In this document: in pieces, positions 1 to 64,000 of the stretch
Position numbering within the stretch: the first letter of the stretch is position 1
Layout of the letters: the number at the start of each line of letters is the position of its first letter
From: a virus
Virus record (IMG/VR): IMGVR_UViG_3300045988_126550
Span: 32,001-96,000 of that record
Reading direction: 5' to 3' (one strand)
Length of the DNA stretch: 64,000 nt
Notes under the pieces: model-generated
Databases searched by the model: none
Seen by the model: the letters and a program-made list of their open reading frames with translations, nothing else
Told to the model about the DNA's origin: nothing
Position numbers and translations under genes: made by a program

Positions 1-42
1 CTGAACTTGCCGCCCTCAAAGAAAAAACCGAAAATTAAACAA

Positions 43-53
43 TACAAAATTAT
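43..53 (+). promoter_or_regulatory. leader-motif variant TACAAAATTAT
   Basis: 20 nt upstream of ATG 74. Confidence 0.4.
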
Positions 54-73
54 TACTGAAAGGAAATAAAACC

Positions 74-502
74 ATGAAAAAGATTCTTGCTATCGTTCTT
101 GCCCTGCTCGTTATCCTGTCCCTGACTGCTTGTACAAATCCGATGCTGACATCAGCCGAAGTTCACGAAACGGAAACCGAGCCGAGTGGCATCACGAAGG
201 ATGAATGCGTAAAGGAAATTGACACAGAGTTCAAATCAATCTTTGGCGATGACTTGCTTCTCACCATGTATGAGGACGGAATTTATTCTGTCGTATTCAC
301 AGCAGAGGGAATTGACGACATCTACAATTACTATCACGCAATTCCTACTGACATTTCTAATCCTGTAAAGGAAATGAGCAAAGCAACTTACGAAGCAGGT
401 CTTGACAATATGTTTGTGCTTGTAAGTGATGTTGACAATACAGAATTGCTCATCATCTACAACGGAATTGATGTAACGAAGGAGGTACTCAATGAAAACT
501 GA
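74..502 (+). CDS. putative secreted lipoprotein
   Basis: 142-aa ORF. N-terminal hydrophobic signal peptide ends in a lipobox-like LSLTAC. Confidence 0.7.
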   Translation: MKKILAIVLALLVILSLTACTNPMLTSAEVHETETEPSGITKDECVKEIDTEFKSIFGDDLLLTMYEDGIYSVVFTAEGIDDIYNYYHAIPTDISNPVKEMSKATYEAGLDNMFVLVSDVDNTELLIIYNGIDVTKEVLNEN

Positions 503-605
503 AATCAAATGTGAATATGGACACTATGTTGTCTATGCAGACGGAAAGTTCTATTGCAGTGCTGACACATACAGCGAAGCTGAAAGAGAAATTAAGGAGG
601 AATAA
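492..605 (+). CDS. small hypothetical protein (37 aa)
   Basis: ORF below the track length cut-off. AAGGAGG lies 6 nt upstream of the ATG. Fills the gap before the next gene. Confidence 0.35.
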   Translation: MKTEIKCEYGHYVVYADGKFYCSADTYSEAEREIKEE

Positions 606-608
606 ATT

Positions 609-2444
609 ATGTTTCATGTTGGCGACATGGTAAAAGCACTTGATGATGGAAGTCATTATACCATTACAACGAGAGGTTGGATTGGGTATGTGACGAGAGT
701 AATCAACGACGACACAATCTGTGTATCTAATAGCATGCCTGGTATTTTTAAGGAATGGAGAGTGTCGGCTCGTTATTTTGAGTTAGTTAAATCAACTTGT
801 ATTGAAGAAAAGGAGGAAAATAAAATGGATGTAAAGGAAATTATCACTGAGGACGAAAGAAAATCACTTCTTAAGGACATGGAGCATTTGCTCGATGAAT
901 ATGACTACGACTACACCGAGGAAGCGCTCGACAGGATCATTAACACATGGGCAGAAAACAAGGCAGACCTTATCACCGCTTTCAAGAAGCATCCGAACTA
1001 TCTCAAAGGCAAATTCATGATTGTATTCAGCCACAATTTTGCACGCGAGACAAGCACCAATGCGCTTAGAGACTTTGCCAAATGGCTTCTGGATTTGGAC
1101 AATGCACTTGCAGTAAGGGAATTCATGCCTGATGACATGAAAGACTATTGCACGTCTTATGGTAAAAAACTTCCTGGAGCTATCTTCAATTTCGTTATCA
1201 ATCTGTACCAATTCTCTGACCAGTACATTGACGAGGCAACCGCAGGTAAATTTAATGAAATGTTGCCTGACATTCACGCTCACAACGGACAGAAGATGAG
1301 CCGCGTTATGAACAAGCTGCTCACATACATTGGCTACAATAAGCTGCCCGACTACAATAGGGAATTTGCAAAGTATGCTGATGCAATCAATCCGCTTCAG
1401 ATTGTAAGGCATACCGTTCTTTCTGTGAACCCGCTTGATTATCTCACCATGTCGTTTGGTAATTCGTGGGCAAGCTGCCATACCATCGACAAGAAAAACA
1501 AGCGTGGTATGCCTAACAGTTATGAAGGAATGTATTCTTCTGGTACTGTAAGCTACATGTTGGATAAGCCTTCCATGGTATTCTATACTGTGGACGCAGC
1601 CTACGGAGGGAAAGATTTCTGGCATGAGCCTAAGATTAACCGTCAGATGTTCCATTGGGCAGAAGACAAACTCGTACAGGGCAGACTGTACCCGCAAGAC
1701 AATGACGGAAACGGTGGTGCATATACTCCTTACAGAGAAATTGTCCAAAAGATTATGTCCGAAATCTTTGAATTTCCGAATCTGTGGACTGTCTCAAAGG
1801 GAACTGATGCGGCAAGCAAATATGTGGTATCCGAAGGCACTCACTATAGAGACTATGAGAGCTACAGTAATTGCACACTTTCTCGTCTGAAGGGAAGCGA
1901 GAATGAAGAATACTTCACAGTTGGTCATGCACCGATTTGTATCAAGTGCGGCTATGAACATGACAAACAGGGAAATATTTCTTGCTGCGCTAGTAAAGTA
2001 ACTTGCGCAAATTGCGGTTGCCTCATTGAAAGTGATAGTGACGAAGTCGTTTGGATTAACGGAGAACCATATTGCAGCGATTGTGTAAGCTGGTGCGACT
2101 GCTGCGAAAGCTACGTTGTTAGCGGTGTAACAGAAGTAGATGGTGGCTATTTTGTGTGTGATGATTGTTTGGATAATTATTACAGACAGTGTTCCGATTG
2201 TAGAGAGTACCATAGGGAAAGCCGCATGACATATGTAGACTCCATTGAAGATTATGTTTGCCGCAATTGTCTTGAAGAGAATTATTCTTTCTGCGATGAC
2301 TGCAGAGAATTCTTCAGAAGCGAAGACTTGACAGAACATAATGGACGTTGGTTGTGTGATAGTTGTCTTGAAGAAGCGGAAGCACAGGAAGAAGACGATG
2401 AAGAAGAAAGCTCCGAGGCAAACGCCGAAGAACAGGCTATTTAA
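609..2444 (+). CDS. hypothetical protein with C-terminal multi-CxxC (zinc-ribbon-like) repeats and an acidic tail
   Basis: 611-aa ORF with an AAGGAGG RBS. The C-terminal ~170 aa are rich in CxxC pairs and end in a D/E-rich tail. No family recognised. Confidence 0.8.
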   Translation: MFHVGDMVKALDDGSHYTITTRGWIGYVTRVINDDTICVSNSMPGIFKEWRVSARYFELVKSTCIEEKEENKMDVKEIITEDERKSLLKDMEHLLDEYDYDYTEEALDRIINTWAENKADLITAFKKHPNYLKGKFMIVFSHNFARETSTNALRDFAKWLLDLDNALAVREFMPDDMKDYCTSYGKKLPGAIFNFVINLYQFSDQYIDEATAGKFNEMLPDIHAHNGQKMSRVMNKLLTYIGYNKLPDYNREFAKYADAINPLQIVRHTVLSVNPLDYLTMSFGNSWASCHTIDKKNKRGMPNSYEGMYSSGTVSYMLDKPSMVFYTVDAAYGGKDFWHEPKINRQMFHWAEDKLVQGRLYPQDNDGNGGAYTPYREIVQKIMSEIFEFPNLWTVSKGTDAASKYVVSEGTHYRDYESYSNCTLSRLKGSENEEYFTVGHAPICIKCGYEHDKQGNISCCASKVTCANCGCLIESDSDEVVWINGEPYCSDCVSWCDCCESYVVSGVTEVDGGYFVCDDCLDNYYRQCSDCREYHRESRMTYVDSIEDYVCRNCLEENYSFCDDCREFFRSEDLTEHNGRWLCDSCLEEAEAQEEDDEEESSEANAEEQAI

Positions 2445-2453
2445 GGGAGGTAA

Positions 2454-3371
2454 ATGAATATGAATAAAGAGTTTGAAAAAATTTGCCGCATGTCTCAGAA
2501 ATCACTGAAGAATCATGTGAAACAGAAACTGGTAAAAACACACGGTGAAATTGTCAGCGGGGATGGTTTTGTGTTTGCACAAGGTAAATTCCCCGTGCTC
2601 TTGATGGCACATCTTGACACAGTGCACAAAATCTTGCCGACCATGGTTGAATATGATACAGAACAGAACATTATTTCTTCTCCTAATGGAATTGGAGGAG
2701 ATGATCGATGCGGTGTATACATGATTTTTAAGATTCTCAAAAAATATAATTGCTCAGTTCTTTTCTGTGAGGATGAGGAGATTGGATGTGTTGGCGCAGG
2801 GAAATTCATTAAAACAGAACTTGCAAAGGAACTCGATTTTAATTACATCATTGAGTTCGACCGTGCCAATGCAAACGACGCAGTATTTTATCAGTGTGCA
2901 AATGATGAGTTCGAAAAATTCATCACAAAGGAATTCTATGAAACAGCATTTGGTTCGTTCTCTGATATTTGCGAGGTTGCGCCATTCATTGGGTGTGCGG
3001 CAGTGAATCTCAGCTGTGGATATTACAGAGCACATACCACAAGCGAATATGTGGTGCTTTCTGAAATGGAAAAGAGTATTCAGGAAGCATGCAAGATTCT
3101 TGAAAGGACAACGGAAAACGACAAATTCAATTATGTGGAAAGCTATCGCAGTGCCGCAGCAGATTGGATTGATGAGATGTATGATGACTATTATGGCAGC
3201 AAGTATTATGTTGTCGAATATGTAGACAAAAATAATATTATGTGCTGGTATGATACGATCGCACATTCCAAGGCAGAGGCAGTCGGCAAATTCGTTATGG
3301 AATGCCCCGACATTCCTTTTGAAAATGTAATTGACGTCATGGTTGACAGCAACGTGTACAACTATATCTAA
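2454..3371 (+). CDS. clan MH (M20/M28/M42-like) zinc peptidase-like protein
   Basis: Motifs AHLDTVH, GGDDRCG, EDEEIGCVGA and a distal RAHTTSE resemble the metal ligands of the family. GGGAGG RBS. Confidence 0.6.
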   Translation: MNMNKEFEKICRMSQKSLKNHVKQKLVKTHGEIVSGDGFVFAQGKFPVLLMAHLDTVHKILPTMVEYDTEQNIISSPNGIGGDDRCGVYMIFKILKKYNCSVLFCEDEEIGCVGAGKFIKTELAKELDFNYIIEFDRANANDAVFYQCANDEFEKFITKEFYETAFGSFSDICEVAPFIGCAAVNLSCGYYRAHTTSEYVVLSEMEKSIQEACKILERTTENDKFNYVESYRSAAADWIDEMYDDYYGSKYYVVEYVDKNNIMCWYDTIAHSKAEAVGKFVMECPDIPFENVIDVMVDSNVYNYI

Positions 3372-3417
3372 TAACAAAACAAAATTATTGCCAACTGGCA
3401 GAAAGGAAATTGACATC

Positions 3418-3798
3418 ATGAAAAACATCACCATCATCAAAGCTAAGTATATTGTGGAGAGCGACCGTCGTAAGGGTAAGGCAGTCTTTGATTTGGACAC
3501 TGGGGAAGCGTTTACGAGCGCAAAGGAATGTTCTGATATCAGAGGATTCTGCTATGTATACTTCACGCAGATTCTCAACAAGGGAAAGGTTGCGAAAGAT
3601 GGACACTTGTATTGCTATGTAGAGGATATGGCTTATTACGCGAATGCGATTCAGTCGCGGCTTTGTGCAAGGCTGCAAAAAGAATATGATACTGCGGTTC
3701 TACAGGTGGCGAATTATCAACAGAAAGCAAAAGAATTTTCTCGAAAGCAAGCAATTGCAGAAGCCAAGGTTGAGAAATTGAAAATGATGCTTAAGTAA
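3418..3798 (+). CDS. hypothetical protein (coiled-coil C-terminus)
   Basis: Internal ATG of track ORF 3331..3798, chosen because GAAAGGAAA precedes it and it does not overlap the upstream gene. Confidence 0.65.
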   Translation: MKNITIIKAKYIVESDRRKGKAVFDLDTGEAFTSAKECSDIRGFCYVYFTQILNKGKVAKDGHLYCYVEDMAYYANAIQSRLCARLQKEYDTAVLQVANYQQKAKEFSRKQAIAEAKVEKLKMMLK

Positions 3799-3812
3799 GG
3801 AGGTAGAGTAAT

Positions 3813-3947
3813 ATGTTTGTTTGGAGAAGTTGGATCAAAACAACCGTAACGCAAGGGATTCTTGTAACAACTACAACTCACAAAGTGTACAAAATGCTTT
3901 TGCTGTTTGGGTTTATCCCGTTGTTTATTAGTATTGATGGTAAATGA
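3813..3947 (+). CDS. small hypothetical membrane protein (44 aa)
   Basis: AAGGAGG RBS. Hydrophobic C-terminal half. Confidence 0.4.
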   Translation: MFVWRSWIKTTVTQGILVTTTTHKVYKMLLLFGFIPLFISIDGK

Positions 3948-3968
3948 TTCAAATGGAGGTAAGGTAAA

Positions 3969-4133
3969 ATGAAAAACATCAAGTCATTCTACATTGGTCA
4001 GGCAAATGCTTCTGGCATTATTTGTGAAAGCAAAGAAGAATTTCTCCAGTCTCTCAGTGAGGAAATTGACCGTATTGATGAAGAAGGAGAATTTGAGCAC
4101 TTCGACATTATGATTGAACCGAACAATAATTAA
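3969..4133 (+). CDS. small hypothetical protein (54 aa)
   Basis: GGAGGTAAGG RBS upstream of the ATG. Acidic product. Confidence 0.45.
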   Translation: MKNIKSFYIGQANASGIICESKEEFLQSLSEEIDRIDEEGEFEHFDIMIEPNNN

Positions 4134-4221
4134 AAGGTAAAGCAAGTTGACACAGCAGTATAATAAGGGTAAAATAATTACGAATAATGTATAGGTCTTG
4201 TTAATAAAGGGAGGTAAACAA

Positions 4222-4368
4222 ATGGTTGTTATTTTACTTATTATCATTGCTTGTGTACTACTATTCGGAAAGGACGAAACAAAAGACGGGATTATTGCTC
4301 TCATTGGAACCATCGTAGTCTTTGCAATTATTGCAATGATTGCAAATGCATGTGGATTTTTAGACTAA
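4222..4368 (+). CDS. small hypothetical membrane protein (48 aa)
   Basis: GGGAGG RBS. Two hydrophobic segments. Confidence 0.45.
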   Translation: MVVILLIIIACVLLFGKDETKDGIIALIGTIVVFAIIAMIANACGFLD

Positions 4369-4390
4369 ACAAAATAGTTTGTCCTATAAT
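4361..4390 (+). promoter_or_regulatory. possible sigma-A-type promoter (weaker -35)
   Basis: TAGACT-N18-TATAAT. Confidence 0.35.
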
Positions 4391-4419
4391 GGGGCAAACT
4401 AATACAAAACGAAATACAG

Positions 4420-4430
4420 TACAAAATTAA
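4420..4430 (+). promoter_or_regulatory. leader motif TACAAAATTAA (exact)
   Basis: 13 nt upstream of ATG 4444. Confidence 0.55.
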
Positions 4431-4443
4431 AGGAGGAACCATT

Positions 4444-4866
4444 ATGAACATATCAAGAGAAATCAAAAAGGCAGAGGCAATTAACCGCATGAAAGAGCTT
4501 GGGCTGTTTGCTCCGTGTATCAAGGCATTCAAGAGAGGCGAGGTGCAGCTTTCTGAACCGACTGGAGGTTTGTATGAGTTCAGCAGCGATAAGGAACTTA
4601 CTGCAAAGGTGCAGGAGTTTGAAAAGGAAAACAATGCACTTGTGTATCATGTAATTCATACTCCTGCAATGATTGACGGCGAAGCAATGGATATGTACAA
4701 TTTCTTGTATGTATCGGATTATCAGGAGGAGTGGGAAATGGACAATGCCGACATCAAGGAAGGTTATGCCCTTGTTTATGTATGGAACAAAACCATTGAC
4801 TACTTCAGTGAGTTTGGCAGCATTGCAGTCAAAGAAAGGTTCGGTGGACTTGTGCGAATCGGCTAA
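4444..4866 (+). CDS. hypothetical protein
   Basis: 140-aa ORF with an AAAGGAGG RBS directly after a leader-motif copy. Confidence 0.75.
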   Translation: MNISREIKKAEAINRMKELGLFAPCIKAFKRGEVQLSEPTGGLYEFSSDKELTAKVQEFEKENNALVYHVIHTPAMIDGEAMDMYNFLYVSDYQEEWEMDNADIKEGYALVYVWNKTIDYFSEFGSIAVKERFGGLVRIG

Positions 4867-4940
4867 GAAAATTTGTAGAATATGACATATTGAATTTTGA
4901 GAAAGAGGTGATATAATAAAGGCAAAAGGGGCTGATACAA

Positions 4941-5072
4941 ATGGAAAACAAGGAACTACAAGAAGTGGTTGATGTAATACTTCAGGCACTGCTTGAAATG
5001 GAAGAAAGGTTCAACAAAAAGTTCGATGAAATAGACAAGTGGTTCGACAAGTTTGAAGAAAAGTCAAAGTAA
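4941..5072 (+). CDS. small hypothetical protein (43 aa)
   Basis: Short charged helical ORF. Followed immediately by a terminator hairpin. Confidence 0.4.
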   Translation: MENKELQEVVDVILQALLEMEERFNKKFDEIDKWFDKFEEKSK

Positions 5073-5073
5073 G

Positions 5074-5097
5074 CGAGGGGCATTTGCCCCTTGTTTT
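5074..5097 (+). terminator. rho-independent terminator
   Basis: AGGGGC-attt-GCCCCT followed by TGTTTT. Confidence 0.7.
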
Positions 5098-5103
5098 ACG
5101 CAA

Positions 5104-5114
5104 TACAAAATTAA
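5104..5114 (+). promoter_or_regulatory. leader motif TACAAAATTAA (exact)
   Basis: 12 nt upstream of ATG 5127, directly after a terminator with no sigma-A promoter between them. Confidence 0.55.
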
Positions 5115-5126
5115 CGGAGGCATCTT

Positions 5127-6332
5127 ATGAAACTTTTGCTTAGACAGTTTGGTGACGAATGCTACGTATGGAAAAATGCGGAAATGAATGATGAAAAAAC
5201 ATTTATTGTGGATGGGAGAACTGTAAATCAGGGAAACGTCGTGTCTATTTATAGAGACAATAGAAATAAATTCGTCAAATGTTCGCATTGTGGCACTATT
5301 CTCAAGAATACGGACACAGAGATCAAAGAGCATAGGCTCATGAGCACAACTTCTACAACATGTTTTGGATGCCCAAACTTAAGAACATGTGAAGAAATTA
5401 CAAAGTCGATTAAATATGTGTTACAAGATGATGGTAAGTATATTGCAACGGTCAAAAAGGAAATGCAACTCAAGTGCCGTCAGGGTTGGGGTAGATTGTA
5501 CGACATCAATTCCGAAGATGCAAGAACTGGTTGTAAATATAGAGGATGTATTGATGCAACGATGAAAAGCATTCAGGATATTTTCACAGAGTGCCCCGGT
5601 ATTTTTGATGACATTATTACCATTGACTGTATTCTGGATACAAATTTCGAAGACAGAACTTCACATAGAAACGGCACGACATATAAGCTCAAGGGAAGAG
5701 ACAACATTGTGGCGGTTGGAACAGAATTAAAAAGAGGGCATACAACTTCATGTGGATGTTTGCGCAATGAAAAAATATCAAAAGCAAACAAAAAAGAAAA
5801 TGTGTTTGATTTAGATAGTGCGGAATATGCTATCGGATATACAGCGAAGGGAGAGGAATTTTGGTTTGATAAAGAAGATTATGATTTAGTAAAAAAATAT
5901 TGTTGGCATTATTATCAAGGATATGTAATAACAAACGGAGAAGACCATCATAAAATTTATTTGCATAGATTAGTTATGGGTGTAACGGATTGTAATGTAT
6001 GTGTTGATCATATTATTCACCCACCATATCCACAGCATAAAATAGACAACAGAAAGTCAAATTTAAGAATAACCACAAATCAACAAAATACAATGAATCG
6101 GTCTTTGAACAGAAATAATTCAAGTGGAGTAACTGGTGTTACATGGGACAAAAAGAACAACAATTGGAGAGCGTACATTAGATTTAATTGGAAGCTAATC
6201 CATCTTGGCAGTTTCATCAACAAAGAAGATGCTATAGCTGCTCGAAAAGCAGCAGAAGAAAAATATTTTGGCGAATACGCATACAAAGAAGAATTGAAAG
6301 GAGATAACAATGAGAGATTCAAAGAGAATTGA
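5127..6332 (+). CDS. HNH + AP2-domain homing endonuclease-like protein with an extra N-terminal Cys-rich region
   Basis: The C-terminal half carries SCGCL, YLHRLVMG, VDHI..NRKSNLR (HNH_3-like) and SGVTGVTWDKKNNNWRAYI...LGSF (AP2-like). It is a paralog of 30686..31438. Confidence 0.8.
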   Translation: MKLLLRQFGDECYVWKNAEMNDEKTFIVDGRTVNQGNVVSIYRDNRNKFVKCSHCGTILKNTDTEIKEHRLMSTTSTTCFGCPNLRTCEEITKSIKYVLQDDGKYIATVKKEMQLKCRQGWGRLYDINSEDARTGCKYRGCIDATMKSIQDIFTECPGIFDDIITIDCILDTNFEDRTSHRNGTTYKLKGRDNIVAVGTELKRGHTTSCGCLRNEKISKANKKENVFDLDSAEYAIGYTAKGEEFWFDKEDYDLVKKYCWHYYQGYVITNGEDHHKIYLHRLVMGVTDCNVCVDHIIHPPYPQHKIDNRKSNLRITTNQQNTMNRSLNRNNSSGVTGVTWDKKNNNWRAYIRFNWKLIHLGSFINKEDAIAARKAAEEKYFGEYAYKEELKGDNNERFKEN

Positions 6333-6492
6333 CAAGTTCTGTGAGATGCTTAAGAAATACTGGCACATGGTTCCTGACTTGAGATTTATGCAGTTAGTGT
6401 GTAATCTTCAGGCACAGATTGAAAGTGATGGATTTTATCTGGAAGACGATAAGGCAATGGAACTGATTGGGCAGATGTTAAAAGGAGAATAA
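6310..6492 (+). CDS. hypothetical protein
   Basis: 60-aa ORF with a GGAGA RBS. Overlaps the end of the upstream gene. Confidence 0.6.
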   Translation: MRDSKRIDKFCEMLKKYWHMVPDLRFMQLVCNLQAQIESDGFYLEDDKAMELIGQMLKGE

Positions 6493-6493
6493 A

Positions 6494-6826
6494 ATGCTGA
6501 TTAATTATAACAATAATGAAACTAATCATGTAAAGTTTGTTTCTTATACTGGGAAATATCCAAATCTTTGCACTGGAGATTTAACACTTGAAATTGATGG
6601 AGAGATTGCAACGTTTGGCTATGGTTTTGAGTCTAAAGAGAAACCGAAATACCATCGGTTTTGGAGTAGCGGCGGTGGTCTAAATCCCAATTATGAGGGA
6701 GCGTGGCAAGGTGAATGGCAAATTGATATTAATATGATTCCTGAACAGTTCCGTAAATATGCAACAGAAATTAATGAAGTGTTCAATGATAACGTTGAGT
6801 GGGGATGTTGTGGAGGATGTATTTAA
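6494..6826 (+). CDS. hypothetical protein
   Basis: 110-aa ORF with an AAAGGAGA RBS. Confidence 0.7.
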   Translation: MLINYNNNETNHVKFVSYTGKYPNLCTGDLTLEIDGEIATFGYGFESKEKPKYHRFWSSGGGLNPNYEGAWQGEWQIDINMIPEQFRKYATEINEVFNDNVEWGCCGGCI

Positions 6827-6831
6827 GACGA

Positions 6832-6842
6832 TACAAAATTAA
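6832..6842 (+). promoter_or_regulatory. leader motif TACAAAATTAA (exact)
   Basis: 13 nt upstream of ATG 6856. Confidence 0.55.
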
Positions 6843-6855
6843 GGGAGGATTTGAA

Positions 6856-7212
6856 ATGAAACAAAGCGAGTATATGTCTATTATCAACAAACTTTTTAAT
6901 AAACACATTGGGGTAAACAAACACATTCTTGATAGTTATTGCTATAACGATCACAGAGCATGTGATTTAATTGTTGGCTTCAAAAAAGACGTTGAGAAAC
7001 TTGGGTTAAAGTTCTCGAATTGTCATCATGCAAACGGAATTGGAAATAACAATGATTATACAATTTATCTCGAAACACACGATGACGATGGTTTTGTAAT
7101 CAAGAAGGAAATTGCAAATTTCTATTATTGCTACGGAATTTATGGTGGATGTTATGTGCTTATAAAAGATTTAACAACAGGAAATACAATTAAAGTAAGT
7201 CGTGCAAGATAA
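6856..7212 (+). CDS. hypothetical protein
   Basis: Internal ATG of track ORF 6799..7212, preceded by GGGAGG and a leader-motif copy. Confidence 0.7.
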   Translation: MKQSEYMSIINKLFNKHIGVNKHILDSYCYNDHRACDLIVGFKKDVEKLGLKFSNCHHANGIGNNNDYTIYLETHDDDGFVIKKEIANFYYCYGIYGGCYVLIKDLTTGNTIKVSRAR

Positions 7213-7228
7213 AAAGAGGAAAAATTAA

Positions 7229-7573
7229 ATGACTCGTAAAAAGTATTACAAACTCGTTAATGAATTTTTTCGCATTAAAAATTGGGAGGAAACTTTGGAC
7301 AAGTATCCAAAAATGTTTAATGTAATTTGCATTTATTGCTTTAAGCTTCCAAAGAGAGTTCGCAAAGACCTGTTCACAAATCTTGTACAGGGAAATTGGA
7401 TTCATCTTTGGGAGACGGATGAAGAAAAAGAAATGAACATTGTAGAATTGTGTAATGACCTTAGAACAGAAGTATTTTATTGCAGCGACAGAATGTCTTG
7501 GGACAGACTTTGCCGGATTCATTGGTATTGGCAGAGAATCCAAGATAGATTGCGAATGCAGAACAAGGCGTAG
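7229..7573 (+). CDS. hypothetical protein
   Basis: 114-aa ORF. Ends in TAG and is followed by a terminator. Confidence 0.7.
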   Translation: MTRKKYYKLVNEFFRIKNWEETLDKYPKMFNVICIYCFKLPKRVRKDLFTNLVQGNWIHLWETDEEKEMNIVELCNDLRTEVFYCSDRMSWDRLCRIHWYWQRIQDRLRMQNKA

Positions 7574-7591
7574 AGAAATCTACGCCTTTTT
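7567..7591 (+). terminator. rho-independent terminator
   Basis: GGCGTAGA-gaaa-TCTACGCC followed by TTTTT. Confidence 0.8.
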
Positions 7592-7592
7592 A

Positions 7593-7621
7593 TTGACAAT
7601 AATACAAAATTAATGTATAAT
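7593..7621 (+). promoter_or_regulatory. sigma-A-type promoter
   Basis: TTGACA-N17-TATAAT. A leader motif lies inside the spacer. Confidence 0.6.
7603..7613 (+). promoter_or_regulatory. leader motif TACAAAATTAA (exact)
   Basis: 20 nt upstream of ATG 7634, inside a promoter spacer. Confidence 0.55.
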
Positions 7622-7633
7622 GGAGGTACAATT

Positions 7634-8329
7634 ATGAAAAAGACAAACGAAAATAAAGTATGGATGGACAGAGAAGACTATATTAATTATCTTTCAGTAA
7701 AGACAAATGAGGTACATATAAGCGACCACAACAGTAAGACAGGCCCTTTGTGCAATGACTTAGCATTTCCCGTTTGTACTTGTCGCGAAGATGCCCCATG
7801 TAGAAACGGCGGCTGCTATTGTATGAAAGGCAGACAGCAAATAGCAGTTGTACAGGCCGCATATACAAGAAACTTGAGACTATACAATACAGATCCGGTA
7901 GACTTTTGGGAGCAAGTAAAATTTAAGATTAAGCACCGTCCGTATCCGTTGTTTAGGTGGACAGATTGCGGTGATATTCCTGATGCGGACTTCTTTGTTG
8001 GGATGGTTGACTTGGCAAAGACGTTTACCGATATTAAGTTCCTTGCATATACAAAGAAATATTGGATTGTAAATGAATGGATTGATAAGAACGGAGACTT
8101 GCCAGATAACCTTACAATCAGATTTTCTGCATGGCATATTGGTTGGAAGGTAGAAAATCCTCATAATTTACCGGTTGCTTATGTGGATTTCAAGGATAAA
8201 ACTTTGAATCCTGAGTTTCCAAATGGGACAACTGGTTGTCCTAATCAAAAGGATAAAACAATCACTTGTAGTATTTGTAGAAAGTGTTTCAATAAGAAAA
8301 TTCAATCTGTTAAGTTTGACCAACATTAA
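7634..8329 (+). CDS. Cys-rich hypothetical protein
   Basis: ATG 8 nt after GGAGGT. Cys clusters CTCREDAPCRNGGCYC and CPNQ..CSIC..C. Family not securely recognised. Confidence 0.7.
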   Translation: MKKTNENKVWMDREDYINYLSVKTNEVHISDHNSKTGPLCNDLAFPVCTCREDAPCRNGGCYCMKGRQQIAVVQAAYTRNLRLYNTDPVDFWEQVKFKIKHRPYPLFRWTDCGDIPDADFFVGMVDLAKTFTDIKFLAYTKKYWIVNEWIDKNGDLPDNLTIRFSAWHIGWKVENPHNLPVAYVDFKDKTLNPEFPNGTTGCPNQKDKTITCSICRKCFNKKIQSVKFDQH

Positions 8330-8332
8330 CAA

Positions 8333-8343
8333 TACAAAATTAA
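8333..8343 (+). promoter_or_regulatory. leader motif TACAAAATTAA (exact)
   Basis: 18 nt upstream of ATG 8362. Confidence 0.55.
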
Positions 8344-8361
8344 TATAAGGATGTGATATTT

Positions 8362-8535
8362 ATGATTATTTGCAAACAATGTTTTAAAGGAGATGAACCA
8401 TGCAAGGAGGCAGAATTTGATTACTGGCAATGGTTTGATTCAACAGAAGATTTTTATGACCCACATGGACACTGTTGTGATATATGTGGAAAAGAGTTTG
8501 AAGACGGAGAAACAGTAATTTTAGTTGACGAATAA
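8362..8535 (+). CDS. small Cys-rich hypothetical protein
   Basis: CxxC pairs (CKQC, CDIC). The start could also be GTG at 8353. Confidence 0.55.
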   Translation: MIICKQCFKGDEPCKEAEFDYWQWFDSTEDFYDPHGHCCDICGKEFEDGETVILVDE

Positions 8536-8557
8536 CAGAAAGGAAATGACATAATTT

Positions 8558-9172
8558 ATGGCAGCTAAGGATTGGACAGGAAATAGCAAGGCAATTTATT
8601 CTTGCCATGGTGCGAGCAACCATAGTGAAACTGAACGAGAAGTAAATGATTATTATGCTACCCCTCCAAGTGCAGTAGAAATGCTACTTGAACTTGAGGA
8701 GTTTAGTAAGGTAATTATGGAGCCCGCTTGCGGACAAGGCCATATTGCGGAAGTTCTTAAAAGTCATGGGCATACAGTATGTGCAACAGACCTTATTGAC
8801 AGAGGATATGGTATTGGAAATGTAGATTTTTTTAGTATTAATGATCCGAGAAATATGGACATAATCACAAACCCACCTTATAGTCTTGCAAAAGAATTTG
8901 TCGAACACGCAATGGATATTGTGACAGACGGACATAAAGTCGCTATGTTCCTTAAGCTAACGTTCCTTGAGGGGCAAGGCAGAAAAGAATTGTTTAAGAA
9001 ATATCCGCCGAAGATTGTTTACGTTTCTATTTCTCGTATTGGGTGCGCCAAGAATGGAGAGTTTAAAAAGGATAAGAATGGAAATCTAAAAGCGGATTCG
9101 GCGGTAGCGTATTGTTGGTATGTCTGGCAAAAGGGGTTTAGTGGAAGTCCGACTATTAAATGGTTTAATTAA
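8558..9172 (+). CDS. N6-adenine DNA methyltransferase
   Basis: SAM-binding EPACGQGHI and catalytic NPPY (IITNPPYS). No adjacent restriction gene, so it looks like an orphan methyltransferase. Confidence 0.85.
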   Translation: MAAKDWTGNSKAIYSCHGASNHSETEREVNDYYATPPSAVEMLLELEEFSKVIMEPACGQGHIAEVLKSHGHTVCATDLIDRGYGIGNVDFFSINDPRNMDIITNPPYSLAKEFVEHAMDIVTDGHKVAMFLKLTFLEGQGRKELFKKYPPKIVYVSISRIGCAKNGEFKKDKNGNLKADSAVAYCWYVWQKGFSGSPTIKWFN

Positions 9173-9184
9173 GGAGGAAGATGA

Positions 9185-9466
9185 ATGAAAATTGTTAGAA
9201 ATGGAAACGAATTTGAACTTACAAAAGACGAACTTTATACGGCATATCTAGAACGAGAGCACGAATTTGACAGAGATACTTGTTTATGTTACATTGATGA
9301 ACATTTTAGCGACGATGAATGGTATGGCGAAAAGAGCTATGACGACATTATGCAGTTGACTGATAAAATGGCATATGAGTATCGAAGGTATGTGAATAAG
9401 TATTTAGATGAGGATTTCGCGCTATCCAATGCATGGGATTGTATTAAGGGAACAATACAAAATTAA
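9185..9466 (+). CDS. hypothetical protein
   Basis: 93-aa ORF. Its last codons (IQN-stop) are supplied by a leader-motif copy. Confidence 0.7.
   Translation: MKIVRNGNEFELTKDELYTAYLEREHEFDRDTCLCYIDEHFSDDEWYGEKSYDDIMQLTDKMAYEYRRYVNKYLDEDFALSNAWDCIKGTIQN
9456..9466 (+). promoter_or_regulatory. leader motif TACAAAATTAA (exact)
   Basis: 12 nt upstream of ATG 9479. Overlaps the last codons and the stop of the upstream ORF. Confidence 0.55.
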
Positions 9467-9478
9467 GGAGGAACGGAA

Positions 9479-10228
9479 ATGAAAATATTTGCAGTATCAG
9501 ATATTCATTCATTTTATACGCCCATGAAAGAAGCGCTTGATAAAGCTGAATTTGAGTCTGGGAATGAGCAACAGTTGCTAGTGATTTGTGGAGATTGCTT
9601 TGATAGGGGCGATGAAAGTCAACAGGTCTTAGATTATTTAATGAATGTGCCAAATAAGGTACTTGTCAAAGGCAATCACGAGAGCCTTTTCGAAGAGTTT
9701 TGTCAGCGCCGCTATCCTATGTCTCATGACTGGTCAAATGGTACGGCAAAAACTATTATGGATTTGGCTCCAGAAGCAAAAAACTGGGATGTCGCTTGCA
9801 TGGTTGCAATTGAAAAGATGAAACCGCTGCTAGATCAAATGGTTGATTACTATGAAACAGAAAACTATATATTCGTGCATAGCTTCGTTGCCCTAAAGTG
9901 CAATGATAATTATCCCGTATATTATATAAGAAATAGAAAGTTTGAGTATAATCCAGATTGGAGAACTGCTCATGCTTCTGCTTGGGAAACTGCAAGATGG
10001 GGAAATCCTTTCAAACTTGCAGATGATGGTCTAAATAAAACAGGCAAAACAATCGTGCATGGGCATTTTCACAACAGCTATGGTTGGGCGGCAAAAGGAA
10101 TTGGAAGTGAATTTGGAGAAGATGCCTGCTTTGATATTTGTAAACATGATGGATGTATCGGACTAGATTCATGTTGCGCTTACACGCACAAAGTAAATAT
10201 ACTTGTGATTGAAGATAATTTAATTTGA
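9479..10228 (+). CDS. calcineurin-like metallophosphoesterase
   Basis: Motifs VSDIH, GDCFDRGD, GNHE and HGHFH. Confidence 0.85.
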   Translation: MKIFAVSDIHSFYTPMKEALDKAEFESGNEQQLLVICGDCFDRGDESQQVLDYLMNVPNKVLVKGNHESLFEEFCQRRYPMSHDWSNGTAKTIMDLAPEAKNWDVACMVAIEKMKPLLDQMVDYYETENYIFVHSFVALKCNDNYPVYYIRNRKFEYNPDWRTAHASAWETARWGNPFKLADDGLNKTGKTIVHGHFHNSYGWAAKGIGSEFGEDACFDICKHDGCIGLDSCCAYTHKVNILVIEDNLI

Positions 10229-10241
10229 AAGGAAATTAATT

Positions 10242-10616
10242 ATGAAAAACTGGTGGAAGAATCCTGTACTACAGGGAGAAGACAATGACTATGGTCAGTA
10301 TGATTATCTTATTGAAGAGCTTCCACATGACGAAGCCAATTGGGAGTGGTATTACAGGAAGTGTGATACTTGCGGGAAATATCATAGGTTGAATTTTTAT
10401 TCCAACCATTACTTTTACACATATGATGGCTGGGATTCGTTGGATTATGCTGATTGTTGGAAGTGCAGATTTGAGGATAAGGTTTGGAGCATCAAGAATA
10501 AAATTAAAAAGGAAATTAAAGCTCATAAGCTGGCGTTTTCTCTGCTGAATAGAAAGCATTCTGTTAAGAGAAATCTTGAGTATTATAAACTTGGGCTTAA
10601 GGTTGCAAAGGGTTAA
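10242..10616 (+). CDS. hypothetical protein
   Basis: 124-aa ORF with a GAAAGGAAA RBS. Confidence 0.7.
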   Translation: MKNWWKNPVLQGEDNDYGQYDYLIEELPHDEANWEWYYRKCDTCGKYHRLNFYSNHYFYTYDGWDSLDYADCWKCRFEDKVWSIKNKIKKEIKAHKLAFSLLNRKHSVKRNLEYYKLGLKVAKG

Positions 10617-10653
10617 TGAAATAATATATAATAAATATAATTTGAGGTGTAAA

Positions 10654-10839
10654 ATGGAAAAGATTATTGAGATTACGGAACTGCACGAAGGAAGTAGTTG
10701 TTTGGTGTGTGGGGAAAAGGCAGAAAAGAAAATTAAGTTCAATCGCATCGGACTTGGATATTATGATGTAATTATAAGCTTTAATATTTGTTCTAAATGT
10801 TTAGAGCAAATGAAAAATGAAATTGAGACTCGTGAATAA
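10654..10839 (+). CDS. small zinc-ribbon-like hypothetical protein
   Basis: Internal ATG preceded by GAGGTG. CLVCG...CSKC. A terminator follows. Confidence 0.6.
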   Translation: MEKIIEITELHEGSSCLVCGEKAEKKIKFNRIGLGYYDVIISFNICSKCLEQMKNEIETRE

Positions 10840-10852
10840 CGGGTCTCTTTTT
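10825..10852 (+). terminator. rho-independent terminator
   Basis: GAGACTC-gtgaataac-GGGTCTC followed by TTTTT. Overlaps the end of the upstream gene. Confidence 0.65.
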
Positions 10853-10871
10853 AATTGAAAGGAGATTAATT

Positions 10872-11393
10872 ATGAAACATATTATCAAAAAAGGATATAA
10901 GTTATTTGAAATGAGGGATGACAATAAATTATTTCCTCTTTTTATTTCTAAGACTACAGAAACACCAATGCATGAATGGGTTATGGCGGAAATAGTTGAA
11001 TATCACCCTCAGTTTGCACATCGTCCGGGGTGGCATTTGGGTGCGGTAAGCCCTTCTGCTCCATGGCTTATGTCTGCAAATGGAACTTATAAAAGCCAAA
11101 GAGGAAAGCGCTTCAAAAGGGTTTGGTGTGAAGTAGAATATGTGGCAGATGTTGATTATACTTCTGTCGTAGAAAAACTTCCTAAAAAATGTTTTACAGA
11201 TAGACTACCAGATGGAGGATTCTATAATTTTAGAGAATCTGGAAATAGGCTTTGGGTAATTGCAGACAGGATTAGAGTTACAAAAATTCTTACGGAAAGT
11301 GAGAGAGTTAAAATTCTTAATGATATGAAGTATAACGAAGCAGAAGCATTTGAACCTTATCGTAAGGCAATGGAAAAGAGGATGGCGAGTTGA
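10872..11393 (+). CDS. hypothetical protein
   Basis: 173-aa ORF with a GAAAGGAGA RBS. Confidence 0.7.
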   Translation: MKHIIKKGYKLFEMRDDNKLFPLFISKTTETPMHEWVMAEIVEYHPQFAHRPGWHLGAVSPSAPWLMSANGTYKSQRGKRFKRVWCEVEYVADVDYTSVVEKLPKKCFTDRLPDGGFYNFRESGNRLWVIADRIRVTKILTESERVKILNDMKYNEAEAFEPYRKAMEKRMAS

Positions 11394-11412
11394 CGAAATA
11401 TTCTCAAAATTC

Positions 11413-11441
11413 TTGACAAAACAAAATTAATGTGGTAAGAT
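11413..11441 (+). promoter_or_regulatory. sigma-A-type promoter
   Basis: TTGACA-N17-TAAGAT. A motif variant lies inside the spacer. Confidence 0.5.
11420..11430 (+). promoter_or_regulatory. leader-motif variant AACAAAATTAA
   Basis: 29 nt upstream of ATG 11460. Confidence 0.4.
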
Positions 11442-11459
11442 TATCATAGAAAGGAAAGG

Positions 11460-11693
11460 ATGATTTGGGTGAAAACGTTATACGGATGTGAATCTGAAAA
11501 CTGTGCAGCTTATTGTAAATTGCATGGATGTTGTATGACGGTAAGGCAAATTAGAAAGAAGAATTGCCTACAAAAGCAATGTCATTATTTAGAAAAGATT
11601 GAAACACATGATTGGTGGAGACAGAGAGCGGTTACAAAGCAAAGACGAATTGACAGGAAAGAAAGATTATATGGAGGTATCAAAAATGTATAA
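11460..11693 (+). CDS. small basic Cys-rich hypothetical protein
   Basis: 77-aa ORF with an AAAGGAAAGG RBS, downstream of a promoter. Confidence 0.55.
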   Translation: MIWVKTLYGCESENCAAYCKLHGCCMTVRQIRKKNCLQKQCHYLEKIETHDWWRQRAVTKQRRIDRKERLYGGIKNV

Positions 11694-12108
11694 AAAGGTA
11701 AAGTATAATGGAGAACCTGCATTTGTATACTATAACGCAAATCCAAAAGGAAAAAATACTGATGATTGTGTAATTAGAGCAATCGCAGCAGCAGAGGGAA
11801 GAGAATGGGTGGACGTGTTAAAGCAACTGACTGATTATGCAATTAAAACTGGGTATATGACAACAGCTGTAGAAAATTATACCATATATTTTAAGGAAAA
11901 CGGCTGGACAGAAAAATCACAGCCAAAGAAAGCGAATGGTAAAAAATATAAGGCATATGAATTTGCAAAAATTTATAACGGGAGATGTCTTGCTCATGTT
12001 GGAGTGCACCACATGAGCTATTTGTGTGATCATAGCTGGTACGATTCTTGGAACTGTACGGAAGGAGTCGTAGGGAAATATTGGGTTTATGAAGGAGAGA
12101 TTAAATGA
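11686..12108 (+). CDS. hypothetical protein
   Basis: Internal ATG of track ORF 11599..12108 with a GGAGGT RBS. 8-nt overlap with the upstream gene. Confidence 0.65.
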   Translation: MYKKVKYNGEPAFVYYNANPKGKNTDDCVIRAIAAAEGREWVDVLKQLTDYAIKTGYMTTAVENYTIYFKENGWTEKSQPKKANGKKYKAYEFAKIYNGRCLAHVGVHHMSYLCDHSWYDSWNCTEGVVGKYWVYEGEIK

Positions 12109-12536
12109 GCTATGCTAATCAGAATTTTAATGAATGGCTTGCAGATAAGCAATTGAGCGGAAGATACAAGACAAAATTATATCTTGATGGTGATATAGAA
12201 TGTCAAGCAGATCATAAAATCTATCATCTGAAAGGAATATATTATGTTGATTCAATGTATAATAATGGCGTTTACAGTTGCGTTAATGAAGATGGGATTG
12301 GAATAAGTGCAAAGCATAAAGATTTGGTTAGAATTGTTAAGCAAGTATATAACCAAAAGGATGTAGACAATTGGGTTAAATCTTCACGAGATAAAAATCA
12401 GTATGTAGATACTTTCAACGGAACGCTTTGGTATATCGTATTGATGATTTTAGTAAGCTTATTTAATGGAAGGATTGTAGGCTGGATATTCATTACGATT
12501 GTATATTTTATATGGAAATATCAAAAACATAATTAA
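12105..12536 (+). CDS. hypothetical protein with a C-terminal transmembrane segment
   Basis: ATGA overlap with the upstream gene. Hydrophobic C-terminus. Confidence 0.65.
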   Translation: MSYANQNFNEWLADKQLSGRYKTKLYLDGDIECQADHKIYHLKGIYYVDSMYNNGVYSCVNEDGIGISAKHKDLVRIVKQVYNQKDVDNWVKSSRDKNQYVDTFNGTLWYIVLMILVSLFNGRIVGWIFITIVYFIWKYQKHN

Positions 12537-12553
12537 TATTAAGGAGGTAAATT

Positions 12554-13534
12554 ATGAACGGAAGACTTGAAGCTGAATTAAATAAACAAAAGTTAATTAA
12601 AGACAAACTTAAATATTTGCCTAAAGTTTTCGAAGAATTTTATTATTACATGGAGGAAGATGATAGATCATATAATACTATTGAGCATTATATTGATTAT
12701 AATGTAGAATTTATGAACTATATTACAAACGGGAATAAAGATGAATATTATTATAAAAATGTAAATTCAACGCACATCAAACAATTTATTAGTTCACAAC
12801 GTACTAAAGAAATTAATGGAGAGCTGGTTAGAATCGGTGATAGCATTTTGGCTACAAAATTTTCAGCTATTAAAAAATTCTTTTCATTTTTAAGTGATTC
12901 TAATTATATTGATGAAAATCCGGTAGAAGGAGTTCGAAGACCAAAAGTTAAAACAGATCATACGGTTACATTTCTTGAAGAAAACGAAATCAATAAGTTG
13001 TTTTCAAACATTAAAACAATGGCAAATGAAAGATTATTAAATAGAGATTTATGTATGTTTTCTTTGTTTATTTCTACTGGTCTTAGAAAATCTGCATTAG
13101 TGCAGATCAATGTAGAAGATATCAATTTTAAGACAAATACAATTAAGGTAATTGAAAAAGGGAGAAAGGAAAGGTTAATTAGTTTTGGCGGAAATATGAG
13201 ACAGCTTTTATTAAACTGGATTCAAGATAGAAGAGATTATTTTAAAGTAGAAGAAAGTGGGCCATTATTTGTTTCTCAATGGAACAATAGAATGTCTACA
13301 AAAAATGTAGAAATGTTGTTGGCGAAGTATCTAGATGGCGTGAGCGATAAACATATCACAGTTCATAAACTTAGAGCAACTGCTGCAACTCAAATGGCAG
13401 CACATGATGTTCCAGTTCAGGTTATAAAGGAAATGTTGAATCATGAAAATGTTTCCACAACAATGAGATATGTTGCTGCAATTGACAGCCAGAAGCAAGA
13501 GGCAGTTAATATTCTTGATAGCATCGTGAAATAA
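12554..13534 (+). CDS. tyrosine recombinase / integrase (XerC/XerD-like)
   Basis: Catalytic-domain signatures GLRKSA, HKLRATAAT and LNHENVSTTMRY (R..H..R..Y pattern). Confidence 0.9.
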   Translation: MNGRLEAELNKQKLIKDKLKYLPKVFEEFYYYMEEDDRSYNTIEHYIDYNVEFMNYITNGNKDEYYYKNVNSTHIKQFISSQRTKEINGELVRIGDSILATKFSAIKKFFSFLSDSNYIDENPVEGVRRPKVKTDHTVTFLEENEINKLFSNIKTMANERLLNRDLCMFSLFISTGLRKSALVQINVEDINFKTNTIKVIEKGRKERLISFGGNMRQLLLNWIQDRRDYFKVEESGPLFVSQWNNRMSTKNVEMLLAKYLDGVSDKHITVHKLRATAATQMAAHDVPVQVIKEMLNHENVSTTMRYVAAIDSQKQEAVNILDSIVK

Positions 13535-13536
13535 TC

Positions 13537-13565
13537 TTGACTAAATTAATATTGTATTGTATAAT
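13537..13565 (+). promoter_or_regulatory. sigma-A-type promoter
   Basis: TTGACT-N17-TATAAT. Confidence 0.6.
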
Positions 13566-13591
13566 GTAAACCATAAGGGAGTGAAAAGGAG

Positions 13592-14479
13592 ATGTTTGAC
13601 AAAGAACAAAAAGAGGCATTTATAAAAGAATACTTGAAGAGTAAGGTAGTCGCAAAAACTAGCCTTTATGCGGTTTTCAGAAAGACAGAACCATTTGAAG
13701 AGAAGCTAAATAAGGATGCATCACAATTTACAAGGGAAGAAATATTGGATATGTTTGCGCAATTCAGAGCGAAATCTGTTAATTCGTTGCTAAATTACGC
13801 TATCATATTGAAGCATTATTCACGTTTAATGCGTGGAGAAAATGAATACGAGTCAATTGCAAAAGCAGATGTTGTAGATCTTATTGATAAAAGTGGAAGC
13901 ATATTATTAAGTAGAGAGGAACTTGATGATATTGAAGCACAACTTTTAAATTGGAGTGATAAAGCAATTGTTGAACTTCTTTGGGATGGTGTTTCAAGGC
14001 AAAGCATGAAAGACATATATGCCGTTTCTGAAGAATGTGTACATGGCGATATTCTTCGTATAAATGGAAAAGAATTTCAAATTAGCAAACGTTTAAAAGA
14101 ATTGTTGCCGAAGGCATTTGCTGAGACGGAAATCATGAGCTATGGAAATACAATGCGTATAATTGAGGTAGAAGGTAAAGGAAGGCTTTATAAAGCAAGA
14201 GCAAATACTAGGAATGTCGATTCTAATGACCAAAAATTCCGTTACTTTTATCGCCGTATTCAAATATTTAGAGAGTATTTGGACATTCCGGGTTTAACTA
14301 TGAAGAATCTGAGTGCATCAGGAATGTTCCATTATCTTCAACTTGGCATAAAGGAAACAGGTTTGACACTTAGAGAGTTTTTAAAAACAGCAAAAGGAAA
14401 AGAGTTAGCGATGCAATACGATTTTGCTGAAGACTATTATGTTGATACGATAGCACAGAAATACGAGCAATATATTTAA
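13592..14479 (+). CDS. hypothetical protein (weak resemblance to integrase N-terminal SAM-like domains)
   Basis: 295-aa ORF with its own promoter and a GGGAG..GGAG RBS. Function not recognised. Confidence 0.7.
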   Translation: MFDKEQKEAFIKEYLKSKVVAKTSLYAVFRKTEPFEEKLNKDASQFTREEILDMFAQFRAKSVNSLLNYAIILKHYSRLMRGENEYESIAKADVVDLIDKSGSILLSREELDDIEAQLLNWSDKAIVELLWDGVSRQSMKDIYAVSEECVHGDILRINGKEFQISKRLKELLPKAFAETEIMSYGNTMRIIEVEGKGRLYKARANTRNVDSNDQKFRYFYRRIQIFREYLDIPGLTMKNLSASGMFHYLQLGIKETGLTLREFLKTAKGKELAMQYDFAEDYYVDTIAQKYEQYI

Positions 14480-14509
14480 TTATGTTGCTCATTATTCAAA
14501 TACTTACAG

Positions 14510-14520
14510 TACAAAATTAA
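14510..14520 (+). promoter_or_regulatory. leader motif TACAAAATTAA (exact)
   Basis: Intergenic. The next start is 97 nt away, with a promoter in between. Confidence 0.45.
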
Positions 14521-14551
14521 TTAGAAATATATAGCAGGGGAACATTAGTTC

Positions 14552-14580
14552 TTGCATATTGTGGGTAAATATGTTAGAAT
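14552..14580 (+). promoter_or_regulatory. sigma-A-type promoter (extended -10)
   Basis: TTGCAT-N17-TAGAAT with TG upstream. Confidence 0.5.
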
Positions 14581-14617
14581 ATTTGTATAATTTTAGTAGC
14601 AAAAAGGGGAGTAAATC

Positions 14618-14869
14618 ATGGGACAAATACTTGAGGCATTAAGAGAAACAAAAGATAAAAATGTAGACATCTATACAGAGCATAAACTCTTCGGCAAGCA
14701 ACATATTCAAATGAAGTTTATACCAGAAACAGAAGCGGGATGGGGGTTCCGTGCACGTGGACAAGCAATCTATATTAATAAAGATGATGTTGTTTCATAT
14801 GATATTAACAACAGAAAGGTGGAAATTAAGGGAAAAATGATGAGTATAAAAATCATTTTAAGGTCTTGA
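14618..14869 (+). CDS. hypothetical protein
   Basis: 83-aa ORF with an AAGGGGAG RBS. Confidence 0.65.
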   Translation: MGQILEALRETKDKNVDIYTEHKLFGKQHIQMKFIPETEAGWGFRARGQAIYINKDDVVSYDINNRKVEIKGKMMSIKIILRS

Positions 14870-14893
14870 CAAATTGGAAATATGTGGTATAAT
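14866..14893 (+). promoter_or_regulatory. sigma-A-type promoter (extended -10)
   Basis: TTGACA-N16-TGgTATAAT. Confidence 0.6.
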
Positions 14894-14972
14894 AAGGGCA
14901 CGAGATAGGGGGTCTGGTGCCCTTGTAACTAACATATTTGCAGAAAGGGGGAAGCTGGATGTCGGTTTGGGC

Positions 14973-15185
14973 ATGAGCGTAAGTATGAGTGAGAAATATT
15001 ATTATCAGTGCCAACAATGCGGAGAAATACATGAAACACGTTTTGAATATAAAACAGAAGATGCGTTTGTTGATTTGTGGTGTGACGAATGTGAAACAGA
15101 AACTTCACAATTATATGTTGGAATGGATTTATTGGAAAAATATTTGTATATGAATCCAAATTTCGATGAGCGATTTTATTTATGA
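14973..15185 (+). CDS. small zinc-ribbon hypothetical protein
   Basis: The track ORF 14874..15185 starts upstream of the promoter -10, so an internal ATG (14973 or 14985) is more plausible. CQQCG...CDEC. Confidence 0.5.
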   Translation: MSVSMSEKYYYQCQQCGEIHETRFEYKTEDAFVDLWCDECETETSQLYVGMDLLEKYLYMNPNFDERFYL

Positions 15186-15194
15186 TTAACACAA

Positions 15195-15205
15195 TACAAA
15201 ATTAA
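15195..15205 (+). promoter_or_regulatory. leader motif TACAAAATTAA (exact)
   Basis: 19 nt upstream of ATG 15225. Confidence 0.55.
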
Positions 15206-15224
15206 TTTAAAAGGAGATATAATT

Positions 15225-16412
15225 ATGCCAGATACGTTTGAATTTTATGGAGAAATTAAGCCAATTAAGAAAACAGAAAAATTTGATCCAGTTACGAAGA
15301 CCGAGTATAAATCTGGGTGGTGCAACGTAACTACTAATTTTAATGTAGTAAGTGGATTTAACAGAGTAATGGTACAGGCAAAGGGTGGTATGTGGACTGA
15401 TCCGAAGAAGAATTCAGTAAAGACGTTCAGTAAAAGTACTACTGATGCAAATGGCAAGGTAACTAAGGGCCAGCCAATTACTATTGAATGGGACAAGAGA
15501 AGTTCTCAAGAGGAAATCGATAAGGTCGCTGGATTTAAGAAGTTTGTCGTAGATCTTGGTAATAAGAAGATGCGCTATGCACTACAGCATATTGTAGAGA
15601 GTGGAACTATTACTGATGAGCAGCAAATGGAAACAGGATGTGATACTGTAGAAGCTGCTAAGGAAGCTCTTGATAAGAGCAATAAGCGTAGACATGTATT
15701 TCTAGCAGAGTCAGATTTCGCAGAGTACTGTGCAAAAGTTGTTCAGTCTGATAAGATTGTTGGCAACAAATTCAAGATCACAGGTGATTACGAAGTTCAG
15801 TACAGTGCAGACAAGCAGAAGTTCTATACTAATTATCATGTTCGTAAAATCGAACTGATGGGCGCAGACGTAGAACAAAAGCTGCTTCTTAAGACTGAAT
15901 TTTATTTTGGTGCAGATTGTTGGGACGATAGCAGCTACGCTGAAAGCGAAAAGGTATTTGTAAACGGGTTTGTTAAGTATTACGACAGCAGCGTAAAGGA
16001 CTTTGGATTCAAACCTATGACAATTGTTGTAACTGGTACTGAGAAGAAGGTAAATGCACTCAAGAAGAAGTTTACGTGCGAAGATGGTGCAATTAAGTGC
16101 ATCGATCTAAATTTGGATGTCGTAGATGGGGCTGAGAGAAAGGAAATTCGTCTTGAAGATCTCGATGAAGAAGTAAGAGACGATATAGAAATGGGCTTAC
16201 TCAATTTTGAAACTGTTAAGAGAGAAATGGGCGGCGGTATTGCTGGGTCTAGAGTGAGCGAACTAAGATTTGCAGATCTTGGTAGTACTAAGGGAGCGCA
16301 GGAAACTGATTATACCGAGTACAATATGCATCCGGCTGTTGTGAAGGTTAAGGACGAAGACGAAGACGAAGACGAAGACGTTGATCTGTTCAGTGACGAT
16401 GACGAATTATAA
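15225..16412 (+). CDS. putative ssDNA-binding protein (acidic C-terminal tail)
   Basis: 395-aa ORF. It ends in DEDEDEDEDVDLFSDDDEL, typical of phage SSB tails, and sits in the replication neighbourhood. The fold was not verified. Confidence 0.55.
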   Translation: MPDTFEFYGEIKPIKKTEKFDPVTKTEYKSGWCNVTTNFNVVSGFNRVMVQAKGGMWTDPKKNSVKTFSKSTTDANGKVTKGQPITIEWDKRSSQEEIDKVAGFKKFVVDLGNKKMRYALQHIVESGTITDEQQMETGCDTVEAAKEALDKSNKRRHVFLAESDFAEYCAKVVQSDKIVGNKFKITGDYEVQYSADKQKFYTNYHVRKIELMGADVEQKLLLKTEFYFGADCWDDSSYAESEKVFVNGFVKYYDSSVKDFGFKPMTIVVTGTEKKVNALKKKFTCEDGAIKCIDLNLDVVDGAERKEIRLEDLDEEVRDDIEMGLLNFETVKREMGGGIAGSRVSELRFADLGSTKGAQETDYTEYNMHPAVVKVKDEDEDEDEDVDLFSDDDEL

Positions 16413-16436
16413 TGGAGATTAATTTCTCCCTTAAAA

Positions 16437-16447
16437 TACAAAATTAA
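16437..16447 (+). promoter_or_regulatory. leader motif TACAAAATTAA (exact)
   Basis: 43 nt upstream of ATG 16491. Confidence 0.5.
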
Positions 16448-16490
16448 TTTAAAAGATACAAAAAGAAAGGAAATAGCATTATGAGAGTTT

Positions 16491-18104
16491 ATGACATCAG
16501 GGGGAGTACATTTGGAAGAGGAAAAGACATATAAAGAATTTATACAGAATATTTTAGATACTCGTGGAAGATTTAATTGCGGAGATGGGTATCATGAGCG
16601 GCATCATATCTTACCTAAGTGTCTTGGTGGCGGAAATGAGGAAGAGAATCTAATTGATCTTTATGCTAAAGAACACTTTATAGCGCATAAGTTATTGGCA
16701 TTAGAAAATCCTGATAATAATGGGTTACAATATGCTTGGTGGGCTATGTCAAATATGAAGACTGAATTTACAAAAGAGAGATATCACGCATCCCCAGAGG
16801 AATATGAAGAAGCCAAAACAGCATTTAGCATAATGATGAGGGAAAAATCATGTATGCCTGTTGTTCAATTAGATTTACTTGGAAATTATATTTCAAAATA
16901 TAAAAGTTGTGCAGAAGCAGAGTTTATTCTTGGTATAGATAGCAGATATATTGTTGATTGTAAAAATCACAAAAGAGGACATGCTTGTGGTTTTATATTT
17001 ATTTCAGAAGATGAGTATGATTCAAACAAAAATTATAGATATAAATTTCCAGGAAGAGAAGTTGTTCAATTCGCCATTGATGGAAGTTATATTGCAACAT
17101 TTATTAATCCTCCTACTGCAGCAAGAGAAATTGGAGTTAATGTTGTGTCTATTAGGAGTTGTTGCTGTGAACAAGGTAATACTGCTGGTGGATTTAGATG
17201 GATGTATTTAGATGAATGGGATGGTAAAAAACTAAGTCCAATTGAATATGACTATAAAAATCAAAGGGCCATAGTCGATATAAAAAGAGAAACAATTCAA
17301 GTAAATAGATATGATAATAGAGGTAGATATATTTGCACATATGATAGTGTAAACGATGCAGCATTTGATGCAGGATGTGCATCTACAAATATTAGTCGCT
17401 GTTGTAGAGAAATTCATAAAATGATAGATAATTGCTATTGGAGATATACAAACGAATGTGACGGAGCAAATGATATTATTATAGAAACATATAAATATAA
17501 TCAACATAAGCCAGTGATTCAATTATCATTAGATGGAGAGTTTATTGCGGTATATAATTCTATGGTAGAGGCGGAACGGATCGCAGGAGTACCGGCAGGA
17601 TGTATTTCTGGATGCTGTTGTGGTACGCAATTTACAGCAGGTAATTATTTATGGGTATTAGCATCAGAATACGATAAAGGAAATATCCCAGTATATCATC
17701 CACGACAAACAGTTGCCGTTATTCAACTTGATAAAAACGGAACATTTGTTAGAAAATATAATTCAATAAAAGAAGCACAAGACGCAACCGGTGTCAATAG
17801 TTGCAATATTATTATATGCTGTCAAAAATCAAATTTATCGGCAGGTGGTTTTCAATGGATATATGAAAAAGATTACGATCCTAATAAAATATATCCGCCA
17901 GTTAAAGTTCACGAAAGAAGAGTTGTTAAACTAACAATTGATATGAAGTATATAGAAACATTTGATAGTGTTAGTTTGGCTGCTGCTTCTGTTGGGAAAA
18001 AATCTCCGGCAATTATCAGAAATTGCAAGCATCCACATCTTACGGCGTATGGCTTTAAATGGATGTACGAAGAAGATTATATAAAATTACTTACAGACAC
18101 TTGA
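16491..18104 (+). CDS. HNH homing endonuclease with repeated NUMOD-like DNA-binding modules
   Basis: N-terminal HERHHILPKCLGGG..NLI.L..KEH (HNH). About five repeats of the pattern A...G......C(C)....AGGF.W.Y follow. The start may be TTG at 16512. Confidence 0.8.
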   Translation: MTSGGVHLEEEKTYKEFIQNILDTRGRFNCGDGYHERHHILPKCLGGGNEEENLIDLYAKEHFIAHKLLALENPDNNGLQYAWWAMSNMKTEFTKERYHASPEEYEEAKTAFSIMMREKSCMPVVQLDLLGNYISKYKSCAEAEFILGIDSRYIVDCKNHKRGHACGFIFISEDEYDSNKNYRYKFPGREVVQFAIDGSYIATFINPPTAAREIGVNVVSIRSCCCEQGNTAGGFRWMYLDEWDGKKLSPIEYDYKNQRAIVDIKRETIQVNRYDNRGRYICTYDSVNDAAFDAGCASTNISRCCREIHKMIDNCYWRYTNECDGANDIIIETYKYNQHKPVIQLSLDGEFIAVYNSMVEAERIAGVPAGCISGCCCGTQFTAGNYLWVLASEYDKGNIPVYHPRQTVAVIQLDKNGTFVRKYNSIKEAQDATGVNSCNIIICCQKSNLSAGGFQWIYEKDYDPNKIYPPVKVHERRVVKLTIDMKYIETFDSVSLAAASVGKKSPAIIRNCKHPHLTAYGFKWMYEEDYIKLLTDT

Positions 18105-18128
18105 TAAATTCACAAAATATGATATTAT
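18101..18128 (+). promoter_or_regulatory. possible sigma-A-type promoter
   Basis: TTGATA-N16-TATTAT. Confidence 0.4.
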
Positions 18129-18133
18129 AACAA

Positions 18134-18144
18134 TACAAAATTAA
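18134..18144 (+). promoter_or_regulatory. leader motif TACAAAATTAA (exact)
   Basis: 19 nt upstream of ATG 18164. Confidence 0.55.
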
Positions 18145-18163
18145 TAGGAAGAAGGAAATTAAT

Positions 18164-19345
18164 ATGGCATTTGTAAAACCTCAAATTAATAAAATTAACG
18201 CAGATATTGCAAATCTTTCAATTTATCTTAGAAGCACTAAGAAATTCGGTAAGACAACTTTATTTAGAGATCTTATTTTAGCCAAATACGGCGATCCAAG
18301 TTACGGACTGCTTGTTGGTTGTGGCGCAGAAATTGGTTATAAGATGCTCGATAATTTAAATTACACACAGGTGTCAAGCTGGAGAGATTTGGTAGAGCTT
18401 AAAAAGTGGCTTATTGAAGGGAAAAATACTGAGCATAATGTAAAAATTATTGCATTTGACACCGGAGATGAAATGGTACTATTGGCAGATAAGGAAACAA
18501 TCCGTCAGAGCAATATTGAAAACCCAAATAAAACCACAAAATCAATTAAGGGAGCGTTTTCTGGGTTTACAGCCGGAGAAAAATATTCTGCCAATAACCT
18601 AATTAAGCCTTATATCACAGATCTTCAACTGAATGGTTTTGGCACATGGGTCATAGCACATTCAAAATTTAAGACAATCAAAGATAAGGGGTCTCTTGAT
18701 GAGGATGGATATCAACAGCTAACATCGAACCTTGGTGCAGACTATGAAGCAGCATTTGGAGACTGTATGGATGTCTGTCTTACTGGTGTAATTGATAGAG
18801 ATTTTGATGAAAAGGTTGACGGAGATAAGAAGAAGAGATACGCAACAGATGTTGTTAGAAAGCTATATTTTAGAGGGACACCAATGATCGATGCGGGGGG
18901 ACGTTTTGCAGACGGCGCAGTGCCAGAGTATATGGTATTTGATAAGCCAAATATGGGTGCAGATTTCTTAAAAGTAATCGAAGATGGTATGGAAAAAAGC
19001 AAGACCGTGTCTACGACCTCAGCTTTCGCGTCTAAGAAGCTAAACGCAAATGAAGAATCGCTTGAAGACCACGTAACCGTTACAAAGGAAGAAGCAGAGG
19101 AGCTTCACGATATGGGAGCAGTTCTTCTAAACGATGAAGATGAGGATCTAGACTCTCCGCCTTTTGATGCAGATGATGATGAAGAGCCATTTGATGTAGA
19201 ATCTGCCAAGGCAAATTTACGCAGTCTATACAAAAGTGGCACAGTAGAGCAAAAGAATGCAGTAAAGAAAATTCGTGGAGACAAGAATCTAGCTCAGATC
19301 AACGATCAAGCGACCATTGAGAAGATGTTGGCAGTATTTGAATAA
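18164..19345 (+). CDS. AAA_24/Sak4-like RecA-fold ATPase
   Basis: Walker A-like KKFGKTTL, Walker B-like IIAFDTGDE and an acidic C-terminal region. Replication/recombination context. Confidence 0.6.
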   Translation: MAFVKPQINKINADIANLSIYLRSTKKFGKTTLFRDLILAKYGDPSYGLLVGCGAEIGYKMLDNLNYTQVSSWRDLVELKKWLIEGKNTEHNVKIIAFDTGDEMVLLADKETIRQSNIENPNKTTKSIKGAFSGFTAGEKYSANNLIKPYITDLQLNGFGTWVIAHSKFKTIKDKGSLDEDGYQQLTSNLGADYEAAFGDCMDVCLTGVIDRDFDEKVDGDKKKRYATDVVRKLYFRGTPMIDAGGRFADGAVPEYMVFDKPNMGADFLKVIEDGMEKSKTVSTTSAFASKKLNANEESLEDHVTVTKEEAEELHDMGAVLLNDEDEDLDSPPFDADDDEEPFDVESAKANLRSLYKSGTVEQKNAVKKIRGDKNLAQINDQATIEKMLAVFE

Positions 19346-19354
19346 ACAATTTAT

Positions 19355-19381
19355 GGAGGAGGCGGCGGTTCTGCCTCCTCC
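19355..19381 (+). other. strong GC-rich stem-loop without a T-run
   Basis: GGAGGAGGC-ggcggttct-GCCTCCTCC, 10 nt after the stop of 18164..19345. Confidence 0.5.
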
Positions 19382-19409
19382 AATGTTTAAAAATATGAGT
19401 GAAAGGAGA

Positions 19410-19922
19410 ATGGGAATGAGGCAGGTTAAATGTCGTAACTGTGGCACATTTATTAATAGAGACTCTGCTATTAGCGTCCAAAATGGAAAGGCAAAACTAT
19501 GGTATTGCGATTCTTCGTGTTTAGAGCAAGCAACAAAAAATGCGTTAGAAGCTGCAAAGAAAAAAGAAGAATATGACTCTATTTTTGAAGAGACGAAAGT
19601 TATATTTGGATATGATTTTCAGGGATATAGTCTTCTAAAAAAAGAAGTTCAAAACTGGGAAAAACTCGCGAATAGAAATAAGATATTAAATTATCTTAAA
19701 GAAAACGAAAATTATTTATCTTCTATCTTGGCAAAAAAAGAATTTGCAAATGACTATAATAGAATAAGATATTATAGCGTTATTGTATCTTCAAAATTGC
19801 ACGATTATCAAGGTAAAACAGAAGAGAAAGTTGTCCCGAAGGTTGATATGATTTTTTACGAACCAAGCCAAACGAGCAACAACAAACGTAGATCATTGGA
19901 GGACTTGGAGGATGAATTTTAA
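19410..19922 (+). CDS. hypothetical protein with an N-terminal zinc ribbon
   Basis: ATG at 19410 or 19416 after AAAGGAGA. CRNCG...CDSSC. The upstream part of the track ORF overlaps a strong hairpin. Confidence 0.6.
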   Translation: MGMRQVKCRNCGTFINRDSAISVQNGKAKLWYCDSSCLEQATKNALEAAKKKEEYDSIFEETKVIFGYDFQGYSLLKKEVQNWEKLANRNKILNYLKENENYLSSILAKKEFANDYNRIRYYSVIVSSKLHDYQGKTEEKVVPKVDMIFYEPSQTSNNKRRSLEDLEDEF

Positions 19923-21502
19923 TGAACAAAACAGATTTTATTAATGGAGTTTTTGAATTGTATGACGAAAGACTTTTAGAATCTAGATTAACAGAAGAGG
20001 GTAATGTTTGTGGATGTCTACTCAAATCATTACCTTTGTATGATGATTGTGGATTATCCTCTAAAGATTTCGTCACAAAATCAGGTCGGCTTTTATTTAT
20101 AATTGGCAAACAAATTCGAGATAAAAAATATAGTGAGTTTGATGAAATAAGTTTTATTTCTAATACTAGTGAAGATGTTCGTAATAAAATTAATGATGAG
20201 TTTGGTGGGTTTAAGGCAATTCAAAATGTTATGGATGTTGTATCTATTAAAAACTATGATTCTTTTCTAGATGATTTGAATAAAAGTAATATTATTCTGT
20301 CGCTGTATAGGAAAAATTTTAATGTTTTAGAAGAAATGACTTTAGATAACGGTAAAAAGGTAGTTCCATTTAATGTGTTTAAAAAACTAACTGCATCTGA
20401 GGTTATTGATTTTTACGAAGGCACTTTAGCAACGCTTGATACAAAAATTAATTCTTCGAAAATTGTTGAAGAAGGTTATATTAGTTTCGGAGAAGATTTT
20501 GTAAACAGGCTAGTGAATAAAGAGGAAATGGGTGTTAGTTTCGGATCTGCTGGGTTAGATATTTCTGGAAATGAAATTAGAACGTTCCCATTTATGTCAA
20601 ACGATATTCTAGGATTAAAACATGGTACTTTATCATGCTGGTCGGCGCATTCCGGTGCAGGAAAATCAACCTATATGGTAACGGTGTGTATGTCATTAAT
20701 TTCTCAGGGAGAACGTGTTACTGTAATTACTAATGAAAGCTCAAAGTCGGATGTAGAGGTACAGTTTTTAATTTGGCTTCTAACAAGATGTCTTGGCTAT
20801 TGGAAAATTAATAAAAAGAAACTTGTATCTGGGAATTTAACAGACGAAGACCGTATTAAAATAAAAGAGGCACAGCAATGGTGGAATGAACATTATGCAA
20901 AATCTATTAAAGTGACAAGTCTAAGTGATGCAGATGCAAGACTTACATGTCAAATTATTAAAAAGGATATTACTCGTGGCGGCTTTTCAACGTTTCTGGT
21001 AGATACTTTTAAGCTTACTATTGATAATGGAAGCAACGATGCGGCGTGGATGAGTTTGATTAAAGATACAAGAAGTTTAACGGAGATTGCAATGAAATAT
21101 AATGTTATTGGTCTTATGACAGTCCAGCTTGCACTTAGTTCTTTAAATAGATGTTGGATTTCTTCAGACTGTCTCGCGGGGAGTAAAGCTATTAAGGAAA
21201 CCCTGTCAAACTTGGTAATGTTCAAAAAAGTAACAGACATGGAACTTGACCCATCTTCTCCAGTTTTTATCCATCCATTTAGACATAAGCAAAAAGAAGA
21301 TGGAACGTGGTATGAAGAAGAATTTTTCCCAGATAGGAGTAAAGTATGGAGATTATTTTTTATAGATAAATGTAGACGAGGCGCAGATTCTGGTGATACT
21401 GGAATTGCTTATTTGGTTAGATATGATGGGGACTTTTGTTGTTTTTATGAAACCGCGAAAGCAAGACCTACACATAAACTGATTAATACAGATGGTAGGT
21501 AA
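19922..21502 (+). CDS. dnaB: DnaB-like replicative DNA helicase
   Basis: Walker A SGAGKST, Walker B-like FLVDTF and a VQLALSSLNR motif resembling DnaB QLNR. Confidence 0.8.
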   Translation: MNKTDFINGVFELYDERLLESRLTEEGNVCGCLLKSLPLYDDCGLSSKDFVTKSGRLLFIIGKQIRDKKYSEFDEISFISNTSEDVRNKINDEFGGFKAIQNVMDVVSIKNYDSFLDDLNKSNIILSLYRKNFNVLEEMTLDNGKKVVPFNVFKKLTASEVIDFYEGTLATLDTKINSSKIVEEGYISFGEDFVNRLVNKEEMGVSFGSAGLDISGNEIRTFPFMSNDILGLKHGTLSCWSAHSGAGKSTYMVTVCMSLISQGERVTVITNESSKSDVEVQFLIWLLTRCLGYWKINKKKLVSGNLTDEDRIKIKEAQQWWNEHYAKSIKVTSLSDADARLTCQIIKKDITRGGFSTFLVDTFKLTIDNGSNDAAWMSLIKDTRSLTEIAMKYNVIGLMTVQLALSSLNRCWISSDCLAGSKAIKETLSNLVMFKKVTDMELDPSSPVFIHPFRHKQKEDGTWYEEEFFPDRSKVWRLFFIDKCRRGADSGDTGIAYLVRYDGDFCCFYETAKARPTHKLINTDGR

Positions 21503-21577
21503 AATAAATAAGAAAGGAGTATATTGTGATTATTAAAAAGAAACAATAAGAAAATAATTTATATATGGTAAAACATT

Positions 21578-23017
21578 ATGTCTAAGAAGAAAACACATGA
21601 AGAATATATATCAGAGGTACAAAAGAAAAATCCTAATGTAGAAGTAGTAGAGGAGTATCGAGGGAAAAAGGAAAAAATTTTACACAGATGTAAAGTTTGT
21701 GGACATCAATGGCCAGTATATCCAGGAAGTATTCTACAAGGATATGGATGCCCAAAATGTGGCAGAATTAAACAGGCAAACTCTAAGAAAATGTCACACG
21801 AAAAATACCTATCTAAACTATCTAAACTAAATTCAAACATAGAAGTATTAGAAAAATATAATGGCATGTCTGTGCCTATACGGCATAGATGTAAAGTTTG
21901 CGGATATGGTAAGAATGGGGAATGGAATCCTAAACCTTGTAATATTTTGCACGGAGATGGCTGCCCAGTGTGCTGTTTTCCCCCTAAAAAAATCGGCCAA
22001 CCTCCAGAGTATAAAAATAGTATATGGGCGAGTGAATATAAAAAATTAGCGGAGTATTATGGTATGGCAGAGGAGCAAATGAAAGAAATTATGCCAATGA
22101 GTCATAAAAATATAGATATAAAATGCCCAAATTGTGGTAATATTAAATCAATAACTCCAATGCAGTTATTTAAAACAGGACTTAGTTGCTCAAAATGTTC
22201 AGACGGAATTAGTTATCCTGAAAAATTTATGATATCATTATTAGATCAACTTCATTTTAAATATCAATTACAATATTCTCCTAATTGGGCAGATGATAAA
22301 AAATATGATTTTTATATTCCAAATTATAATTGTATTGTCGAAATACATGGAGGGCAACATTATAAAGACCAAAAAAGAGGAAGGTCTCTAAAAGAAGAGC
22401 AAGAAAATGATCTATTAAAGGAGAATGTTGCGAGATTAAATGGCATTATAAAATATATTGTTCTTGATTGTAGAGAGTCAGTAGAAGAATGGATTAAAAA
22501 TAGCATTATGAATAGCGATATACCAAATTTATTACATTTTACAGACAATGATATTAATTGGAGTAAATGTAATATAGACGCTTTAAGTAGTAAAGTTAAA
22601 TATGCGGCAGTTTTATGGAGCAATGGATTATCAATTGGTAAAATTGCAAAGAATATAAATGTAAATGCATGTACGGTAACAAGGTGGCTTAAAAAAGCGG
22701 CCAATTGTGGGATGTGTGATTATACGCCAGAAAAAAGTAAAAAAAGGCAAGGAGAATTAATGAGAGGAAGGACTGTCTCAGAAGAATCTAAGAGAAAAAA
22801 TAGTGAATCACATAAAGGAGTTCAAACTGGTGAAAACGGGACAAAGGCACGCAAGGTAATTCGTTTAGTTGATTTTAAAATTTACGGCTGTCTTAATTAT
22901 GCAGCACAAAATAACAACATAAGCAATGTCACAATGCGAAATCGTTGTAAAAAGCATAAAGATTTTATGTACTACGATGACTGGCTGGCAGAACAAGAGA
23001 ATTTGAAAGGAGAATGA
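21578..23017 (+). CDS. homing-endonuclease-like protein (zinc-ribbon repeats, Vsr/PD-(D/E)XK-like core, NUMOD3-like tail)
   Basis: Three HRCKVCG..CPxC-type modules, YDFYIP..IVEIHGGQHY, and SEESKRKNSESHKG. Confidence 0.7.
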   Translation: MSKKKTHEEYISEVQKKNPNVEVVEEYRGKKEKILHRCKVCGHQWPVYPGSILQGYGCPKCGRIKQANSKKMSHEKYLSKLSKLNSNIEVLEKYNGMSVPIRHRCKVCGYGKNGEWNPKPCNILHGDGCPVCCFPPKKIGQPPEYKNSIWASEYKKLAEYYGMAEEQMKEIMPMSHKNIDIKCPNCGNIKSITPMQLFKTGLSCSKCSDGISYPEKFMISLLDQLHFKYQLQYSPNWADDKKYDFYIPNYNCIVEIHGGQHYKDQKRGRSLKEEQENDLLKENVARLNGIIKYIVLDCRESVEEWIKNSIMNSDIPNLLHFTDNDINWSKCNIDALSSKVKYAAVLWSNGLSIGKIAKNINVNACTVTRWLKKAANCGMCDYTPEKSKKRQGELMRGRTVSEESKRKNSESHKGVQTGENGTKARKVIRLVDFKIYGCLNYAAQNNNISNVTMRNRCKKHKDFMYYDDWLAEQENLKGE

Positions 23018-23268
23018 TTATGTATAGTGCAAAAGAAATTGAGAAAATGAAAAAGCTCATTAATCCAAATAGTGATAAATATTCAGATATACTTGTACAA
23101 ATGTACGAACAGACGAAAAATAAATATGAATTTGCATTTGCTAATTTGCCAAATTATATGGACGAAGATGATAGAATTAAATTGCTTAAATGGTATAAAT
23201 GTTTTGGAGATAAAGGATATGAATATTCTCTTTCTGAACATAGCATTATAGGGAAAATTATCAAGTAA
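23014..23268 (+). CDS. hypothetical protein
   Basis: 84-aa ORF. ATG at 23020 has better RBS spacing. Confidence 0.6.
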   Translation: MIMYSAKEIEKMKKLINPNSDKYSDILVQMYEQTKNKYEFAFANLPNYMDEDDRIKLLKWYKCFGDKGYEYSLSEHSIIGKIIK

Positions 23269-23282
23269 TAGACCTCCCCCTC

Positions 23283-23310
23283 TTGACAAACCGAAAATCT
23301 ATGATATAAT
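23283..23310 (+). promoter_or_regulatory. sigma-A-type promoter (extended -10)
   Basis: TTGACA-N16-TGaTATAAT. Confidence 0.65.
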
Positions 23311-23315
23311 CATAG

Positions 23316-23326
23316 TACAAAATTAA
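23316..23326 (+). promoter_or_regulatory. leader motif TACAAAATTAA (exact)
   Basis: 17 nt upstream of ATG 23344. Confidence 0.55.
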
Positions 23327-23343
23327 TTGGAAGGTGATAATAA

Positions 23344-23769
23344 ATGAGTAACTACACCGCTTACAACGCCGACATTAACATCATCAACTCAGAACTCACA
23401 GTAGATAAAAACAGAAACCTGACTAGCTTCGATGCACTATGTGAATGCAACGGCAATCAGCTTGTGCTTACATATGTTGCTGATTCTGGCAATACTCCAG
23501 AAGATTGGTGCTTTGCAGTTTTGGACAATATGTACAACAAAGCACTAGAATACCTATCTGACGCCCTAACAAATGAGGAAGATGTATTTGTTAATGCGTT
23601 TAGATATAAGGATTCGCCAACCGCATATGATATCTATTATGGTTGCGAAGACCAGTTTGAAACTCCAGCAGATGCAGCAAGATGGGTTCTTGCGCATGGA
23701 GGTATCGAAAATATCGGGCATTATTATACTGAAACTAGAGACGGAGAGAAGACAGCAATTGAATTTTAA
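23344..23769 (+). CDS. hypothetical protein
   Basis: 141-aa ORF downstream of a promoter and a leader motif. Confidence 0.7.
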   Translation: MSNYTAYNADINIINSELTVDKNRNLTSFDALCECNGNQLVLTYVADSGNTPEDWCFAVLDNMYNKALEYLSDALTNEEDVFVNAFRYKDSPTAYDIYYGCEDQFETPADAARWVLAHGGIENIGHYYTETRDGEKTAIEF

Positions 23770-23804
23770 TAAAAATAATTAACAGAAAGGAGGGTGCGCA
23801 ATGA

Positions 23805-24821
23805 ATGATTAATAAACTTAAGCAGATGCTATTAGAGAATCCAGAGAACATTGCCGCCCTCCTTTCCGCATATGATTTTGAGAAGATATCTATACGTAAT
23901 AATGAACTACGCTTTGCACATGATTCAGATGGTGGCGCAAATAATGTATCTATTCGTACAGACCAAGATAGAAATTCTTACTTAAATGTGGCAGATTATA
24001 GCCATGGTATTTATACGGATATATTTAGCTATATCATTCAAGAGCGTGGAGTGACGTTTAAGGATGTTCTGACAACAACTAAGAATATTTTAGGACTTGA
24101 TGAACATTGGACTGCGCCAAGTAAATGTAGACCTCTGTTCGGAGGAATTTACCAACGAATCATTAATAAAACTTCTCCAGAACCAAAGGTATATCCAGAA
24201 GAAATCTTGAAGCAGTATGTTCAAATTGGAAATGAACTTTGGCTTAAAGACGGAATAAGTCTTGAAGTGCAGAGAGAATTTGATGTGTGTTTTTCTCCAG
24301 AAGATAATGCAATAATTTTTCCATGGAGAGATGCAAAAGACGATATTATCGCAATTAAATCAAGATATAATGGTACGCCACCAGAAGGTATGAGCAAATA
24401 TTTTTATCCTGTAGGCGGCAATATATCAAGCAGCCTATATGGATATAGTCACAATTATCAATACTTATATGGTAATGATGTTGTAATTACAGAAGCGGAA
24501 AAGAGTTGCCTTCAAGGTTGTACATTTAAATACAGAAATATTGTTGCGATTGGTTCTAATAATCTGAGTGAAGCACAGGCGAAGTTAATATTGCAATTAC
24601 AACCAAAAAGAATTATTATGGCACTCGACGAAGGTTTGGAGTTTGAGCAAGTAAAAAAGAATTTAGACTTATTAAAATCACTTGCTACAATGAGGCAAGT
24701 GGAACTTTACTATTGGGATAGCACATTAGATTTGGACATTCCATCTAAAGCATCTCCTACGGATATGGGAGTAGAAAAATTCAATGAAATAATGCAGGAA
24801 CAGCTTGTAGAATATACTTGA
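23805..24821 (+). CDS. TOPRIM-domain primase-like protein
   Basis: TOPRIM-like VVITEAEKS and IIMALDEG motifs. Close to the helicase gene. Confidence 0.65.
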   Translation: MINKLKQMLLENPENIAALLSAYDFEKISIRNNELRFAHDSDGGANNVSIRTDQDRNSYLNVADYSHGIYTDIFSYIIQERGVTFKDVLTTTKNILGLDEHWTAPSKCRPLFGGIYQRIINKTSPEPKVYPEEILKQYVQIGNELWLKDGISLEVQREFDVCFSPEDNAIIFPWRDAKDDIIAIKSRYNGTPPEGMSKYFYPVGGNISSSLYGYSHNYQYLYGNDVVITEAEKSCLQGCTFKYRNIVAIGSNNLSEAQAKLILQLQPKRIIMALDEGLEFEQVKKNLDLLKSLATMRQVELYYWDSTLDLDIPSKASPTDMGVEKFNEIMQEQLVEYT

Positions 24822-24845
24822 CAAACTAGTATTTTATGTTATAAT
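24818..24845 (+). promoter_or_regulatory. sigma-A-type promoter (extended -10)
   Basis: TTGACA-N16-TGtTATAAT. Confidence 0.65.
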
Positions 24846-24850
24846 GACAA

Positions 24851-24861
24851 TACAAAATTAA
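24851..24861 (+). promoter_or_regulatory. leader motif TACAAAATTAA (exact)
   Basis: 13 nt upstream of ATG 24875. Confidence 0.55.
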
Positions 24862-24874
24862 AGGAGAAATAATT

Positions 24875-25051
24875 ATGACACCTGAAGAATTCGCTAAAAA
24901 GGCGCAGGAAATTTATGACAAGCATGAAGGTTACGCAGGAGAAGATGGTCATATTGATATAGATCGTCTTATGATTAAATGTCTTGAAAACTTAGGTTAT
25001 AAAGATGGATGTGATATTTTGTGGAGTATGTCTAGTATTTGGTATTCATAA
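24875..25051 (+). CDS. small hypothetical protein (58 aa)
   Basis: AAAGGAGA RBS directly after a leader motif. Below the track cut-off. Confidence 0.45.
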   Translation: MTPEEFAKKAQEIYDKHEGYAGEDGHIDIDRLMIKCLENLGYKDGCDILWSMSSIWYS

Positions 25052-25070
25052 AAATAAGGGAGAATTAATT

Positions 25071-25328
25071 ATGAAATTATTTAAACAAGAAAAGTGTCCA
25101 ATTTGCGATTATAAAATCTCTAGTTGCCAGTGTCTATATGGTGGCAGTGCCCATCCAGATAGATCGAAACGTATTGATGTAGTTTTTGATCATCTGTATC
25201 TATTTAGCAAAAAGCAAATTAAGCATCTGATTGAACTGCAAAAATATTGGCAAATCAGTTATGGAGATAGTGATAAAGAAAATATTAAAAATGATATGGT
25301 TCAAGAATATGAATATAGAGAGGGCTAA
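25071..25328 (+). CDS. hypothetical protein (CxxC...C.C)
   Basis: Internal ATG with a GGGAGA RBS. Confidence 0.6.
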   Translation: MKLFKQEKCPICDYKISSCQCLYGGSAHPDRSKRIDVVFDHLYLFSKKQIKHLIELQKYWQISYGDSDKENIKNDMVQEYEYREG

Positions 25329-25330
25329 TT

Positions 25331-25660
25331 ATGCTGACACAAGAACAATACCAAGCATACGTAGATGCTGTTGATAAGTTTGATAAATATATCCGAGAAC
25401 ATCCAGAAGTCATAGAAGAGGCTGCGCGTAAGTATGCAGAGCAGCTTGTTGACGTTAGGGATGTCTCACTTGGAGATAAAGTTCCGTTTGTAGGATATGT
25501 TCAAGACAGCCCAGTGGTCGTAGGGAACGCTCTTCACGAGCTGGCAGGGCAGTTTACAAGAGATTGTCATAAGTGCGTCTACGAAGTTGGATGTCATGGC
25601 AATCCAGTAGGTTGCAAGGACTATAAGAGAGATGCTCCCGATGGAGGTTATTATGGATAA
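25331..25660 (+). CDS. hypothetical protein
   Basis: 109-aa ORF, tightly packed. Confidence 0.65.
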   Translation: MLTQEQYQAYVDAVDKFDKYIREHPEVIEEAARKYAEQLVDVRDVSLGDKVPFVGYVQDSPVVVGNALHELAGQFTRDCHKCVYEVGCHGNPVGCKDYKRDAPDGGYYG

Positions 25661-25681
25661 TATCACCAAGGAGAATGAATT

Positions 25682-25954
25682 ATGTTGATGAAAATTGCAC
25701 ACCACAATGATGGTAAAGAAAAATGGCAATCACATACCTGTTATTTGTTTAATGATGCTGACGAACATCATAATTTTGATATAACAAACGTTTACGGACA
25801 TGGTGAAACAAAAGAAGAAGCAATAGAAAATCTCAAGAAAGAACTTGAATATTATTTTAATGAACTTAATGCATTGGAAAAGATGCTTTACGAAACAGAT
25901 GCACTTGATAATGATATTGTTGAAGTTGATTGTCTAGGGAGGAAAATTGAATGA
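25682..25954 (+). CDS. hypothetical protein
   Basis: 90-aa ORF with an AAGGAGA RBS. Confidence 0.6.
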   Translation: MLMKIAHHNDGKEKWQSHTCYLFNDADEHHNFDITNVYGHGETKEEAIENLKKELEYYFNELNALEKMLYETDALDNDIVEVDCLGRKIE

Positions 25955-26145
25955 GCGATATTAAAAATTTAAAGTGCTATTGTTGCAAATGCTATGATAG
26001 TTTTGATGGGTGTACAGCATGGTCATGCAAAGATGACTTTGAGATTAGTATTGATAAAATCAAGCAGGTGTCGAAGATTATGGACTTAAGTATTGCAGAC
26101 ATTACTGCGTTGATTGACTTTGAACGAAGAGGTGGTAGCAGATGA
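25951..26145 (+). CDS. hypothetical protein
   Basis: ATGA overlap. Cys-rich N-terminus. Confidence 0.55.
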   Translation: MSDIKNLKCYCCKCYDSFDGCTAWSCKDDFEISIDKIKQVSKIMDLSIADITALIDFERRGGSR

Positions 26146-26555
26146 ATTATATTATTGCCGCACTTATTGGTATTGTGGCATGGCAAATTATTTCTTTTAT
26201 TGCTTATGAAATCAGCAAAGAGAATGAAGATGTGTTGGAGGTGTTGACACTTGGGTTAGTTGCATTTCCTGTAGGATTTGTTAACTGGATTTACAGAGTA
26301 ATCCGTTTCAAGTGGTGTAAAATGTATCTTAATGGTTATAGATTTTTCATTAATGACACGGGTTCTTGTGTATATTACATGACTGACAAACAAGCAAAGA
26401 AACTTTACAGTAAGGGTGAAAATGATCATTATATTGTAAAATGTTCAGAGGGGCGTAATTGGAAATCTCCTCCTCACAAAAGTGAAATTTACAAGGGGCA
26501 AGAAGTATTCCATGGCATTTATGTGAAAAAGTATTGGAAGGAGCAATCGGTATGA
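26142..26555 (+). CDS. hypothetical membrane protein
   Basis: ATGA overlap. Two N-terminal hydrophobic helices. Confidence 0.65.
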   Translation: MNYIIAALIGIVAWQIISFIAYEISKENEDVLEVLTLGLVAFPVGFVNWIYRVIRFKWCKMYLNGYRFFINDTGSCVYYMTDKQAKKLYSKGENDHYIVKCSEGRNWKSPPHKSEIYKGQEVFHGIYVKKYWKEQSV

Positions 26556-26875
26556 CAAATGAAGAAATCCTTGCAAAGATTGCTGAGCTAGGAGACCTAA
26601 AAGACAAGCCGGTAACATGGGGAGATTTACTTGAAACCTTGTGTGCTATGAGTACTGAAATTATGGAAACAATCAAAATTGCAGATGAGTGTCAAGACAA
26701 GGTTGTTGATAGCTTAGGTGAACATGTATTGAAACTATATAACGAAGCTGAATATCGACGCATGCGTAGTATGGCATTTGTTCTCGCTATTACTGGGCAT
26801 ACAGATTCAACTAAATGGTATCCTATTTATGAGGAGTTTTGCAAGGAGTATGATAAGTTAAATAGAAAGGAATGA
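26552..26875 (+). CDS. hypothetical protein
   Basis: Internal ATG with a GGAAGGAG RBS. Confidence 0.6.
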   Translation: MTNEEILAKIAELGDLKDKPVTWGDLLETLCAMSTEIMETIKIADECQDKVVDSLGEHVLKLYNEAEYRRMRSMAFVLAITGHTDSTKWYPIYEEFCKEYDKLNRKE

Positions 26876-26881
26876 CATGTG

Positions 26882-27283
26882 ATGGGATTGGACAATGGCA
26901 TTCTGTTAAAAGTCAAAAATGAAAAGGATTATGAAAAGGCGCACCGCCTATTTAATCATGAATCTTGGTATGACGCAGATGAATGTTCTGTTTGTTACTG
27001 GAGAAAATGCTATGGCATCAGAAATGCAATTCTACGAGTGGTAGATCCGACCATTACAAATGAGTATGAGTATCCTGTGACACTTGATAATATTGATGAT
27101 ATCATCAAGACATTTAAGTACTTTCTACATAAGAAAGAATGGGAAGAGGAAGCGGATACAATCTGGGAGTGGGACGAAAATACGAGACGTAATCAAGCAA
27201 GGAATTTAAGAGGATTGCGATGTTTGCGGCGTTGGCTCAGGAGACACCCAGATGATACTGCGTATTTTTATGACAGTTATTAA
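26882..27283 (+). CDS. hypothetical protein
   Basis: ATG at 26882 (or GTG at 26879). Basic C-terminus. Confidence 0.65.
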   Translation: MGLDNGILLKVKNEKDYEKAHRLFNHESWYDADECSVCYWRKCYGIRNAILRVVDPTITNEYEYPVTLDNIDDIIKTFKYFLHKKEWEEEADTIWEWDENTRRNQARNLRGLRCLRRWLRRHPDDTAYFYDSY

Positions 27284-27293
27284 GGAGGGCAAT

Positions 27294-27542
27294 ATGGCAG
27301 AAAAAGATCAATTGTTGCAGAATATTTTATCACGTGTGGGACAATTTGAATATAATTTCGGATATGATTCTGTTAAGGCAATTTTTGTAAATGATTATGC
27401 ATGGAAGCTGATTACAACGTACCGCATATATGAAATGCAATATTTCAATGGTGGTTATGGATGTGTCGGTAGGCTTTATGGATATTTAACGTACAGATAT
27501 CATGACGATAAGAATGCGCCAGATTTTTATATTGGCGTATAA
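27294..27542 (+). CDS. hypothetical protein
   Basis: Internal ATG with an AAGGAGGG RBS. The C-terminus APDFYIGV resembles that of 28251..28502 (TPEYYFGIR). Confidence 0.6.
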   Translation: MAEKDQLLQNILSRVGQFEYNFGYDSVKAIFVNDYAWKLITTYRIYEMQYFNGGYGCVGRLYGYLTYRYHDDKNAPDFYIGV

Positions 27543-27545
27543 CAG

Positions 27546-27556
27546 CACGAAATTAA
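27546..27556 (+). promoter_or_regulatory. leader-motif variant CACGAAATTAA
   Basis: 12 nt upstream of ATG 27569. Confidence 0.35.
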
Positions 27557-27568
27557 TGAGGTGATATT

Positions 27569-27799
27569 ATGAAAAATGAAAAGCCTACGCGTTGTATTGA
27601 TCCTGTCATAAAGTATTGTCAGAGCTGCGAATATGGCTGGATGTCGTATCCAGATTGGGTTGAAACGGTAGGAGACCTTGATGGATGTTGCTTCGATTCT
27701 GGTTGCATATATGGGCTAGAAAATACTCAACCCACGGAGGAAGAGCTTGCAGAGTTTTATAGATGGGTTGATAAGTGGAATAAGGAAGTAGTTTTATGA
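27569..27799 (+). CDS. hypothetical Cys-rich protein
   Basis: 76-aa ORF with a GAGGTG RBS. Confidence 0.6.
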   Translation: MKNEKPTRCIDPVIKYCQSCEYGWMSYPDWVETVGDLDGCCFDSGCIYGLENTQPTEEELAEFYRWVDKWNKEVVL

Positions 27800-28236
27800 A
27801 TACTCTAAACATTGAAGCCAAGCTTGCGCAAAAATATGGGTATAAACCATTGCCAAAAGACTTGTCGAAAAAATATAGACAGTTTTATATTGATAATCTT
27901 CCTGAAAGATTTATCATAGGTGGTTCAGATGATACCTTATGTACTAAGAATGGCACAGTTGTATGTAATGGTTATACTCGTATTGTCGTTGGTGACTATG
28001 GGGCGTTTATAGAATTTGATAAAGAACAAGCAAACTTTGATAAATATATTATTGCTCCAGGACAGGAATATAGGGTCAATGATCCAAAGTATTCAAAGAA
28101 TGTAAAATACATTTGGATGACTATTACCGATGGAAGCAATATTAAAATATATAAACAGAAGAAAAAAGTGGCTTATGCAGATTACAGAAGCGGAATGTTT
28201 TATATTAGCCCACATGAGTGTGTAATACAAAATTAA
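27796..28236 (+). CDS. hypothetical protein
   Basis: ATGA overlap. The last codons (IQN-stop) are supplied by a leader-motif copy. Confidence 0.65.
   Translation: MNTLNIEAKLAQKYGYKPLPKDLSKKYRQFYIDNLPERFIIGGSDDTLCTKNGTVVCNGYTRIVVGDYGAFIEFDKEQANFDKYIIAPGQEYRVNDPKYSKNVKYIWMTITDGSNIKIYKQKKKVAYADYRSGMFYISPHECVIQN
28226..28236 (+). promoter_or_regulatory. leader motif TACAAAATTAA (exact)
   Basis: 14 nt upstream of ATG 28251. Overlaps the last codons and the stop of the upstream ORF. Confidence 0.55.
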
Positions 28237-28250
28237 TGGATGTGATATGA

Positions 28251-28502
28251 ATGAAGAAAATGAATGAGAATAGTTTTGTGTTGGAGCTTTATTATAAGAT
28301 TTTGTTTTATGAGAGCAAGTATGGTGAAGGATTTATCGAAAAGATATTTATGAATGGGAAAGCTCTTTCGATGTGTCAGGCTTCTCCACGGTTTATGTTT
28401 TGTAATACAGGAGAAGGAATAACCTATATGTTTGTTGGAATTTCAGTAGAGGTATATTCAGATAAGAAAGATACTCCTGAGTATTATTTTGGGATTAGGT
28501 GA
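28251..28502 (+). CDS. hypothetical protein
   Basis: 83-aa ORF. Confidence 0.6.
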   Translation: MKKMNENSFVLELYYKILFYESKYGEGFIEKIFMNGKALSMCQASPRFMFCNTGEGITYMFVGISVEVYSDKKDTPEYYFGIR

Positions 28503-28507
28503 TATAG

Positions 28508-28726
28508 ATGAAGTATAAATTAATTGGTAAAAATGATAAAGAAAATTTAATTGAGCAAGTTCTACTTAATAGAGGCATCGAGAATCCAGAGGAATACCTT
28601 TCTCTGGATTCAAGTTGCATAAATGACTATGATAATCTTGATAATATGGAAGAAGCCGTTGACTGCTTTGCGAAGCATTTTGAAAGGGGTGATTTGGTCG
28701 CTATCCTCGTTGATAGCGATCCCTGA
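28508..28726 (+). CDS. RecJ-like DHH exonuclease, N-terminal fragment (frame 0, ends ...AILVDSDP-TGA)
   Basis: It ends inside what should be DHH motif I. Continuation in the +1 frame restores DSDPDGFSS. Confidence 0.6.
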   Translation: MKYKLIGKNDKENLIEQVLLNRGIENPEEYLSLDSSCINDYDNLDNMEEAVDCFAKHFERGDLVAILVDSDP

Positions 28727-30230
28727 TGGATTTTCAAGTGCAGCAATGTTATATAATTATATCAAGATGTTAGATAAAGATTACCCCGTTAGGTATATTT
28801 TACATAAAAATAATAAAGCACATGGCCTTGCAAAGATGGATAATGGAGATTTTAATATTCCAGATGGTACAAAGTTATTTATAGTACCAGATGCAGGAAC
28901 AAATGATTCTGAGCAATTTAATAAACTTATTGATAATGGTGTTGATTGTATTTGCCTAGATCATCATGAGGCTGAAGATATAGCAAAATCAAATAAGACT
29001 ATTATTGTTAACAATCAAATGAGCAAAAATTACACAGATAAAGATTTTTCAGGTGCAGGAATTGTGATGGAATTTTTAAGGGCATTGGACGATTATTATA
29101 TCTGTGATTATGCAGATAAATTTTTAGACTTGTGTGCTTTTGCAAATATCAGTGATGTTATGGATATACGTAATTCTCAAACAAGATACTATATTGAAGA
29201 GGGTATTAAAAATGTACGAAATAAATTCTTACTAGCACTTGCAAAAGCACAAGAATTTAGCACAAAAGGTGTTACGAATATTCATACTATTTCGTGGTAT
29301 TGGACACCTATCCTAAACAGCATGATACGTATTGGTGAAATTGAGGATAGAGATCTCGTGTTTAGGGCTTTTATTGAAACAGATGAAGTATTTCCATATA
29401 AAAAACGTGGAAGTTACGTTGAAGTCGATGAAGATATTTATACAAGAGCAGCGAGACTTTGTAAAAATATTAAAGCCAAACAAGATAAGATGAGAGATGC
29501 CTTGTATGATGATCTCAAAGACGAGATTAATCCAGATGATAAAGTTGTTATACTTGTTGCAAATGGTGCAGACAGTGGCATTGTAGGTTTGTCAGCAATG
29601 AAGTTATGTGATTATGCACAGAAGCCGACCATACTTCTTCAAGAGTACAAGGATGGTGTTCTTGGTGGTTCTGCGAGAAATTATGATGGATCTCCAGTGA
29701 AAGATTTTAAAGAGTTGGTAAATTCTGTTGGATTGTTTAACTTTGCTCAAGGACATTCAGGTGCATTTGGCGTAGATATTGATGAAAATAAACTTGAAGA
29801 TGCGAGAGTGGCACTTAATGAAGCTCTTAATCATATTGAATATGACGATACTATTTATGTTGATTTTATTTTTGAGCCTTATGATTTAGATGCAGACTTC
29901 TTTCAGATACTTGATAAGAACCAATGGGTTTGGGGGCACGGGATTTCTGAGCCTTTGGTCGCAGTAGAAGGTGCTACAGTTTCTACAGATGAAATTGCTA
30001 TTATGGGCAAGGATAAAAATTCTATCTCATTTTTTGCAGACGGTGTAAAGTATTGCAAGTTTAAACTTTCGCAAGATGATGAACTGCTGCAGTTGGCAAA
30101 TGAAGCATCAGGAGAAGAAATTAAGCTTAATGTTGTTGGAGAATGCAGTATTAATGATTATGGTGGAAAAAGAGTGGCGCAAATGATTATTAATAATTAT
30201 GAAGTGCTTGACAAATCGGAAAAATCGTGA
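28725..30230 (+). CDS. RecJ-like DHH-family ssDNA exonuclease, main part (+1 frame)
   Basis: DGFSSAAML (motif I remainder), VPDAGTND, CLDHHE (DHH) and GAGIVMEF. The track ORF 28623..30230 has no convincing start of its own. Confidence 0.7.
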   Translation, partial: DGFSSAAMLYNYIKMLDKDYPVRYILHKNNKAHGLAKMDNGDFNIPDGTKLFIVPDAGTNDSEQFNKLIDNGVDCICLDHHEAEDIAKSNKTIIVNNQMSKNYTDKDFSGAGIVMEFLRALDDYYICDYADKFLDLCAFANISDVMDIRNSQTRYYIEEGIKNVRNKFLLALAKAQEFSTKGVTNIHTISWYWTPILNSMIRIGEIEDRDLVFRAFIETDEVFPYKKRGSYVEVDEDIYTRAARLCKNIKAKQDKMRDALYDDLKDEINPDDKVVILVANGADSGIVGLSAMKLCDYAQKPTILLQEYKDGVLGGSARNYDGSPVKDFKELVNSVGLFNFAQGHSGAFGVDIDENKLEDARVALNEALNHIEYDDTIYVDFIFEPYDLDADFFQILDKNQWVWGHGISEPLVAVEGATVSTDEIAIMGKDKNSISFFADGVKYCKFKLSQDDELLQLANEASGEEIKLNVVGECSINDYGGKRVAQMIINNYEVLDKSEKS

Positions 30231-30236
30231 TATAAA
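30208..30236 (+). promoter_or_regulatory. sigma-A-type promoter (extended -10)
   Basis: TTGACA-N17-TGaTATAAA. Confidence 0.6.
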
Positions 30237-30241
30237 TACAA

Positions 30242-30252
30242 TACAAAATTAA
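30242..30252 (+). promoter_or_regulatory. leader motif TACAAAATTAA (exact)
   Basis: 15 nt upstream of ATG 30268. Confidence 0.55.
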
Positions 30253-30267
30253 TTGAGGAGGAGCGCT

Positions 30268-30654
30268 ATGACCTGTATTGAAAAGTATAACGAACAAAAA
30301 AATATAACAAATAAGATTATCGTCAATCTTAATAAGGCCAAAGGCCTTACTGCTATTGGGAAAGAAGATTCTCGCAACGACAAGTATCAAATTATGTTTT
30401 ACGATCATAAAATCTGGGATGGTGATATTCAAGTATACTTTCATGCGTCATATGGGTATTATGGGGATTCTAGTGGCTATAGTGCTTGTTGCCCAGAGAT
30501 GCAGGATTATCTTTTAAAGGCACTTAATCATTATAAGGGTGAGATTGTAGATTATATTATGGAGCAAGCAGAAAAGGATAAAAATGATGCTTTGTTGGCT
30601 TGCAAGCAAGAAGCCGAGAGTATTTTAAAGCAAATTGAAGAGAAGATGCTGTGA
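30268..30654 (+). CDS. hypothetical protein
   Basis: Internal ATG with a GAGGAGG RBS after a promoter and a leader motif. Confidence 0.65.
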   Translation: MTCIEKYNEQKNITNKIIVNLNKAKGLTAIGKEDSRNDKYQIMFYDHKIWDGDIQVYFHASYGYYGDSSGYSACCPEMQDYLLKALNHYKGEIVDYIMEQAEKDKNDALLACKQEAESILKQIEEKML

Positions 30655-30657
30655 GAG

Positions 30658-30668
30658 TACAAAATTAA
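30658..30668 (+). promoter_or_regulatory. leader motif TACAAAATTAA (exact)
   Basis: 17 nt upstream of ATG 30686. Confidence 0.55.
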
Positions 30669-30685
30669 TGGAGGAGGTGTAGGAA

Positions 30686-31438
30686 ATGAAAGGAAAGACT
30701 GGAACAAATTATCCAAAAGGATATTGGGAACAGTTTAAGGAAGATATTGTTTATTTATATAAAAATAAAATAATGTCTACATATCAATTAGCAGATAAAT
30801 ATAATACTACTCCTGTTACAATTGTTAGAAATTTAAAACGATGGGGAGTTTATGATAAATCAACTGCGTTTTGCAAAAAAAATAAATTTGAAGATTGTGG
30901 AGATTTTTATATCGGATATACACGTAATAATAATTATGAATTTTATATTGATAAAAAATATTATGATTTGATTTGGCAATATTGTTGGTATAGGCATAAA
31001 GATGGATATCTTAGAACATGCATTGGGAAAAAAGAAAATGGCGGGAATATCTATAAACTTATGCACGTAATGATTATGGAGGCAGAAGGTTATACTTGTG
31101 CAAAAGACGAAGAAGTGGATCATATTAACGGAAAGCCAAATGATAATCGAATTGAAAATCTTCGTATAGTAAGCCACAAAAATAATATGAAAAACGAAAA
31201 ATTGTATAACAATAATACAAGTGGTCACAAAGGCGTGTATTATTCAAAGAGAGAGAAAAAATGGAAGGCTGCTATTACAAGTGACAATGTAGTCTATCAT
31301 CTTGGCACGTTTAATACAAAAGACGAAGCAATTTGCGCTAGAGAAGATGCGGAACAGAAACTACATAAAGAATATAACCGCGCAAAAGAAGATCTATATA
31401 ATGGCACAAGACAAAGTGATTATGAGGTGGCTATATGA
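30686..31438 (+). CDS. HNH + AP2-domain homing endonuclease
   Basis: KLMHVMIME, VDHINGKPNDNRIENLR and SGHKGVYYSKREKKWKAAI...LGTF. ATGA overlap with the polymerase gene. Confidence 0.85.
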   Translation: MKGKTGTNYPKGYWEQFKEDIVYLYKNKIMSTYQLADKYNTTPVTIVRNLKRWGVYDKSTAFCKKNKFEDCGDFYIGYTRNNNYEFYIDKKYYDLIWQYCWYRHKDGYLRTCIGKKENGGNIYKLMHVMIMEAEGYTCAKDEEVDHINGKPNDNRIENLRIVSHKNNMKNEKLYNNNTSGHKGVYYSKREKKWKAAITSDNVVYHLGTFNTKDEAICAREDAEQKLHKEYNRAKEDLYNGTRQSDYEVAI

Positions 31439-34400
31439 GATATAATAATTATCATAAACATACAATGTATAGTAATTTACGCACTTTAGATTGTGTTGTA
31501 AAACCAATTGATTACATTAATCGTGCTAAGGAGCTTGGTCATACCACATATTTTACGACCGAACATGGATTTCAGGGTAATATCTATGAGGCATTCACTC
31601 TTTGTCAGCAAAATGATTTAAAGTGTATTTATGCAGTAGAGGCGTATTATGTTGATGATATAAAGGATAAAACAAGTCGTGAAATGTATCATATAATGCT
31701 TATTGCAATGACTGAAAACGCAAGGCGTGAGATCAACAAAATAATGTCTATTGCAAATACAGATGGATATTACTATCGTCCTCGTATAGATTTAAAGTTA
31801 TTATTAAGCCTTACGCCATCAGAAACAATTATTACTACTGCATGTATAGCTGGGCGTATGTTTAAGCCGAGAAGAACTGAAAAGACAAAGAATATTATTG
31901 GTTATAAAGAAACAGTTGTATATGATAGCGGCCCTGGATATATTGATGAAGCTGGCCATATTGAAAAAATTCCAATTTATGAAACAATTTCAATAGATGA
32001 AGATTATTGGAGAAGTAATTTTTTTGAACCTTTGAGAAATCATTTTGGTGATAATTTTTATCTTGAAGTTCAAGATCATAATGACCAAAATCAAATTGAA
32101 TATAATAAAAAAATTATTGCATTACATCGAGAAACTGGTGTTCACATTATTCATGCTAATGACTCACATTATATTTTACCAGAAGATGCTAAGTATAGAG
32201 ATTTGTTCTTAAAAGCAAAAGGAATCATTTATGAAGAAGAAAGTGGGTTTTGTCTTGATTATCCTGATTCTGATACTATTTTTCAAAGATATGAAAAGCA
32301 GGGCGTCTTAATAAAAGAAGAGGTAGAAGAAGCGTTGCGAAATACTCTTATTTTTGATAATGCCGAGGGCATTTTTATTGATAAAGAGTTTAAAATCCCT
32401 AAAGTAGTAGAAGGAGATAGTAATGCCATATTAAAAAAACTAATTAATGAGGGATGGAATAAAGAAAAACATAACGTTCCAAAAGAACGTCACAAAGAAT
32501 ATATTCAACAAATAAGATACGAATATAAGATTATTGAAGACTGTGGGATGGCAGATTATTTTATTCTTGACCATTATGTAGTTAAAAAAGCAGTAAAAGA
32601 ATATAACGCTATCTTAACTCGCAGCGGAAGAGGAAGTGCAGTTTCTTTCTATATCAATAAATTATTAGGGTTAACAGAAGTTGATAGAATTGCAGCGCCT
32701 ATTAAACTTTATCCGACAAGATTTATGTCCGCTGAACGTATTTTAAATAGCAGATCGTTACCAGATATTGATCTTAATTTTGCGGATACATCACCTGTTG
32801 TACAGGCTAGTAAGGATATCTTGGGACAAGATGGCATTTATTATATGATTGCGTATAAGCCGCTACAAGAATCTTCTGCATTTAGACTTTGGTGTAAAGC
32901 ACATGATATGCATATTTCTGAATATGATGACATTGCAAAAAACCTAGATAGCTATTTGAATGATCCTAAGTGGAAGGATTTAATTGATGGAAGTAAAATC
33001 TTTAGAGGCGTTGTAGAAAGTGTTGCTCCTAGCCCTTGTAGTTTCTTATTGTCTAATGATAAAATTTCTGAAATGGTCGGGCTTATTAAGGTTGGAGATG
33101 AGATTTGCTGTTGCCTTGATGGTTATAACTGTGATGTTTATAAATTTCTAAAAAATGATTATCTTACCGTTTCTGTCTATCAAATCATTCATGATGTTTA
33201 TGAACTAATTGGAAGACCTATTGATGATATTAATACATTAATTAAAAATTGTGATCAGAAAGTTTGGGATGTCTACGCAAAAGGATTAACAACAACAATA
33301 AACCAAGCAGATTCAGATTATGATAAGCAGATATTAAAAAAGTATAAACCTACTAATCTTGCGGAACTTTCAGCATATGTCGCTGCTATACGCCCAGGAT
33401 TTGCATCTCTGCTTAATAATTTTATTGAGAGAAAACCATATACAACAGGGGTTAAAGAACTTGATGATATACTAGATGACTCTTTTCATTATCTTATGTA
33501 CCAAGAAAGTATTATGAAATATCTTGTCTGGTTAGGAATGGAAGAAAAAGGTACCTATGATGTTATTAAAAAGATAGCAAAGAAAAAATTTAAAGAAGAG
33601 GAATTAAATGCACTTAAACACGAGCTATTAAATGGCTGGGTTAAAAATGTAGGAGCAGAAGATGGATTTGCAGATACTTGGCAAGTTGTTACAGATGCGG
33701 CGCATTATTCATTTAACGCATCTCATAGCCTAAGTGTGGCAATCGATTCAATGTACGGAGCCTATTTAAAATCGCATTATCCTCTCGAATACTTTACGGT
33801 AGTTCTTACAATGTATAGTGGTGATATGGATCGAACTGCAAAACTTATTGATGAATTACCATACTTTGGAATTTCTCTAAAAGATATTAAATTCAGGCAT
33901 TCTAAAGCAGATTATAACTGCGATAAAGAAGAAAAAACAATTTATAAGGGGATGTCTTCCGTAAAATTTATTAATGCAGAGACATCGGATAAACTTTATG
34001 CAATGAAAGATGAACACTTTGATTCTTTCGTTGATGTCGTTAAGGCATTCCCCGGAAATAGTAGAATGCTTGATATTTTAATTAAGCTTGATTTTTTCTC
34101 TGAATTCGGAAAAATAGGTACGCTTTTACGTACTGTAGAACTCTACAACGCTTATGGTGGCAAGAAGTTGCTTAAGAAGGATAAGTGTAAGCTACCGTCC
34201 GAACTACTATCAAAGTATTGTACAGAGACTGAGAAACAGTGGCGTGTACAAGATCAAGACGGACTTATTAAAGAGCTGTGTTCTATGATCCCAGATGTTG
34301 ATGTGCCAATTCAGAGCAAAATCGAATGGTCTAAAGAGTATCTTGGCTATATCTCAACTATAATGCCAAATAAAAAGAATATTGGGTATGTTGTAGATCT

Positions 34401-34638
34401 TAACACTAAGTGGAGTCCTCGTGTTATAGTGTATCAACTATGGAATGGGAAAACTGTTGCATATAAAGTACAAAAGAGAGCGTATGAGAAAAATCCATTT
34501 GATAAAGGGTGCTTATTACAATTTAATTCGGAAATGCGTAATAAGAGCCGCAAAGATGAGAACGGACAATGGATTAAACTCCCAGAACAAGAACCTTGGT
34601 TAACAAATTATTTGGTAAATGTGCAATTAACCTCTTGA
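31435..34638 (+). CDS. dnaE: DNA polymerase III alpha subunit (DnaE-type, N-terminal PHP domain)
   Basis: 1067 aa. PHP motif YHKHTMYS...TEHG, GRGSAVSFYINKLLGLTEVD and PDIDLNF. Confidence 0.9.
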   Translation: MRYNNYHKHTMYSNLRTLDCVVKPIDYINRAKELGHTTYFTTEHGFQGNIYEAFTLCQQNDLKCIYAVEAYYVDDIKDKTSREMYHIMLIAMTENARREINKIMSIANTDGYYYRPRIDLKLLLSLTPSETIITTACIAGRMFKPRRTEKTKNIIGYKETVVYDSGPGYIDEAGHIEKIPIYETISIDEDYWRSNFFEPLRNHFGDNFYLEVQDHNDQNQIEYNKKIIALHRETGVHIIHANDSHYILPEDAKYRDLFLKAKGIIYEEESGFCLDYPDSDTIFQRYEKQGVLIKEEVEEALRNTLIFDNAEGIFIDKEFKIPKVVEGDSNAILKKLINEGWNKEKHNVPKERHKEYIQQIRYEYKIIEDCGMADYFILDHYVVKKAVKEYNAILTRSGRGSAVSFYINKLLGLTEVDRIAAPIKLYPTRFMSAERILNSRSLPDIDLNFADTSPVVQASKDILGQDGIYYMIAYKPLQESSAFRLWCKAHDMHISEYDDIAKNLDSYLNDPKWKDLIDGSKIFRGVVESVAPSPCSFLLSNDKISEMVGLIKVGDEICCCLDGYNCDVYKFLKNDYLTVSVYQIIHDVYELIGRPIDDINTLIKNCDQKVWDVYAKGLTTTINQADSDYDKQILKKYKPTNLAELSAYVAAIRPGFASLLNNFIERKPYTTGVKELDDILDDSFHYLMYQESIMKYLVWLGMEEKGTYDVIKKIAKKKFKEEELNALKHELLNGWVKNVGAEDGFADTWQVVTDAAHYSFNASHSLSVAIDSMYGAYLKSHYPLEYFTVVLTMYSGDMDRTAKLIDELPYFGISLKDIKFRHSKADYNCDKEEKTIYKGMSSVKFINAETSDKLYAMKDEHFDSFVDVVKAFPGNSRMLDILIKLDFFSEFGKIGTLLRTVELYNAYGGKKLLKKDKCKLPSELLSKYCTETEKQWRVQDQDGLIKELCSMIPDVDVPIQSKIEWSKEYLGYISTIMPNKKNIGYVVDLNTKWSPRVIVYQLWNGKTVAYKVQKRAYEKNPFDKGCLLQFNSEMRNKSRKDENGQWIKLPEQEPWLTNYLVNVQLTS

Positions 34639-34662
34639 CAAATCCAAAATCTATGCTATAAT
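34635..34662 (+). promoter_or_regulatory. sigma-A-type promoter (extended -10), upstream member of a tandem pair
   Basis: TTGACA-N16-TGcTATAAT. Confidence 0.65.
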
Positions 34663-34716
34663 ACAGACACAGTCAAGGGGCGATTCAAGCACTTACACAT
34701 ACTGCGAATCGTCCTC

Positions 34717-34744
34717 TTGACAAATTAAAATTTTGTGTTATAAT
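34717..34744 (+). promoter_or_regulatory. sigma-A-type promoter (extended -10), downstream member of a tandem pair
   Basis: TTGACA-N16-TGtTATAAT. Confidence 0.65.
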
Positions 34745-34749
34745 CACAA

Positions 34750-34760
34750 TACAAAATTAA
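34750..34760 (+). promoter_or_regulatory. leader motif TACAAAATTAA (exact)
   Basis: 16 nt upstream of ATG 34777. Confidence 0.55.
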
Positions 34761-34776
34761 TGAAGGAGAATTTAAA

Positions 34777-34971
34777 ATGAAGATGATCCCTGAAAAAGAC
34801 AGAGACTTTCGGAAGTGTTACTTCTGTGGTGGCTTTCACACCAAAGAAAATCCTGTGGCTTTTGAACTGGATGTAGATGAGACAACTATTCCAGAGAGTG
34901 AAGCAAAGTTTCTCGGCGGTTCAGTTTATTGTTGTAAAAAGTGCTTAGAGAAGGAGTGGATGGCAACATAA
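34777..34971 (+). CDS. small zinc-ribbon hypothetical protein
   Basis: CYFCGG...CCKKC. Preceded by tandem promoters and a leader motif. Confidence 0.6.
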   Translation: MKMIPEKDRDFRKCYFCGGFHTKENPVAFELDVDETTIPESEAKFLGGSVYCCKKCLEKEWMAT

Positions 34972-35087
34972 TGGAACTTATGATTTTGGCAGTTATTGCT
35001 TTTGTTTTTGGTGGCATCTGGTGCGCTATCTTTGGAAGGAATTGGAGGAAGACAGATGACGATTCTGAATCAATACGAGATTCTTAA
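34971..35087 (+). CDS. possible small membrane peptide (38 aa)
   Basis: ATAATG overlap with the upstream stop. Hydrophobic N-terminus. Overlaps the next gene by 32 nt, so it is doubtful. Confidence 0.25.
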   Translation: MELMILAVIAFVFGGIWCAIFGRNWRKTDDDSESIRDS

Positions 35088-35418
35088 AAATGTAACCCCG
35101 ACTTGGTGGCATGTTGTTCTTACTTTGTGGCATGTTGTTCTTATAGTGAGTGTTGTAGCTATTATGGTCATGACTAGTATCGAATGCAAAACTAATTCGG
35201 ATTCTTTGCTGTTAGCTATATTTTGCATTGTCATCTTCGGTCTCATATGGGCAGGGGGAGTAAAGCTAATTGTGACTAAAAAGGACGTTCCAACAGGTCG
35301 CTATCGTTACGAGTGCACAATTGACGATGACGCGTCATTCGTTGATATTTATGAGAAGTACATTGTAGTTGAGCGACGTGGAGATTTGTGGATTTTGGAG
35401 GACAAAGATGAGACTTGA
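35056..35418 (+). CDS. hypothetical membrane protein, paralog of 36259..36582
   Basis: Internal ATG with a GGAGGAAG RBS. Shares MTI.NQY at the N-terminus and RRGDLWILEDK at the C-terminus with its paralog. Confidence 0.65.
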   Translation: MTILNQYEILKNVTPTWWHVVLTLWHVVLIVSVVAIMVMTSIECKTNSDSLLLAIFCIVIFGLIWAGGVKLIVTKKDVPTGRYRYECTIDDDASFVDIYEKYIVVERRGDLWILEDKDET

Positions 35419-35590
35419 CGACTTATTCATTTGTCCAAAGTGCCAGAGCAATGACCACAAAGAGATTAGTGAGGATTTTTGTATCGAGGATAGCAACTAC
35501 CATGTAAAATGTCGTTGTAATAATTGTGGATATCTTTATGGTTATCGTTTTGGCTTCGATTTTTATCTGGATGAAGAAGAGGAGAATTGA
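35408..35590 (+). CDS. small zinc-ribbon hypothetical protein
   Basis: Internal ATG with a GGAGGA RBS. CPKC...CNNCG. Confidence 0.6.
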   Translation: MRLDDLFICPKCQSNDHKEISEDFCIEDSNYHVKCRCNNCGYLYGYRFGFDFYLDEEEEN

Positions 35591-35591
35591 A

Positions 35592-36065
35592 ATGACTTAT
35601 ACTTTTGGCAGACAGGTTCCCACTGGCTATTATGCGTATCTCAATCGAAAGGGCACTCTCATCATTGGGAGACACACTTGTGATGGAAGATGTAATATCT
35701 TTTCAGGTAGCTATAGCGAAGCGAAAGAGCGTGGTCTTATCAATCGTCTTGCTTTTGATGCTCCGCGCATTCATCGAAATATCGCAGAACATTATGAAGA
35801 TTGGCCGGAAATTAGTCGCCCGAAGGTTGAAAATAGAATTATTGGTTTCAATGATTGGTTTGAAGGTTTGGAGGAAGCCAATCAGAATGGATGGGAACTT
35901 ATGTCAAGTCGTGAAAGACAATTCGTGGTTGGTCTTGGCGATCACGTAAGATCGTTTGACTATGATTTGGGTCCTCACGATAAGGTCTATTCGCAGTATA
36001 GCTACGTGTTACGACGTGTTCCGCGCGACATCAATACGGATAAAGTTATTCATGAGGAGGGCTAA
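35592..36065 (+). CDS. hypothetical protein
   Basis: Internal ATG with an AGGAGA RBS. Confidence 0.7.
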   Translation: MTYTFGRQVPTGYYAYLNRKGTLIIGRHTCDGRCNIFSGSYSEAKERGLINRLAFDAPRIHRNIAEHYEDWPEISRPKVENRIIGFNDWFEGLEEANQNGWELMSSRERQFVVGLGDHVRSFDYDLGPHDKVYSQYSYVLRRVPRDINTDKVIHEEG

Positions 36066-36070
36066 TTATA

Positions 36071-36259
36071 ATGAGTATCAATATTTGGGACGTTGAGATT
36101 ATTGACGAAACAACGAGATGTATTCTTCAGCACATCTATTTCTTTACTCGTAAAAGCGCTGAGCAATACGGGCAGAGACACACGAAAGAGTGGAGACAGA
36201 ATGGTTGGGTTTGGGCTATGGGTGGCGAGCCTCTGTATTTTGGGAGGATTAGAGACTGA
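36071..36259 (+). CDS. hypothetical protein
   Basis: 62-aa ORF with a GGAGGG RBS. Confidence 0.6.
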   Translation: MSINIWDVEIIDETTRCILQHIYFFTRKSAEQYGQRHTKEWRQNGWVWAMGGEPLYFGRIRD

Positions 36260-36582
36260 TGACGATTGTAAATCAGTATCCTGTAATGGAAAGCGGGCCA
36301 GCTTGGCTTGGTCTTTTGCTTGGAATTTGTTGTGTAGTCGGCGTACTTCTTACTATCTTAGCTTTATCAGATAAAATGTATGGTATAGCAATAGGAACTG
36401 GAATTTTTTGGGCACTTTCCCTGATTGGTCTTATTGTTGTAATCCATGGTAAGAAAACTGATAGGTCTTGTTATGAGTGTTTGATTGATGATACGACGCC
36501 TTTCGTAGAAGTGATTGAGAATTACAATATTACCGGCCGGCGCGGGGACTTATGGATTTTGGAGGATAAAGTAGATGAGTAA
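36259..36582 (+). CDS. hypothetical membrane protein, paralog of 35056..35418
   Basis: TGATG overlap. Conserved termini as in the paralog. Confidence 0.7.
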   Translation: MTIVNQYPVMESGPAWLGLLLGICCVVGVLLTILALSDKMYGIAIGTGIFWALSLIGLIVVIHGKKTDRSCYECLIDDTTPFVEVIENYNITGRRGDLWILEDKVDE

Positions 36583-36715
36583 TATTCGCTTTGATATTTA
36601 TCTACAAAGAGAAAATCTTCACTTTGGTGTCAAAGAAGGTATTTCTTTGGACGAACTTGCTTCTGTTCTTTCTTCTTTTTTTGAAAGTGGAGAAAATTGG
36701 CATAAGATGAAGTAG
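36575..36715 (+). CDS. small hypothetical protein ending at an in-frame TAG (open in the same frame to 36814)
   Basis: GGAGGA lies 8 nt upstream of the ATG. After TAG at 36713 the frame stays open for 32 more codons, to TGA at 36812, right at the next RBS. Confidence 0.4.
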   Translation: MSNIRFDIYLQRENLHFGVKEGISLDELASVLSSFFESGENWHKMK

Positions 36716-36828
36716 TGCTGGCTTGAAAATGGGAAGTCTAGGGATTTTCAACATTTGATGAAAGAAGCACTACTTGGGGCTTATGACACTTTCTGTATGG
36801 ATGATTTGGTTTGAAAGGAGATTTGGAA

Positions 36829-37434
36829 ATGTCTGTAATTCGTTGTAAAATTCCCTCAAATAGTGTTGAATGGTCAGACCCAAATGGGAAACCCGGAAGA
36901 AAGGATTTTGAAATGGAAAATTACATTATGCTTGATGGTCGTAAGTTTGAACTGGATAGCGTTTTGGCAGAGAAGCTTCGCGCGACTGTCAACAATCAAA
37001 AACTTGAAAACGAAAAGAAAAGGAACCCTTTTGAGCGGCAAAAGAAAGAACTATTCTACTATTTTATCGATATCGATGGCACAGTCGGTGAATATAAAGA
37101 AAAGTTTTATGCAAGCGATGACGACCTTTATAATATTGGCAACTACTGCACTGATAAGAAGCTAATGAGTCAGCGCGCACTTCATGAAACTTTGAATAGA
37201 CTTCTTTGGAGATTTTCTCTTGAGAATGGTGGAGATGGTGAATGGAATGGGAATGATGCCCATTACTATATTACTTTTCAGTCTGGGGTTGGAGAAAAAA
37301 AGTTACAAGTAGACTGGACTTCACAGTGGCGTCATCAAGGAACAGTTTTCTTTTCTTCGAGGTGCGTTGCAGAAAGAGCTATTGACGAAATCGTGAAACC
37401 TTTTATGGTAGAGCATCCTGAATTTGTGTGGTAA
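36829..37434 (+). CDS. hypothetical protein
   Basis: ATG after AAAGGAGA. The track start at 36811 is a TTG. Confidence 0.7.
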   Translation: MSVIRCKIPSNSVEWSDPNGKPGRKDFEMENYIMLDGRKFELDSVLAEKLRATVNNQKLENEKKRNPFERQKKELFYYFIDIDGTVGEYKEKFYASDDDLYNIGNYCTDKKLMSQRALHETLNRLLWRFSLENGGDGEWNGNDAHYYITFQSGVGEKKLQVDWTSQWRHQGTVFFSSRCVAERAIDEIVKPFMVEHPEFVW

Positions 37435-37446
37435 GGAGAATTGAAG

Positions 37447-37728
37447 ATGAACATCTATAAGATTTGGGTCGATGATTGGCTTGGTTATGATACCTTTGAT
37501 AGCGCGATTGTCGTGGCTAAGGGCGAGGAGTCTGCGCGTCATATTCATCCGCGAGGAGAGGCGCGTGGGTGGAATAACGAGACTGGGCGCTATGATAAGC
37601 CGTGGTATGAGAGTGATGAATGTCTTGAAAGTTGGGTAAAACCAGAAAGAGTAAATGTTAGATTGGTTGGCACAACAGAGATTTTCCACGAAGGAACTGT
37701 GTTGTGCGCGAGCTATAATGCTGGTTGA
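37447..37728 (+). CDS. hypothetical protein
   Basis: ATG after AAGGAGA. Confidence 0.65.
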   Translation: MNIYKIWVDDWLGYDTFDSAIVVAKGEESARHIHPRGEARGWNNETGRYDKPWYESDECLESWVKPERVNVRLVGTTEIFHEGTVLCASYNAG

Positions 37729-37738
37729 GGGTGAATAT

Positions 37739-37885
37739 ATGGGATATCAAGTAAAACTTTGCGAAACAATTTCTGATTTGAAGGCTTTTGTCAGAGAAGC
37801 CAATATAAGAGGTTATGAAATTATTACTATGACAACAGCTATGTGCGGTTATAATTCTTACTATACGGTGCTTTATAGGAGCTGA
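37739..37885 (+). CDS. small hypothetical protein (48 aa)
   Basis: Internal ATG after GAGGGTG. Confidence 0.45.
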   Translation: MGYQVKLCETISDLKAFVREANIRGYEIITMTTAMCGYNSYYTVLYRS

Positions 37886-37889
37886 TAGA

Positions 37890-38099
37890 ATGGAAATAAC
37901 TTACTGCCCGAAATGTGGCGCTAAACTTTATTCAAATACGGCTGGATATTACTGCACGAATCTTATTTGTCTCCTTCATATTCGCCCGAATGGAGATTGG
38001 GATGAAAACCCGTGGTGGTATTTTATGCCACCAGAAGATTATTATCGCACTTATTATGAAGTGGATGAAAATCCAAAGGAGGTTCGTCAATGGATGTAA
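37890..38099 (+). CDS. small zinc-ribbon hypothetical protein
   Basis: CPKCG...YYCTNLIC. Confidence 0.6.
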   Translation: MEITYCPKCGAKLYSNTAGYYCTNLICLLHIRPNGDWDENPWWYFMPPEDYYRTYYEVDENPKEVRQWM

Positions 38100-38111
38100 A
38101 GGAGAAAAGTT

Positions 38112-38384
38112 ATGAACAATCCTAAGTGTCGCTATTGTGGTCAACCGATGAAAATTGACGATATTGATTATTATAACGTATATTACAAATGCGATTGTGA
38201 AGGGTATCAAAAAGAACGAAAATTAGTGGAAGAAATAGATTATTTGAAGTATCAACGTGTGCAGAAAATTAGAGAATTGGAAAATCATCGTAGTACAGGT
38301 GTGTATTTGAAGAAGAGAAATTCGTTGAAGTCTTCTATTAGAGAACTCGATAGTGAATACGAAAAAGAACCGGAGGTAAAGTAA
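38112..38384 (+). CDS. hypothetical protein (CxxC + coiled coil)
   Basis: 90-aa ORF with a GGAGAA RBS. Confidence 0.6.
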   Translation: MNNPKCRYCGQPMKIDDIDYYNVYYKCDCEGYQKERKLVEEIDYLKYQRVQKIRELENHRSTGVYLKKRNSLKSSIRELDSEYEKEPEVK

Positions 38385-38624
38385 ATGGTTACAAAGAAAA
38401 ATTGGCGTGATGAGTATGTGAATAAGGGCGAATTCTATGACGCAGTGATGCTTATGGCGAAACATCAGAATGGGGATCGTCAGCAGGGCATTCTTGGAGT
38501 GCTTGAAACTCTAAAGATGTGGAATGGTAATAGAAAGCCTACTATTGAGGAAATTGCTATTCCTGCTACTGAGAAGGCACCAGATTGGTTCACTGGTGGA
38601 ATGAGAGACGATATTTTAGGATAA
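38385..38624 (+). CDS. hypothetical protein
   Basis: 79-aa ORF with a GGAGGT RBS. Confidence 0.6.
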   Translation: MVTKKNWRDEYVNKGEFYDAVMLMAKHQNGDRQQGILGVLETLKMWNGNRKPTIEEIAIPATEKAPDWFTGGMRDDILG

Positions 38625-38666
38625 CTTATGGAAGAAAACTAATTTCAAAAAAACATGTTAAACCCC

Positions 38667-38694
38667 TTGACAAATAAGAAAAACGTGTTATAAT
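38667..38694 (+). promoter_or_regulatory. sigma-A-type promoter (extended -10)
   Basis: TTGACA-N16-TGtTATAAT. Confidence 0.65.
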
Positions 38695-38714
38695 CTAGAC
38701 GGTAAGAAACACAA

Positions 38715-38725
38715 AACAAAATTAA
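38715..38725 (+). promoter_or_regulatory. leader-motif variant AACAAAATTAA
   Basis: 27 nt upstream of ATG 38753. Confidence 0.4.
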
Positions 38726-38752
38726 AGTAAAATCAAAAAGGAGAATTGAGTT

Positions 38753-39334
38753 ATGACAAATGTGTTCAATGGCATGTTCGGAAAGATTGCTCCCGGTATG
38801 TGCCGACTTTCTATGAGCGGAGGAATCGCTGTTAAGACTTCCAATGGCTATAAGAGCTATAATGTGAAGAATGGGCGTCTCACAAATTGTGACAGCTTTG
38901 TTTTTGACATCGGCGAAGAGTTCTTCTTCGTTATGCCAACCAACAAGGTTGAAGTTGGAGACATTATTCTAGTGTCTGGCAAGCCAAAGTGTGTTATTAA
39001 GGCTGAGAAGGAGACCATTACGGTTATTAATTATGAGGATTCTACTGTAGAAACCATCCTCCCTGAGCGTCATGTATTTATGGGAAGTACTTATTTCTAT
39101 GGTAAGATCGTATCTATGTTCGGTAACAATTTTATGAAGGGCAAGAAGGGCATGGACAAGATGATGTCCTATATGATTATGTCCGAAATGATGAAGGGTG
39201 GCAATGGTTCCAGCAACGGAATGAATTCTATGCTTCCTATGATGATGCTTATGAATGGCGGCAATATGTCGGATATGTTCAGCGGCATGTTTGATTTTGA
39301 TATTGATACGTCTGATGAAAGTGAGGTTGAGTAA
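38753..39334 (+). CDS. hypothetical protein with a Met/Gly/Asn-rich C-terminal region
   Basis: First gene after the promoter at 38667. Low-complexity M-rich tail. Confidence 0.7.
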   Translation: MTNVFNGMFGKIAPGMCRLSMSGGIAVKTSNGYKSYNVKNGRLTNCDSFVFDIGEEFFFVMPTNKVEVGDIILVSGKPKCVIKAEKETITVINYEDSTVETILPERHVFMGSTYFYGKIVSMFGNNFMKGKKGMDKMMSYMIMSEMMKGGNGSSNGMNSMLPMMMLMNGGNMSDMFSGMFDFDIDTSDESEVE

Positions 39335-39336
39335 TT

Positions 39337-40200
39337 ATGGGTGGCGGTTCTTGGACGAGAGATAGCTTTACTAGCTATGTAACTACTGCAAAGTGTGCAA
39401 TGGTAGACGATTTTGGTGTTGTCAGAGGACTAAATAGTGTTCAGGATAATTTTAAGTCGAGATGTCTAGTGGCGGAGCTTAATCCTAAAAATGTTGTTCG
39501 CGAGTGTGTAGATTCCGCAGAACATCCTAATACAAAGCCTGTTATTCTGGCGCTCGATGTAACTGGCAGTATGGGAAGTGCAGCAATGGAAGTTGCAAAG
39601 CAGATCAATGTTGTTATGACAAGCCTATATGAGAAGATGACAGATGTTGAATTTATGATTATGGGTATTGGAGATCTTGCTTATGATAACGCTCCAATTC
39701 AAGCGTCTCAGTTTGAATCAGATATCAGAATCGCAGAACAGCTTGATAAGATTTATTTTGAGGGCGGTGGCGGCGGCAATTCTTATGAGTCCTATACTGC
39801 CGCATGGTATTTTGGGCTTAATCATACCAAGCTAGATTGTTGGAGTCGTGGGCAGAAGGGTGTTATTATTACAATGGGTGATGAACCTTTGAATCCGTAT
39901 CTGCCTAAGAATACTCTATCTGTTGCGACTGGTGATAATCTACAGGATGATGTTGAGACAGCTCAGCTTTATAAGGACGCTTCTGGAAAGTTCGATATCT
40001 ACCATTTGTATGTAAAGCATGGGTATGGTCGTTATGAAGAAGCTGTTAAGGATACTTTCGGCAAGTTTCTTGATGCGAATCATCTCAAGACTACATCTGT
40101 AAATAAGATTGCAGATGATATTATTGAAATTGTAACAAATGCATTTACTGGAAGCGATACAAGTACATTTGTAAATACTAGTGAAGGAATTTCTTGGTAA
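39337..40200 (+). CDS. von Willebrand factor A (vWA) domain protein
   Basis: MIDAS-like LALDVTGSMGS, plus GGGGGNSYES and ITMGDEP. Confidence 0.75.
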   Translation: MGGGSWTRDSFTSYVTTAKCAMVDDFGVVRGLNSVQDNFKSRCLVAELNPKNVVRECVDSAEHPNTKPVILALDVTGSMGSAAMEVAKQINVVMTSLYEKMTDVEFMIMGIGDLAYDNAPIQASQFESDIRIAEQLDKIYFEGGGGGNSYESYTAAWYFGLNHTKLDCWSRGQKGVIITMGDEPLNPYLPKNTLSVATGDNLQDDVETAQLYKDASGKFDIYHLYVKHGYGRYEEAVKDTFGKFLDANHLKTTSVNKIADDIIEIVTNAFTGSDTSTFVNTSEGISW

Positions 40201-40214
40201 GAGGAGATAAACAC

Positions 40215-41363
40215 ATGTCTAATGTTAAAGTAGTAATCGGTAGCAACTTTGGGGACGAAGGAAAAGGATTGATGACTGATTATTTCTGCGCAGAAGCAAA
40301 AAAGCGGAATGAATCCTGTATTGTTGTTTTATCCAATGGCGGAGCACAGAGAGGGCATACTGTGGTTACGCCAGATGGCATTAGACATGTGTTTCATCAT
40401 TTTGGTTCTGGCACTTTTGCAGAAGCCCCTACATATTTTAGCGAGCAATATATTTTAAATCCTATGACTTTTAGAAAAGAGTATGAAGAATTGGATTCTT
40501 TAGGCTTTAAGCCACTCGTTTGTGCGCATTGGAATTGCAGATGGTCAACGCCGTATGATGTGATCGTAAATCAAATTCTTGAAGATAGTCGTGGAGAAAA
40601 TCGACATGGATCTTGTGGCATGGGAATCTGGGAAACTATCTGTAGATATACAAGCGCTGGAGCACCATCATTGCGGCATTTTAATATGATGAGCGAAGAA
40701 TATAAAGTTCAATTTCTCAAAAATATTAGAGATAAATATATGCCGCAGAGATTGGCATCTGCGAACCCAGATGTAGTAAAACAGTGGGAAGAAATTCTAT
40801 ATTCTGATAATCTAATTTATAATTTTATTGATGATATTCAGTTTATGTGCTCACATATTGTTTTTGATTATGGACGCATATTGAGACGATACGACAATGT
40901 TGTATTTGAAAATGGGCAAGGTCTTCTGCTAGATCAGAACCAAACAAGATACGGAGACAATACAACTCCTAGCAATACTGGGATTCAGAACCCACATGTG
41001 ATTATTGAAAAGTATTTATTTGGCGCCAACGTTGAAGTGTGTTATGTTACAAGAACATACCTGACAAGACATGGTGCTGGGGCTTTTGATAGTGAATGTG
41101 ATAAATCTGAAATCAATGACTCTATGGAAGATAGAACTAATGTACCAAATCCGTATCAGGGCAGCATTCGATATGGGAAGTTGGATGTTGATGAACTTGT
41201 AAGCAGAATCAAAAAGGATATTGGTGCGCATTCTTACAATGTATCTTTGGCAGTGACGCATTTGAACGAGTTTGACAACAAAGAGTTATTGGCACTAAAA
41301 GAGCTTAATGTTAAGTATTTGTCTTATAAGGAGACTAGAGAATTGACAGAAAAAATTTTCTGA
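40215..41363 (+). CDS. divergent adenylosuccinate synthetase (PurA/PurZ) family protein
   Basis: GSNFGDEGKG (P-loop, compare PurA GTQWGDEGKG), GGAQRGHTV, FENGQGLLLD and TRTYLTRHGAGAF. The PurA TGRRRR and TKLD regions are not conserved (QGSIRYG, THLNEFD). Confidence 0.75.
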   Translation: MSNVKVVIGSNFGDEGKGLMTDYFCAEAKKRNESCIVVLSNGGAQRGHTVVTPDGIRHVFHHFGSGTFAEAPTYFSEQYILNPMTFRKEYEELDSLGFKPLVCAHWNCRWSTPYDVIVNQILEDSRGENRHGSCGMGIWETICRYTSAGAPSLRHFNMMSEEYKVQFLKNIRDKYMPQRLASANPDVVKQWEEILYSDNLIYNFIDDIQFMCSHIVFDYGRILRRYDNVVFENGQGLLLDQNQTRYGDNTTPSNTGIQNPHVIIEKYLFGANVEVCYVTRTYLTRHGAGAFDSECDKSEINDSMEDRTNVPNPYQGSIRYGKLDVDELVSRIKKDIGAHSYNVSLAVTHLNEFDNKELLALKELNVKYLSYKETRELTEKIF

Positions 41364-41369
41364 AAGTAC

Positions 41370-41397
41370 TTGACAAATAAAAAATATATGATATAAT
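41370..41397 (+). promoter_or_regulatory. sigma-A-type promoter (extended -10)
   Basis: TTGACA-N16-TGaTATAAT. Confidence 0.65.
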
Positions 41398-41418
41398 ATG
41401 GACAGTTGAAAGAAACAA

Positions 41419-41429
41419 AACAAAATTAA
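41419..41429 (+). promoter_or_regulatory. leader-motif variant AACAAAATTAA
   Basis: 19 nt upstream of ATG 41449. Confidence 0.4.
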
Positions 41430-41448
41430 TTGAAAAGGAGCAAGAAAA

Positions 41449-41787
41449 ATGATTAAGTATTATCATCTGAAGGACGGCGTTACAATTGCGGAGCTGAGAA
41501 ATGCGAAATATGATTGTGTCAATCGTATTGCAAGAGTAACTGGTGGGACAAAGAGCCTGTGCTTTGATCCTAGCAAGTATCTGATGTCTAATGTATTTCG
41601 GGCGGCATCTAAGCCGCATGGGACTGACGTATACGACAAGGAAATTGGTGAGCAAGAAGCAAAGCGCAAGGTGATGGCTAAATATTATCGGCAGCTAGAT
41701 CGTTTGTCCGCAGAGTTTGTAGAGGATCTCAATAAGGCGATGTTCGAAGCATCTTGGCGGCTTACAAAAAATTCAGAAAATTCTTAA
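41449..41787 (+). CDS. hypothetical protein
   Basis: 112-aa ORF with its own promoter and a leader-motif variant. Confidence 0.65.
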   Translation: MIKYYHLKDGVTIAELRNAKYDCVNRIARVTGGTKSLCFDPSKYLMSNVFRAASKPHGTDVYDKEIGEQEAKRKVMAKYYRQLDRLSAEFVEDLNKAMFEASWRLTKNSENS

Positions 41788-41794
41788 AAACCTC

Positions 41795-41822
41795 TTGACA
41801 AATAAAAAATTTGTGGTATAAT
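41795..41822 (+). promoter_or_regulatory. sigma-A-type promoter (extended -10) upstream of the tRNA island
   Basis: TTGACA-N16-TGgTATAAT. Confidence 0.65.
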
Positions 41823-41840
41823 ACAGATAGTTCAAAACAA

Positions 41841-41851
41841 TACAAAATTAA
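41841..41851 (+). promoter_or_regulatory. leader motif TACAAAATTAA (exact)
   Basis: 36 nt upstream of the first tRNA-like gene. No ORF follows. Confidence 0.55.
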
Positions 41852-41887
41852 AGTTCCTGAGTACGAACTGAAAAGGCTCAACGATAT

Positions 41888-42011
41888 GCGATGATAGTCC
41901 AATGGTTAAGACGGCAGCTATTATTTTGAAGTGTCTAGCTAGACACGAACAGCAAGTTTGCAAAATTAATGCTCCAAGCTGCAATTGTAGGTTCGATTCC
42001 TACTCATCGCA
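41888..42011 (+). tRNA. tRNA-like gene with a 59-nt sequence in place of the 7-nt anticodon loop (isotype undetermined; Glu/Gln-like D arm)
   Basis: Perfect 7-bp acceptor GCGATGA/TCATCGC, D arm GTC-CAATGGTTAA-GAC, T arm GTAGG-TTCGATT-CCTAC and a 5-bp stem GCAGC/GCTGC enclosing 59 nt. The enclosed sequence includes the palindrome GTGTCTAGCTAGACAC. Confidence 0.55.
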
Positions 42012-42019
42012 ATAATATG

Positions 42020-42136
42020 TCTCCTGTAGCTCAGTTGGATAGAGCACTTAATAACGAGACTTGCAAAAGCCTTAAACAGCAAATTTCTATTGGTCTGTTA
42101 AACCAGAGGTCACAGGTTCGAGCCCTGTCAGGAGAC
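42020..42136 (+). tRNA. tRNA-Asn(GTT) interrupted by a ~43-nt insertion between the D arm and the anticodon stem
   Basis: TCTCCTG-TA-GCTC-AGTTGGATA-GAGC-A-[43 nt]-TTGGT-CTGTTAA-ACCAG-AGGTC-ACAGG-TTCGAGC-CCTGT-CAGGAGA-C. Close to the E. coli tRNA-Asn layout apart from the insertion. Confidence 0.6.
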
Positions 42137-42142
42137 TTTAAA

Positions 42143-42197
42143 AAGGCACTAGCAGCAACTTTAAACAATATGCTGGATATTATATTGATGGTGCCTT
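42143..42197 (+). repeat. ACAGCAA-family hairpin element A
   Basis: 7-bp stem AAGGCAC/GTGCCTT enclosing an AT-rich loop that starts TA-GCAGCAA. Confidence 0.4.
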
Positions 42198-42207
42198 GCC
42201 TTACATA

Positions 42208-42275
42208 GAGACGCTTACAGCAATTTAAAAAAGATGAAAATGATATTTTTACTAATGATTTTATTTTGGCGTCTC
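42208..42275 (+). repeat. ACAGCAA-family hairpin element B
   Basis: 7-bp stem GAGACGC/GCGTCTC enclosing an AT-rich loop that starts TT-ACAGCAA. Confidence 0.4.
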
Positions 42276-42378
42276 GTTGAATAAACTCCAAAGGCACTAA
42301 CAGCAAATTTTCAATGTGGAGAATACATAAGAATGTGTCTTGGGATTTAGAAATAAATCAAAAATGGAGGAAAGAAAA

Positions 42379-43926
42379 ATGTCTTTTATGAATGCAGTAA
42401 AGAATACTTTGAATGAGGAGTTTAATTACTCGGTAACTGAAAATGGCGCCCTTGGGTATCGTACTTCTGGCAAAGAACTGACTGACCTAAACTTTGCCGT
42501 TGCCTCTATGCGCGGTATGAACGAGAAGACCATCTATGATAAGTTCACGAAGGTTTATTTCGAAGACAAGATGATGGCTTTACGTTGGTTATTTTTCGCA
42601 AGAGATGTTCGTGGCGGTCTTGGCGAGAGACGTTTGTTCAGAACGGTTCTTAAAAATATGGCAAAGGACGACCCCAATACTGTTAAACGTCTTGCCTGTC
42701 TGGTGAGCGAGTATGGCCGTTATGATGACCTGTGGTGTCTGTTTGGAACGGATGTGGATGGTGTTGTTTTCGATATCATTAAGAAGCAGCTTTCTGATGA
42801 CATCGCAAATATGGCAGAGAATAAACCCGTATCTCTTCTTGCTAAGTGGCTCCCTTCCGTAAATGCTTCTTCTACAAGAACTAAGATGGACGCAAGATAT
42901 ATTTGCAAGAATCTTGGAATGACAGAGAGTAAGTATCGTAAGATTCTTTCTTCTCTGCGTTCTTACATTGACATTGTAGAAAGTAAGATGTCTGCAAAGA
43001 AGTGGGAAGAAATTAAGTACGAAACGGTTCCTTCTCGTGCAAATCTAATCTACAACAACGCTTTCCTCCGTAACGATGAGGAGCGTCGCAGAGAGTATCT
43101 GAGCAAGCTTGAAAAGGGTGAAACTAAAATCAATGCAGGAACTTTGTTCCCCCATGACATCGTTCACAAATATTGCAGTGGACGTATGTATAGCTATGGC
43201 GTTGGTAAGTACGATGCAACTATTGAATCTCTTTGGAAGGCTTTGCCCAATACAGTAAACGAGTGTGGGAACACTATTGTGGTTGCAGATGGCTCCGGTT
43301 CTATGTACTGCAATGTTGGCGGAAATACTTGTGTTACGGCACTTGAAGTTGCAAATGCACTTGCAATTTACTTTGCAGAGCATTCTTCTGGTGACTTTAA
43401 GGATAAATACATTACTTTCTCTAGCAGACCTCAGTTGGTTGATTTTAGTCAGTGCGATTCTCTAAGAGATAAGCTACGTGTTGCATATAGTCATTACGAG
43501 TGTTCAAATACAAACATTGAAAAGGTGTTTGATTTGATTCTTACTACTGCGGTGAATGGTCATATGAAGCAGGAGGATATGCCTAAGAATGTACTGATTA
43601 TTTCAGACATGGAGTTTGACTTTTGTGCAACTTGTGGTGGTTCCAATGGATGGAGTCTTAATAGACCTAGTGCAAGACTTTTTGATGTAATCAAGAAGCG
43701 TTTCGAGGATGCTGGGTATCAGATGCCTAGACTGGTCTTCTGGAATGTAAATTCTCGTACTGGCACTATTCCTGTAAAGGAGAACGACCTTGGTGTTGCT
43801 CTTGTTAGTGGTTTCTCCACTAATGTTTGCAAGATGGTCATGAGTGGTAAGACTGATCCTTACGAGTGCCTTGTTGAGACGCTTATGAGTGAGAGATATG
43901 ATGCAGTTGAGGCTGCGTTAAAGTAA
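42379..43926 (+). CDS. DUF2828-like helical domain + C-terminal vWA protein (Ro60-like architecture)
   Basis: N-terminus TENGALGYRTSG...LDLNF...ARDVRGGLGERRLF matches my recollection of the UCP015417/DUF2828 family. C-terminal MIDAS VVADGSGSM. ATG at 42379 lies 8 nt after GGAGG. Confidence 0.75.
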   Translation: MSFMNAVKNTLNEEFNYSVTENGALGYRTSGKELTDLNFAVASMRGMNEKTIYDKFTKVYFEDKMMALRWLFFARDVRGGLGERRLFRTVLKNMAKDDPNTVKRLACLVSEYGRYDDLWCLFGTDVDGVVFDIIKKQLSDDIANMAENKPVSLLAKWLPSVNASSTRTKMDARYICKNLGMTESKYRKILSSLRSYIDIVESKMSAKKWEEIKYETVPSRANLIYNNAFLRNDEERRREYLSKLEKGETKINAGTLFPHDIVHKYCSGRMYSYGVGKYDATIESLWKALPNTVNECGNTIVVADGSGSMYCNVGGNTCVTALEVANALAIYFAEHSSGDFKDKYITFSSRPQLVDFSQCDSLRDKLRVAYSHYECSNTNIEKVFDLILTTAVNGHMKQEDMPKNVLIISDMEFDFCATCGGSNGWSLNRPSARLFDVIKKRFEDAGYQMPRLVFWNVNSRTGTIPVKENDLGVALVSGFSTNVCKMVMSGKTDPYECLVETLMSERYDAVEAALK

Positions 43927-43932
43927 TGAAAA

Positions 43933-43993
43933 AAGACTCGAACAGCAACTATTAAAGGATTTGACTGCTAATCAAAATTACCTAAAGAGTCTT
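43933..43993 (+). repeat. ACAGCAA-family hairpin element C
   Basis: 7-bp stem AAGACTC/GAGTCTT with a loop that starts GA-ACAGCAA. Confidence 0.4.
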
Positions 43994-43994
43994 G

Positions 43995-44020
43995 TTTAAA
44001 GTGCTGGGCATCACTTTAAA
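43995..44020 (+). other. perfect 9-bp stem-loop
   Basis: TTTAAAGTG-ctgggcat-CACTTTAAA with no T-run after it. Lies just upstream of the tRNA-Leu gene. Confidence 0.4.
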
Positions 44021-44035
44021 GCTGCCCCGTGATAT

Positions 44036-44167
44036 GCGGGTATGGTGGAATCGGCAGACACAAGGGACTTGCTGATAGCCAGTGCTTTGGTAGGGGCAGC
44101 ACCTACAATCAGTACCAAAAATCCCTCGGAGAAATCCATGCGAGTTCAAATCTCGCTACCCGCACCA
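44036..44167 (+). tRNA. type II tRNA-Leu (anticodon TAA if spliced) with a 47-nt insertion in the anticodon loop; CCA encoded
   Basis: GCGGGTA-TG-GTG-GAATCGGCAGA-CAC-A-AGGGA-CTT[47 nt]AAAA-TCCCT-variable arm CGGAGAAATCCAT-GCGAG-TTCAAAT-CTCGC-TACCCGC-A-CCA. Confidence 0.65.
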
Positions 44168-44309
44168 TGACCTTGGCAAGTCATTAAACTACCACAGCTA
44201 TAAGCTGATAACCACATACTACGGACGAACTGCGTGTGGCTCCCAAGTGGATGAAGGTTTGATCGTCTGGCAGGTTGGCGCTCCTGTCGAAGTTAAAAGC
44301 GCGTTATAT

Positions 44310-44376
44310 CCTCTTTTAGTGTAAAGGTTGCACAGCTCCGCCGAGGAGTAGGAACGGTTCGATTCCGTGCAGAGGA
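44310..44376 (+). ncRNA. tRNA-like element with a truncated anticodon arm (possible pseudo-tRNA or mimic)
   Basis: D arm GTGT-AAAGGTT-GCAC, T arm ACGG-TTCGATT-CCGT and an imperfect acceptor CCTCTTT/GCAGAGG. The anticodon arm is reduced to CTCC-GCCGA-GGAG. The flanks GCGCT/AGCGC can extend the acceptor helix. Confidence 0.3.
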
Positions 44377-44556
44377 GCGCTTGACACGGCGCTGGTGTTA
44401 TCTCTGGCATACGGATTACTAGTATGCAAAGCATTTACTTCGGTGGAAAATGCGGGGCAGAACAGAACCTTGGGTCTGTCACTTACACATCCATCCAAGT
44501 GTGGTTTGTGCTGAGGCCGGTGATGGGGCGGTCGTTTATAATACCCCATTCAATAT

Positions 44557-44633
44557 GCGCCACTATCCCAACAGGCAGAGGAAATGCACTCAAAATGCAT
44601 CAAGTCTCAGTTCGAATCTGAGATGGCGTACCA
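44557..44633 (+). tRNA. tRNA with anticodon CAA but a short variable loop (not Leu-type architecture); CCA encoded
   Basis: GCGCCAC-TA-TCC-CAACAGGCAGA-GGA-A-ATGCA-CTCAAAA-TGCAT-CAAGT-CTCAG-TTCGAAT-CTGAG-ATGGCGT-A-CCA. G1-U72 wobble and a 7-66 mismatch. Confidence 0.5.
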
Positions 44634-45076
44634 AATGATAGTAAGTAGTGCAAATTTCATAAGTGATTACCGATGAGAATAAGCTCCCGACAGGATTTGC
44701 TAACTGTTGATATTAATTAGATGAGCTGAAGGTAATTGACGAAACACTATGAAATGGAGTCATGCACGGCTCCGCTTGCTATCATTACCACACCGTTTGA
44801 TGTGTGCCGACGGTATAAAAAATGGTAAACATCATTTCAAGGGTAGAGGATATGAAATGTGAATCCAGCCACTTGAATTGAGTCCTATAGCCCATGGTAC
44901 TAGTGGACTATGCGTGAATGGACACTACTTGAGATAGCATCAAAACAGCAATCCTAAAAAGTACCTGAAACGCTAGGCAATTATGAAATTATAGTTATTA
45001 AATCCTTCTTAAACCAAAGTTCACAGAATGGTCAACCAAGATAATTAAGGTTAAGTATTTAATAACTATAATATAT

Positions 45077-45172
45077 GCCCTCATAGTTTAACGGTAAAAC
45101 ACCCGGTTTATACCCGGCATTGAGGCTCCAGATTAGGGCACGTTCTCCGTTCGAATCGGAGTGGGGGTACCA
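45077..45172 (+). tRNA. tRNA-Ile(TAT)-like gene with a ~26-nt variable region; CCA encoded
   Basis: GCCCTCA-TA-GTTT-AACGGTA-AAAC-A-CCCGG-TTTATAC-CCGGC-[ATTGAGGCTCCAGATTAGGGCACGTT]-CTCCG-TTCGAAT-CGGAG-TGGGGGT-A-CCA. Confidence 0.5.
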
Positions 45173-45304
45173 GCCACCAGAGATGCGAATGTGCAACTTA
45201 CTGCATCCGTGTAATATTTGGCAATCTTAACCGCGATAGTGTTGAGTGCTTGGATAATCTTATTACTTCTACAACAGATAATTTCGCCAAGAAGTAAATT
45301 ATAT

Positions 45305-45379
45305 TGGGATGTCGCCAAGTGGTAAGGCACCAGACTTTGACTCTGGCATTCGTAGGTTCGAGTCCTGCCATCCCAGCCA
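45305..45379 (+). tRNA. tRNA-Gln(TTG), canonical; CCA encoded
   Basis: TGGGATG-TC-GCC-AAGTGGTAA-GGC-A-CCAGA-CTTTGAC-TCTGG-CATTC-GTAGG-TTCGAGT-CCTGC-CATCCCA-G-CCA. Very similar to E. coli tRNA-Gln. Confidence 0.85.
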
Positions 45380-45735
45380 TGGCTTTTGGCATTTGAGCCA
45401 TATAATCAATATGCCAGCCGATGAAACAAAGGCTTCGTTAGGTGGTGTTTGTGGAGGCTCTACCCGTAGGTTTGATGTTATCTTGTAAAGAGATGGTTCC
45501 TGCGTCCTAACTTAGATCTTTCACAAAAACATCAACACATAATTGTCTTATCGCACCTCTGTTTAGCATTACAAGTGCCCCAGATAAGCCTTTGGAGAAA
45601 AATGAAATCCTATTTTTCATAAGGGTGGACTGAATAAGTTGGTCATATTGAGTCCGTTCTAACTTTTGGTTGTAATGTAGTTGCTAAGTGGTTGATTACT
45701 GACCACATGAAACCACTCGGCAACGGCCAAAATAT

Positions 45736-45811
45736 GCGGTAGTAGCTCAATTGGTAGAGCCTCAGATTTCCAATCTGATTGTTGCGGGATCGTGCCCCGT
45801 CTACCGTTCCA
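45736..45811 (+). tRNA. tRNA-Gly(TCC) with an atypical T loop; CCA encoded
   Basis: GCGGTAG-TA-GCTC-AATTGGTA-GAGC-C-TCAGA-TTTCCAA-TCTGA-TTGTT-GCGGG-ATCGTGC-CCCGT-CTACCGT-T-CCA. Confidence 0.8.
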
Positions 45812-45943
45812 CCGCTCTCGCGGATTCTCGGCGATGCTTCCAACAAGTATGCGAAAGAGAAAAATGGTATAAGTCTCACAATTACTACCTGCTGTTACAG
45901 GTTGACTGAATAAAGGTAATTACAAAAATAAAAGGAGACAATT

Positions 45944-46213
45944 ATGGTACAGAATGTTGTAATTGGTAGACCTCTTGTAAACTCGGCTCAACTGTTTGCA
46001 AATAGTGTTAAAGATTGGGATGAAAATGAAAAAGAGATTACTCTATTTACCGAAGAAAGATTCCTGCCTCGTATTCTTGTAGCGGCTGGAATTGCCAAAA
46101 GCACCACCGAAGTACGAAAGAATAGACCCGAACTTGTAAAAGAGTTGGCTGATGTTGATTTTATTAGGATTAAGTGGGGCAAAAAATTTCTGTGGATTGC
46201 AGTTGGTGAATAA
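45944..46213 (+). CDS. hypothetical protein inside the tRNA array (weak S4-like RNA-binding resemblance)
   Basis: 89-aa ORF with an AAAGGAGA RBS. The segment ILVAAGIAKSTTEVRKN loosely resembles S4/TyrRS C-terminal alpha-L motifs. Its stop abuts tRNA-Lys. Confidence 0.55.
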   Translation: MVQNVVIGRPLVNSAQLFANSVKDWDENEKEITLFTEERFLPRILVAAGIAKSTTEVRKNRPELVKELADVDFIRIKWGKKFLWIAVGE

Positions 46214-46288
46214 CGCCCGCTGGCCAAATGGTAAGGCACCACACTTTTAATGTGGGCATTCTGAGTTCGATTCTCAGGCGGGCGACCA
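46214..46288 (+). tRNA. tRNA-Lys(TTT) with a Gln-like D arm; CCA encoded
   Basis: CGCCCGC-TG-GCC-AAATGGTAA-GGC-A-CCACA-CTTTTAA-TGTGG-GCATT-CTGAG-TTCGATT-CTCAG-GCGGGCG-A-CCA. Confidence 0.85.
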
Positions 46289-46314
46289 TATTTTTTTAGT
46301 ATGAAGGTGAAATA

Positions 46315-46809
46315 ATGCCAAAAGCGTTAGATTTAACCAATAAGAGATTTGGCTCATTAGTGGTATTATCAAAAGCTAAAAGCAGAGCAAATAAAACTTA
46401 TTGGCTTTGTCGATGCGATTGTGGGGTTCAGAAAGAAATTCAAACATCTCATCTTATGTCTGGAGCAATAAAATCTTGTGGATGCCAATTTGACCCGATA
46501 AAAAATTTTGGAAGAGTTGACAAAGAAATAGAATGTCATATTTGCGGAAGAAAATTTTTACCCAATAATGCGATGAGAAAATATTGTTATGAATGCGTCC
46601 CAGCAAGACTTTCTTCACGAGAACGAATCAATCATTTAGACCGTTTAATAAAACATATACTAATTCAATATAAAGGCGGGAAATGTGAAAAATGCGGATA
46701 TGATAGATGTGAGGGAGCCCTTCATTTTCATCATAGAAATCCAAAAGAAAAAGAATTTGTAGTGTCACAAATAAATCTTAGTAACGAATTTGGCATTCGT
46801 CAATTATAG
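46315..46809 (+). CDS. HNH endonuclease interrupted by an in-frame TAG (motif completed in frame to 46875)
   Basis: KSCGC, CHICG..CYEC and LHFHHRNPKEKEF lie before TAG at 46807. QEVDKCSLLCANCHAEEHYKK follows in the same frame. Confidence 0.7.
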   Translation: MPKALDLTNKRFGSLVVLSKAKSRANKTYWLCRCDCGVQKEIQTSHLMSGAIKSCGCQFDPIKNFGRVDKEIECHICGRKFLPNNAMRKYCYECVPARLSSRERINHLDRLIKHILIQYKGGKCEKCGYDRCEGALHFHHRNPKEKEFVVSQINLSNEFGIRQL

Positions 46810-46947
46810 CAAGAAGTAGATAAGTGTTCTCTTTTATGTGCCAATTGTCACGCGGAAGAGCATTATAAGAAATAGTTATTGTGAAATTCAAACGCGTCTA
46901 CCTTTGGGCGCCCCGTAATAGCCGGACTAAAACATAAGGAGGTAAAT

Positions 46948-47109
46948 ATGGATACTAAAACGTTGAAAGACATTATTGCCACAAGAATTCAGGCCGAAAA
47001 TGGTAACCCAACGGGAATATCATTCTTGTATTCGATTGTGCAAATGGTTAATGAACTAGAGGAATTAAAATTAGAAAATGAACGTCTTAAGCAAGAACTA
47101 TGTAAGTAA
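46948..47109 (+). CDS. small hypothetical coiled-coil protein (53 aa)
   Basis: AAGGAGGT RBS. A terminator follows. Confidence 0.5.
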   Translation: MDTKTLKDIIATRIQAENGNPTGISFLYSIVQMVNELEELKLENERLKQELCK

Positions 47110-47112
47110 ATT

Positions 47113-47160
47113 ATAACCCGTGCTATCAATGGATCGGGTAGCATGGGTTATTATTTTTTT
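47113..47160 (+). terminator. rho-independent terminator
   Basis: ATAACCCGTGCTA...TAGCATGGGTTAT followed by a T-run. Confidence 0.65.
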
Positions 47161-47175
47161 GTTATTAGGAGTGAT

Positions 47176-47820
47176 ATGATGCGTAAGTGGAAGCAAGTAA
47201 TTGTAATTTTGGGACTTTTATTATTTGTAATTATTATTAATATATTGAATAAAAAAGATTATGTAGCATCAGAAAATGCTAGTTTATATAAAGAACCTTT
47301 AATCGTAGAATATGAATCAGAAACAAACCCGCCAATCAACAAGCTTAATATTTATGAACAGGCAGTACTATATCAGGAAGAAATTTTCGAGCAGCAACAA
47401 GAAAAATTAAAGCAAGAAGAATTAGATGATATTTTATCAAAATGTAATATATATTGCGACGTGTCTGAAATCAAATTTGTAGATACAAATACACAATATA
47501 CAGATTATGAAAAACAACTATTAGCTCAATGTCTATATTGTGAAGCCGGAAGCACATCATGGGAGTGTCAAGTAATTACATTGTCTGCCATTCTTAATCA
47601 TTGTGACGAATACGGTGGATTATGGGTATTGAATTCTGAAAATCATTTTGCAGTTGCTCCATATTATCAATATGTTATGCCACAAGAAGAACAAGATAAA
47701 GTTGTTGATTATGTATTATCTGGACATAGAATTGCAGATGTTGTATATTTTAGAATACATACATTCCATAGTTTTGGTACGCCAATGTTATATGTAGATG
47801 GAGTATATTTCTCAAAATAA
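47176..47820 (+). CDS. SleB/CwlJ-like cell wall hydrolase with an N-terminal membrane anchor
   Basis: ATG after TAGGAG. A transmembrane helix is followed by LLAQCLYCEAGSTSWECQVITLSAILNH, which resembles the Hydrolase_2 core. Confidence 0.6.
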   Translation: MMRKWKQVIVILGLLLFVIIINILNKKDYVASENASLYKEPLIVEYESETNPPINKLNIYEQAVLYQEEIFEQQQEKLKQEELDDILSKCNIYCDVSEIKFVDTNTQYTDYEKQLLAQCLYCEAGSTSWECQVITLSAILNHCDEYGGLWVLNSENHFAVAPYYQYVMPQEEQDKVVDYVLSGHRIADVVYFRIHTFHSFGTPMLYVDGVYFSK

Positions 47821-47821
47821 A

Positions 47822-47849
47822 ATAGTGGATTATTTCCCACTATTTTTTT
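47822..47849 (+). terminator. rho-independent terminator
   Basis: ATAGTGG-attatttc-CCACTAT followed by TTTTTT. Confidence 0.75.
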
Positions 47850-47859
47850 ATGCAATGGG

Positions 47860-47887
47860 TTGACAAATTGTAAATACATGATATACT
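47860..47887 (+). promoter_or_regulatory. sigma-A-type promoter (extended -10)
   Basis: TTGACA-N16-TGaTATACT. Confidence 0.6.
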
Positions 47888-47903
47888 AATACAGGATAAA
47901 CAA

Positions 47904-47914
47904 TACAAAATTAA
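47904..47914 (+). promoter_or_regulatory. leader motif TACAAAATTAA (exact)
   Basis: 18 nt upstream of ATG 47933. Confidence 0.55.
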
Positions 47915-47932
47915 TTAAAGGATGGTGCATAT

Positions 47933-48088
47933 ATGAAGACAGATAAGTATATTTTATTTTATAAGCATAATGGAGTTAATAAATGGATTGACGCAAATAA
48001 TCTATCACTGCTTAAAACAGTGCCGAATATTTGCGAGTGGATGACAGAATACAAAATTATTGACAGCACAACTGGAGAGGAGGTATAA
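47933..48088 (+). CDS. small hypothetical protein (51 aa)
   Basis: AAAGGATGG RBS after a promoter and a leader motif. Confidence 0.45.
   Translation: MKTDKYILFYKHNGVNKWIDANNLSLLKTVPNICEWMTEYKIIDSTTGEEV
48050..48060 (+). promoter_or_regulatory. leader-motif variant TACAAAATTAT
   Basis: 29 nt upstream of ATG 48090, inside a small ORF. Confidence 0.35.
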
Positions 48089-48089
48089 A

Positions 48090-49190
48090 ATGAGAGTGTA
48101 TATGGACAATGCTGCCACAACTCCCATTTGTGAAGCAGCAAAGAAAGTTATTCTAGAAAATTTGGATGAGTTCTATAATCCCAACAGTTCTTATGAGACG
48201 GCTCGTAATGTCAAAGTAAAGGTAGAAGAAGCACGTGAAAAGATTGCGGAGTTGATTGGGGCAGAACCAAACGAAATCTATTTCACGTCTGGTGGATCAG
48301 AAGCAAACTCATGGGTGATGTGTAATGGATTTTCTGTTACTTCTAATATTGAACATCATTCTATTAAATCAGATTTTAAAATTAATGTAGATTCAAATGG
48401 ATTGATTGATTGTACAAAATTTAAAACAAAGATACATGAAATGAAAGACAATGATTTTTGTATCCCACCAAGCATTGCATCGTGTATGTTTGTAAATAAC
48501 GAAATAGGGGTAATTGAACCAATTAAAGACTTGGCAAAGATTGCACATGACAATAATATGTTATTTCATTCAGACGCAGTACAGGCCTTCCCTCATATGA
48601 AGATTGATGTAAAAAATCTTGGCGTAGATATGATGTCGTGTTCGGGGCACAAGTTTGGTTCTCCTAAGGGGATCGGCTTCCTGTATATTAAAAATGGAAT
48701 TAGTATTAATCCATTAATTAATGGTGGCGGGCAGGAAAGAGGGATCCGAGGCGGCACGACCAATGTACTGGGCGTCCTTGCAATGGCGGCAGCTTTAGAA
48801 GATACAATCGCGCACATGGATGAAAACAACGCGAAAGTCTCTTGCTTATCAAAGAAATTAAAGGATAACTTACTTGGGGTAAAAGGAGTCACACTTAATG
48901 CAATTGATGCAAAAACTCCATGTATAGAAAGTATTTTAAACCTCAGGATTGACGATGTGAAGAGTTCTGACCTAGTCACAATGTGTGATCTATATGGCAT
49001 TGAGATTAGCTCTGGGTCGGCATGTAACGAAGGAACAGCAGAGCCTTCTCATGTGCTCAAAGCTATTGGGCTCACAACCGAACAGGCATTAAGCAGCATT
49101 AGAATCTCACTATCTCATCTAAACACTGAAGAAGAAATCGACTATGTTTCTAAAATGTTACCAAAAATTATTTCCAGATTACGCCAGTAA
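48090..49190 (+). CDS. cysteine desulfurase (NifS/IscS-like class V aminotransferase)
   Basis: YMDNAATTP, SGGSEAN, HSDAVQA, the PLP lysine in SGHKFGSPKG, and the catalytic Cys in SSGSACNEG. Confidence 0.85.
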   Translation: MRVYMDNAATTPICEAAKKVILENLDEFYNPNSSYETARNVKVKVEEAREKIAELIGAEPNEIYFTSGGSEANSWVMCNGFSVTSNIEHHSIKSDFKINVDSNGLIDCTKFKTKIHEMKDNDFCIPPSIASCMFVNNEIGVIEPIKDLAKIAHDNNMLFHSDAVQAFPHMKIDVKNLGVDMMSCSGHKFGSPKGIGFLYIKNGISINPLINGGGQERGIRGGTTNVLGVLAMAAALEDTIAHMDENNAKVSCLSKKLKDNLLGVKGVTLNAIDAKTPCIESILNLRIDDVKSSDLVTMCDLYGIEISSGSACNEGTAEPSHVLKAIGLTTEQALSSIRISLSHLNTEEEIDYVSKMLPKIISRLRQ

Positions 49191-49195
49191 GGTAC

Positions 49196-49223
49196 TTGAC
49201 AAATGAAGATTCCATGCTATAAT
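49196..49223 (+). promoter_or_regulatory. sigma-A-type promoter (extended -10)
   Basis: TTGACA-N16-TGcTATAAT. Confidence 0.65.
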
Positions 49224-49228
49224 AACAA

Positions 49229-49239
49229 TACAAAATTAA
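49229..49239 (+). promoter_or_regulatory. leader motif TACAAAATTAA (exact)
   Basis: 19 nt upstream of ATG 49259. Confidence 0.55.
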
Positions 49240-49258
49240 TTGAAAGGAGATTGACACC

Positions 49259-49432
49259 ATGACAGAGGACAATCGTATTAAGGAAGAAGCCAAGAAGCAG
49301 AGAAATTTTTGGACATGTCCACGACCAGTGACTAAGGTTTTGCGCAACGCTAAGGCATACAACAGGGCCAAGGATCGTAAGGATAAACGATTGTATGAGG
49401 AAGACGTAGAAGATGCTATCGAAGAAAGATAA
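49259..49432 (+). CDS. small basic hypothetical protein (57 aa)
   Basis: AAAGGAGA RBS after a promoter and a leader motif. Confidence 0.45.
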   Translation: MTEDNRIKEEAKKQRNFWTCPRPVTKVLRNAKAYNRAKDRKDKRLYEEDVEDAIEER

Positions 49433-49826
49433 AAGTTATTTTAGGGCGGCTCAGGCAGTTAGCACACTATCAGATTTCAAAAGAATAAACGTAGGAGCGG
49501 TCTTGGTTTATAAGCACCGAATAATTTCAAGTTCTTGTAATTCTCAGCGGACACATCCTTTACAGCGCAAGTTGAATAAAGAAAGGTTCAACGAAGACAC
49601 TCCTGCGAAATTACATGCCGAAGTTAACTGCCTTATTTCATTACTTGGAAATAAAGATATTAAATGGAAAGACTGTGAACTCTATGTGTATAGAGAATAT
49701 AAGCGTGGAGGGTTGGCTATGAGTCGGCCTTGTCCATCCTGCCAAAAATTAATTAAAGAACTTGGCATTAAGACTGTCCATTACACTACTGACGGTGGGT
49801 ATGCCACAGAAGAATTTGAAATTTAA
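49413..49826 (+). CDS. dCMP (deoxycytidylate) deaminase
   Basis: Zinc motifs HAEVNCL and PCPSCQKLI. Confidence 0.85.
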   Translation: MLSKKDKSYFRAAQAVSTLSDFKRINVGAVLVYKHRIISSSCNSQRTHPLQRKLNKERFNEDTPAKLHAEVNCLISLLGNKDIKWKDCELYVYREYKRGGLAMSRPCPSCQKLIKELGIKTVHYTTDGGYATEEFEI

Positions 49827-49836
49827 GGAGACAATT

Positions 49837-49995
49837 ATGAAAGAAGCATATTCCGATCTATGCAAAGCATGTTATATTCGCATTATGAAGCCTTCAAAAA
49901 AGGAGATTAAGAAAATTGTAATGACACCATATGAAACAGAATGCGAGTGTTGTCATAAGACCAAACAGGTGGTCGATTATGTGGAGGACGATTAA
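49837..49995 (+). CDS. small Cys-rich hypothetical protein
   Basis: Internal ATG after AAGGAGA. Confidence 0.5.
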   Translation: MKEAYSDLCKACYIRIMKPSKKEIKKIVMTPYETECECCHKTKQVVDYVEDD

Positions 49996-50228
49996 TGAAA
50001 GGTCTTCCATCTAAAGAGATTGTGATGACAGAGATTAAATCTCTAAAAGGAGAAACATTTTATATTACAACAACTGCATTACGCGATACATATTATATAT
50101 ACAAAATTGCAAATAATGTTGCTACAAAGCTTGGGAGCAATAAAAGCCCTTTGGTATTGGAGGATAAATATATCGGAGAACGAGAAAAAGCATTAAAAAG
50201 ATTGGAGAAAATGATAGATGAGCAATGA
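49995..50228 (+). CDS. hypothetical protein
   Basis: TAATG overlap. 77 aa. Confidence 0.6.
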   Translation: MKGLPSKEIVMTEIKSLKGETFYITTTALRDTYYIYKIANNVATKLGSNKSPLVLEDKYIGEREKALKRLEKMIDEQ

Positions 50229-50616
50229 ATATAAAGATTATTATGAAGACCTTTATTGTGAGTTTGAAGACAGAGTTGAGGCACTAGATTTTCTACCGGA
50301 TGGCTGGGTTAATAGTTTTGTGCCAAAGCTGAAAGAAGAACTCTTTGGTATTATTGGTAGTTATACTGAAAACTTTGAAATTGTACAGGCGAAGGAAAAG
50401 TGGGGAAAACTAAGAGTGTATTGGAGCTGGGAAGACAAGGATTATTCCGACCTAGAAGCTGCTGATATGAATGAATTATATGACAAGATTGAAAATACAC
50501 TTGAAAAATACGCCACTATTAGCCGGAAAACTTGTGCGGTGTGCGGAAAGTCAGCAACGTCATATACGACTGGATGGGTGCTTCCTGTTTGTGAAGAATG
50601 CAAGGAGGAGGCGTAA
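50218..50616 (+). CDS. hypothetical protein (C-terminal CxxC...CxxC)
   Basis: 132-aa ORF. Confidence 0.65.
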   Translation: MSNEYKDYYEDLYCEFEDRVEALDFLPDGWVNSFVPKLKEELFGIIGSYTENFEIVQAKEKWGKLRVYWSWEDKDYSDLEAADMNELYDKIENTLEKYATISRKTCAVCGKSATSYTTGWVLPVCEECKEEA

Positions 50617-50618
50617 TT

Positions 50619-51413
50619 ATGACAGAAGAAAGAATGAAGTTGGTAGAGCCAATTCTAAATACATTTGAAAATGAAGATATTAAAGAATTTGCTATTGTGC
50701 TACTAGACAATTTGCCAGAGTATATTTGGAGCGTACCAGCTTCAAGTACTGGTAAATATCATCCGCAATATAGCTTGGGTCTAGGTGGTTTGATGAGACA
50801 TCAGATTGCAGTTGTAAGATTCCTGAACTTTTTCTTTGAGCTTGAGCAATACCAGAACGTTATTAATAGCAGAGAGCGTGACTTAATGCGTATAGCTGGT
50901 CTTGTACATGATGGACGTAAGAGCGGCTCTCAACAGGATTTTGAGCGTTCTAAATATACCAAGTTTGACCATCCTAAGCTAATGGCAGATGTTATTACAT
51001 CATATTCTGGCAAATATTTAACAGTAGAAGAGCTTGCATTTGTTTCACGTGCTATTAATAGCCACATGGGACAATGGAATATTGATAAGAAAACTGGCAT
51101 AGAACTTCCTAAACCTTCAAATGTATATGAAGAGCTTGTTCACTTAGCCGACTATCTAGCAAGTCGTAAGTCTTTGACTATGGATTTTGAAAATATTGAA
51201 GTTCCGCGCACTGTGGTTATTAATCCAGAAGAATATGTAATGCAATTCGGCAAGTACAAGGGACAGAAAATTATTGATGTGTATCGTGAACATCCAGACT
51301 ATTTGCAATGGTGTGAGGAAAATATTGGTCGCAGAGATGTTCTAGATGCTATTGCAGCTTGTAAGAAGAAAGCGGAAGAAAAGATTGAGGCTGATGACGA
51401 TATTGATTTATAA
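50619..51413 (+). CDS. HD-domain phosphohydrolase
   Basis: GKYHP...RH...GLVHDGRK...HLADYLAS. The C-terminal FGKYKGQKIIDV...PDYLQWC module is seen in other phage and nuclease proteins. Confidence 0.75.
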   Translation: MTEERMKLVEPILNTFENEDIKEFAIVLLDNLPEYIWSVPASSTGKYHPQYSLGLGGLMRHQIAVVRFLNFFFELEQYQNVINSRERDLMRIAGLVHDGRKSGSQQDFERSKYTKFDHPKLMADVITSYSGKYLTVEELAFVSRAINSHMGQWNIDKKTGIELPKPSNVYEELVHLADYLASRKSLTMDFENIEVPRTVVINPEEYVMQFGKYKGQKIIDVYREHPDYLQWCEENIGRRDVLDAIAACKKKAEEKIEADDDIDL

Positions 51414-51428
51414 GGAGAATTAAGGCAC

Positions 51429-51908
51429 ATGGGAACTAACTTCTATATGATTACAAAGAACAAAGAAATGGCTCAGCGGTATGCACCATATTCTTATGAG
51501 CTTACGGATACGCCATATTTCGGATATGAGATTCACGTAGCCAAGACTAGTTTTGGCTGGTTGCCGCTTTTCCAAGAGCATAAAGATGGTATTAACTCTG
51601 TAGCTGAGTATAAAGTGGCATATGATACAAATGAGTTTAAAATTTATGATGAATACGGATGTGAATACAATTGGGATGCCTTTGATGATAGAGTGCTAAA
51701 GTTCAATGGCGGGGTTCTTGGGGTACAGGAGCCGAAGAAGATTGAGCAAAACAAATATTTTCGATGGTATGACAAGAGCATGCCAGACTATTGCCCTGTT
51801 AGTCATATTAGTGGAAGTCTGCAGAGCTATAAGTTTGATGGTTTGTTTGCGAATGATTATTTCGTTGACGCTGATGGATTTGAATTTTCAAGGAGTGAAT
51901 TTTCGTAA
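51429..51908 (+). CDS. hypothetical protein
   Basis: 159-aa ORF with an AAGGAGA RBS. Confidence 0.7.
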   Translation: MGTNFYMITKNKEMAQRYAPYSYELTDTPYFGYEIHVAKTSFGWLPLFQEHKDGINSVAEYKVAYDTNEFKIYDEYGCEYNWDAFDDRVLKFNGGVLGVQEPKKIEQNKYFRWYDKSMPDYCPVSHISGSLQSYKFDGLFANDYFVDADGFEFSRSEFS

Positions 51909-53023
51909 TGTATCATCTTGAACTAAGAGACTTCATTCTTTCTCATGAAAACTGGGAAGAACTACTCACAGCTGATCCTTACAACCTAAAGATTTCTCGT
52001 GATGGCAATTATATCATGTTCAAGTATAATCAAATCTCTTCTGATTTTACAATTCCTCTAGTTCGTGAAGCACGTGGAATTATTTTCAGAGAGAGTGATT
52101 GGGAATGTGTCTGCGAAAAATTTACAAAATTCGGCAATTACGGCGAGTCTTATTGCCCAGACATTGATTGGGCAACTGCTTCTGTGCAGGAAAAAGTTGA
52201 TGGATCGCTTATTGGCATGTTTTATGATAATGGATGGCATATTTGTACCAATGGTACAATTGATGCCTTTAAAGCGGAACTTAATGATGTGAAGTATCAG
52301 AATTTTGGGCAGCTTGTCCTTGCGGCAATTCATCGTGTATTTGAAGACGAGCATAAGTTCTTTACGATGCTAGATCCAAAATGTACATATATGTTTGAAC
52401 TCGTGTCTCCTTATAACCGTGTTGTAATTCCGTATGAAGACACTAAGCTATATTTTCTTGGTATACGTGATATGGAAGATGGGAAAGAATGGAATCCAGA
52501 AGATTCTGATATAAGCTATGATTTTGAAATGCCTAAGCGTTATTCTCTTCATTCTCTTGAAGATGTACAGAAGGCAGCAAATGCACTTCCTTGGGACGAA
52601 GAAGGTTATGTGGTATGCGACGCAAATTTCAACAGAGTAAAGATTAAGTCTGGTGCTTACGTTATGGCACATTATGCTCGTAATAATGGAGTAGTCAATA
52701 CAGAGCGTCTTGTTCAGATTATACTGGATGGAGAGCAGGAAGAGTTCCTTACTTATGCATCCGATTATACTGACGAGTTAAAGAAAGTGGGAAAAGCAAT
52801 GTATGAGATTGGGTATAAAGCATTTGATAAGCTGAGAGAAATTTTTAACATGAAAGAGTTTGAAACTCGTGGTGCTTATGCTCGTGAAGTTATGAAATGC
52901 CCAATGTATATGAAAGACTTCCTATTCCATTGTTTTGATTCTAGAATCTTTTGGGATTATGCAAAGTCTTGGGATGCAAATAAATGGGTTAAAGCTATTA
53001 ATGAATTAAATGGAGGTATTTAA
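51908..53023 (+). CDS. Rnl1-family (T4 RnlA-like) ATP-dependent RNA ligase
   Basis: Aligns by eye with T4 Rnl1: REARGIIF/ECRGIMF, motif I QEKVDGSL/TKEDGSL, FELVSPYNRVV/FEFVAPTNRIV and EGYVVCD..RVKIKS/EGYVAVM..HFKIKS. Confidence 0.85.
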   Translation: MYHLELRDFILSHENWEELLTADPYNLKISRDGNYIMFKYNQISSDFTIPLVREARGIIFRESDWECVCEKFTKFGNYGESYCPDIDWATASVQEKVDGSLIGMFYDNGWHICTNGTIDAFKAELNDVKYQNFGQLVLAAIHRVFEDEHKFFTMLDPKCTYMFELVSPYNRVVIPYEDTKLYFLGIRDMEDGKEWNPEDSDISYDFEMPKRYSLHSLEDVQKAANALPWDEEGYVVCDANFNRVKIKSGAYVMAHYARNNGVVNTERLVQIILDGEQEEFLTYASDYTDELKKVGKAMYEIGYKAFDKLREIFNMKEFETRGAYAREVMKCPMYMKDFLFHCFDSRIFWDYAKSWDANKWVKAINELNGGI

Positions 53024-53024
53024 T

Positions 53025-53291
53025 ATGAAGAATAATATTGGGCCAATTATTGGAATTATTGGAGTAGTTATTTTGTGGATTCTTTCTCCTATCATCATCT
53101 TCGGTGCCGGTTGGTTTGGTGGTTGGATTCTGATGAAAATTGTTGGTGGAGCAATTGCATCTGGTCTAAACACACTATTTGGAACGACTAGATTTGTTCC
53201 AGAATTAATTCCTGTTGTATGTGGAGCTCTAGCAGTTATTGGAAGTTTCTTTAAGGCTACTGTAAGTAGTAGCAATGTGATGACAAAATGA
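53025..53291 (+). CDS. small membrane protein
   Basis: Internal ATG after GGAGGT. Three hydrophobic, Gly-rich segments. Confidence 0.6.
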   Translation: MKNNIGPIIGIIGVVILWILSPIIIFGAGWFGGWILMKIVGGAIASGLNTLFGTTRFVPELIPVVCGALAVIGSFFKATVSSSNVMTK

Positions 53292-54097
53292 ATTATCATT
53301 CAGATCAGTGGATTATGGATAGGGTTCAAGAGCACTATAATGAGGCTCTTGAATCCTTTCCGAAGGACAGAATTATTGGCATCTTCTATCAAGGCAGTGG
53401 CAATTATGGGCTTGATTATGAAGGTTCAGATGTTGACACCAAACTGATTGTAACACCAACATTTAAGGATATTGCAATGAATAAGAATCCCGTTAGTACA
53501 ACTCATATTCGAGCCAACGACGAACATACAGACTGGAAGGACATTAGGCTCTATATTCAGACATTTAGGAAGCAGAACTTGAATTTTCTAGAAATTCTTT
53601 TCACAACATACAAAGTCCTAAATCCTATGTATGAGGAACAGTGGAACAGACTTATTGATGCCAGAGAAGGTATTGCACGTTACTCTCCCATTCAAGCCAT
53701 TAAGTCTATGAGAGGAATCGCTAAAGAAAAGTATTTTGCAATGGAACATCATTATCCGTCTCGTATGGAGTGGATTAACAAATTTGGATACGATCCAAAA
53801 CAACTACACCATTTATTACGTGTAGAGGAGTATATTGAAAGATATATTAATGGTGAGTCCTATGAGAAATGTCTACAATCAAAAATGCCGGAGTTTCTCA
53901 AACAGGTAAAGACTGGAGAGTCTTTTGATTTGGGCACAGCAAGAATTGTGGCGGAAAAGTCAATTGGTCATATTGACGAAATGTGTGATAAGTTCTTAAA
54001 AAGAGAATGGAGCGTTGACGAAATTATTAATGCTTTGTTAGACAGTGTGCAATATGAAATTATGAGGATTGCAATTAAGAAAGAGATTGGTGGTTAA
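53288..54097 (+). CDS. Pol-beta superfamily nucleotidyltransferase (RNA-ligase-associated RlaP-like)
   Basis: GSGNYGLDYEGSDVDTK (GS...DxD). Adjacent to RNA ligase and kinase genes. Confidence 0.7.
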   Translation: MNYHSDQWIMDRVQEHYNEALESFPKDRIIGIFYQGSGNYGLDYEGSDVDTKLIVTPTFKDIAMNKNPVSTTHIRANDEHTDWKDIRLYIQTFRKQNLNFLEILFTTYKVLNPMYEEQWNRLIDAREGIARYSPIQAIKSMRGIAKEKYFAMEHHYPSRMEWINKFGYDPKQLHHLLRVEEYIERYINGESYEKCLQSKMPEFLKQVKTGESFDLGTARIVAEKSIGHIDEMCDKFLKREWSVDEIINALLDSVQYEIMRIAIKKEIGG

Positions 54098-54718
54098 ATG
54101 ATTAACATTCGTCAAGACTTGATTCAAAAGGAGTTTGAAAAAGGTTGTACCAATGGGCTTACATTTCGAAAATTAAAGCCTAGCAATAGATTTATTGATA
54201 AGCTTTTTAATCATTACTATGTTGCCGAGCACACAGAACATTTCTATGATTCTGAGCCGGAATATGATGATGAAGAATTCAATATGTATATGGATTACGC
54301 TTATATTCATCATAGAATAAATCCTACTTCTGGCACTGCTCTTTTTAATACAATTCTTAATTCTGAAGAAATAGCAAAAGAACAAGAAGACTTTCGTTTT
54401 TCAAAAGAAGAACACACAATAGAAGAACTAAAGCAAGCGTATGATAAAATTATACAACAGAGAAAAGATTATGAGCTACACAGAATTGAATTTAACAACT
54501 GGATAGAGCCTTATTTTAAGGGTAATTGGAGAATGTCTCAGAAAGATGTTGACAAAATTAGCAGAGAGCATCTTGAATACACAAAGAAATGTGGAGTAAG
54601 TTATAATGGCAGACTTTACATTGCAGAAAAAGAAGATTCGATTTTTATTTATTACTACGGCAGAGATTTTGCAATGGTAGATTATTGGTGGATTTTTAAG
54701 AGAAGAAGGAGAAAATAA
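54098..54718 (+). CDS. hypothetical protein
   Basis: 206-aa ORF, tightly packed. Confidence 0.7.
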   Translation: MINIRQDLIQKEFEKGCTNGLTFRKLKPSNRFIDKLFNHYYVAEHTEHFYDSEPEYDDEEFNMYMDYAYIHHRINPTSGTALFNTILNSEEIAKEQEDFRFSKEEHTIEELKQAYDKIIQQRKDYELHRIEFNNWIEPYFKGNWRMSQKDVDKISREHLEYTKKCGVSYNGRLYIAEKEDSIFIYYYGRDFAMVDYWWIFKRRRRK

Positions 54719-55623
54719 TGGTTAAGTGTTTTGTTATGTGTGGACTCCCCGCAAGCGGAAAGAGTTGGCAAGCCAAGAAACTTGCCGAGGAATATGATGC
54801 AGAAATTTTCTCTAGTGACTCACTTCGAGAGGAAATGTTCGGAGATGTGAATCATCAGGCAGACAACGATGCTCTGTTCAAGGAACTACATAAGCGTATT
54901 AGAGAGCGTCTTGCTTCTGGCAAGAATGCCATTTATGACGCCTGCAATATCAGTTATAAGCGCCGTATGGAATTCCTTAAGTCTCTTAACAAAATTCCTT
55001 GTGAGAAAATTGCAATCCTCATGGCAACGCCTTATGAAGTCTGTCTTGAACGTAACACACAACGAGAGCGTAAAGTCCCAGAACATGTTATTAAACGTAT
55101 GTATATGAGCTGGAATAGTCCATATTGGTATGAAGGTTGGGACGATATTCAGATTGTATATTCAGAAGGAGCAGAAGGAAGCTACGGAGGAGTAGGTGAT
55201 TGGGTTGAGTCTGTTATGGATTACAACCAACATAACAGCCATCATTCTTTAACACTTGGGGAACATTGTCTCAAAACATTCGAATACTTAAATTCATTGC
55301 CAGTTGCATTCTGGGAACTTAGAACTGCGGCGTTGATACATGATTGTGGCAAATGCAAAAGTGCTACATATATCAATAGTAAGGGCGAACAAACGGATGA
55401 ATGCCATTATTATAATCACCAATTTTGTGGATCATACGACAGCTTGTTCTTCAGCGGTATAGATAGACATCTTTATATTGCGCAACTTATTCAATGGCAT
55501 ATGAGAGCGTACCTTGCGTGGGAGCATTCTGAAAAAGCAATGCAGAAGGATAGAAAACTTCTTGGGAAGACTTTATTTAATGATATTTGTTTGCTTCACG
55601 AAGCAGACCTTGCAGCGCATTAA
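54718..55623 (+). CDS. polynucleotide kinase-like P-loop domain fused to an HD phosphohydrolase domain
   Basis: Walker A CGLPASGKS and a kinase-like N-terminal half. The C-terminal half carries HSLTLGEH...LIHDCGK...H. A terminator follows. Confidence 0.75.
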   Translation: MVKCFVMCGLPASGKSWQAKKLAEEYDAEIFSSDSLREEMFGDVNHQADNDALFKELHKRIRERLASGKNAIYDACNISYKRRMEFLKSLNKIPCEKIAILMATPYEVCLERNTQRERKVPEHVIKRMYMSWNSPYWYEGWDDIQIVYSEGAEGSYGGVGDWVESVMDYNQHNSHHSLTLGEHCLKTFEYLNSLPVAFWELRTAALIHDCGKCKSATYINSKGEQTDECHYYNHQFCGSYDSLFFSGIDRHLYIAQLIQWHMRAYLAWEHSEKAMQKDRKLLGKTLFNDICLLHEADLAAH

Positions 55624-55629
55624 CCAATT

Positions 55630-55655
55630 GGTACGGCATTTTCGCCGTACCTTTT
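55630..55655 (+). terminator. rho-independent terminator
   Basis: GGTACGGC-attttc-GCCGTACC followed by TTTT. Confidence 0.8.
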
Positions 55656-55670
55656 GTGCATGTTGACAAC

Positions 55671-55698
55671 TTGACAAATAGCAAATTCATGCTATAAT
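55671..55698 (+). promoter_or_regulatory. sigma-A-type promoter (extended -10)
   Basis: TTGACA-N16-TGcTATAAT. A second TTGACA lies 8 nt upstream. Confidence 0.65.
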
Positions 55699-55718
55699 AA
55701 TGGCAGAAACAAGAACAA

Positions 55719-55729
55719 TACAAAATTAA
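55719..55729 (+). promoter_or_regulatory. leader motif TACAAAATTAA (exact)
   Basis: 14 nt upstream of ATG 55744. Confidence 0.55.
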
Positions 55730-55743
55730 AGGAGGATAAATAT

Positions 55744-56325
55744 ATGAGAACTATTAGAAGAGGAGTGTTTGAATCGAACTCGTCCAGCACACACAGCATT
55801 GCAATTAGTAAAGAAAAGGTTCCAAATGTAGCCGGTAGACATGTTTATTTTGGAGCTGGTGAGTACGGTTGGGAACAAGGTTGCGTAGGAGACACCGCAT
55901 CATATTTGCATACGGCAATTGTTGACTCTTCTACTCCTGCACAATACGAGGAGAGAATCAATAAGATTAAAGAAATTCTTGACAAGTATGGGGTGCAATA
56001 TAAATTCGCGCCAGTTGAATATCAGAAGTCTGAGTACAATCCCGATTATGAATATATTAAATTTGCATCTCCTAGTTATAGATATGCGTATGTTGATCAC
56101 GCAGGAGAGTGTGCAAAACTAATTAATGCACTGCTTTCAAACGAAGACCTTCTAATTAGATATCTTTTTGGCAATAGTTGCATTTATACCGGCAATGATA
56201 ATTCTGATGACGAAGACAGTATGTGCTATTGCGCAGAGGCAACTATTTGGGATGATAATTATAAAACTATCCCAAACCCAAATCACGACGCAGAACATTA
56301 TGATTACTTTTTTAAGGGGAATTGA
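55744..56325 (+). CDS. hypothetical protein, FE(S/T)NSSSTHS family, paralog 1
   Basis: N-terminus MRTIRRGVFESNSSSTHSIAI. Paralog of the next gene. Confidence 0.7.
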   Translation: MRTIRRGVFESNSSSTHSIAISKEKVPNVAGRHVYFGAGEYGWEQGCVGDTASYLHTAIVDSSTPAQYEERINKIKEILDKYGVQYKFAPVEYQKSEYNPDYEYIKFASPSYRYAYVDHAGECAKLINALLSNEDLLIRYLFGNSCIYTGNDNSDDEDSMCYCAEATIWDDNYKTIPNPNHDAEHYDYFFKGN

Positions 56326-56327
56326 TT

Positions 56328-56738
56328 ATGAGACAGATTAGAAAGAATGTATTTGAAACAAATAGTTCTTCTACTCATTCACTAACAATGTGTACAAAAG
56401 AAGAATATGATAATTGGAAAAGCGGAAAACTTATGTTTGATATAGATAGTAAGAAATTTGTATCTCCGCTAGAAGTAACAAGTAAAGATTTCAAGGAAGC
56501 GGAAATTAATTATGAATCCAGCAAACAAAAATATCAGAAAAATTGGGATCAGCTGACTAAAGAAGAACAAGAAGAATATACACTTGGGTATATTAAAGAG
56601 AATAAGTCAATGTATGAAATTGTAACATATTCTGAGTGGCTAGATAGAAATGATTATCTAGACACATTCTATAGAGAATATACTACTAAAAACAACGAAA
56701 GAATTGTGGCTTTCGGCGCTTATGGCTACGATGGTTAA
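56328..56738 (+). CDS. hypothetical protein, FE(S/T)NSSSTHS family, paralog 2
   Basis: N-terminus MRQIRKNVFETNSSSTHSLTM. ATG after AAGGGGA. Confidence 0.7.
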   Translation: MRQIRKNVFETNSSSTHSLTMCTKEEYDNWKSGKLMFDIDSKKFVSPLEVTSKDFKEAEINYESSKQKYQKNWDQLTKEEQEEYTLGYIKENKSMYEIVTYSEWLDRNDYLDTFYREYTTKNNERIVAFGAYGYDG

Positions 56739-56748
56739 GGAGGAAAAT

Positions 56749-57648
56749 ATGAATCTTATTGGCAAGTATCAGAATGGGAATTATACCGTGAGTTTGTACG
56801 ATGATGGAACTAAGATTCGTGAGAATGATTTGGATAATCTGACTCCTGCTTTTGCAGAGAACTGTGATGTTAAAATTACAGATAAGTGTGATGGAGGTTG
56901 CGCCTTCTGCTATGAGGGATGTACTGCTAATGGTAAACACGGGGATATTCTTAATCCTCAGTTTCTAGATACTCTGCATCAATATACTGAGCTTGCTATC
57001 AATGGCAACGACCTTTCTCATCCAGATTTGGTTCCTTTCATGTACAAGATGAAAGAGAAGAATATCATTCTCAATATGACGGTCAATCAGATTCATTTTG
57101 AGAAGCACTTTGATACAATCAAGGAATGGATTGATAAGAAGTTAATTTATGGGCTTGGCATCTCTCTACGTAAGCCGACAGATGAATTCATTGATATGGT
57201 TAAGCAGATTCCAAACGCCGTTATTCATGTAATCAATGGTATTGTTTCTATACCAGATCTTGATGCTCTTTCTAGAAATGGGCTTAAAATTCTTATTCTT
57301 GGATATAAGAATCTAAGACGTGGTGAAAGTTATTATGAGAGTCACAATGAAAGTGTACTTGGATTACAGGAAGATTTAAACCGCTACCTTTTCCCTGAAA
57401 TTATCGGGCACAGTTGGTTTGACGTTGTGAGTTTTGATAATCTAGCAATCGAACAGCTTCATGTTAAAGAACATATGTCTAAGGAAGAATGGGATAGTTT
57501 CTTTATGGGCGAAGACGGCGATTATACTTTCTATATTGATATGGTCGAAGGAATGTTCGCAAAAGATTCCTTGTCTATGGAACGTTATCCTCTTATGGAT
57601 AATATTGATGATATGTTTAACTTTTTGAGAAATAAGAAGGAGAAGTAA
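56749..57648 (+). CDS. radical SAM enzyme
   Basis: CxxxCxxC cluster in ITDKCDGGCAFCYEG. Internal ATG after AAGGAGGA. Confidence 0.75.
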   Translation: MNLIGKYQNGNYTVSLYDDGTKIRENDLDNLTPAFAENCDVKITDKCDGGCAFCYEGCTANGKHGDILNPQFLDTLHQYTELAINGNDLSHPDLVPFMYKMKEKNIILNMTVNQIHFEKHFDTIKEWIDKKLIYGLGISLRKPTDEFIDMVKQIPNAVIHVINGIVSIPDLDALSRNGLKILILGYKNLRRGESYYESHNESVLGLQEDLNRYLFPEIIGHSWFDVVSFDNLAIEQLHVKEHMSKEEWDSFFMGEDGDYTFYIDMVEGMFAKDSLSMERYPLMDNIDDMFNFLRNKKEK

Positions 57649-57650
57649 TT

Positions 57651-58484
57651 ATGGATAAGACATCTCTTGGTGATAGAATGAAAAACAACTATGAAAATGT
57701 TAATAGATTTTATTTAACAAGAAGAATACCAGTTATTATTAGAATGGATATGAAGGCCGGTCATACTTTTACTAGAGGAATGAAGAAGCCGTTTGATGAT
57801 ATTTTCGTAAAGACAATGCAAGAGACTATGAAGTATCTCTGTGAAAACATTCAGGGTTGTGTGCTTGGTTACACTCAGAGCGACGAGATTTCTCTTGTAC
57901 TGACAGACTATGCAGGGTTGACAACAGATGCATGGTTTGGAAACAATCTACAGAAGATGTGTAGCGTATCTGCGAGTATGGCAACATTGGCATTTAATAA
58001 AGCATTTAACGACAATATTGTAAAGTATATTGACAGTTATTTTGATACCGATTGTGGGGTTACGAAGGATTTAGCTGAATATACAAAGATTCTCATTAAT
58101 GCAAGAAATAAAGGCGCAATGTTTGACTCTCGTGTTTTTACAATTCCTAAAGAGGAGGCATGCAACTACTTCATCTGGAGACAGCAAGATGCCACTCGCA
58201 ATTCCATCCAGTCTGTGGGTCAAGCAAACTTTAGTGATAAAGAATTGCATAAGAAATCCACTAAAGACATTCAAGATATGCTTATGACTCAGAAAGGTAT
58301 CAACTGGAATGACTATGCAACGACTCTAAAGCGTGGTAGCTGTTGTATTAAAGCCGATGATAGTCTTACCGAGTATGACGAGGTGGGAAATATTTGTGGT
58401 TATATCCAGAGAAGTAAGTGGGTAATCGATAATAAAATTCCTATCTTTACTCAGGACAGAAACTATGTTGAAAAGCTAATTTGA
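57651..58484 (+). CDS. Thg1-like protein (tRNA-His guanylyltransferase family, 3'-5' nucleotidyl addition)
   Basis: PVIIRMDMKAGHTFTRGMKKPFD and GYTQSDEISLVL match the Thg1/TLP core motifs. Confidence 0.8.
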   Translation: MDKTSLGDRMKNNYENVNRFYLTRRIPVIIRMDMKAGHTFTRGMKKPFDDIFVKTMQETMKYLCENIQGCVLGYTQSDEISLVLTDYAGLTTDAWFGNNLQKMCSVSASMATLAFNKAFNDNIVKYIDSYFDTDCGVTKDLAEYTKILINARNKGAMFDSRVFTIPKEEACNYFIWRQQDATRNSIQSVGQANFSDKELHKKSTKDIQDMLMTQKGINWNDYATTLKRGSCCIKADDSLTEYDEVGNICGYIQRSKWVIDNKIPIFTQDRNYVEKLI

Positions 58485-58541
58485 GGTAAGGTTATAACTA
58501 CTATTTATAAGTGCGACACCTGTGGACGAGAATTTAAGAAC

Positions 58542-58769
58542 TTGAAAGAATGCGAGATGTGTGAAGCGTCCCACATGACTCCAATAGATCGCATTAAGTA
58601 TATGATTCTGCTAGATAATCGAAAGATGGTTTGCGATTATTGCGATAAGAGTTATTATGTATATGGCTGCGAAGTGGATTGTGACTTTAAAGAATGCGGG
58701 TATGCAAACATGTATAGGGACTTTGTTCCGACGAAGCCTTTGCATGATAAGAGTATAAGCGGAGTATAA
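58542..58769 (+). CDS. small zinc-ribbon protein, start uncertain
   Basis: The track start is TTG. The frame is open back to the TGA of the previous gene, and the extension adds a CDTCG knuckle. No in-frame ATG or GTG is present; only ATA at 58494 and ATT at 58503. Confidence 0.5.
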   Translation: MKECEMCEASHMTPIDRIKYMILLDNRKMVCDYCDKSYYVYGCEVDCDFKECGYANMYRDFVPTKPLHDKSISGV

Positions 58770-58784
58770 AAGGAGTTTATATAT

Positions 58785-59153
58785 ATGAACAAAACTGAAA
58801 TTTTAAATGGTAAAATTACTAGTACTAAACTTGGCGAAGAGCATGGCTGTCTAACTGCAGATCTACTTGTCGAAGGAGAAGGATGGGGTTGTGCATTTGG
58901 TGGCTATTGCCTCGACCATTGGTTCGCAGAAACTGGAGAGCATCATTCCTCTGATGGCTATGGCGCGATTATTGAGCTTATGAAGACGCTTGAAGTGGGA
59001 TCATGGGAAGCGCTTAAGGGCAAATATGTACGTGTTGAAATCGAGGGATGGGGTGGAAAAATTCTTAGAATTGGGCATCTTATGAAAGACAAATGGTTTA
59101 GCTTTAAGGATTATTTTGACGAAGTAAAAGCACTTAATGAGCTAAAGGAGTAA
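58785..59153 (+). CDS. hypothetical protein
   Basis: 122-aa ORF with an AAAGGAG RBS. Confidence 0.7.
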   Translation: MNKTEILNGKITSTKLGEEHGCLTADLLVEGEGWGCAFGGYCLDHWFAETGEHHSSDGYGAIIELMKTLEVGSWEALKGKYVRVEIEGWGGKILRIGHLMKDKWFSFKDYFDEVKALNELKE

Positions 59154-59158
59154 TAAAT

Positions 59159-59878
59159 ATGGGCTATTGGGATTATGACGAGCCAGTGTGGGAGCCTTCA
59201 GAAGCAGATGAGTTATTTAATGAGTTGAAGTCAAAACTTGTCGATGCAGCAAAAGTTTCTTTAAAAAGTGATATGGAATCGCTTAAAAGTCGTAACGAAT
59301 ATCTTGAAAAGCGTAATAAATATCTTGAAGACAAGGCTCATTCTGTAGACCAGAAAGAACACGACATAGAATACAAGTCGCGAAACCTTCGTAGAGAAGT
59401 GGAAAAAGAATTTTATAAAGCTGCTATTGAAGATATATTTAAAGATATGATTGAGAAATCTCAACTATGGTTTGCAAAAAATAAGCCACACGAAAAACCT
59501 AAGTGTGATAAATGCGATGAAAATAGAAACTGGGTATTAATTTGGCCCAATGGGGATAAAGTTACAAAGAAGTGTGATTGTGCCAATCCAGATTACTGGT
59601 ATGAGCCAGAGGAAGTATGGATTGACACACTAAGGTATAGGATTAAAGATAGCAATTATCAATCTGAAAGATATTATCGACTTGACAAAACTTATGACTA
59701 TATTGGGGGCAAATATGACGATTATTCTTATGCAGATTTTGGAATCCAGTTTGTATATGATAAGTTTTGTGATGATGTTATTGAGAAGCATAAACAACTT
59801 GGATATGGAAAAAAGATTGGGTTTAAATCTAAAGAAGAATGTCAAAAATATTGTGATTGGCTGAATAAAAAGGAGTGA
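59159..59878 (+). CDS. hypothetical protein (coiled coil + Cys cluster)
   Basis: 239-aa ORF with an AAAGGAG RBS. Confidence 0.7.
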   Translation: MGYWDYDEPVWEPSEADELFNELKSKLVDAAKVSLKSDMESLKSRNEYLEKRNKYLEDKAHSVDQKEHDIEYKSRNLRREVEKEFYKAAIEDIFKDMIEKSQLWFAKNKPHEKPKCDKCDENRNWVLIWPNGDKVTKKCDCANPDYWYEPEEVWIDTLRYRIKDSNYQSERYYRLDKTYDYIGGKYDDYSYADFGIQFVYDKFCDDVIEKHKQLGYGKKIGFKSKEECQKYCDWLNKKE

Positions 59879-59882
59879 TTTG

Positions 59883-60203
59883 ATGATTAGTAAGGAAACA
59901 TTTGTAAATACTATGAACAAGCTGCGGGATCTTGATAGAAAAATGGACGCAGTAGATAAAGCATTTAAGGCGTTAGACTCAGACTTCTGTAGTTTTTATG
60001 TTACTGGTATTTTTGATACAACATTTGATCTTCTTAAAGAAGCAATGAATGACAAGGATGACTGGATTGGATATTTTGTCTATGAAAGAGATTGGCTCAG
60101 GAATTTCAAGCTTGGCGATGTCGAAGTAAATGGTGAACCAGTAAAGATTTATTCTTGGGGAGATGTCTACGATTTTATCGTAACGGAGGATAATCATGTT
60201 TAA
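59883..60203 (+). CDS. hypothetical protein
   Basis: ATG one codon after the TTG used by the track. Confidence 0.65.
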   Translation: MISKETFVNTMNKLRDLDRKMDAVDKAFKALDSDFCSFYVTGIFDTTFDLLKEAMNDKDDWIGYFVYERDWLRNFKLGDVEVNGEPVKIYSWGDVYDFIVTEDNHV

Positions 60204-60687
60204 GAAATTGTGCTGGGAAATTTTATTCAGATATAAGAATGCACGACAAAAGAGATTAATTCGAGTATACAAGAAAAAGTATCCAGATTATATCGATGAT
60301 GAATACAATTGTGGTAATTTGAAATTTATCTGGGGCATTAAATCTTATGATGACATGTCTTCATCTGACGCAAACATGTGGACAATGAATGATATTGATA
60401 TTTATTACGATAGAGATACTAAACAGTATAGTTTAGGGGTTGAAACCATATATATGTTTGACGATACACAAGCTGAATGCGCATATTATAATAGCTTACT
60501 AGAATCGTTCACTAAATATATGAAGGAAAATGGACTGGACACAGAACGAAATTATTGCACGTTTTGTTCTGGCCTAGATCTAAGTCTTAAGGCTGATTCT
60601 ATTGAGGAGCTTTATGCCAGATTTAAAATTGCCGTAACTGGATTGTGTGCGGTGTGCGAGGAGAGAGGTAATTATGAATATCATTAA
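60196..60687 (+). CDS. hypothetical protein
   Basis: 163-aa ORF with a GGAGGA RBS. Confidence 0.65.
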   Translation: MFKKLCWEILFRYKNARQKRLIRVYKKKYPDYIDDEYNCGNLKFIWGIKSYDDMSSSDANMWTMNDIDIYYDRDTKQYSLGVETIYMFDDTQAECAYYNSLLESFTKYMKENGLDTERNYCTFCSGLDLSLKADSIEELYARFKIAVTGLCAVCEERGNYEYH

Positions 60688-61150
60688 CAATTACTCCACA
60701 ACCATTGTGTCTATTTTTCAAGATGTTATTAATAATTACGAAAGAAACCTTGAGATTATCAAACAAGCAGAAGAAGAACTTATGGATCTAGAACATGAAA
60801 TTGAATTGTCCGCCCCAAAAGATATGTATAAAGGATACTTGGCATATAAAGAAGTTAGAGATGTACGTATTAAAAGGCGCAAAGCCAAAGAAGAAAATGA
60901 ATTACTTAAAGATATGTATGATTATCTCAAAAGTCAGCAAGGACAGTCATTCAAGAATAAGATCCAATCCATTCAGGGTGCGTCAGTAAAACTACGGGAT
61001 GCACAAGAACATAGAACCTATATTCCAAGACAGAGAAGTGATTTGACGATTACTAATCATACAAGCGTTGCGCACAAGCCATTTGAGGAAATGTTAAGTG
61101 ATTTTAATAAGATTAAGGTGAGCACTCAGAATGGTAAGTTAAGAAAATAA
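60674..61150 (+). CDS. hypothetical protein
   Basis: Internal ATG after GAGAGG. Confidence 0.65.
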   Translation: MNIINNYSTTIVSIFQDVINNYERNLEIIKQAEEELMDLEHEIELSAPKDMYKGYLAYKEVRDVRIKRRKAKEENELLKDMYDYLKSQQGQSFKNKIQSIQGASVKLRDAQEHRTYIPRQRSDLTITNHTSVAHKPFEEMLSDFNKIKVSTQNGKLRK

Positions 61151-61163
61151 GTGGTGGAGAGGA

Positions 61164-61355
61164 ATGGGTATTTATTATTTTACAAGACCAGATCAGATGG
61201 CTGGGCATAAATTTACTGATGATGTTGCAGTCGTATGGGCAATGAGTAAGAAATCTGCAATCAAGAAGTTCTCTGTGCTATATGCAGATGTGCAGGAGAA
61301 TGAAGTCGATAAGATTGGTTTCTGGACTCGTGCCAGAGTTTTAACAGATTATTAA
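61164..61355 (+). CDS. hypothetical protein
   Basis: 63-aa ORF with a GGAGAGG RBS. Confidence 0.55.
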   Translation: MGIYYFTRPDQMAGHKFTDDVAVVWAMSKKSAIKKFSVLYADVQENEVDKIGFWTRARVLTDY

Positions 61356-61367
61356 CGGAGTGATTTA

Positions 61368-63272
61368 ATGAATAAGATTGATAGAGTTCGAGAATTAACA
61401 GAATTTCTTAATAAGGCAGCGGACGCATATTACAATACCGGCGATACAATTATGGAGGATCATGAGTTTGATACACTCCTAGAAGAGCTTTGTTCTTTAG
61501 AGCAAGAAACTGGATTTGTTATGGCAACTTCGCCTACGCATAAAGTTGGATACGAAGTAAAATCAGAACTACAGAAGGTAACACATAATCATCCTATGTT
61601 GTCTTTGGCAAAGACTAAAGATTGGAATGAGTTCATTATGCATTTTGGGAGCAAAGATGTCATAGGAATGTTAAAGATGGATGGATTAACTTGTAGCTTA
61701 AGATACATTGACGGTGAGCTAGTATCAGCAGAAACTCGTGGCAACGGAGAAATTGGTGAAGACATTTTTCACAACATCAAAACCGTAAAGACAGTTCCAC
61801 AGAAGATTCCATATAAGGATGAACTCATTGTTGATGGTGAGATTATTTGTACATATGAAGACTTTGAGCCATTCTCTACAGAATACAAGAATCCGAGAAA
61901 CTTTGCCTCTGGTAGCATCAGACTACTTGATTCAAATGAATGTGCAAAGAGACCACTAACATTTGTAGCTTGGAATGTAATCAAGGGCTTTGATGATGAG
62001 AATAGCTTTTTGCAGAAGCTAGAACTTATTAAGAAGCAAGGCTTCACTGTTGTACCGTGGACTAGTTCTTTTGATTGGGATGCAAAGGAATTTTTGGTCA
62101 ATAAGGCTAAGAAGCTTGGATATCCAATTGACGGTTTGGTTGGGCGTTTTGATGACATCAAGTATGGAGAGAACCTTGGGGCAACAGAACATCATAGTAA
62201 TAGTGCTCTTGCGTACAAATTCAAGGATGATGTATACGAAACAACTTTGAGAAATGTTGAGTGGGACACAACAAGAACTGGAATTATTGCTCCCGTAGCC
62301 GTTTTCGATGAGATTGACCTAGACGGAGCCTTGACCACAAGAGCTACACTTCATAATCTTTCCATTATTGAGCAACTTGAGCTTGGTATTGGCGATACCA
62401 TTACAGTATATAGGTCAAATATGGTAATTCCTAAGATTGATGACAATTTAACTCGTAGTAATACGCTAAAAATCCCTACTACTTGTCCTTGCTGTGGGCA
62501 ATCTGCTGAGATTAAATATACAGCTAATAGTAAGGTATTAATGTGTACTAACCCAGATTGTGCAGCAAAGAAATTGGCCCAATTTACTCACTTCGTCAGT
62601 CGTAAATGTATGAATATTGATGGACTGTCAGAACGTACCCTGGAGACGTTAATTTCGCATGGTTTTATACATAACTACAAAGATATCTATCATCTAAGTG
62701 ACCACAGGAGTGAACTTATTAGACTTGATGGATACGGTGCAAAGTCTATTGATAATCTATTGGAATCCATTGAAAAATCAAGGAATGTGAAGCTAGAAAA
62801 CTTTATTACCGCACTTGGTATTCCTAATATTGGATTGTCTGCGGCAAAGGCTATCAGTAAGAAGTTTAATGGTGATCATTATGAATTTATACAGGCGTTG
62901 TCCAGCGATTATGACTTTAGTCAGATTGATGATTTCGGAGAGATTACGAATAAATCATTGCACGATTGGTGGAAGAGTAAAGATCCAATGGCAGAGCTAT
63001 TGCCTATTGAGATGAATTTTATTGTTGAGGAGAAGAGTGCCGATAATTCGTTAAGTGGGCTTAAATTCTGTATAACTGGAACTTTTAGTCAATCACGAGA
63101 CGAGCTTAAAGCAATACTTGAATCTAAAGGAGCAAAGTTTATTAGTTCTGTAAGTAAAAATCTCGATGTGCTTTTTATTGGAGATAAAGCTGGTAGCAAA
63201 CTTGCTAAAGCACAACAACTTGGAATTAAAATTGCAGACGAAAACGAACTAATGAAGATATTGGGCGATTAA
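61368..63272 (+). CDS. ligA: NAD-dependent DNA ligase
   Basis: N-terminal YY..D....D.EFD..L, adenylation motif LKMDGL, Zn finger CPCCGQ...C.NPDC, HhH region and a C-terminal BRCT (FCITGTF...LFIGDKAGSKLAKA). Confidence 0.92.
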   Translation: MNKIDRVRELTEFLNKAADAYYNTGDTIMEDHEFDTLLEELCSLEQETGFVMATSPTHKVGYEVKSELQKVTHNHPMLSLAKTKDWNEFIMHFGSKDVIGMLKMDGLTCSLRYIDGELVSAETRGNGEIGEDIFHNIKTVKTVPQKIPYKDELIVDGEIICTYEDFEPFSTEYKNPRNFASGSIRLLDSNECAKRPLTFVAWNVIKGFDDENSFLQKLELIKKQGFTVVPWTSSFDWDAKEFLVNKAKKLGYPIDGLVGRFDDIKYGENLGATEHHSNSALAYKFKDDVYETTLRNVEWDTTRTGIIAPVAVFDEIDLDGALTTRATLHNLSIIEQLELGIGDTITVYRSNMVIPKIDDNLTRSNTLKIPTTCPCCGQSAEIKYTANSKVLMCTNPDCAAKKLAQFTHFVSRKCMNIDGLSERTLETLISHGFIHNYKDIYHLSDHRSELIRLDGYGAKSIDNLLESIEKSRNVKLENFITALGIPNIGLSAAKAISKKFNGDHYEFIQALSSDYDFSQIDDFGEITNKSLHDWWKSKDPMAELLPIEMNFIVEEKSADNSLSGLKFCITGTFSQSRDELKAILESKGAKFISSVSKNLDVLFIGDKAGSKLAKAQQLGIKIADENELMKILGD

Positions 63273-63277
63273 ATTTT

Positions 63278-63308
63278 GGGTGGCAGTATAAAAAATTGTA
63301 TTGCCACC
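63278..63308 (+). other. stem-loop after ligA (possible terminator lacking a T-run)
   Basis: GGTGGCA-N17-TGCCACC, immediately before the next promoter. Confidence 0.4.
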
Positions 63309-63310
63309 TC

Positions 63311-63338
63311 TTGACAAATATTATAATCGTGCTATAAT
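63311..63338 (+). promoter_or_regulatory. sigma-A-type promoter (extended -10)
   Basis: TTGACA-N16-TGcTATAAT. Confidence 0.65.
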
Positions 63339-63343
63339 AACAG

Positions 63344-63354
63344 TACAAAATTAA
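63344..63354 (+). promoter_or_regulatory. leader motif TACAAAATTAA (exact)
   Basis: 15 nt upstream of ATG 63370. Confidence 0.55.
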
Positions 63355-63369
63355 TGAAGGAGGAATAAT

Positions 63370-63699
63370 ATGGACGAACAGAATGTAACGCAAATTGAAG
63401 AACAGGAGCAAGAGAATCCTACAACAGAATCAGAAGAGGCTGTAGCAGATGAACTAAAGGACAAGATTTCTGAAACACTAGAAAAAATCCGCACACAAAA
63501 CATGCTACTTGGTGCTCGTGCTATGGCAGTAACAATTGCAGGTATTATTGATAATGCAATGAATGCGCCCGGCAAGCGTACTATGGCAGACATGAAGAGA
63601 CTTGTAAAGAAGGTTCGTGATTTTTGTCAGAAAGCGATTGACCATCCGGTAGAAGAGCCAAAATTTGATACGAATAACGAGGAGGAGACAGATGCCTAA
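63370..63699 (+). CDS. hypothetical protein (acidic termini)
   Basis: 109-aa ORF after a promoter and a leader motif. Confidence 0.65.
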   Translation: MDEQNVTQIEEQEQENPTTESEEAVADELKDKISETLEKIRTQNMLLGARAMAVTIAGIIDNAMNAPGKRTMADMKRLVKKVRDFCQKAIDHPVEEPKFDTNNEEETDA

Positions 63700-64000
63700 G
63701 CTTGTTGGATGGTCTGATATTTTGAGCAGTCATTGCACTGAGCGTCTTACAAATGCTCATAAGCAGGAAATTGTGAAAACTATCAGACGTAGACATTATA
63801 ATTTTACTTATTTTGATCATCAGAATATGAGTTATTGCTGCCCATTCTTTGATAATGGTTATATGATTTCACTTAATAAAAAGCAGTTTGATGAAATTAT
63901 GGCAGAAGCCTATGAGGAAATTCCAGTTGGACAGAGATTGCTCCCTATGGACGCAATTAAATCTAAGCCTGTTAATGAAGTACTATTTGAAAAAGAAGAA
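63692..64000 (+). CDS. hypothetical protein, 3'-truncated by the window end
   Basis: ATG after GGAGGAG. Open for 103 codons to the window edge. Not in the supplied track. Confidence 0.55.
   Translation, partial: MPKLVGWSDILSSHCTERLTNAHKQEIVKTIRRRHYNFTYFDHQNMSYCCPFFDNGYMISLNKKQFDEIMAEAYEEIPVGQRLLPMDAIKSKPVNEVLFEKEE

Follow-up and report, generated by a model that had tools for sequence, protein, structure and literature searches.

How can a phage tRNA gene whose anticodon is split by 47 nucleotides (nt) give rise to a functional tRNA, if it does so at all? The question is raised by the window studied here, a stretch of 64,000 nt from an IMG/VR virus record, in which positions 44036–44167 constitute a type II tRNA-Leu(UAA) gene with exactly 47 nt (44071–44117) between U34 and A35. 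Textbook tRNA introns of bacteria and phages are group I ribozymes, while short tRNA introns that are spliced by proteins are deemed a hallmark of archaea and eukaryotes. The insert is a short, conserved and structurally constrained phage tRNA intron outside both textbook classes, and its ends coincide exactly with the 5′ end and the CCA-3′ end of a tRNA-like fold.

The outer tRNA comprises the acceptor stem GCGGGTA/TACCCGC, the D arm GTG-GAATCGGCAGA-CAC, an anticodon stem AGGGA/TCCCT formed by 44063–44067 and 44122–44126, a variable arm of 13 nt, the T arm GCGAG-TTCAAAT-CTCGC and an encoded 3′ ACCA. All intact type II tRNA-Leu elements described in an earlier reading made from the letters alone (the sequence-only reading) are thus present where it had placed them. 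The Rfam tRNA model RF00005 matches 44036–44164 with 43.1 bits (gathering score 29, E 1.3e-6) and a 51-nt insertion in the anticodon loop, and ARAGORN in intron mode calls a tRNA-Leu(taa) with an intron of 47 nt (“gactt-Intron-aaaat”). At default settings, ARAGORN misses the interrupted gene; it does recognize the exons as tRNA-Leu(taa) when these are joined in silico. Removal of the insert unites CUU and AAAA to the 7-nt loop CUUAAAA with U33 and a purine at position 37, the same loop as in uninterrupted alleles. The two exons are:

44036–44070, plus strand: 5′ exon with the acceptor 5′ strand, D arm, anticodon stem 5′ strand and C32 U33 U34 (Rfam tRNA and ARAGORN intron mode; identical to the 5′ part of the L003–L005 alleles).
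44118–44167, plus strand: 3′ exon with A35 A36 A37 A38, the anticodon stem 3′ strand, the 13-nt variable arm, T arm, acceptor 3′ strand and ACCA (Rfam, ARAGORN, uninterrupted alleles and the call on the joined exons).

The uninterrupted alleles stem from three relatives (L003, L004 and L005), in which the gene found at this locus reads AGGGACTT|AAAATCCCT, with no base between the two parts. Because close relatives hold this insert-free gene, the boundaries 44071 and 44117 are unique, and with T|G and A|A at its junctions, the insert cannot slide. The interruption exactly at U34/A35 of a type II tRNA-Leu(UAA), as proposed beforehand, is thereby borne out. An assembly artefact is excluded by the occurrence of the insert in 12 IMG/VR contigs (5 IMG sample ids) and in one contig of a metagenome-assembled genome. 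The feature can hence be delimited as follows:

44071–44117, plus strand: 47-nt intron in the form of a tRNA-like minihelix, whose +1 and CCA are the two ends of the intron (presence/absence polymorphism, same site in five divergent tRNA-Leu genes, shuffle test).

Whether the interrupted gene is functional can be judged from its homologues. The U34/A35 site is interrupted in five divergent tRNA-Leu(UAA) genes, all of which keep the split loop CUU...AAAA exactly and yield tRNA-Leu(taa) when their exons are joined in silico. Over these five lineages, 17 of the 25 pairs of the type II consensus cloverleaf display double changes, and the four main stems contain no broken pair. Since the same-site intron occurs in five genes with compensated, perfect cloverleaf exons, the Leu gene is not regarded as a pseudogene. 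Intron and exons have diverged to a comparable extent between the lineages, which argues for long co-residence instead of repeated recent hits. The sequence-only reading had raised the concern that the insert might turn out to be a recent degenerate insertion in a pseudogene; the homologues speak against this, as they show a conserved insert and exons under purifying selection. Judged by these sequence comparisons, the 47 nt are quite probably a real intron in a functional tRNA gene.

An opposing view is that the gene is never spliced and that the 47-mer is either a small selfish element of tRNA origin or a cargo RNA that is expressed and processed on a tRNA-gene scaffold, with the outer tRNA-Leu inactivated and either the minihelix RNA alone or nothing functional. 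The clear mobility of the insert, i. e. its presence/absence polymorphism on near-identical exon backgrounds, fits this view, as would the fact that exonucleolytic 3′ maturation of an inner element would lose the 3′ exon. Yet, all five divergent interrupted Leu genes retain their exon stems by compensatory changes along with the exact CUU...AAAA, and no second tRNA-Leu(UAA) gene was detected in the window or in the examined parts of the intron-bearing relatives L006–L009 and L013. An unspliced gene is thus considered quite improbable.

The architecture of the intron combines an acceptor-like stem of 7 positions with a short connector, a T-like arm (5 bp, 7-nt loop) that abuts the acceptor 3′ strand and a terminal ACCA, without D and anticodon arms:

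44071–44077, plus strand: acceptor-like 5′ strand GCUGAUA, which pairs with 44107–44113 (6 of 7 pairs in the window; positions 2–6 compensatory among Leu introns; all 7 covary over 17 introns).
44078–44089, plus strand: connector GCCAGUGCUUUG with a possible mini-hairpin GC-CAGU-GC (read from the sequences; weak support).
44090–44106, plus strand: T-arm-like hairpin GUAGG-GGCAGCA-CCUAC with 5 bp and a non-canonical 7-nt loop (stem covariation; abuts the acceptor 3′ strand as in tRNA).
44107–44113, plus strand: acceptor-like 3′ strand AAUCAGU (covariation).
44114–44117, plus strand: ACCA, i. e. discriminator plus CCA, the final four bases of the intron (NCCA in 16 of 17 distinct introns).

In the window, 6/7 acceptor-like and 5/5 T-like pairs are formed (position 7/66 is an A·A mismatch), the T-like stem and the acceptor 3′ strand follow each other with zero spacing, and ACCA provides a single-stranded 3′ N73-CCA. 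This acceptor/T-arm minihelix geometry and the terminal ACCA had gone unnoticed in the sequence-only reading. The same layout recurs in all 17 distinct introns, where the first 7 nt pair with nt −11 to −5 and a 5-bp/7-nt hairpin stands immediately before the latter strand. Connector hairpins may have counterparts in GACA-UAG-UGUC (L028), UUC-AAGU-GAA (Gln49) and CC-CAGA-GG (Gln48), a weak correspondence read by eye from the sequences.

For each insert, pairs were counted on its first 7 and final 28 nt, with the register fixed by its ends, which had been defined independently, because MAFFT on full-length introns misaligned the 5′ strands. Over the 17 introns, 97.1% of cells are paired, compared with 62.6% in shuffles and 34–45% in slid controls, and 11 of the 12 pairs show double changes; for the Leu introns only, the values are 92.9% versus 76.2%, with double changes in 5 pairs. 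Composition-matched shuffles of the 47-mer attain the minihelix geometry with a chance of 1.5e-6. The T-like stem varies over the intron families as GUAGG/CCUAC, GUUGG/CCAAC, AUUGG/CCAAU, ACGAG/CUCGU and GUAAG/CUUAC. A covariation analysis across related phages had been suggested previously, and both helices indeed covary: the proposed pairings CTGAT/ATCAG and GTAGG-GGCAGCA-CCTAC are kept in relatives, the first via compensatory changes. The alternative pairing TTTGGTA/TACCAAA, on the other hand, had to be abandoned, as it is not conserved in the L028 and L137 versions or in other intron families and competes with the conserved hairpin.

The T-like loop GGCAGCA agrees with the T-loop consensus (U54 U55 C56 R57 A58) only at C56 and A57 and hence is no canonical T loop. 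Relatives harbor GGCAGUA, GGCAGGA or GUCAUCA, and the 75- and 77-nt versions UUCGAGU and UUCAAGU. This loop type also occurs in stand-alone phage tRNAs and permuted tmRNAs, and the existence of such stand-alone minihelix-like and tmRNA-like RNAs in other phages is a further point for an unspliced cargo element. Thermodynamic folding does not favour the minihelix, and the comparative evidence alone was therefore relied on. The isolated 47-mer has a z-score of 0.04 and a different minimum-energy fold, with the minihelix appearing in the centroid only; for the whole precursor (z-score −2.53), the minimum-energy fold is not cloverleaf plus minihelix. Likewise, folding of the AACAGCAA elements gave no significant stability, and Rfam returned zero families for the insert at E≤10.

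Could the insert nonetheless belong to one of the established intron or ribozyme classes? The junction between U34 and A35 of tRNA-Leu(UAA) is the classic cyanobacterial and plastid group I site. The insert shares tRNA species and position with that intron, though as a positional coincidence only: the group I tRNA-Leu intron exceeds 200 nt and has a P3–P9 core, whereas the insert comprises 47 nt without a core. In addition, it ends in ACCA instead of a terminal G (omega-G), and U34 could face only A44114, so that no U·G pair with an internal guide is formed. Intron_gpI had no match in 40000–50000 at E≤1 or in the insert at E≤10, while an intron of the relative L001 was detected as a positive control. 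The earlier judgement that the insert is too short for a group I ribozyme therefore holds. At the same locus, L001 and L002 carry a group-I-like intron in tRNA-Leu(UAA) (Intron_gpI 41.9 bits, E 1.8e-9, below the gathering score of 50).

Bulge-helix-bulge introns of archaea and eukaryotes, which are processed by EndA/Sen and RtcB or Trl1, resemble the insert in their shortness, their location in the anticodon loop, the presumed use of protein enzymes plus a ligase and the tRNA halves that are held by the mature domain. Yet, no 3-4-3 motif can be drawn, because the 5′ junction lies at the base of a 6–7-bp helix and the 3′ junction 4 nt past the same end. The insert differs furthermore by this 4-nt single-stranded tail at its 3′ junction, by a variable site that is not 37/38 and by its occurrence in a phage of bacteria. 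Scans of approximately 45 window ORFs against Pfam or PHROGs revealed no EndA/Sen-type domain.

Known small ribozymes cut once, whereas two cuts are required here. A small self-cleaving or self-splicing ribozyme, such as a minimal HDV-like “theta” ribozyme whose first helix would start at G1·U, is nevertheless suggested by the order of the helices (P1 5′ strand, hairpin, P1 3′ strand), which superficially resembles HDV-like P1/P3, and by the pairing of G1 with U in the window. A precedent in size and neighborhood exists in theta ribozymes of about 50 nt, which adjoin tRNAs of gut phages and have been tied to phage tRNA processing and suppressor tRNAs (PMC10879173). These ribozymes, however, are located 3′ of the tRNA, cut once at their own 5′ end and depend on a double pseudoknot and a catalytic C, while the insert resides inside the tRNA and cannot adopt this structure. 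As the 4 nt ACCA are all that remains after the first helix, there is no room for J4/2 with the catalytic C or for a P2 3′ strand. The nested double pseudoknot (P1, P2, P3, P1.1) is thus not formed, and UUUGGU/ACCAAA, the candidate for P2, lacks conservation in the L028, L137, Lys and Gln versions. Besides, G1·U is G-C in most relatives, five introns begin with C, some family members are ordinary full-length tRNAs, and no Rfam ribozyme family matches either the insert (E≤10) or the 10 kb around it (E≤1). A ribozyme hence is a highly implausible explanation.

A common denominator emerges from introns in other tRNAs. In relatives, inserts of this design split tRNAs for Lys(UUU), Gln(UUG) and Ile(UAU) at 34/35, 35/36 or 36/37, and removal of the segment from +1 to CCA restores a canonical 7-nt loop in 8/8 of these other interrupted genes, as confirmed by uninterrupted orthologues for Gln49, Gln48, Lys56 and Lys75. 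The distribution of related elements over four tRNA species and three positions again indicates mobility and would suit an unspliced element. An HNH ORF at 46315–46877 is a candidate phage homing endonuclease in this context. Because the insertion sites differ, the inner tRNA-like fold is the sole constant feature, and the comparison suggests that the cut sites are probably set by the tRNA-like structure of the intron and not by the outer tRNA. The A73-CCA of the introns is conserved also where the outer tRNA has no encoded CCA; the L058 intron, for instance, keeps a terminal NCCA within such a tRNA. In the sequence set examined, each intron is preceded by U as base N(−1), which is also the N(−1) base of 82/96 ordinary tRNA genes of this phage family. 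Larger family members are complete tRNAs, such as L004 8164–8240 with the anticodon CUA of an amber suppressor (Rfam tRNA 43.5 bits). For release of a complete nested tRNA like this one, RNase P and 3′ processing would be needed regardless. A tRNA-Asn that had been put forward as an analogue, probably 41888–42011, belongs to a separate class of interrupted tRNA-like genes without the minihelix/NCCA geometry.

An acceptor stem on a T arm with a 3′ NCCA is a minimal substrate of bacterial RNase P, and the insert shares precisely these elements with the known minihelix substrates. In view of this geometry and the ACCA, cuts by tRNA end-processing enzymes appear the likeliest mechanism, possibly without healing by a kinase or an HD enzyme. 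Boundaries, geometry, covariation, intact exons, the nested-element family and the enzyme genes were computed directly; the individual enzymatic steps and the existence of a spliced RNA we infer. The long transcript would fold with the outer cloverleaf and the inner minihelix formed together. Host RNase P may then recognize the inner minihelix through its acceptor/T stack, the 3′ RCCA and U at −1, and cut at 44070|44071 between U34 and intron G1 to leave the 5′ exon with a 3′-OH. A tRNA 3′-end endonuclease, of the RNase Z/BN type or another, would cut at 44117|44118 just after the intron CCA, which would leave the 3′ exon with a 5′-phosphate. The stems of the outer tRNA could hold both halves together with the nick inside the anticodon, and a phage-encoded ligase of the T4 Rnl1 type (51908–53023) would seal this anticodon-loop nick, with the neighboring kinase and HD enzymes as a possible back-up if the ends need healing. 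The spliced junction would read ...GGGACUU|AAAAUCCC... and would lie in a tRNA of 85 nt.

Enzymes for the final steps are encoded in a tRNA-repair cluster downstream of the tRNA:

50598–51413, plus strand: HD-domain phosphohydrolase, a putative phosphoesterase and possible 3′-end healer (Pfam HD E 6e-7; ExoX-like_C).
51908–53023, plus strand: T4 Rnl1-family RNA ligase, the presumed exon sealer (Pfam RNA_lig_T4_1 E 1.1e-15; PHROG 562; T4 RNA ligase 1 structure 2C5U E 1.9e-17).
53288–54097, plus strand: nucleotidyltransferase, a candidate CCA-adding or RNA-repair enzyme (PHROG 388 E 1.9e-18; weak RlaP match).
54718–55623, plus strand: polynucleotide kinase with a Pnkp-type P-loop, possibly an end healer (Pfam AAA_33; PHROG polynucleotide kinase; kinase domain of C. 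thermocellum Pnkp, 4GP7, E 1.3e-13).
57651–58484, plus strand: Thg1-like 3′-5′ polymerase for tRNA 5′-end repair in the same cluster (Pfam Thg1 E 2.3e-25; PHROG 4717 E 8e-92).

The ligase gene lies about 8 kb downstream of tRNA-Leu, and with the 5′ kinase and the putative HD 3′ phosphoesterase the whole T4-type partner set is encoded; the ligase, kinase and HD proteins named by the sequence-only reading are thus found nearby. Rnl1-class ligases seal 3′-OH/5′-P nicks in tRNA anticodon loops. As in the T4 Pnkp/Rnl1 repair system, an Rnl1-family ligase, a polynucleotide kinase and a phosphoesterase coincide with a break in the anticodon loop of U34 tRNAs (Leu UAA, Lys UUU, Gln UUG, Ile UAU). In T4, however, this break is damage by a host anticodon nuclease, while here it would be programmed by the gene structure; moreover, the window kinase resembles bacterial Pnkp, and the 3′ healer would be the HD protein. 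Pnkp/Rnl1 clusters are also encoded by phages that lack tRNA introns, so that the cluster in the window does not count as specific evidence. The co-occurrence of intron and Rnl1 could be followed within the close family, as a protein-pattern scan returned close relatives only; at the L028 and L137 loci, tblastn for Rnl1 was uninformative and Pfam gave zero matches on the ORFs.

The critical step of the end-processing pathway is the 3′ cut. In many bacteria, CCA is an anti-determinant for RNase Z, and precursors with an encoded CCA are often matured by exonucleases. As exonucleases would destroy the 3′ exon, a precise endonuclease is required, and no candidate for such an after-CCA enzyme was identified; neither Pfam, also at relaxed thresholds, nor PHROGs revealed a splicing endonuclease in the repair cluster. 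This difficulty is sidestepped by an alternative in which the intron is equally real, but a dedicated phage or host endoribonuclease reads the minihelix or the GGCAGCA loop and leaves a 2′,3′-cyclic phosphate and a 5′-OH, which would be healed by the kinase and HD proteins and sealed by Rnl1, in analogy to T4 Pnkp/Rnl1 repair or yeast Trl1 splicing. The entire heal-and-seal set in one cluster would be accounted for, and the T-like loop GNCANCA, conserved though non-canonical, could mark a protein-binding site. Several conserved ORFs of the cluster (51429–51908, 54098–54718 and 55744–56325) have no assigned function and might be considered for such a role. Nevertheless, no endonuclease candidate was obtained by Pfam at relaxed thresholds, and the AlphaFold model (pLDDT 76.6) of ORF 51429–51908, whose homologues are confined to this phage family, has no PDB fold match. 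Nested complete tRNAs such as the CUA suppressor must be RNase P substrates anyway, and exact +1 and CCA boundaries are the product expected of tRNA end-processing. A dedicated endoribonuclease therefore seems unlikely, albeit less so than an unspliced gene. Excision of a minihelix intron by tRNA end-processing and resealing by Rnl1 is the best overall explanation and, on the sequence data at hand, has about an even chance of being correct; the full route via RNase P, an after-CCA endonuclease and Rnl1 comes close to, or just reaches, that level.

Within longer transcripts, tRNA-like folds are known to guide cleavage by RNase P and RNase Z, as exemplified by the MALAT1 mascRNA and mitochondrial tRNA punctuation. 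In these and the minihelix systems, the flanks are not rejoined, whereas the flanks of the insert are two tRNA halves that need religation. The closest counterparts are found in Lak megaphages, for which “enigmatic” short non-group-I inserts in tRNA anticodon loops were described (Devoto et al. 2019, Nat Microbiol, PMC6784885). One of these “itself may encode a tRNA” according to the authors, who proposed no mechanism. Inspection of the sequences in their Table S6 reveals a tRNA-like acceptor/T-arm fold at the 3′ end of the inserts; in our reading, the 3′ splice site directly after the discriminator of this fold would correspond to the canonical RNase Z site, in tRNAs that lack an encoded CCA. 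Like the Leu intron, the Lak introns display presence/absence polymorphism between related phages. They differ in length (79–114 nt versus 47 nt) and in position, as they are located at or beside the canonical 37/38 and the Leu intron inside the anticodon (34/35 to 36/37 in its family). Furthermore, Lak introns begin with a UACA-type hairpin and an A/U-rich linker before the tRNA-like part and end at the discriminator without CCA, while the Leu intron is a tRNA mimic throughout, from +1 to CCA, and has neither the Lak-type 5′ hairpin nor the site at about 37/38. The 5′ hairpin and linker of the Lak introns are not removable by RNase P cleavage alone. Apart from Devoto et al. 2019, a full-text literature search, the scope of which excluded most subscription journals, yielded no description of minihelix or tRNA-like introns or of their mechanism.

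Conceivably, the locus exemplifies a third kind of tRNA splicing unlike group I and bulge-helix-bulge/EndA, in which a tRNA-mimic intron is excised by RNase P and a tRNase after CCA and the exons are resealed by a viral Rnl1-type ligase, a proposal that is put forward tentatively. If the pathway is true, housekeeping tRNA-processing enzymes and a viral ligase would together establish a new splicing logic, T4-type RNA ligases would gain a programmed substrate beyond damage repair, and the “enigmatic” introns of Lak phages would be explained. One gene could then give rise to two RNAs, for example an Ile tRNA and an amber suppressor, which would bear on stop-codon recoding in gut phages. The maturation of tRNAs for A/U codons might be tied to phage gene expression, or such tRNAs might be hidden from anticodon nucleases. 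The introns would further be able to move between U34 tRNAs (Leu, Lys, Gln, Ile) and range from complete cargo tRNAs, an amber suppressor among them, down to 47-nt minihelices. The rule that the intron extends from +1 to CCA of a minihelix could guide the re-annotation of phage tRNA genes overlooked by standard tools.

A link of the adjacent DUF2828/DUF7788 protein to Ro60 and Y RNA was discarded: zero sequence matches to Ro60 structures were obtained, and the Rfam YrlA hit at 41957–42070 is far too low, with 23.6 bits against a threshold of 69. Regarding cultured-phage relatives, blastn against INPHARED produced none, generic tRNA being the sole matches. As to the host, one copy of the insert is held by a Prevotella metagenome-assembled genome, while a perfect sigma-70 promoter points to another host.

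The sequence-only reading had described a type II tRNA-Leu with intact acceptor, D, variable and T arms and an encoded CCA, and all of these elements are present in the window.

Features of the tRNA-Leu locus
42379-43926, + strand: DUF2828/DUF7788 protein gene, just upstream of tRNA-Leu
44036-44167, + strand: tRNA-Leu(UAA) gene
44071-44117, + strand: 47-nt insert (Leu intron)

Positions 44036-44164 match the Rfam tRNA model with 43.1 bits (gathering score 29) and a 51-nt insertion in the anticodon loop. A default ARAGORN run missed the gene; with introns allowed, it reported tRNA-Leu(taa) with a 47-nt intron, 'gactt-Intron-aaaat'. The window has about 35% G+C with every gene on the + strand, and INPHARED yielded no cultured relatives of its phage beyond generic tRNA matches. 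Using the DUF2828/DUF7788 protein as bait, 15 related loci (L numbers, each with its own coordinates) were fetched from IMG/VR phage contigs of 80-170 kb. Directly downstream of the bait gene, L003, L004 and L005 carry an uninterrupted tRNA-Leu(UAA), and L006-L009 and L013 an interrupted one. In the alignment, L003-L005 read AGGGACTT|AAAATCCCT, where the window and the interrupted loci carry exactly 47 more bases; the junction flanks, T|G (5') and A|A (3'), do not allow the insert to slide. Hence, the intron comprises 44071-44117, and the earlier placement of a 47-nt insert between U34 and A35, confirmed by natural uninterrupted alleles, was right as far as it went.

The 47-mer reads GCUGAUA-GCCAGUGCUUUG-GUAGG-GGCAGCA-CCUAC-AAUCAGU-ACCA.

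Parts of the 47-mer, 5' to 3'
First 7 nt: acceptor-like 5' strand, pairing with the 7 nt just before the last four bases (6/7 pairs in the window)
GCCAGUGCUUUG: connector between the acceptor-like 5' strand and the T-like stem
5-bp stem with 7-nt loop: T-like arm, whose 3' strand runs straight into the 7-nt acceptor-like strand
Last four bases: ACCA

In its layout, the 47-mer matches the acceptor stem, T arm, discriminator and CCA of a tRNA, with the two helices stacked (a 'minihelix'). When 17 distinct introns were registered from their ends only (first 7 and last 28 nt) and scored on the 12-pair structure, 97.1% of cells were paired, versus 62.6% in column shuffles, which ignore phylogeny, and 34-45% with slid partners, a control that does not; both sides had changed at 11 of the 12 pairs. 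The seven distinct Leu introns alone reach 92.9% versus 76.2%, and in their acceptor-like stem positions 2-6 show double changes (variants GCUGAU/AUCAGU, GGGUAU/AUACUC, GGGUAU/AUAUCC, GCUUGAU/AUCAAGU and GUUGGAU/AUCCGAC). Shuffling the 47-mer at matched composition gave this geometry (at least 6/7 pairs, 5/5 pairs and a CCA end) three times in 2,000,000 trials. Folding of the isolated 47-mer gives z = 0.04 and a competing structure as minimum-energy fold; thermodynamic prediction alone is uninformative. Judged by its sequence, the intron is a tRNA minihelix whose boundaries are exactly the ends of a tRNA, a point that is new relative to the sequence-only reading.

A group I intron was rejected on size, wrong termini and the absence of an Rfam match, in keeping with the earlier remark that the insert is far too short for such a ribozyme. 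The Rfam group I model did respond to L001, whose allele of tRNA-Leu has a group-I-like intron. There (7598-7937, and also in L002), a different tRNA-Leu(UAA) allele, GCAGGTG...CACCTGCACCA, lies just 3' of the DUF2828 gene and contains a group-I-like intron of ~250 nt, apparently between U33 and U34 (Rfam Intron_gpI, 41.9 bits, E 1.8e-9; the gathering score of 50 is not reached). With this allele, the Leu locus has three states, i.e. uninterrupted, with the 47-nt minihelix intron, or with a group I intron. A bulge-helix-bulge intron was dismissed since a single helix has both junctions at one of its ends. An HDV-like or theta ribozyme would need elements for which the 47-mer has no room, as only ACCA follows the helix, leaving no J4/2 and no P2, and relatives do not conserve the candidate P2; the insert matched none of the other Rfam families, and a ribozyme is rated a less likely explanation.

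A pattern scan recovered the Leu-type intron at the same site on 12 IMG/VR contigs, which come from five IMG sample ids, and on a further contig of 147 kb from the bin of an uncultured Prevotella genome; these finds rule out an assembly artefact. The carriers are five clearly different tRNA-Leu(UAA) genes (acceptor stems including GCGGGUA, GCGGGAU, GCGCGAA and GGCCCAA). After joining the exons in silico, ARAGORN in default mode called all five tRNA-Leu(taa), and the joined exons share a single type II cloverleaf: double substitutions preserve 17 of its 25 pairs, and no pair of the acceptor, D, anticodon or T stems is broken. Between lineages, the intron diverges to a similar extent as the exons, and in L058 the outer tRNA has no encoded CCA while the intron still ends in ACCA. 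These patterns indicate that the intron has long resided in genes still under selection as tRNAs, which implies its removal from the RNA. A recent degenerate insertion in a pseudogene, one of the cases that the earlier reading had named as fatal to it, is excluded by the five divergent genes that keep their cloverleaf through double substitutions, and a selfish element that is never spliced out is less likely.

The minihelix-type design also interrupts Lys(UUU), Gln(UUG) and Ile(UAU) tRNAs of the relatives.

Inserts in other tRNA genes (locus and position, tRNA, insert length)
L003 11534, Lys(UUU), 56 nt
L001 10054, Lys(UUU), 75 nt
L004 10778, Gln(UUG), 49 nt
L005 10228, Gln(UUG), 48 nt
L004 8127, Ile(UAU), 77 nt
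L003 8524, Ile(UAU), 76 nt
L009 8446, Ile(UAU), 73 nt

Uninterrupted orthologues confirm the boundaries of both Gln and both Lys inserts; the ends of the Ile inserts were chosen by the CCA rule and the requirement for a 7-nt loop together. Excising the geometry-defined insert restored a canonical tRNA in 8/8 genes. Insertion occurs at 34/35, 35/36 or 36/37, always after a U. The inserts of 73-77 nt are full cloverleaves. That of L004 (8164-8240; Rfam tRNA 43.5 bits, match 8164-8237) has the anticodon CUA and sits between positions 36 and 37 of tRNA-Ile(UAU) (L004 8127-8280; also L006 8136-8289), bounded exactly by its own +1 and CCA. By its predicted anticodon, this insert is an amber suppressor nested inside tRNA-Ile. 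The mini-introns share a T-like loop GNCANCA (GGCAGCA, GGCAGUA or GUCAUCA). The elements form a series from a functional nested tRNA via degenerate tRNA-like elements to the 47-nt minihelix, and the Leu intron belongs to a mobile family that includes complete nested tRNAs. In the form GGCAGYA, the unusual T loop of the mini-introns also occurs in complete stand-alone phage tRNAs (Lys, Phe, Ile; L018, L023, L031), in the tRNA-like domain of permuted tmRNAs (L026 4706-5025, L038 7146-7577) and in ~50-nt stand-alone acceptor/T elements ending in ACCA, one of which adjoins an Rnl1 (T4 RNA ligase 1 family) homologue in L038 and one a kinase homologue in L026.

Outer tRNA species and insertion positions vary, and only the inner tRNA-like fold stays constant, with the junctions at its +1 and CCA end; most simply, the cut sites would hence be set by enzymes that recognise the ends of tRNAs. 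RNase P, for which acceptor/T minihelices with RCCA are minimal substrates, may cut the 5' junction. A U at -1 is found at every intron junction and in 82 of 96 ordinary tRNA genes of these phages. At the 3' junction, an endonuclease cutting right after CCA could act. This is the weakest step, since many bacteria have an RNase Z that CCA inhibits, and maturation by exonucleases would degrade the 3' exon. After both cuts, the tRNA would still be folded apart from a nick in its anticodon loop with 3'-OH and 5'-P ends; Rnl1-type ligases prefer such nicks and could then seal this one. A tRNA-repair gene cluster lies ~6.5-14 kb downstream of tRNA-Leu (50598-58484).

tRNA-repair cluster (all + strand)
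50598-51413: HD protein (HD phosphohydrolase)
51429-51908, 54098-54718 and 55744-56325: conserved ORFs of unknown function
51908-53023: T4 Rnl1-family ligase (2C5U, E 1.9e-17)
53288-54097: nucleotidyltransferase
54718-55623: Pnkp-type kinase (4GP7, E 1.3e-13)
57651-58484: Thg1-like enzyme (3'-5' polymerase)

The main rival draws on the same cluster: a putative transesterifying endonuclease would cut, followed by healing by the kinase and HD protein and sealing by Rnl1. A search of the cluster revealed no splicing endonuclease, and its conserved ORF 51429-51908 has no detectable fold relative.

Devoto et al. 2019 (PMC6784885) described 'enigmatic introns' in the tRNAs of Lak megaphages and noted that one such intron 'itself may encode a tRNA'; full-text searches, with most subscription journals outside their coverage, returned no other precedent and no published mechanism. 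In the Table S6 sequences of that study, the Lak introns, at ~37/38, differ in layout from the Leu intron, in that a UACA-type hairpin followed by an A/U linker precedes their tRNA-like fold. Reading from 7-nt loops, we place their 3' splice site right after the discriminator of the embedded fold. As Lak phage tRNAs have no encoded CCA, this cut parallels the 'after CCA' rule of the Leu-type introns, and tRNA 3'-end processing would fit both systems. We rate the Leu intron as a new variant of a barely described kind, i.e. phage tRNA introns containing tRNA-like folds; the chance that it stands for a splicing pathway of a categorically new sort is substantial.

The analysis covered 64 kb of this phage genome. 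Clues to the host diverge: the Prevotella-binned 147-kb contig stands against a perfect sigma-70 promoter at 41795-41822 (TTGACA, 16 nt with extended -10 TG, TATAAT; 12/12 matches), a type that fits a Bacteroidota host poorly. The promoter lies upstream of two tRNA-like genes, the DUF2828 gene and the tRNA array. As nothing comparable directly precedes tRNA-Leu, the RNA of this gene is probably cut out of a long transcript. The tRNA-like genes (41888-42011 and 42020-42136; Rfam tRNA 49.8 and 41.9 bits), which every relative, even the distant L012, keeps upstream of the DUF2828 gene, probably include the 'tRNA-Asn' of the sequence-only reading. Their 50-60-nt inserts in the anticodon arm show no minihelix/NCCA geometry, and excision yields no canonical anticodon loop; they and the Leu intron fall into separate classes. 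A motif A(A/G)CAGCAA, usually followed by NTTT, recurs on the + strand within 3 kb (41948, 42075, 42151, 42299, 43941, 44944), twice inside these inserts and at 42151 as the variant AGCAGCAA. The window has nine exact AACAGCAA matches, five of them in this stretch (41948-44944), with 3.7 expected in all 64 kb. At 42151, 42299 and 43941, the motif stands at the start of a large loop that a 7-bp stem closes; the elements showed no significant folding energies. The motif may mark a processing site or act as a phage promoter element.

An HNH endonuclease ORF (46315-46877) adjoins tRNA-Lys, and an in-frame TAG (46807-46809) splits its HNH motif (...HFHHRNP...GIRQL*QEVDKCSLLCANCHAEEHYKK), which hints at amber read-through or recoding in this phage family, or at a pseudogene. 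TAG terminates only 2 of 72 long ORFs, and ORFs 7229-7573 and 7574-8329 would merge if it were sense. An adenylosuccinate synthetase homologue (40194-41363; Pfam Adenylsucc_synt, E 1.6e-30) may, by analogy with PurZ, be a sign of a 2-aminoadenine (Z-base) genome. Two tRNAs are odd: 44557-44633, with CAA anticodon and Leu-like D loop, has a variable region of only 5 nt, where relatives have an 85-nt type II Leu(CAA), and 45077-45172, with UAU anticodon, has a 22-nt variable arm and is itself conserved in relatives. The long, ORF-free spacers 44301-44558 and 45412-45735 between tRNA genes (~81-82% identity in relatives), one with a T-arm-like segment (~44350-44375), may hold further non-coding RNAs or decayed tRNAs.

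What the first reader, a model, noticed from the sequence alone, without database searches (positions are those of the whole stretch)
50619..58484. A complete RNA healing, sealing and end-repair toolkit: HD, Rnl1 ligase, Pol-beta nucleotidyltransferase, kinase-HD fusion, radical SAM and Thg1-like enzyme
Within 8 kb lie six enzymes:
- an HD phosphohydrolase (50619)
- an Rnl1-type RNA ligase (51908)
- a Pol-beta-fold nucleotidyltransferase (53288)
- a P-loop polynucleotide-kinase-like domain fused to an HD domain (54718), instead of the HAD phosphatase of T4 Pnkp
- a radical SAM enzyme (56749)
- a Thg1-like protein (57651)

Three points are established knowledge. T4 Pnkp plus Rnl1 repair anticodon-loop breaks made by the host nuclease PrrC. 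Thg1-like proteins rebuild 5'-truncated tRNAs by 3'-5' addition. Fungal and plant tRNA splicing ligase uses the same ligase, kinase and cyclic-phosphodiesterase chemistry.

The set here would cover 2',3'-cyclic phosphate opening (HD), 5' phosphorylation (kinase), sealing (Rnl1), 5'-end rebuilding (Thg1-like) and possibly 3'-end rebuilding (nucleotidyltransferase). That combination is larger than the classical T4 pair.

It sits about 4 kb from tRNA genes interrupted by short non-ribozyme insertions. My hypothesis is that these enzymes, together with an unidentified endonuclease, also splice the phage's own interrupted tRNAs and do not only counter host anticodon nucleases. This link is inference only.
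Basis: partly seen in the sequence, partly recalled or inferred. Interest (0 to 1): 0.75.

Follow-up and report, generated by a model that had tools for sequence, protein, structure and literature searches.

The report
Phage RNA repair kit near odd tRNAs
A large gut phage carries a real but already-known kind of RNA break-repair gene set, and beside it lie a Ro60-like RNA-binding protein with a new family of partner RNAs and a transfer-RNA gene split by a tiny transfer-RNA-shaped insert, which may link repair enzymes to a new kind of RNA splicing.

Summary
All six enzymes are present at the stated coordinates and pass family, motif or fold tests. They are not one unit. A terminator-like hairpin and a perfect sigma-70 promoter at 55630-55698 split them into two operons.

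- Operon 1: HD, Rnl1, RlaP-like NTase, Pnk-HD.
- Operon 2: two paralogues of unknown function, radical SAM, Thg1-like.

In about 50 related phage contigs the conserved core is RNA ligase + RlaP-like NTase + Pnk-HD, and the ligase family is swapped (Rnl1 versus OB + Rnl2-type). Such phage kits are already described (Aravind group 2010, 2021), so this is a new member of a known kind.

The tRNA-splicing link is unproven, and the "interrupted tRNAs" are of two kinds.

- Two carry a hairpin + ACAGCAA module. The same module is found in stem-loops that pile up upstream of an adjacent Ro60-like gene (42379-43926) in 80 loci, and also in Listeria phage P100 and Bacillus phage MrDarsey. These are probably Y-RNA-like partners, not introns.
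- tRNA-Leu(UAA) has a 47-nt insert exactly between U34 and A35. It covaries as a tRNA minihelix ending in ACCA, which is a classic RNase P substrate shape. Excision by host tRNA nucleases followed by Rnl1 sealing is a testable new splicing idea.

The parts
50619..51413 (+). Stand-alone HD phosphohydrolase with an ExoX-like C-terminal motif; first gene of operon 1
   Evidence: Pfam HD 6e-7, ExoX-like_C 1.9e-9; phrog_5889 3e-49. H48, HD97-98 and D178 are present, and the start has a strong RBS. No solved relative was found by sequence. Conserved near the kit in most relatives.
51429..51908 (+). 159-aa protein of unknown function that sits just upstream of the ligase slot
   Evidence: No family hit. 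74-88% identical copies precede either the Rnl1 gene or the OB+RNA_ligase gene in relatives.
51908..53023 (+). Rnl1-family ATP-dependent RNA ligase
   Evidence: PF09511 1e-15; phrog_562 1e-48; TIGR02308 9e-19, below its equivalog cut-off. T4 Rnl1 2c5u 2e-17. KVDG(96), EGYV(232) and KIKS(245) are present.
53010..53291 (+). Small membrane protein (93 aa) between ligase and NTase
   Evidence: Hydrophobic sequence. Conserved at 41-90% identity upstream of the NTase in relatives.
53288..54097 (+). Pol-beta-fold nucleotidyltransferase, divergent RlaP-like (RNA-ligase-associated)
   Evidence: phrog_388 2e-18. Pfam RlaP E=0.033, sub-threshold. Close homologues carry PF10127. GSGNYGLDYEGSDVD motif. Always next to an RNA ligase in relatives.
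54098..54718 (+). 206-aa protein of unknown function
   Evidence: No family hit. Present only in the closest relatives.
54718..55623 (+). Polynucleotide 5'-kinase fused to a C-terminal HD phosphoesterase (Pnk-HD); last gene of operon 1
   Evidence: AAA_33 1e-24; bacter_Pnkp 8e-17. CthPnk 4gp7 1e-13. Walker A, SSD and H..HDCGK..HEAD are present. Full-length homologues lie next to Rnl1 in Tsamsa-like phages.
55630..55698 (+). Transcription-unit boundary: terminator-like hairpin (55630-55651) followed by a consensus promoter (55671-55698)
   Evidence: Hairpin of 8 bp with 6 GC pairs plus a T-run. Promoter TTGACA-16-TG-TATAAT scores 12/12. This is the only intergenic gap over 60 nt in the cluster. 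These are pattern matches only.
55744..56738 (+). Two paralogous proteins (193 and 138 aa) sharing an N-terminal VFE(S/T)NSSSTHS motif; function unknown
   Evidence: Sequences and motif. phrog_28997 2.5e-13. They co-travel with the radical SAM gene even in distant loci L039 and L043.
56749..57648 (+). Radical SAM superfamily enzyme, substrate unknown
   Evidence: CxxxCxxC is invariant. phrog_16999 2e-37. BFVD radical SAM hits at 6e-13. PDB gives only weak TIM-barrel and radical SAM hits.
57651..58484 (+). Thg1-like protein (bacterial TLP type 3'-5' polymerase)
   Evidence: PF04446 2e-25; phrog_4717 8e-92. BtTLP 4kgk 1.5e-65. D33 and S77-D78-E79 are present.
42379..43926 (+). Context: Ro60-like RNA-binding protein (TROVE-type helical ring + vWA), Pfam DUF2828 + DUF7788
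   Evidence: Pfam 2.5e-34 and 1e-45. phrog_850 'RNA-binding protein' 3e-140. The top six Foldseek PDB hits for the AF2 model (pLDDT 76) are all Ro60: 9kop 1.5e-9, 9l5y, 1yvp, 9nen.
41888..42136 (+). Context: two tRNA-like genes (Trp-CCA-like 41888-42011, Asn-GUU-like 42020-42136) with 43-59-nt inserts carrying hairpin + ACAGCAA
   Evidence: Rfam tRNA 49.8 and 41.9 bits, with 58- and 56-nt inserts. Conserved in relatives. The motif is shared with the stem-loops.
42143..42341 (+). Context: three tandem stem - NN - [AG]CAGCAA - AT-rich loop - stem elements directly upstream of the Ro60-like gene; a fourth lies at 43933-43993
   Evidence: In 80 loci there are 402 plus-strand against 7 minus-strand ACAGCAA copies in the 2 kb upstream of the gene.
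44036..44167 (+). Context: tRNA-Leu(UAA) with a 47-nt tRNA-minihelix-like insert (44071-44117) between U34 and A35
   Evidence: Rfam tRNA 43.1 bits. ARAGORN reports i(36,47). Intron-less alleles in L057 and L063 fix the boundaries. P1 and P2 covary.

Best explanation
The stretch encodes a phage RNA end-healing and sealing kit. It belongs to a roughly 160-kb phage of a Clostridia-type host.

**Functional core (operon 1).** It contains an ATP-dependent RNA ligase (Rnl1), a RlaP-like nucleotidyltransferase and a Pnk-HD fusion, preceded by a stand-alone HD hydrolase.

**Proposed mechanism (inferred from the families, not shown here).**
1. [quoted passage not shown]
2. The HD domain opens and removes the 3' phosphate.
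3. The P-loop kinase phosphorylates the 5' end.
4. The RlaP-like enzyme restores one or two lost 3' nucleotides.
5. Rnl1 seals the break.

**Operon 2.** The Thg1-like enzyme would rebuild 5'-truncated tRNA ends. The radical SAM gene and its two paralogous neighbours form a separate module of unknown role that happens to lie between the two.
For: **Shown here**
- Family, motif and fold support for each enzyme.
- Translational coupling within each unit, and a terminator/promoter pair between the units.
- In 52 related loci the NTase and Pnk-HD stay together with an RNA ligase. The ligase slot holds either Rnl1 or an OB + PF09414 ligase, so a different ligase type fills the same position.
- The same Rnl1 + Pnk-HD pair occurs in Tsamsa-like Bacillus phages. 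Those phages also have the Ro60-like protein, and phage FADO has the Thg1-like gene as well.

**Established knowledge**
- T4 Pnkp/Rnl1 act against PrrC.
- RlaP adds 1-2 nt to damaged RNA 3' ends (PMC12776372).
- HD-Pnk is a 2',3'-phosphoesterase/5'-kinase (Munir & Shuman 2017, cited in PMC6097658).
- TLPs repair tRNA 5' ends (PMC3061083).
- Phage kits of this make-up are described in PMC7824862 and PMC2904730.
Against: - There is no biochemical or expression data for any of these proteins.
- The host and its nucleases are unknown, because the contig is metagenomic.
- The HD half of Pnk-HD and the RlaP assignment are below Pfam thresholds for this sequence itself.
- HD1 has no characterised relative, so its cyclic-phosphodiesterase role is a guess.
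- Pnk-HD enzymes also act on DNA ends.
- The Thg1-like gene is in another operon, and in many relatives DNA-metabolism genes separate it from the core.
Confidence: 0.65

Rival explanations
1. First reader's hypothesis in a narrowed form. The kit, above all Rnl1, also splices phage tRNA genes that carry short tRNA-shaped inserts. In the window this is tRNA-Leu(UAA) at 44036-44167. The insert folds as a tRNA minihelix ending in NCCA. Host RNase P would cut at its 5' edge and a 3' tRNA-processing nuclease after the CCA. The exon halves, held together by the tRNA fold, would then be joined in the anticodon loop by the ligase.
For: - The insert lies exactly between U34 and A35. Intron-less alleles in L057 and L063 have identical flanks.
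- Ten variants keep 47-49 nt. P1 (6-7 bp) and P2 (5 bp) show 2-5 pair types per position, apart from one invariant P2 pair, with 1 non-pair in 110 cells, plus a 3' NCCA.
- A 7+5 bp stack, a 7-nt loop and NCCA make up the classic RNase P model substrate (established knowledge).
- RNase P leaves 3'-OH and 5'-P ends, which is what Rnl1 needs.
- Precise removal restores canonical 7-nt anticodon loops in Leu UAA, Gln UUG, UAU and Lys UUU tRNAs.
- Longer inserts are whole tRNA-like genes. One is called tRNA(CUA) by ARAGORN.
- Lak megaphages have 'enigmatic' tRNA introns, one of which may encode a tRNA (PMC6784885).
- All insert-bearing relatives examined carry an RNA ligase.
Against: - There is no RNA evidence of splicing.
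- The nuclease for the 3' cut is unidentified, and CCA usually blocks RNase Z in Bacillus-type systems.
- The P2 loop (GGCAGCA or GUCAUCA) is not a T-loop.
- Co-occurrence with ligases is uninformative because no ligase-free relative was found.
- Tsamsa-like phages have the same enzymes but uninterrupted tRNA arrays.
- The interrupted gene could simply be tolerated or non-functional.
Confidence: 0.2
2. The repair enzymes work together with the neighbouring Ro60-like protein and its stem-ACAGCAA RNAs, including the two tRNA-like genes at 41888-42136. This would be an RNA quality-control and repair ribonucleoprotein system, analogous to the Salmonella rsr-yrlBA-rtcBA operon. On this view the 'interrupted tRNAs' are Y-RNA-type tRNA mimics and are never spliced.
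For: - The fold match to Ro60 covers the full length.
- The ACAGCAA motif is plus-strand only and concentrated in the 2 kb upstream of the gene in 80 loci (402 against 7).
- 284 unique copies give the consensus AAAGRCRC-NN-ACAGCAA-TTTT. 44% are closed by a stem of at least 7 bp, against 8% of control positions, with 59 distinct stems.
- The same elements occur upstream of the homologue in Listeria phage P100 and Bacillus phage MrDarsey.
- 101 of 154 unique insert-bearing tRNA-like genes carry the motif, and the copies listed lie 50-1500 bp upstream of that gene.
- Relatives also keep normal Asn and Trp genes.
- Known Y RNAs lie within 4 kb of Ro60 on the same strand and mimic tRNA (PMC4201824).
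- The P100-like phage CKA15 has very abundant unannotated transcripts just upstream of its Rsr-like gene (PMC12282133).
- Iyer et al. list ROT/TROVE with a tRNA-like partner among phage RNA-repair parts.
Against: - Binding of the RNAs by the protein is untested.
- The motif differs from the GNCGAA/CGAA Ro-binding motif, and the Rfam YrlA match is weak (23.6 bits against 69).
- The Ro-like gene and the repair operon are 6.7 kb apart and in different transcription units.
- In other phages the two are scattered across the genome.
- The anticodon nucleotides flanking the inserts are conserved. This would also fit real tRNAs.
Confidence: 0.3
3. The genes are unrelated neighbours in an early nucleotide-metabolism and replication region. 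Pnk-HD and the HD hydrolase would process DNA ends or nucleotides, and the Thg1-like enzyme would only mature a tRNA (for example G-1 of tRNA-His).
For: - The surroundings are rich in DNA enzymes: Pol III alpha, DnaB-like, RecJ, NAD-dependent DNA ligase, dCMP deaminase, and homing endonucleases.
- Characterised HD-Pnk enzymes heal DNA as well as RNA ends.
- In L015-type relatives the Thg1-like and HD1 genes are separated from the core by Toprim, deaminase and RecJ genes.
Against: - The ligase-NTase-kinase triad is conserved while the ligase family is exchanged.
- Rnl1 and RlaP are RNA-specific families.
- Genes within operon 1 are translationally coupled.
Confidence: 0.1

Closest known systems
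T4 Pnkp + Rnl1 tRNA restriction-repair pair (counter to PrrC)
   Same: An Rnl1-family ligase with the catalytic lysine and motifs IV and V, plus a P-loop polynucleotide 5'-kinase encoded close by. Predicted heal-and-seal chemistry in tRNA anticodon loops.
   Different: - The 3' healing domain is HD, not HAD.
- The kinase is closer to bacterial Pnkp (C. thermocellum) than to T4.
- Extra RlaP-like NTase, stand-alone HD and Thg1-like enzymes are present.
- The ligase is only about 25% identical to T4 Rnl1 and is below the NCBIfam equivalog cut-off.
[quoted passage not shown]
   Same: One polypeptide that combines an HD 2',3'-phosphoesterase with a 5'-OH polynucleotide kinase. It is encoded next to an ATP-dependent ligase, with overlapping ORFs.
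   Different: - The domain order is reversed here (kinase at the N-terminus, HD at the C-terminus).
- The partner ligase is Rnl1-type.
- There is no Tpt1 or MTase-HIT partner.
- No sequence match to a solved HD-Pnk was obtained.
Phage RNA-repair repertoires described by the Aravind group (Anantharaman 2010; Burroughs & Aravind 2016; Iyer 2021)
   Same: The same parts list: Rnl1/Rnl2 ligases, PNK, an HD-type phosphatase in a minority of phages, RlaP NTase mirroring the ligases, sporadic Thg1, and ROT/TROVE with a tRNA-like partner.
   Different: - Those surveys covered jumbo phages and cellular genomes. This is a clade of ~80-186-kb gut-metagenome phage contigs.
- Here the ligase slot is visibly exchanged between close relatives.
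- The Ro-like protein belongs to the DUF2828 family, with a different RNA motif.
Salmonella rsr-yrlBA-rtcBA RNA repair operon / bacterial and phage Ro60-Y RNA RNPs
   Same: A Ro60-fold protein with several small structured RNAs encoded just upstream on the same strand. Some of these RNAs have a tRNA-like domain. RNA ligase genes lie nearby.
   Different: - The protein is DUF2828 + DUF7788, not Pfam TROVE.
- The RNA motif is ACAGCAA after a GRCRC stem strand, not GNCGAA.
- The tRNA-like members are not circularly permuted.
- The ligase is ATP-dependent Rnl1, not RtcB.
Lak megaphage 'enigmatic' tRNA introns (Devoto et al. 2019)
   Same: Short inserts in phage tRNA genes that are not recognisable ribozymes. 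Alleles with and without the insert exist, and one insert may itself encode a tRNA.
   Different: - A different phage group and host.
- Here the inserts form a covarying minihelix + NCCA family placed at U34 of UNN-anticodon tRNAs, alongside a second, ACAGCAA-type class.
- Neither paper nor this work shows how they are removed.

Membership tests
Rnl1 (T4 RnlA-type RNA ligase) | Pfam RNA_lig_T4_1 above the gathering score | tested here: met
   58.5 bits against a cut-off of 28.3
Rnl1 (T4 RnlA-type RNA ligase) | Motif I lysine (KxDG) plus motifs IV (EGYV) and V (KxK) | tested here: met
   K96 is aligned to T4 K99. EGYV232 and KIKS245 are present.
Rnl1 (T4 RnlA-type RNA ligase) | NCBIfam equivalog score (same function as T4 RnlA) | tested here: not met
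   TIGR02308 scores 67.8 bits against a cut-off of 242
Rnl1 (T4 RnlA-type RNA ligase) | C-terminal domain that confers tRNA specificity | tested here: inconclusive
   The profile alignment spans residues 34-365, but the phmmer alignment to 2c5u stops at residue 292.
Polynucleotide kinase of the bacterial Pnkp clade | Walker A GxxxxGK(S/T) and a catalytic Asp after the P-loop | tested here: met
   GLPASGKS at residue 9. SSD at 32-34 aligns with the SSD of CthPnk.
HD-Pnk (Runella type) | N-terminal HD, C-terminal kinase | tested here: not met
   The order here is kinase (1-150) followed by HD (170-301).
HD superfamily (C-terminal half of 54718-55623) | H...HD...D metal ligands; Pfam HD gathering score | tested here: inconclusive
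   The residues are present, but Pfam scores 19.2 bits against 22.
RlaP (PF10127) | Pfam gathering score | tested here: not met
   14.3 bits against 23, E=0.033. However, 72-79% identical homologues are listed with PF10127.
RlaP (PF10127) | Pol-beta hG[GS]...DxD motif and a gene next to an RNA ligase | tested here: met
   Adjacency is seen in the window and in relatives.
Thg1 / Thg1-like proteins | Pfam Thg1 above the cut-off, catalytic carboxylates, and closest solved relative a bacterial TLP | tested here: met
   89.4 bits against 29.2. 4kgk at 1.5e-65. D33 and D78/E79 are present.
Radical SAM superfamily | CxxxCxxC cluster motif and partial TIM-barrel fold | tested here: met
   The motif is invariant. 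BFVD radical SAM hits at 6e-13. Pfam is below its cut-off for this protein.
Ro60 / TROVE proteins (ORF 42379-43926) | Helical ring plus vWA domain fold | tested here: met
   The top six Foldseek hits are Ro60 over 500-580 columns, E 1.5e-9 to 9e-6.
Ro60 / TROVE proteins (ORF 42379-43926) | Pfam TROVE domain match | tested here: not met
   Only DUF2828 and DUF7788 are reported.
YrlA Y RNA (RF02553) | Rfam gathering score; GNCGAA Ro-binding motif | tested here: not met
   23.6 bits against 69. The conserved motif is ACAGCAA.
Archaeal/eukaryal protein-spliced tRNA introns | Bulge-helix-bulge at the exon-intron junctions; usual site 37/38 | tested here: not met
   The folds show no BHB. The sites are 26-28, 33/34 and 34/35.
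Group I self-splicing tRNA introns | Rfam Intron_gpI match and size over 200 nt | tested here: not met
   There is no hit in 41300-46400 at E<=1 and the inserts are 43-59 nt. Relative L062 does have a 762-nt group I-like insert at the same Leu site.
tRNA minihelix (RNase P model substrate), for the 47-nt insert | A stack of about 12 bp (7+5) with a contiguous 3' strand, a 7-nt loop and a 3' NCCA | tested here: met
   Curated alignment of 10 variants. The T-loop consensus is not met. Cleavage itself is not testable with these tools.

The most novel reading that the evidence does not exclude
The short inserts in this phage clade's tRNA genes are tRNA-shaped introns. In the window this is the 47-nt insert at 44071-44117 in tRNA-Leu(UAA). 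In relatives there are 48-93-nt inserts, including whole tRNAs nested in anticodon loops.

The proposal is that the host's own tRNA-processing nucleases cut them out: RNase P at the 5' edge, and a 3' tRNA nuclease after the NCCA. The phage Rnl1-type ligase then rejoins the anticodon loop. That would be a tRNA splicing pathway in bacteria that needs neither a self-splicing intron nor a splicing endonuclease. It would also give the phage 'repair' ligase a housekeeping role.
Probability: 0.15. Interest if true: 0.9.

Novelty: new member of a known kind. Interest (0 to 1): 0.6.

Why it matters
The enzyme set itself adds one more, unusually complete, example of phage countermeasures against tRNA-cutting host defences. 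It also shows ligase families being swapped within one conserved slot, which is useful for choosing enzymes to characterise, the Pnk-HD fusion above all.

The surroundings matter more.

1. A Ro60-like protein family is present in more than 700 sequenced phages, including Felix O1, Listeria P100 and mycobacteriophages. It now has a candidate RNA partner with a simple signature: stem, two nucleotides, ACAGCAA. This can be tested directly in cultivable phages.
2. The covarying, tRNA-minihelix-shaped inserts sit at the wobble position of UNN tRNAs. They offer a concrete, testable mechanism for the 'enigmatic' phage tRNA introns reported in 2019, and a possible second job for phage RNA ligases.

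Tried and rejected
- **Megablast of the 7.9-kb region against 50,697 phage records:** no match. An exact DNA pattern from the tRNA-like gene in IMG/VR gave no match either.
- **Ribozyme or known RNA family in the inserts and spacers:** the Rfam scan of 41300-46400 at E<=1 gave only tRNAs and a weak YrlA hit. The same holds for P100 and MrDarsey, apart from tRNAs and a ROOL-like RNA in P100.
- **Bulge-helix-bulge introns:** not seen in the folds.
- **Specific function for the radical SAM enzyme:** PDB phmmer found nothing relevant. The PDB Foldseek search gave only weak TIM-barrel, EpeE and TigE matches. Only superfamily membership could be established.
- **HD1:** no solved relative by sequence.
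- **NTase:** no PDB hit by sequence.
- **Ro-like protein:** no PDB hit by sequence. Only the fold search worked.
- **MAFFT alignment of the 47-nt inserts (A3):** it mis-registered P1 between the 6-bp and 7-bp variants, so pair counts were made on a hand-curated structural alignment instead.
- **Co-occurrence test of inserts against ligase:** uninformative, because every relative examined has some RNA ligase.
- **Idea that ACAGCAA is a general genome motif:** rejected. Outside 41.9-45 kb its copies are few and lie in coding sequence.
- **Literature:** no paper on DUF2828 in phages or on nested tRNAs in phages was found in the held library, other than the Lak paper.

Full report
**1. Observation**

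The window is one-directional phage DNA (36% G+C). Its DNA polymerase III alpha is 55% identical to that of Clostridium phage c-st. No phage record is close at the DNA level. IMG/VR holds about 50 related contigs of 80-186 kb, mostly from one metagenome.

- **Stand-alone HD:** Pfam HD 6e-7; phrog_5889 3e-49.
- **Rnl1:** PF09511 1e-15. T4 Rnl1 structure 2e-17, with the adenylylated lysine aligned. Motifs KVDG, EGYV and KIKS are present.
- **Pol-beta NTase:** phrog_388 2e-18 and a GS..DVD motif.
- **Kinase-HD fusion:** AAA_33 1e-24. C. thermocellum Pnkp kinase 1e-13. Walker A and SSD motifs, plus H..HDCGK..HEAD.
- **Radical SAM:** invariant CxxxCxxC. The AF2 model matches phage radical SAM proteins at 6e-13.
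- **Thg1-like:** PF04446 2e-25; B. thuringiensis TLP 1.5e-65.

Two assignments are below Pfam's own thresholds for this sequence. One is RlaP for the NTase (E=0.033). The other is HD for the C-terminal half of the fusion (19.2 against 22 bits). The RlaP call is backed by 72-79% identical homologues that carry PF10127. The HD call is backed by the metal-ligand residues.

**2. Anatomy**

Genes overlap or abut, with gaps of -19 to +15 nt. The exception is one 120-nt gap after the Pnk-HD gene. That gap holds a strong terminator-like hairpin (55630-55651) and a 12/12 consensus extended -10 promoter (55671-55698). These are pattern matches, not proof. If real, they split the region into two units.

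- **Operon 1:** HD, a 159-aa unknown, Rnl1, a small membrane protein, the NTase, a 206-aa unknown, Pnk-HD.
- **Operon 2:** two paralogues with an N-terminal NSSSTHS motif, the radical SAM enzyme, the Thg1-like enzyme.

**3. Comparative evidence**

I ran a tblastn matrix of the window's proteins against 52 related loci.

- The NTase and Pnk-HD stay together almost everywhere. HD1 and the Thg1-like gene are usually within 10 kb.
- Rnl1 is found only in the six closest loci.
- In L006-type relatives the same slot, between the 159-aa protein and the membrane protein/NTase, holds a 492-aa OB-fold + PF09414 ligase with a KMHGT motif.
- L015-type relatives have PF09414 ligase, NTase, Pnk-HD, then Toprim, dCMP deaminase, HD1 and RecJ before the Thg1-like gene, and they have no radical SAM gene.
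- The radical SAM gene always travels with an NSSSTHS paralogue, even where it lies 8 kb from the Thg1-like gene (L039, L043).

The functional core is therefore ligase + RlaP-like NTase + Pnk-HD, with non-orthologous replacement of the ligase. That is good evidence that these three work together. The radical SAM module is a separate insert.

**4. What is known**

- The Rnl1 + Pnk-HD pair occurs, annotated but uncharacterised, in Tsamsa-like Bacillus phages.
- Thg1-like genes are in 163 phage records.
- Thg1 + PNK + RNA ligase neighbourhoods and a predicted tRNA repair/splicing role were published in 2010 (PMC2904730).
- The 2021 jumbo-phage survey lists exactly this repertoire: Rnl1/Rnl2/RtcB, PNK, HAD or, rarely, HD phosphatases, RlaP, CCA-adding enzyme, sporadic Thg1, and ROT/TROVE with a tRNA-like partner (PMC7824862).
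- RlaP adds one or two nucleotides to damaged RNA 3' ends (PMC12776372).
- HD-Pnk, with the opposite domain order, is a proven 2',3'-phosphoesterase/5'-kinase.

The toolkit is therefore a new member of a known kind. Its most likely role is healing and sealing tRNAs cut by host nucleases. This is inferred from the families, not shown.

**5. The 'interrupted tRNAs'**

Rfam finds three tRNA-like genes with 43-59-nt inserts, at 41888-42011, 42020-42136 and 44036-44167. It also finds a UAU tRNA with a 22-nt extra arm. There is no bulge-helix-bulge and no ribozyme family match. The three genes fall into two classes.

**Class A: the Trp-CCA-like and Asn-GUU-like genes**

- Their inserts contain a hairpin followed by ACAGCAA. 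The same heptamer begins the loop of stem-loops at 42143-42341 and 43933-43993.
- These elements flank ORF 42379-43926, which is Pfam DUF2828 + DUF7788 and phrog_850 'RNA-binding protein'.
- The AF2 model of that ORF (pLDDT 76) has Ro60 structures as its top six PDB matches, over the full length: phage phiLo Ro60 at 1.5e-9, then Xenopus and human Ro60.
- In 80 loci with homologues 61-93% identical, ACAGCAA occurs 402 times on the coding strand in the 2 kb upstream of the gene, 7 times on the other strand, and hardly anywhere else.
- The 284 unique copies give the consensus AAAGRCRC-NN-ACAGCAA-TTTT. 44% are closed by a stem of at least 7 bp, against 8% of control positions, with 59 different stem sequences.
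- The same elements sit upstream of the homologue in Listeria phage P100 and Bacillus phage MrDarsey.
- In a P100-like phage, very abundant unannotated transcripts were reported just upstream of the Rsr-like gene and were tentatively called Y RNAs (PMC12282133).
- Of 154 unique insert-bearing tRNA-like genes in all loci, 101 carry the motif, and the copies listed lie 50-1500 bp upstream of the Ro60-like gene.
- Relatives also keep ordinary Asn and Trp genes further along the array.

Bacterial and phage Y RNAs are known to lie next to Ro60 on the same strand and to mimic tRNA (PMC4201824). Class A is therefore better explained as Y-RNA-like partners of the Ro60-like protein than as genes awaiting splicing. 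This remains an inference, and binding is untested. One point against it: the anticodon nucleotides next to the inserts are conserved between diverged orthologues.

**Class B: tRNA-Leu(UAA)**

- Relatives L057 and L063 have the uninterrupted gene (…GGGACTTAAAATCCC…). The window and several others have 47 nt inserted exactly between U34 and A35. L062 has a 762-nt group I-like intron with an HNH ORF at the same site.
- Ten variants of the short insert, in Leu and Gln tRNAs of different backbones, keep 47-49 nt and share one architecture:
  - a 6-7-bp stem P1;
  - a 12-14-nt linker;
  - a 5-bp stem P2 with a 7-nt loop;
  - a 3' strand of P2 that runs straight into that of P1;
  - a tail of ACCA (ACAA in one variant).
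- P1 positions show 2-5 pair types and 1 non-pair in 60 cells. P2 has no non-pair in 50 cells.

This is the geometry of a tRNA acceptor/T-arm minihelix with discriminator and CCA, the classic RNase P model substrate. That is established knowledge; cleavage was not tested.

Longer inserts in relatives (73-93 nt) are complete tRNA-like structures. One is called tRNA(CUA) by ARAGORN. All sites are in anticodon loops of UNN-anticodon tRNAs (Leu UAA, Gln UUG, UAU, Lys UUU), mostly just after U34. That is where several anticodon nucleases cut and where Rnl1-type ligases act.

Lak megaphages were reported to have 'enigmatic' tRNA introns, one of which may encode a tRNA (PMC6784885).

**6.

There is no direct evidence that the kit splices anything. 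For two of the three genes another explanation fits better.

For the Leu gene, a modified version is attractive and testable.

1. RNase P would cut at the 5' edge of the insert, leaving a 3'-OH on the 5' exon.
2. A cut after the NCCA would leave a 5'-phosphate on the 3' exon.
3. Rnl1 could join these ends without healing.

The weak points are the unknown 3' nuclease, the non-canonical loop, and the fact that every relative has a ligase, so co-occurrence says nothing. I give this reading 0.15-0.2.

**7. Verdict**

- The finding itself is a new member of a known kind.
- The neighbourhood holds two things that deserve follow-up in their own right: a Ro60-like protein with a new candidate RNA partner family found across many phages, and a covarying tRNA-minihelix insert family in phage tRNA genes.

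Noticed in passing
window 42379-43926 (+): A Ro60-like protein (Pfam DUF2828 + DUF7788) sits in the middle of the tRNA array. Its predicted fold matches Ro60/TROVE structures over the full length. Homologues occur in 710 phage records, including Felix O1, Listeria P100, mycobacteriophages and Tsamsa-like phages.
   Followed up: yes
window 42143-42341 and 43933-43993; also L070-L149 (about 1000-3000), L150 2660-2900, L151 2450-2900: A repeated plus-strand element: a 6-9-bp stem (5' strand about AAGRCRC), 0-2 nt, [AG]CAGCAA, an AT-rich loop of 30-56 nt, then the closing stem. Several tandem copies lie directly upstream of the Ro60-like gene in many phage groups. No Rfam family matches. It is a candidate Y-RNA-like partner.
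   Followed up: partly
window 41888-42011 and 42020-42136: Trp(CCA)-like and Asn(GUU)-like tRNA genes carry inserts of 59 and about 43 nt, at 33/34 and at about 27/28. The inserts contain a hairpin + ACAGCAA and are conserved in relatives with different insert sequences. Relatives also have normal Asn and Trp genes.
   Followed up: partly
window 44036-44167 (insert 44071-44117): tRNA-Leu(UAA) is split between U34 and A35 by a 47-nt element that covaries as a tRNA minihelix ending in ACCA. Close relatives have the same gene without the insert.
   Followed up: yes
L055 8093-8243, L057 6166-6319, L063 6530-6682, L089 489-655: Whole tRNA-like genes (73-93 nt, with an acceptor stem, a T-arm and NCCA) are nested inside the anticodon loops of other tRNA genes. 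The inner one in L057 is called tRNA(CUA), a possible amber suppressor, by ARAGORN.
   Followed up: partly
L062 5645-6493: A tRNA-Leu(UAA) gene carries a 762-nt group I-like intron (Rfam 35.4 bits, E=5e-7) containing an HNH-type ORF. It sits at the same anticodon-loop site as the 47-nt insert of the window.
   Followed up: partly
window 45077-45172: A tRNA with anticodon UAU has a 21-22-nt extra arm in the variable region, conserved in L055, L056 and L060. L059 has a 75-nt UAU tRNA of unrelated sequence. Its nature was not examined.
   Followed up: no
L006 2764-4242; L015 1-405: In relatives the Rnl1 gene is replaced, at the same position, by a 492-aa OB-fold + PF09414 RNA ligase. This is non-orthologous replacement within a conserved ligase-NTase-kinase block.
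   Followed up: yes
window 55744-56738: Two adjacent paralogues share the N-terminal motif VFE(S/T)NSSSTHS. They always accompany the radical SAM gene in relatives and have no family annotation. They may be its substrates or partners.
   Followed up: no
window 48060-49190 and 49413-49826: A NifS/IscS-type cysteine desulfurase (Aminotran_5, 2e-62) and a dCMP/cytidine deaminase lie between the tRNA array and the repair genes. The desulfurase could serve tRNA thiolation or the Fe-S cluster of the radical SAM enzyme.
   Followed up: no
window 44170-44556, 44634-45076, 45380-45735: Long non-coding spacers of 350-440 nt lie between tRNA genes, with no Rfam match at E<=1. Their content is unknown.
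   Followed up: no
L150 1471-2022 (Listeria phage P100): A ROOL-like large RNA (Rfam 86 bits, below the cut-off of 99, E=2e-16) lies among the tRNAs about 1 kb upstream of the Ro60-like gene.
   Followed up: no
window 12554-14479, 16491-18104, 30686-31438, 46315-46809: Two tyrosine-recombinase-type genes and several homing-endonuclease-like genes (NUMOD1, HNH_3 + AP2, HNH fragments right after tRNA-Lys) are present. This is a mosaic region rich in mobile elements.
   Followed up: no
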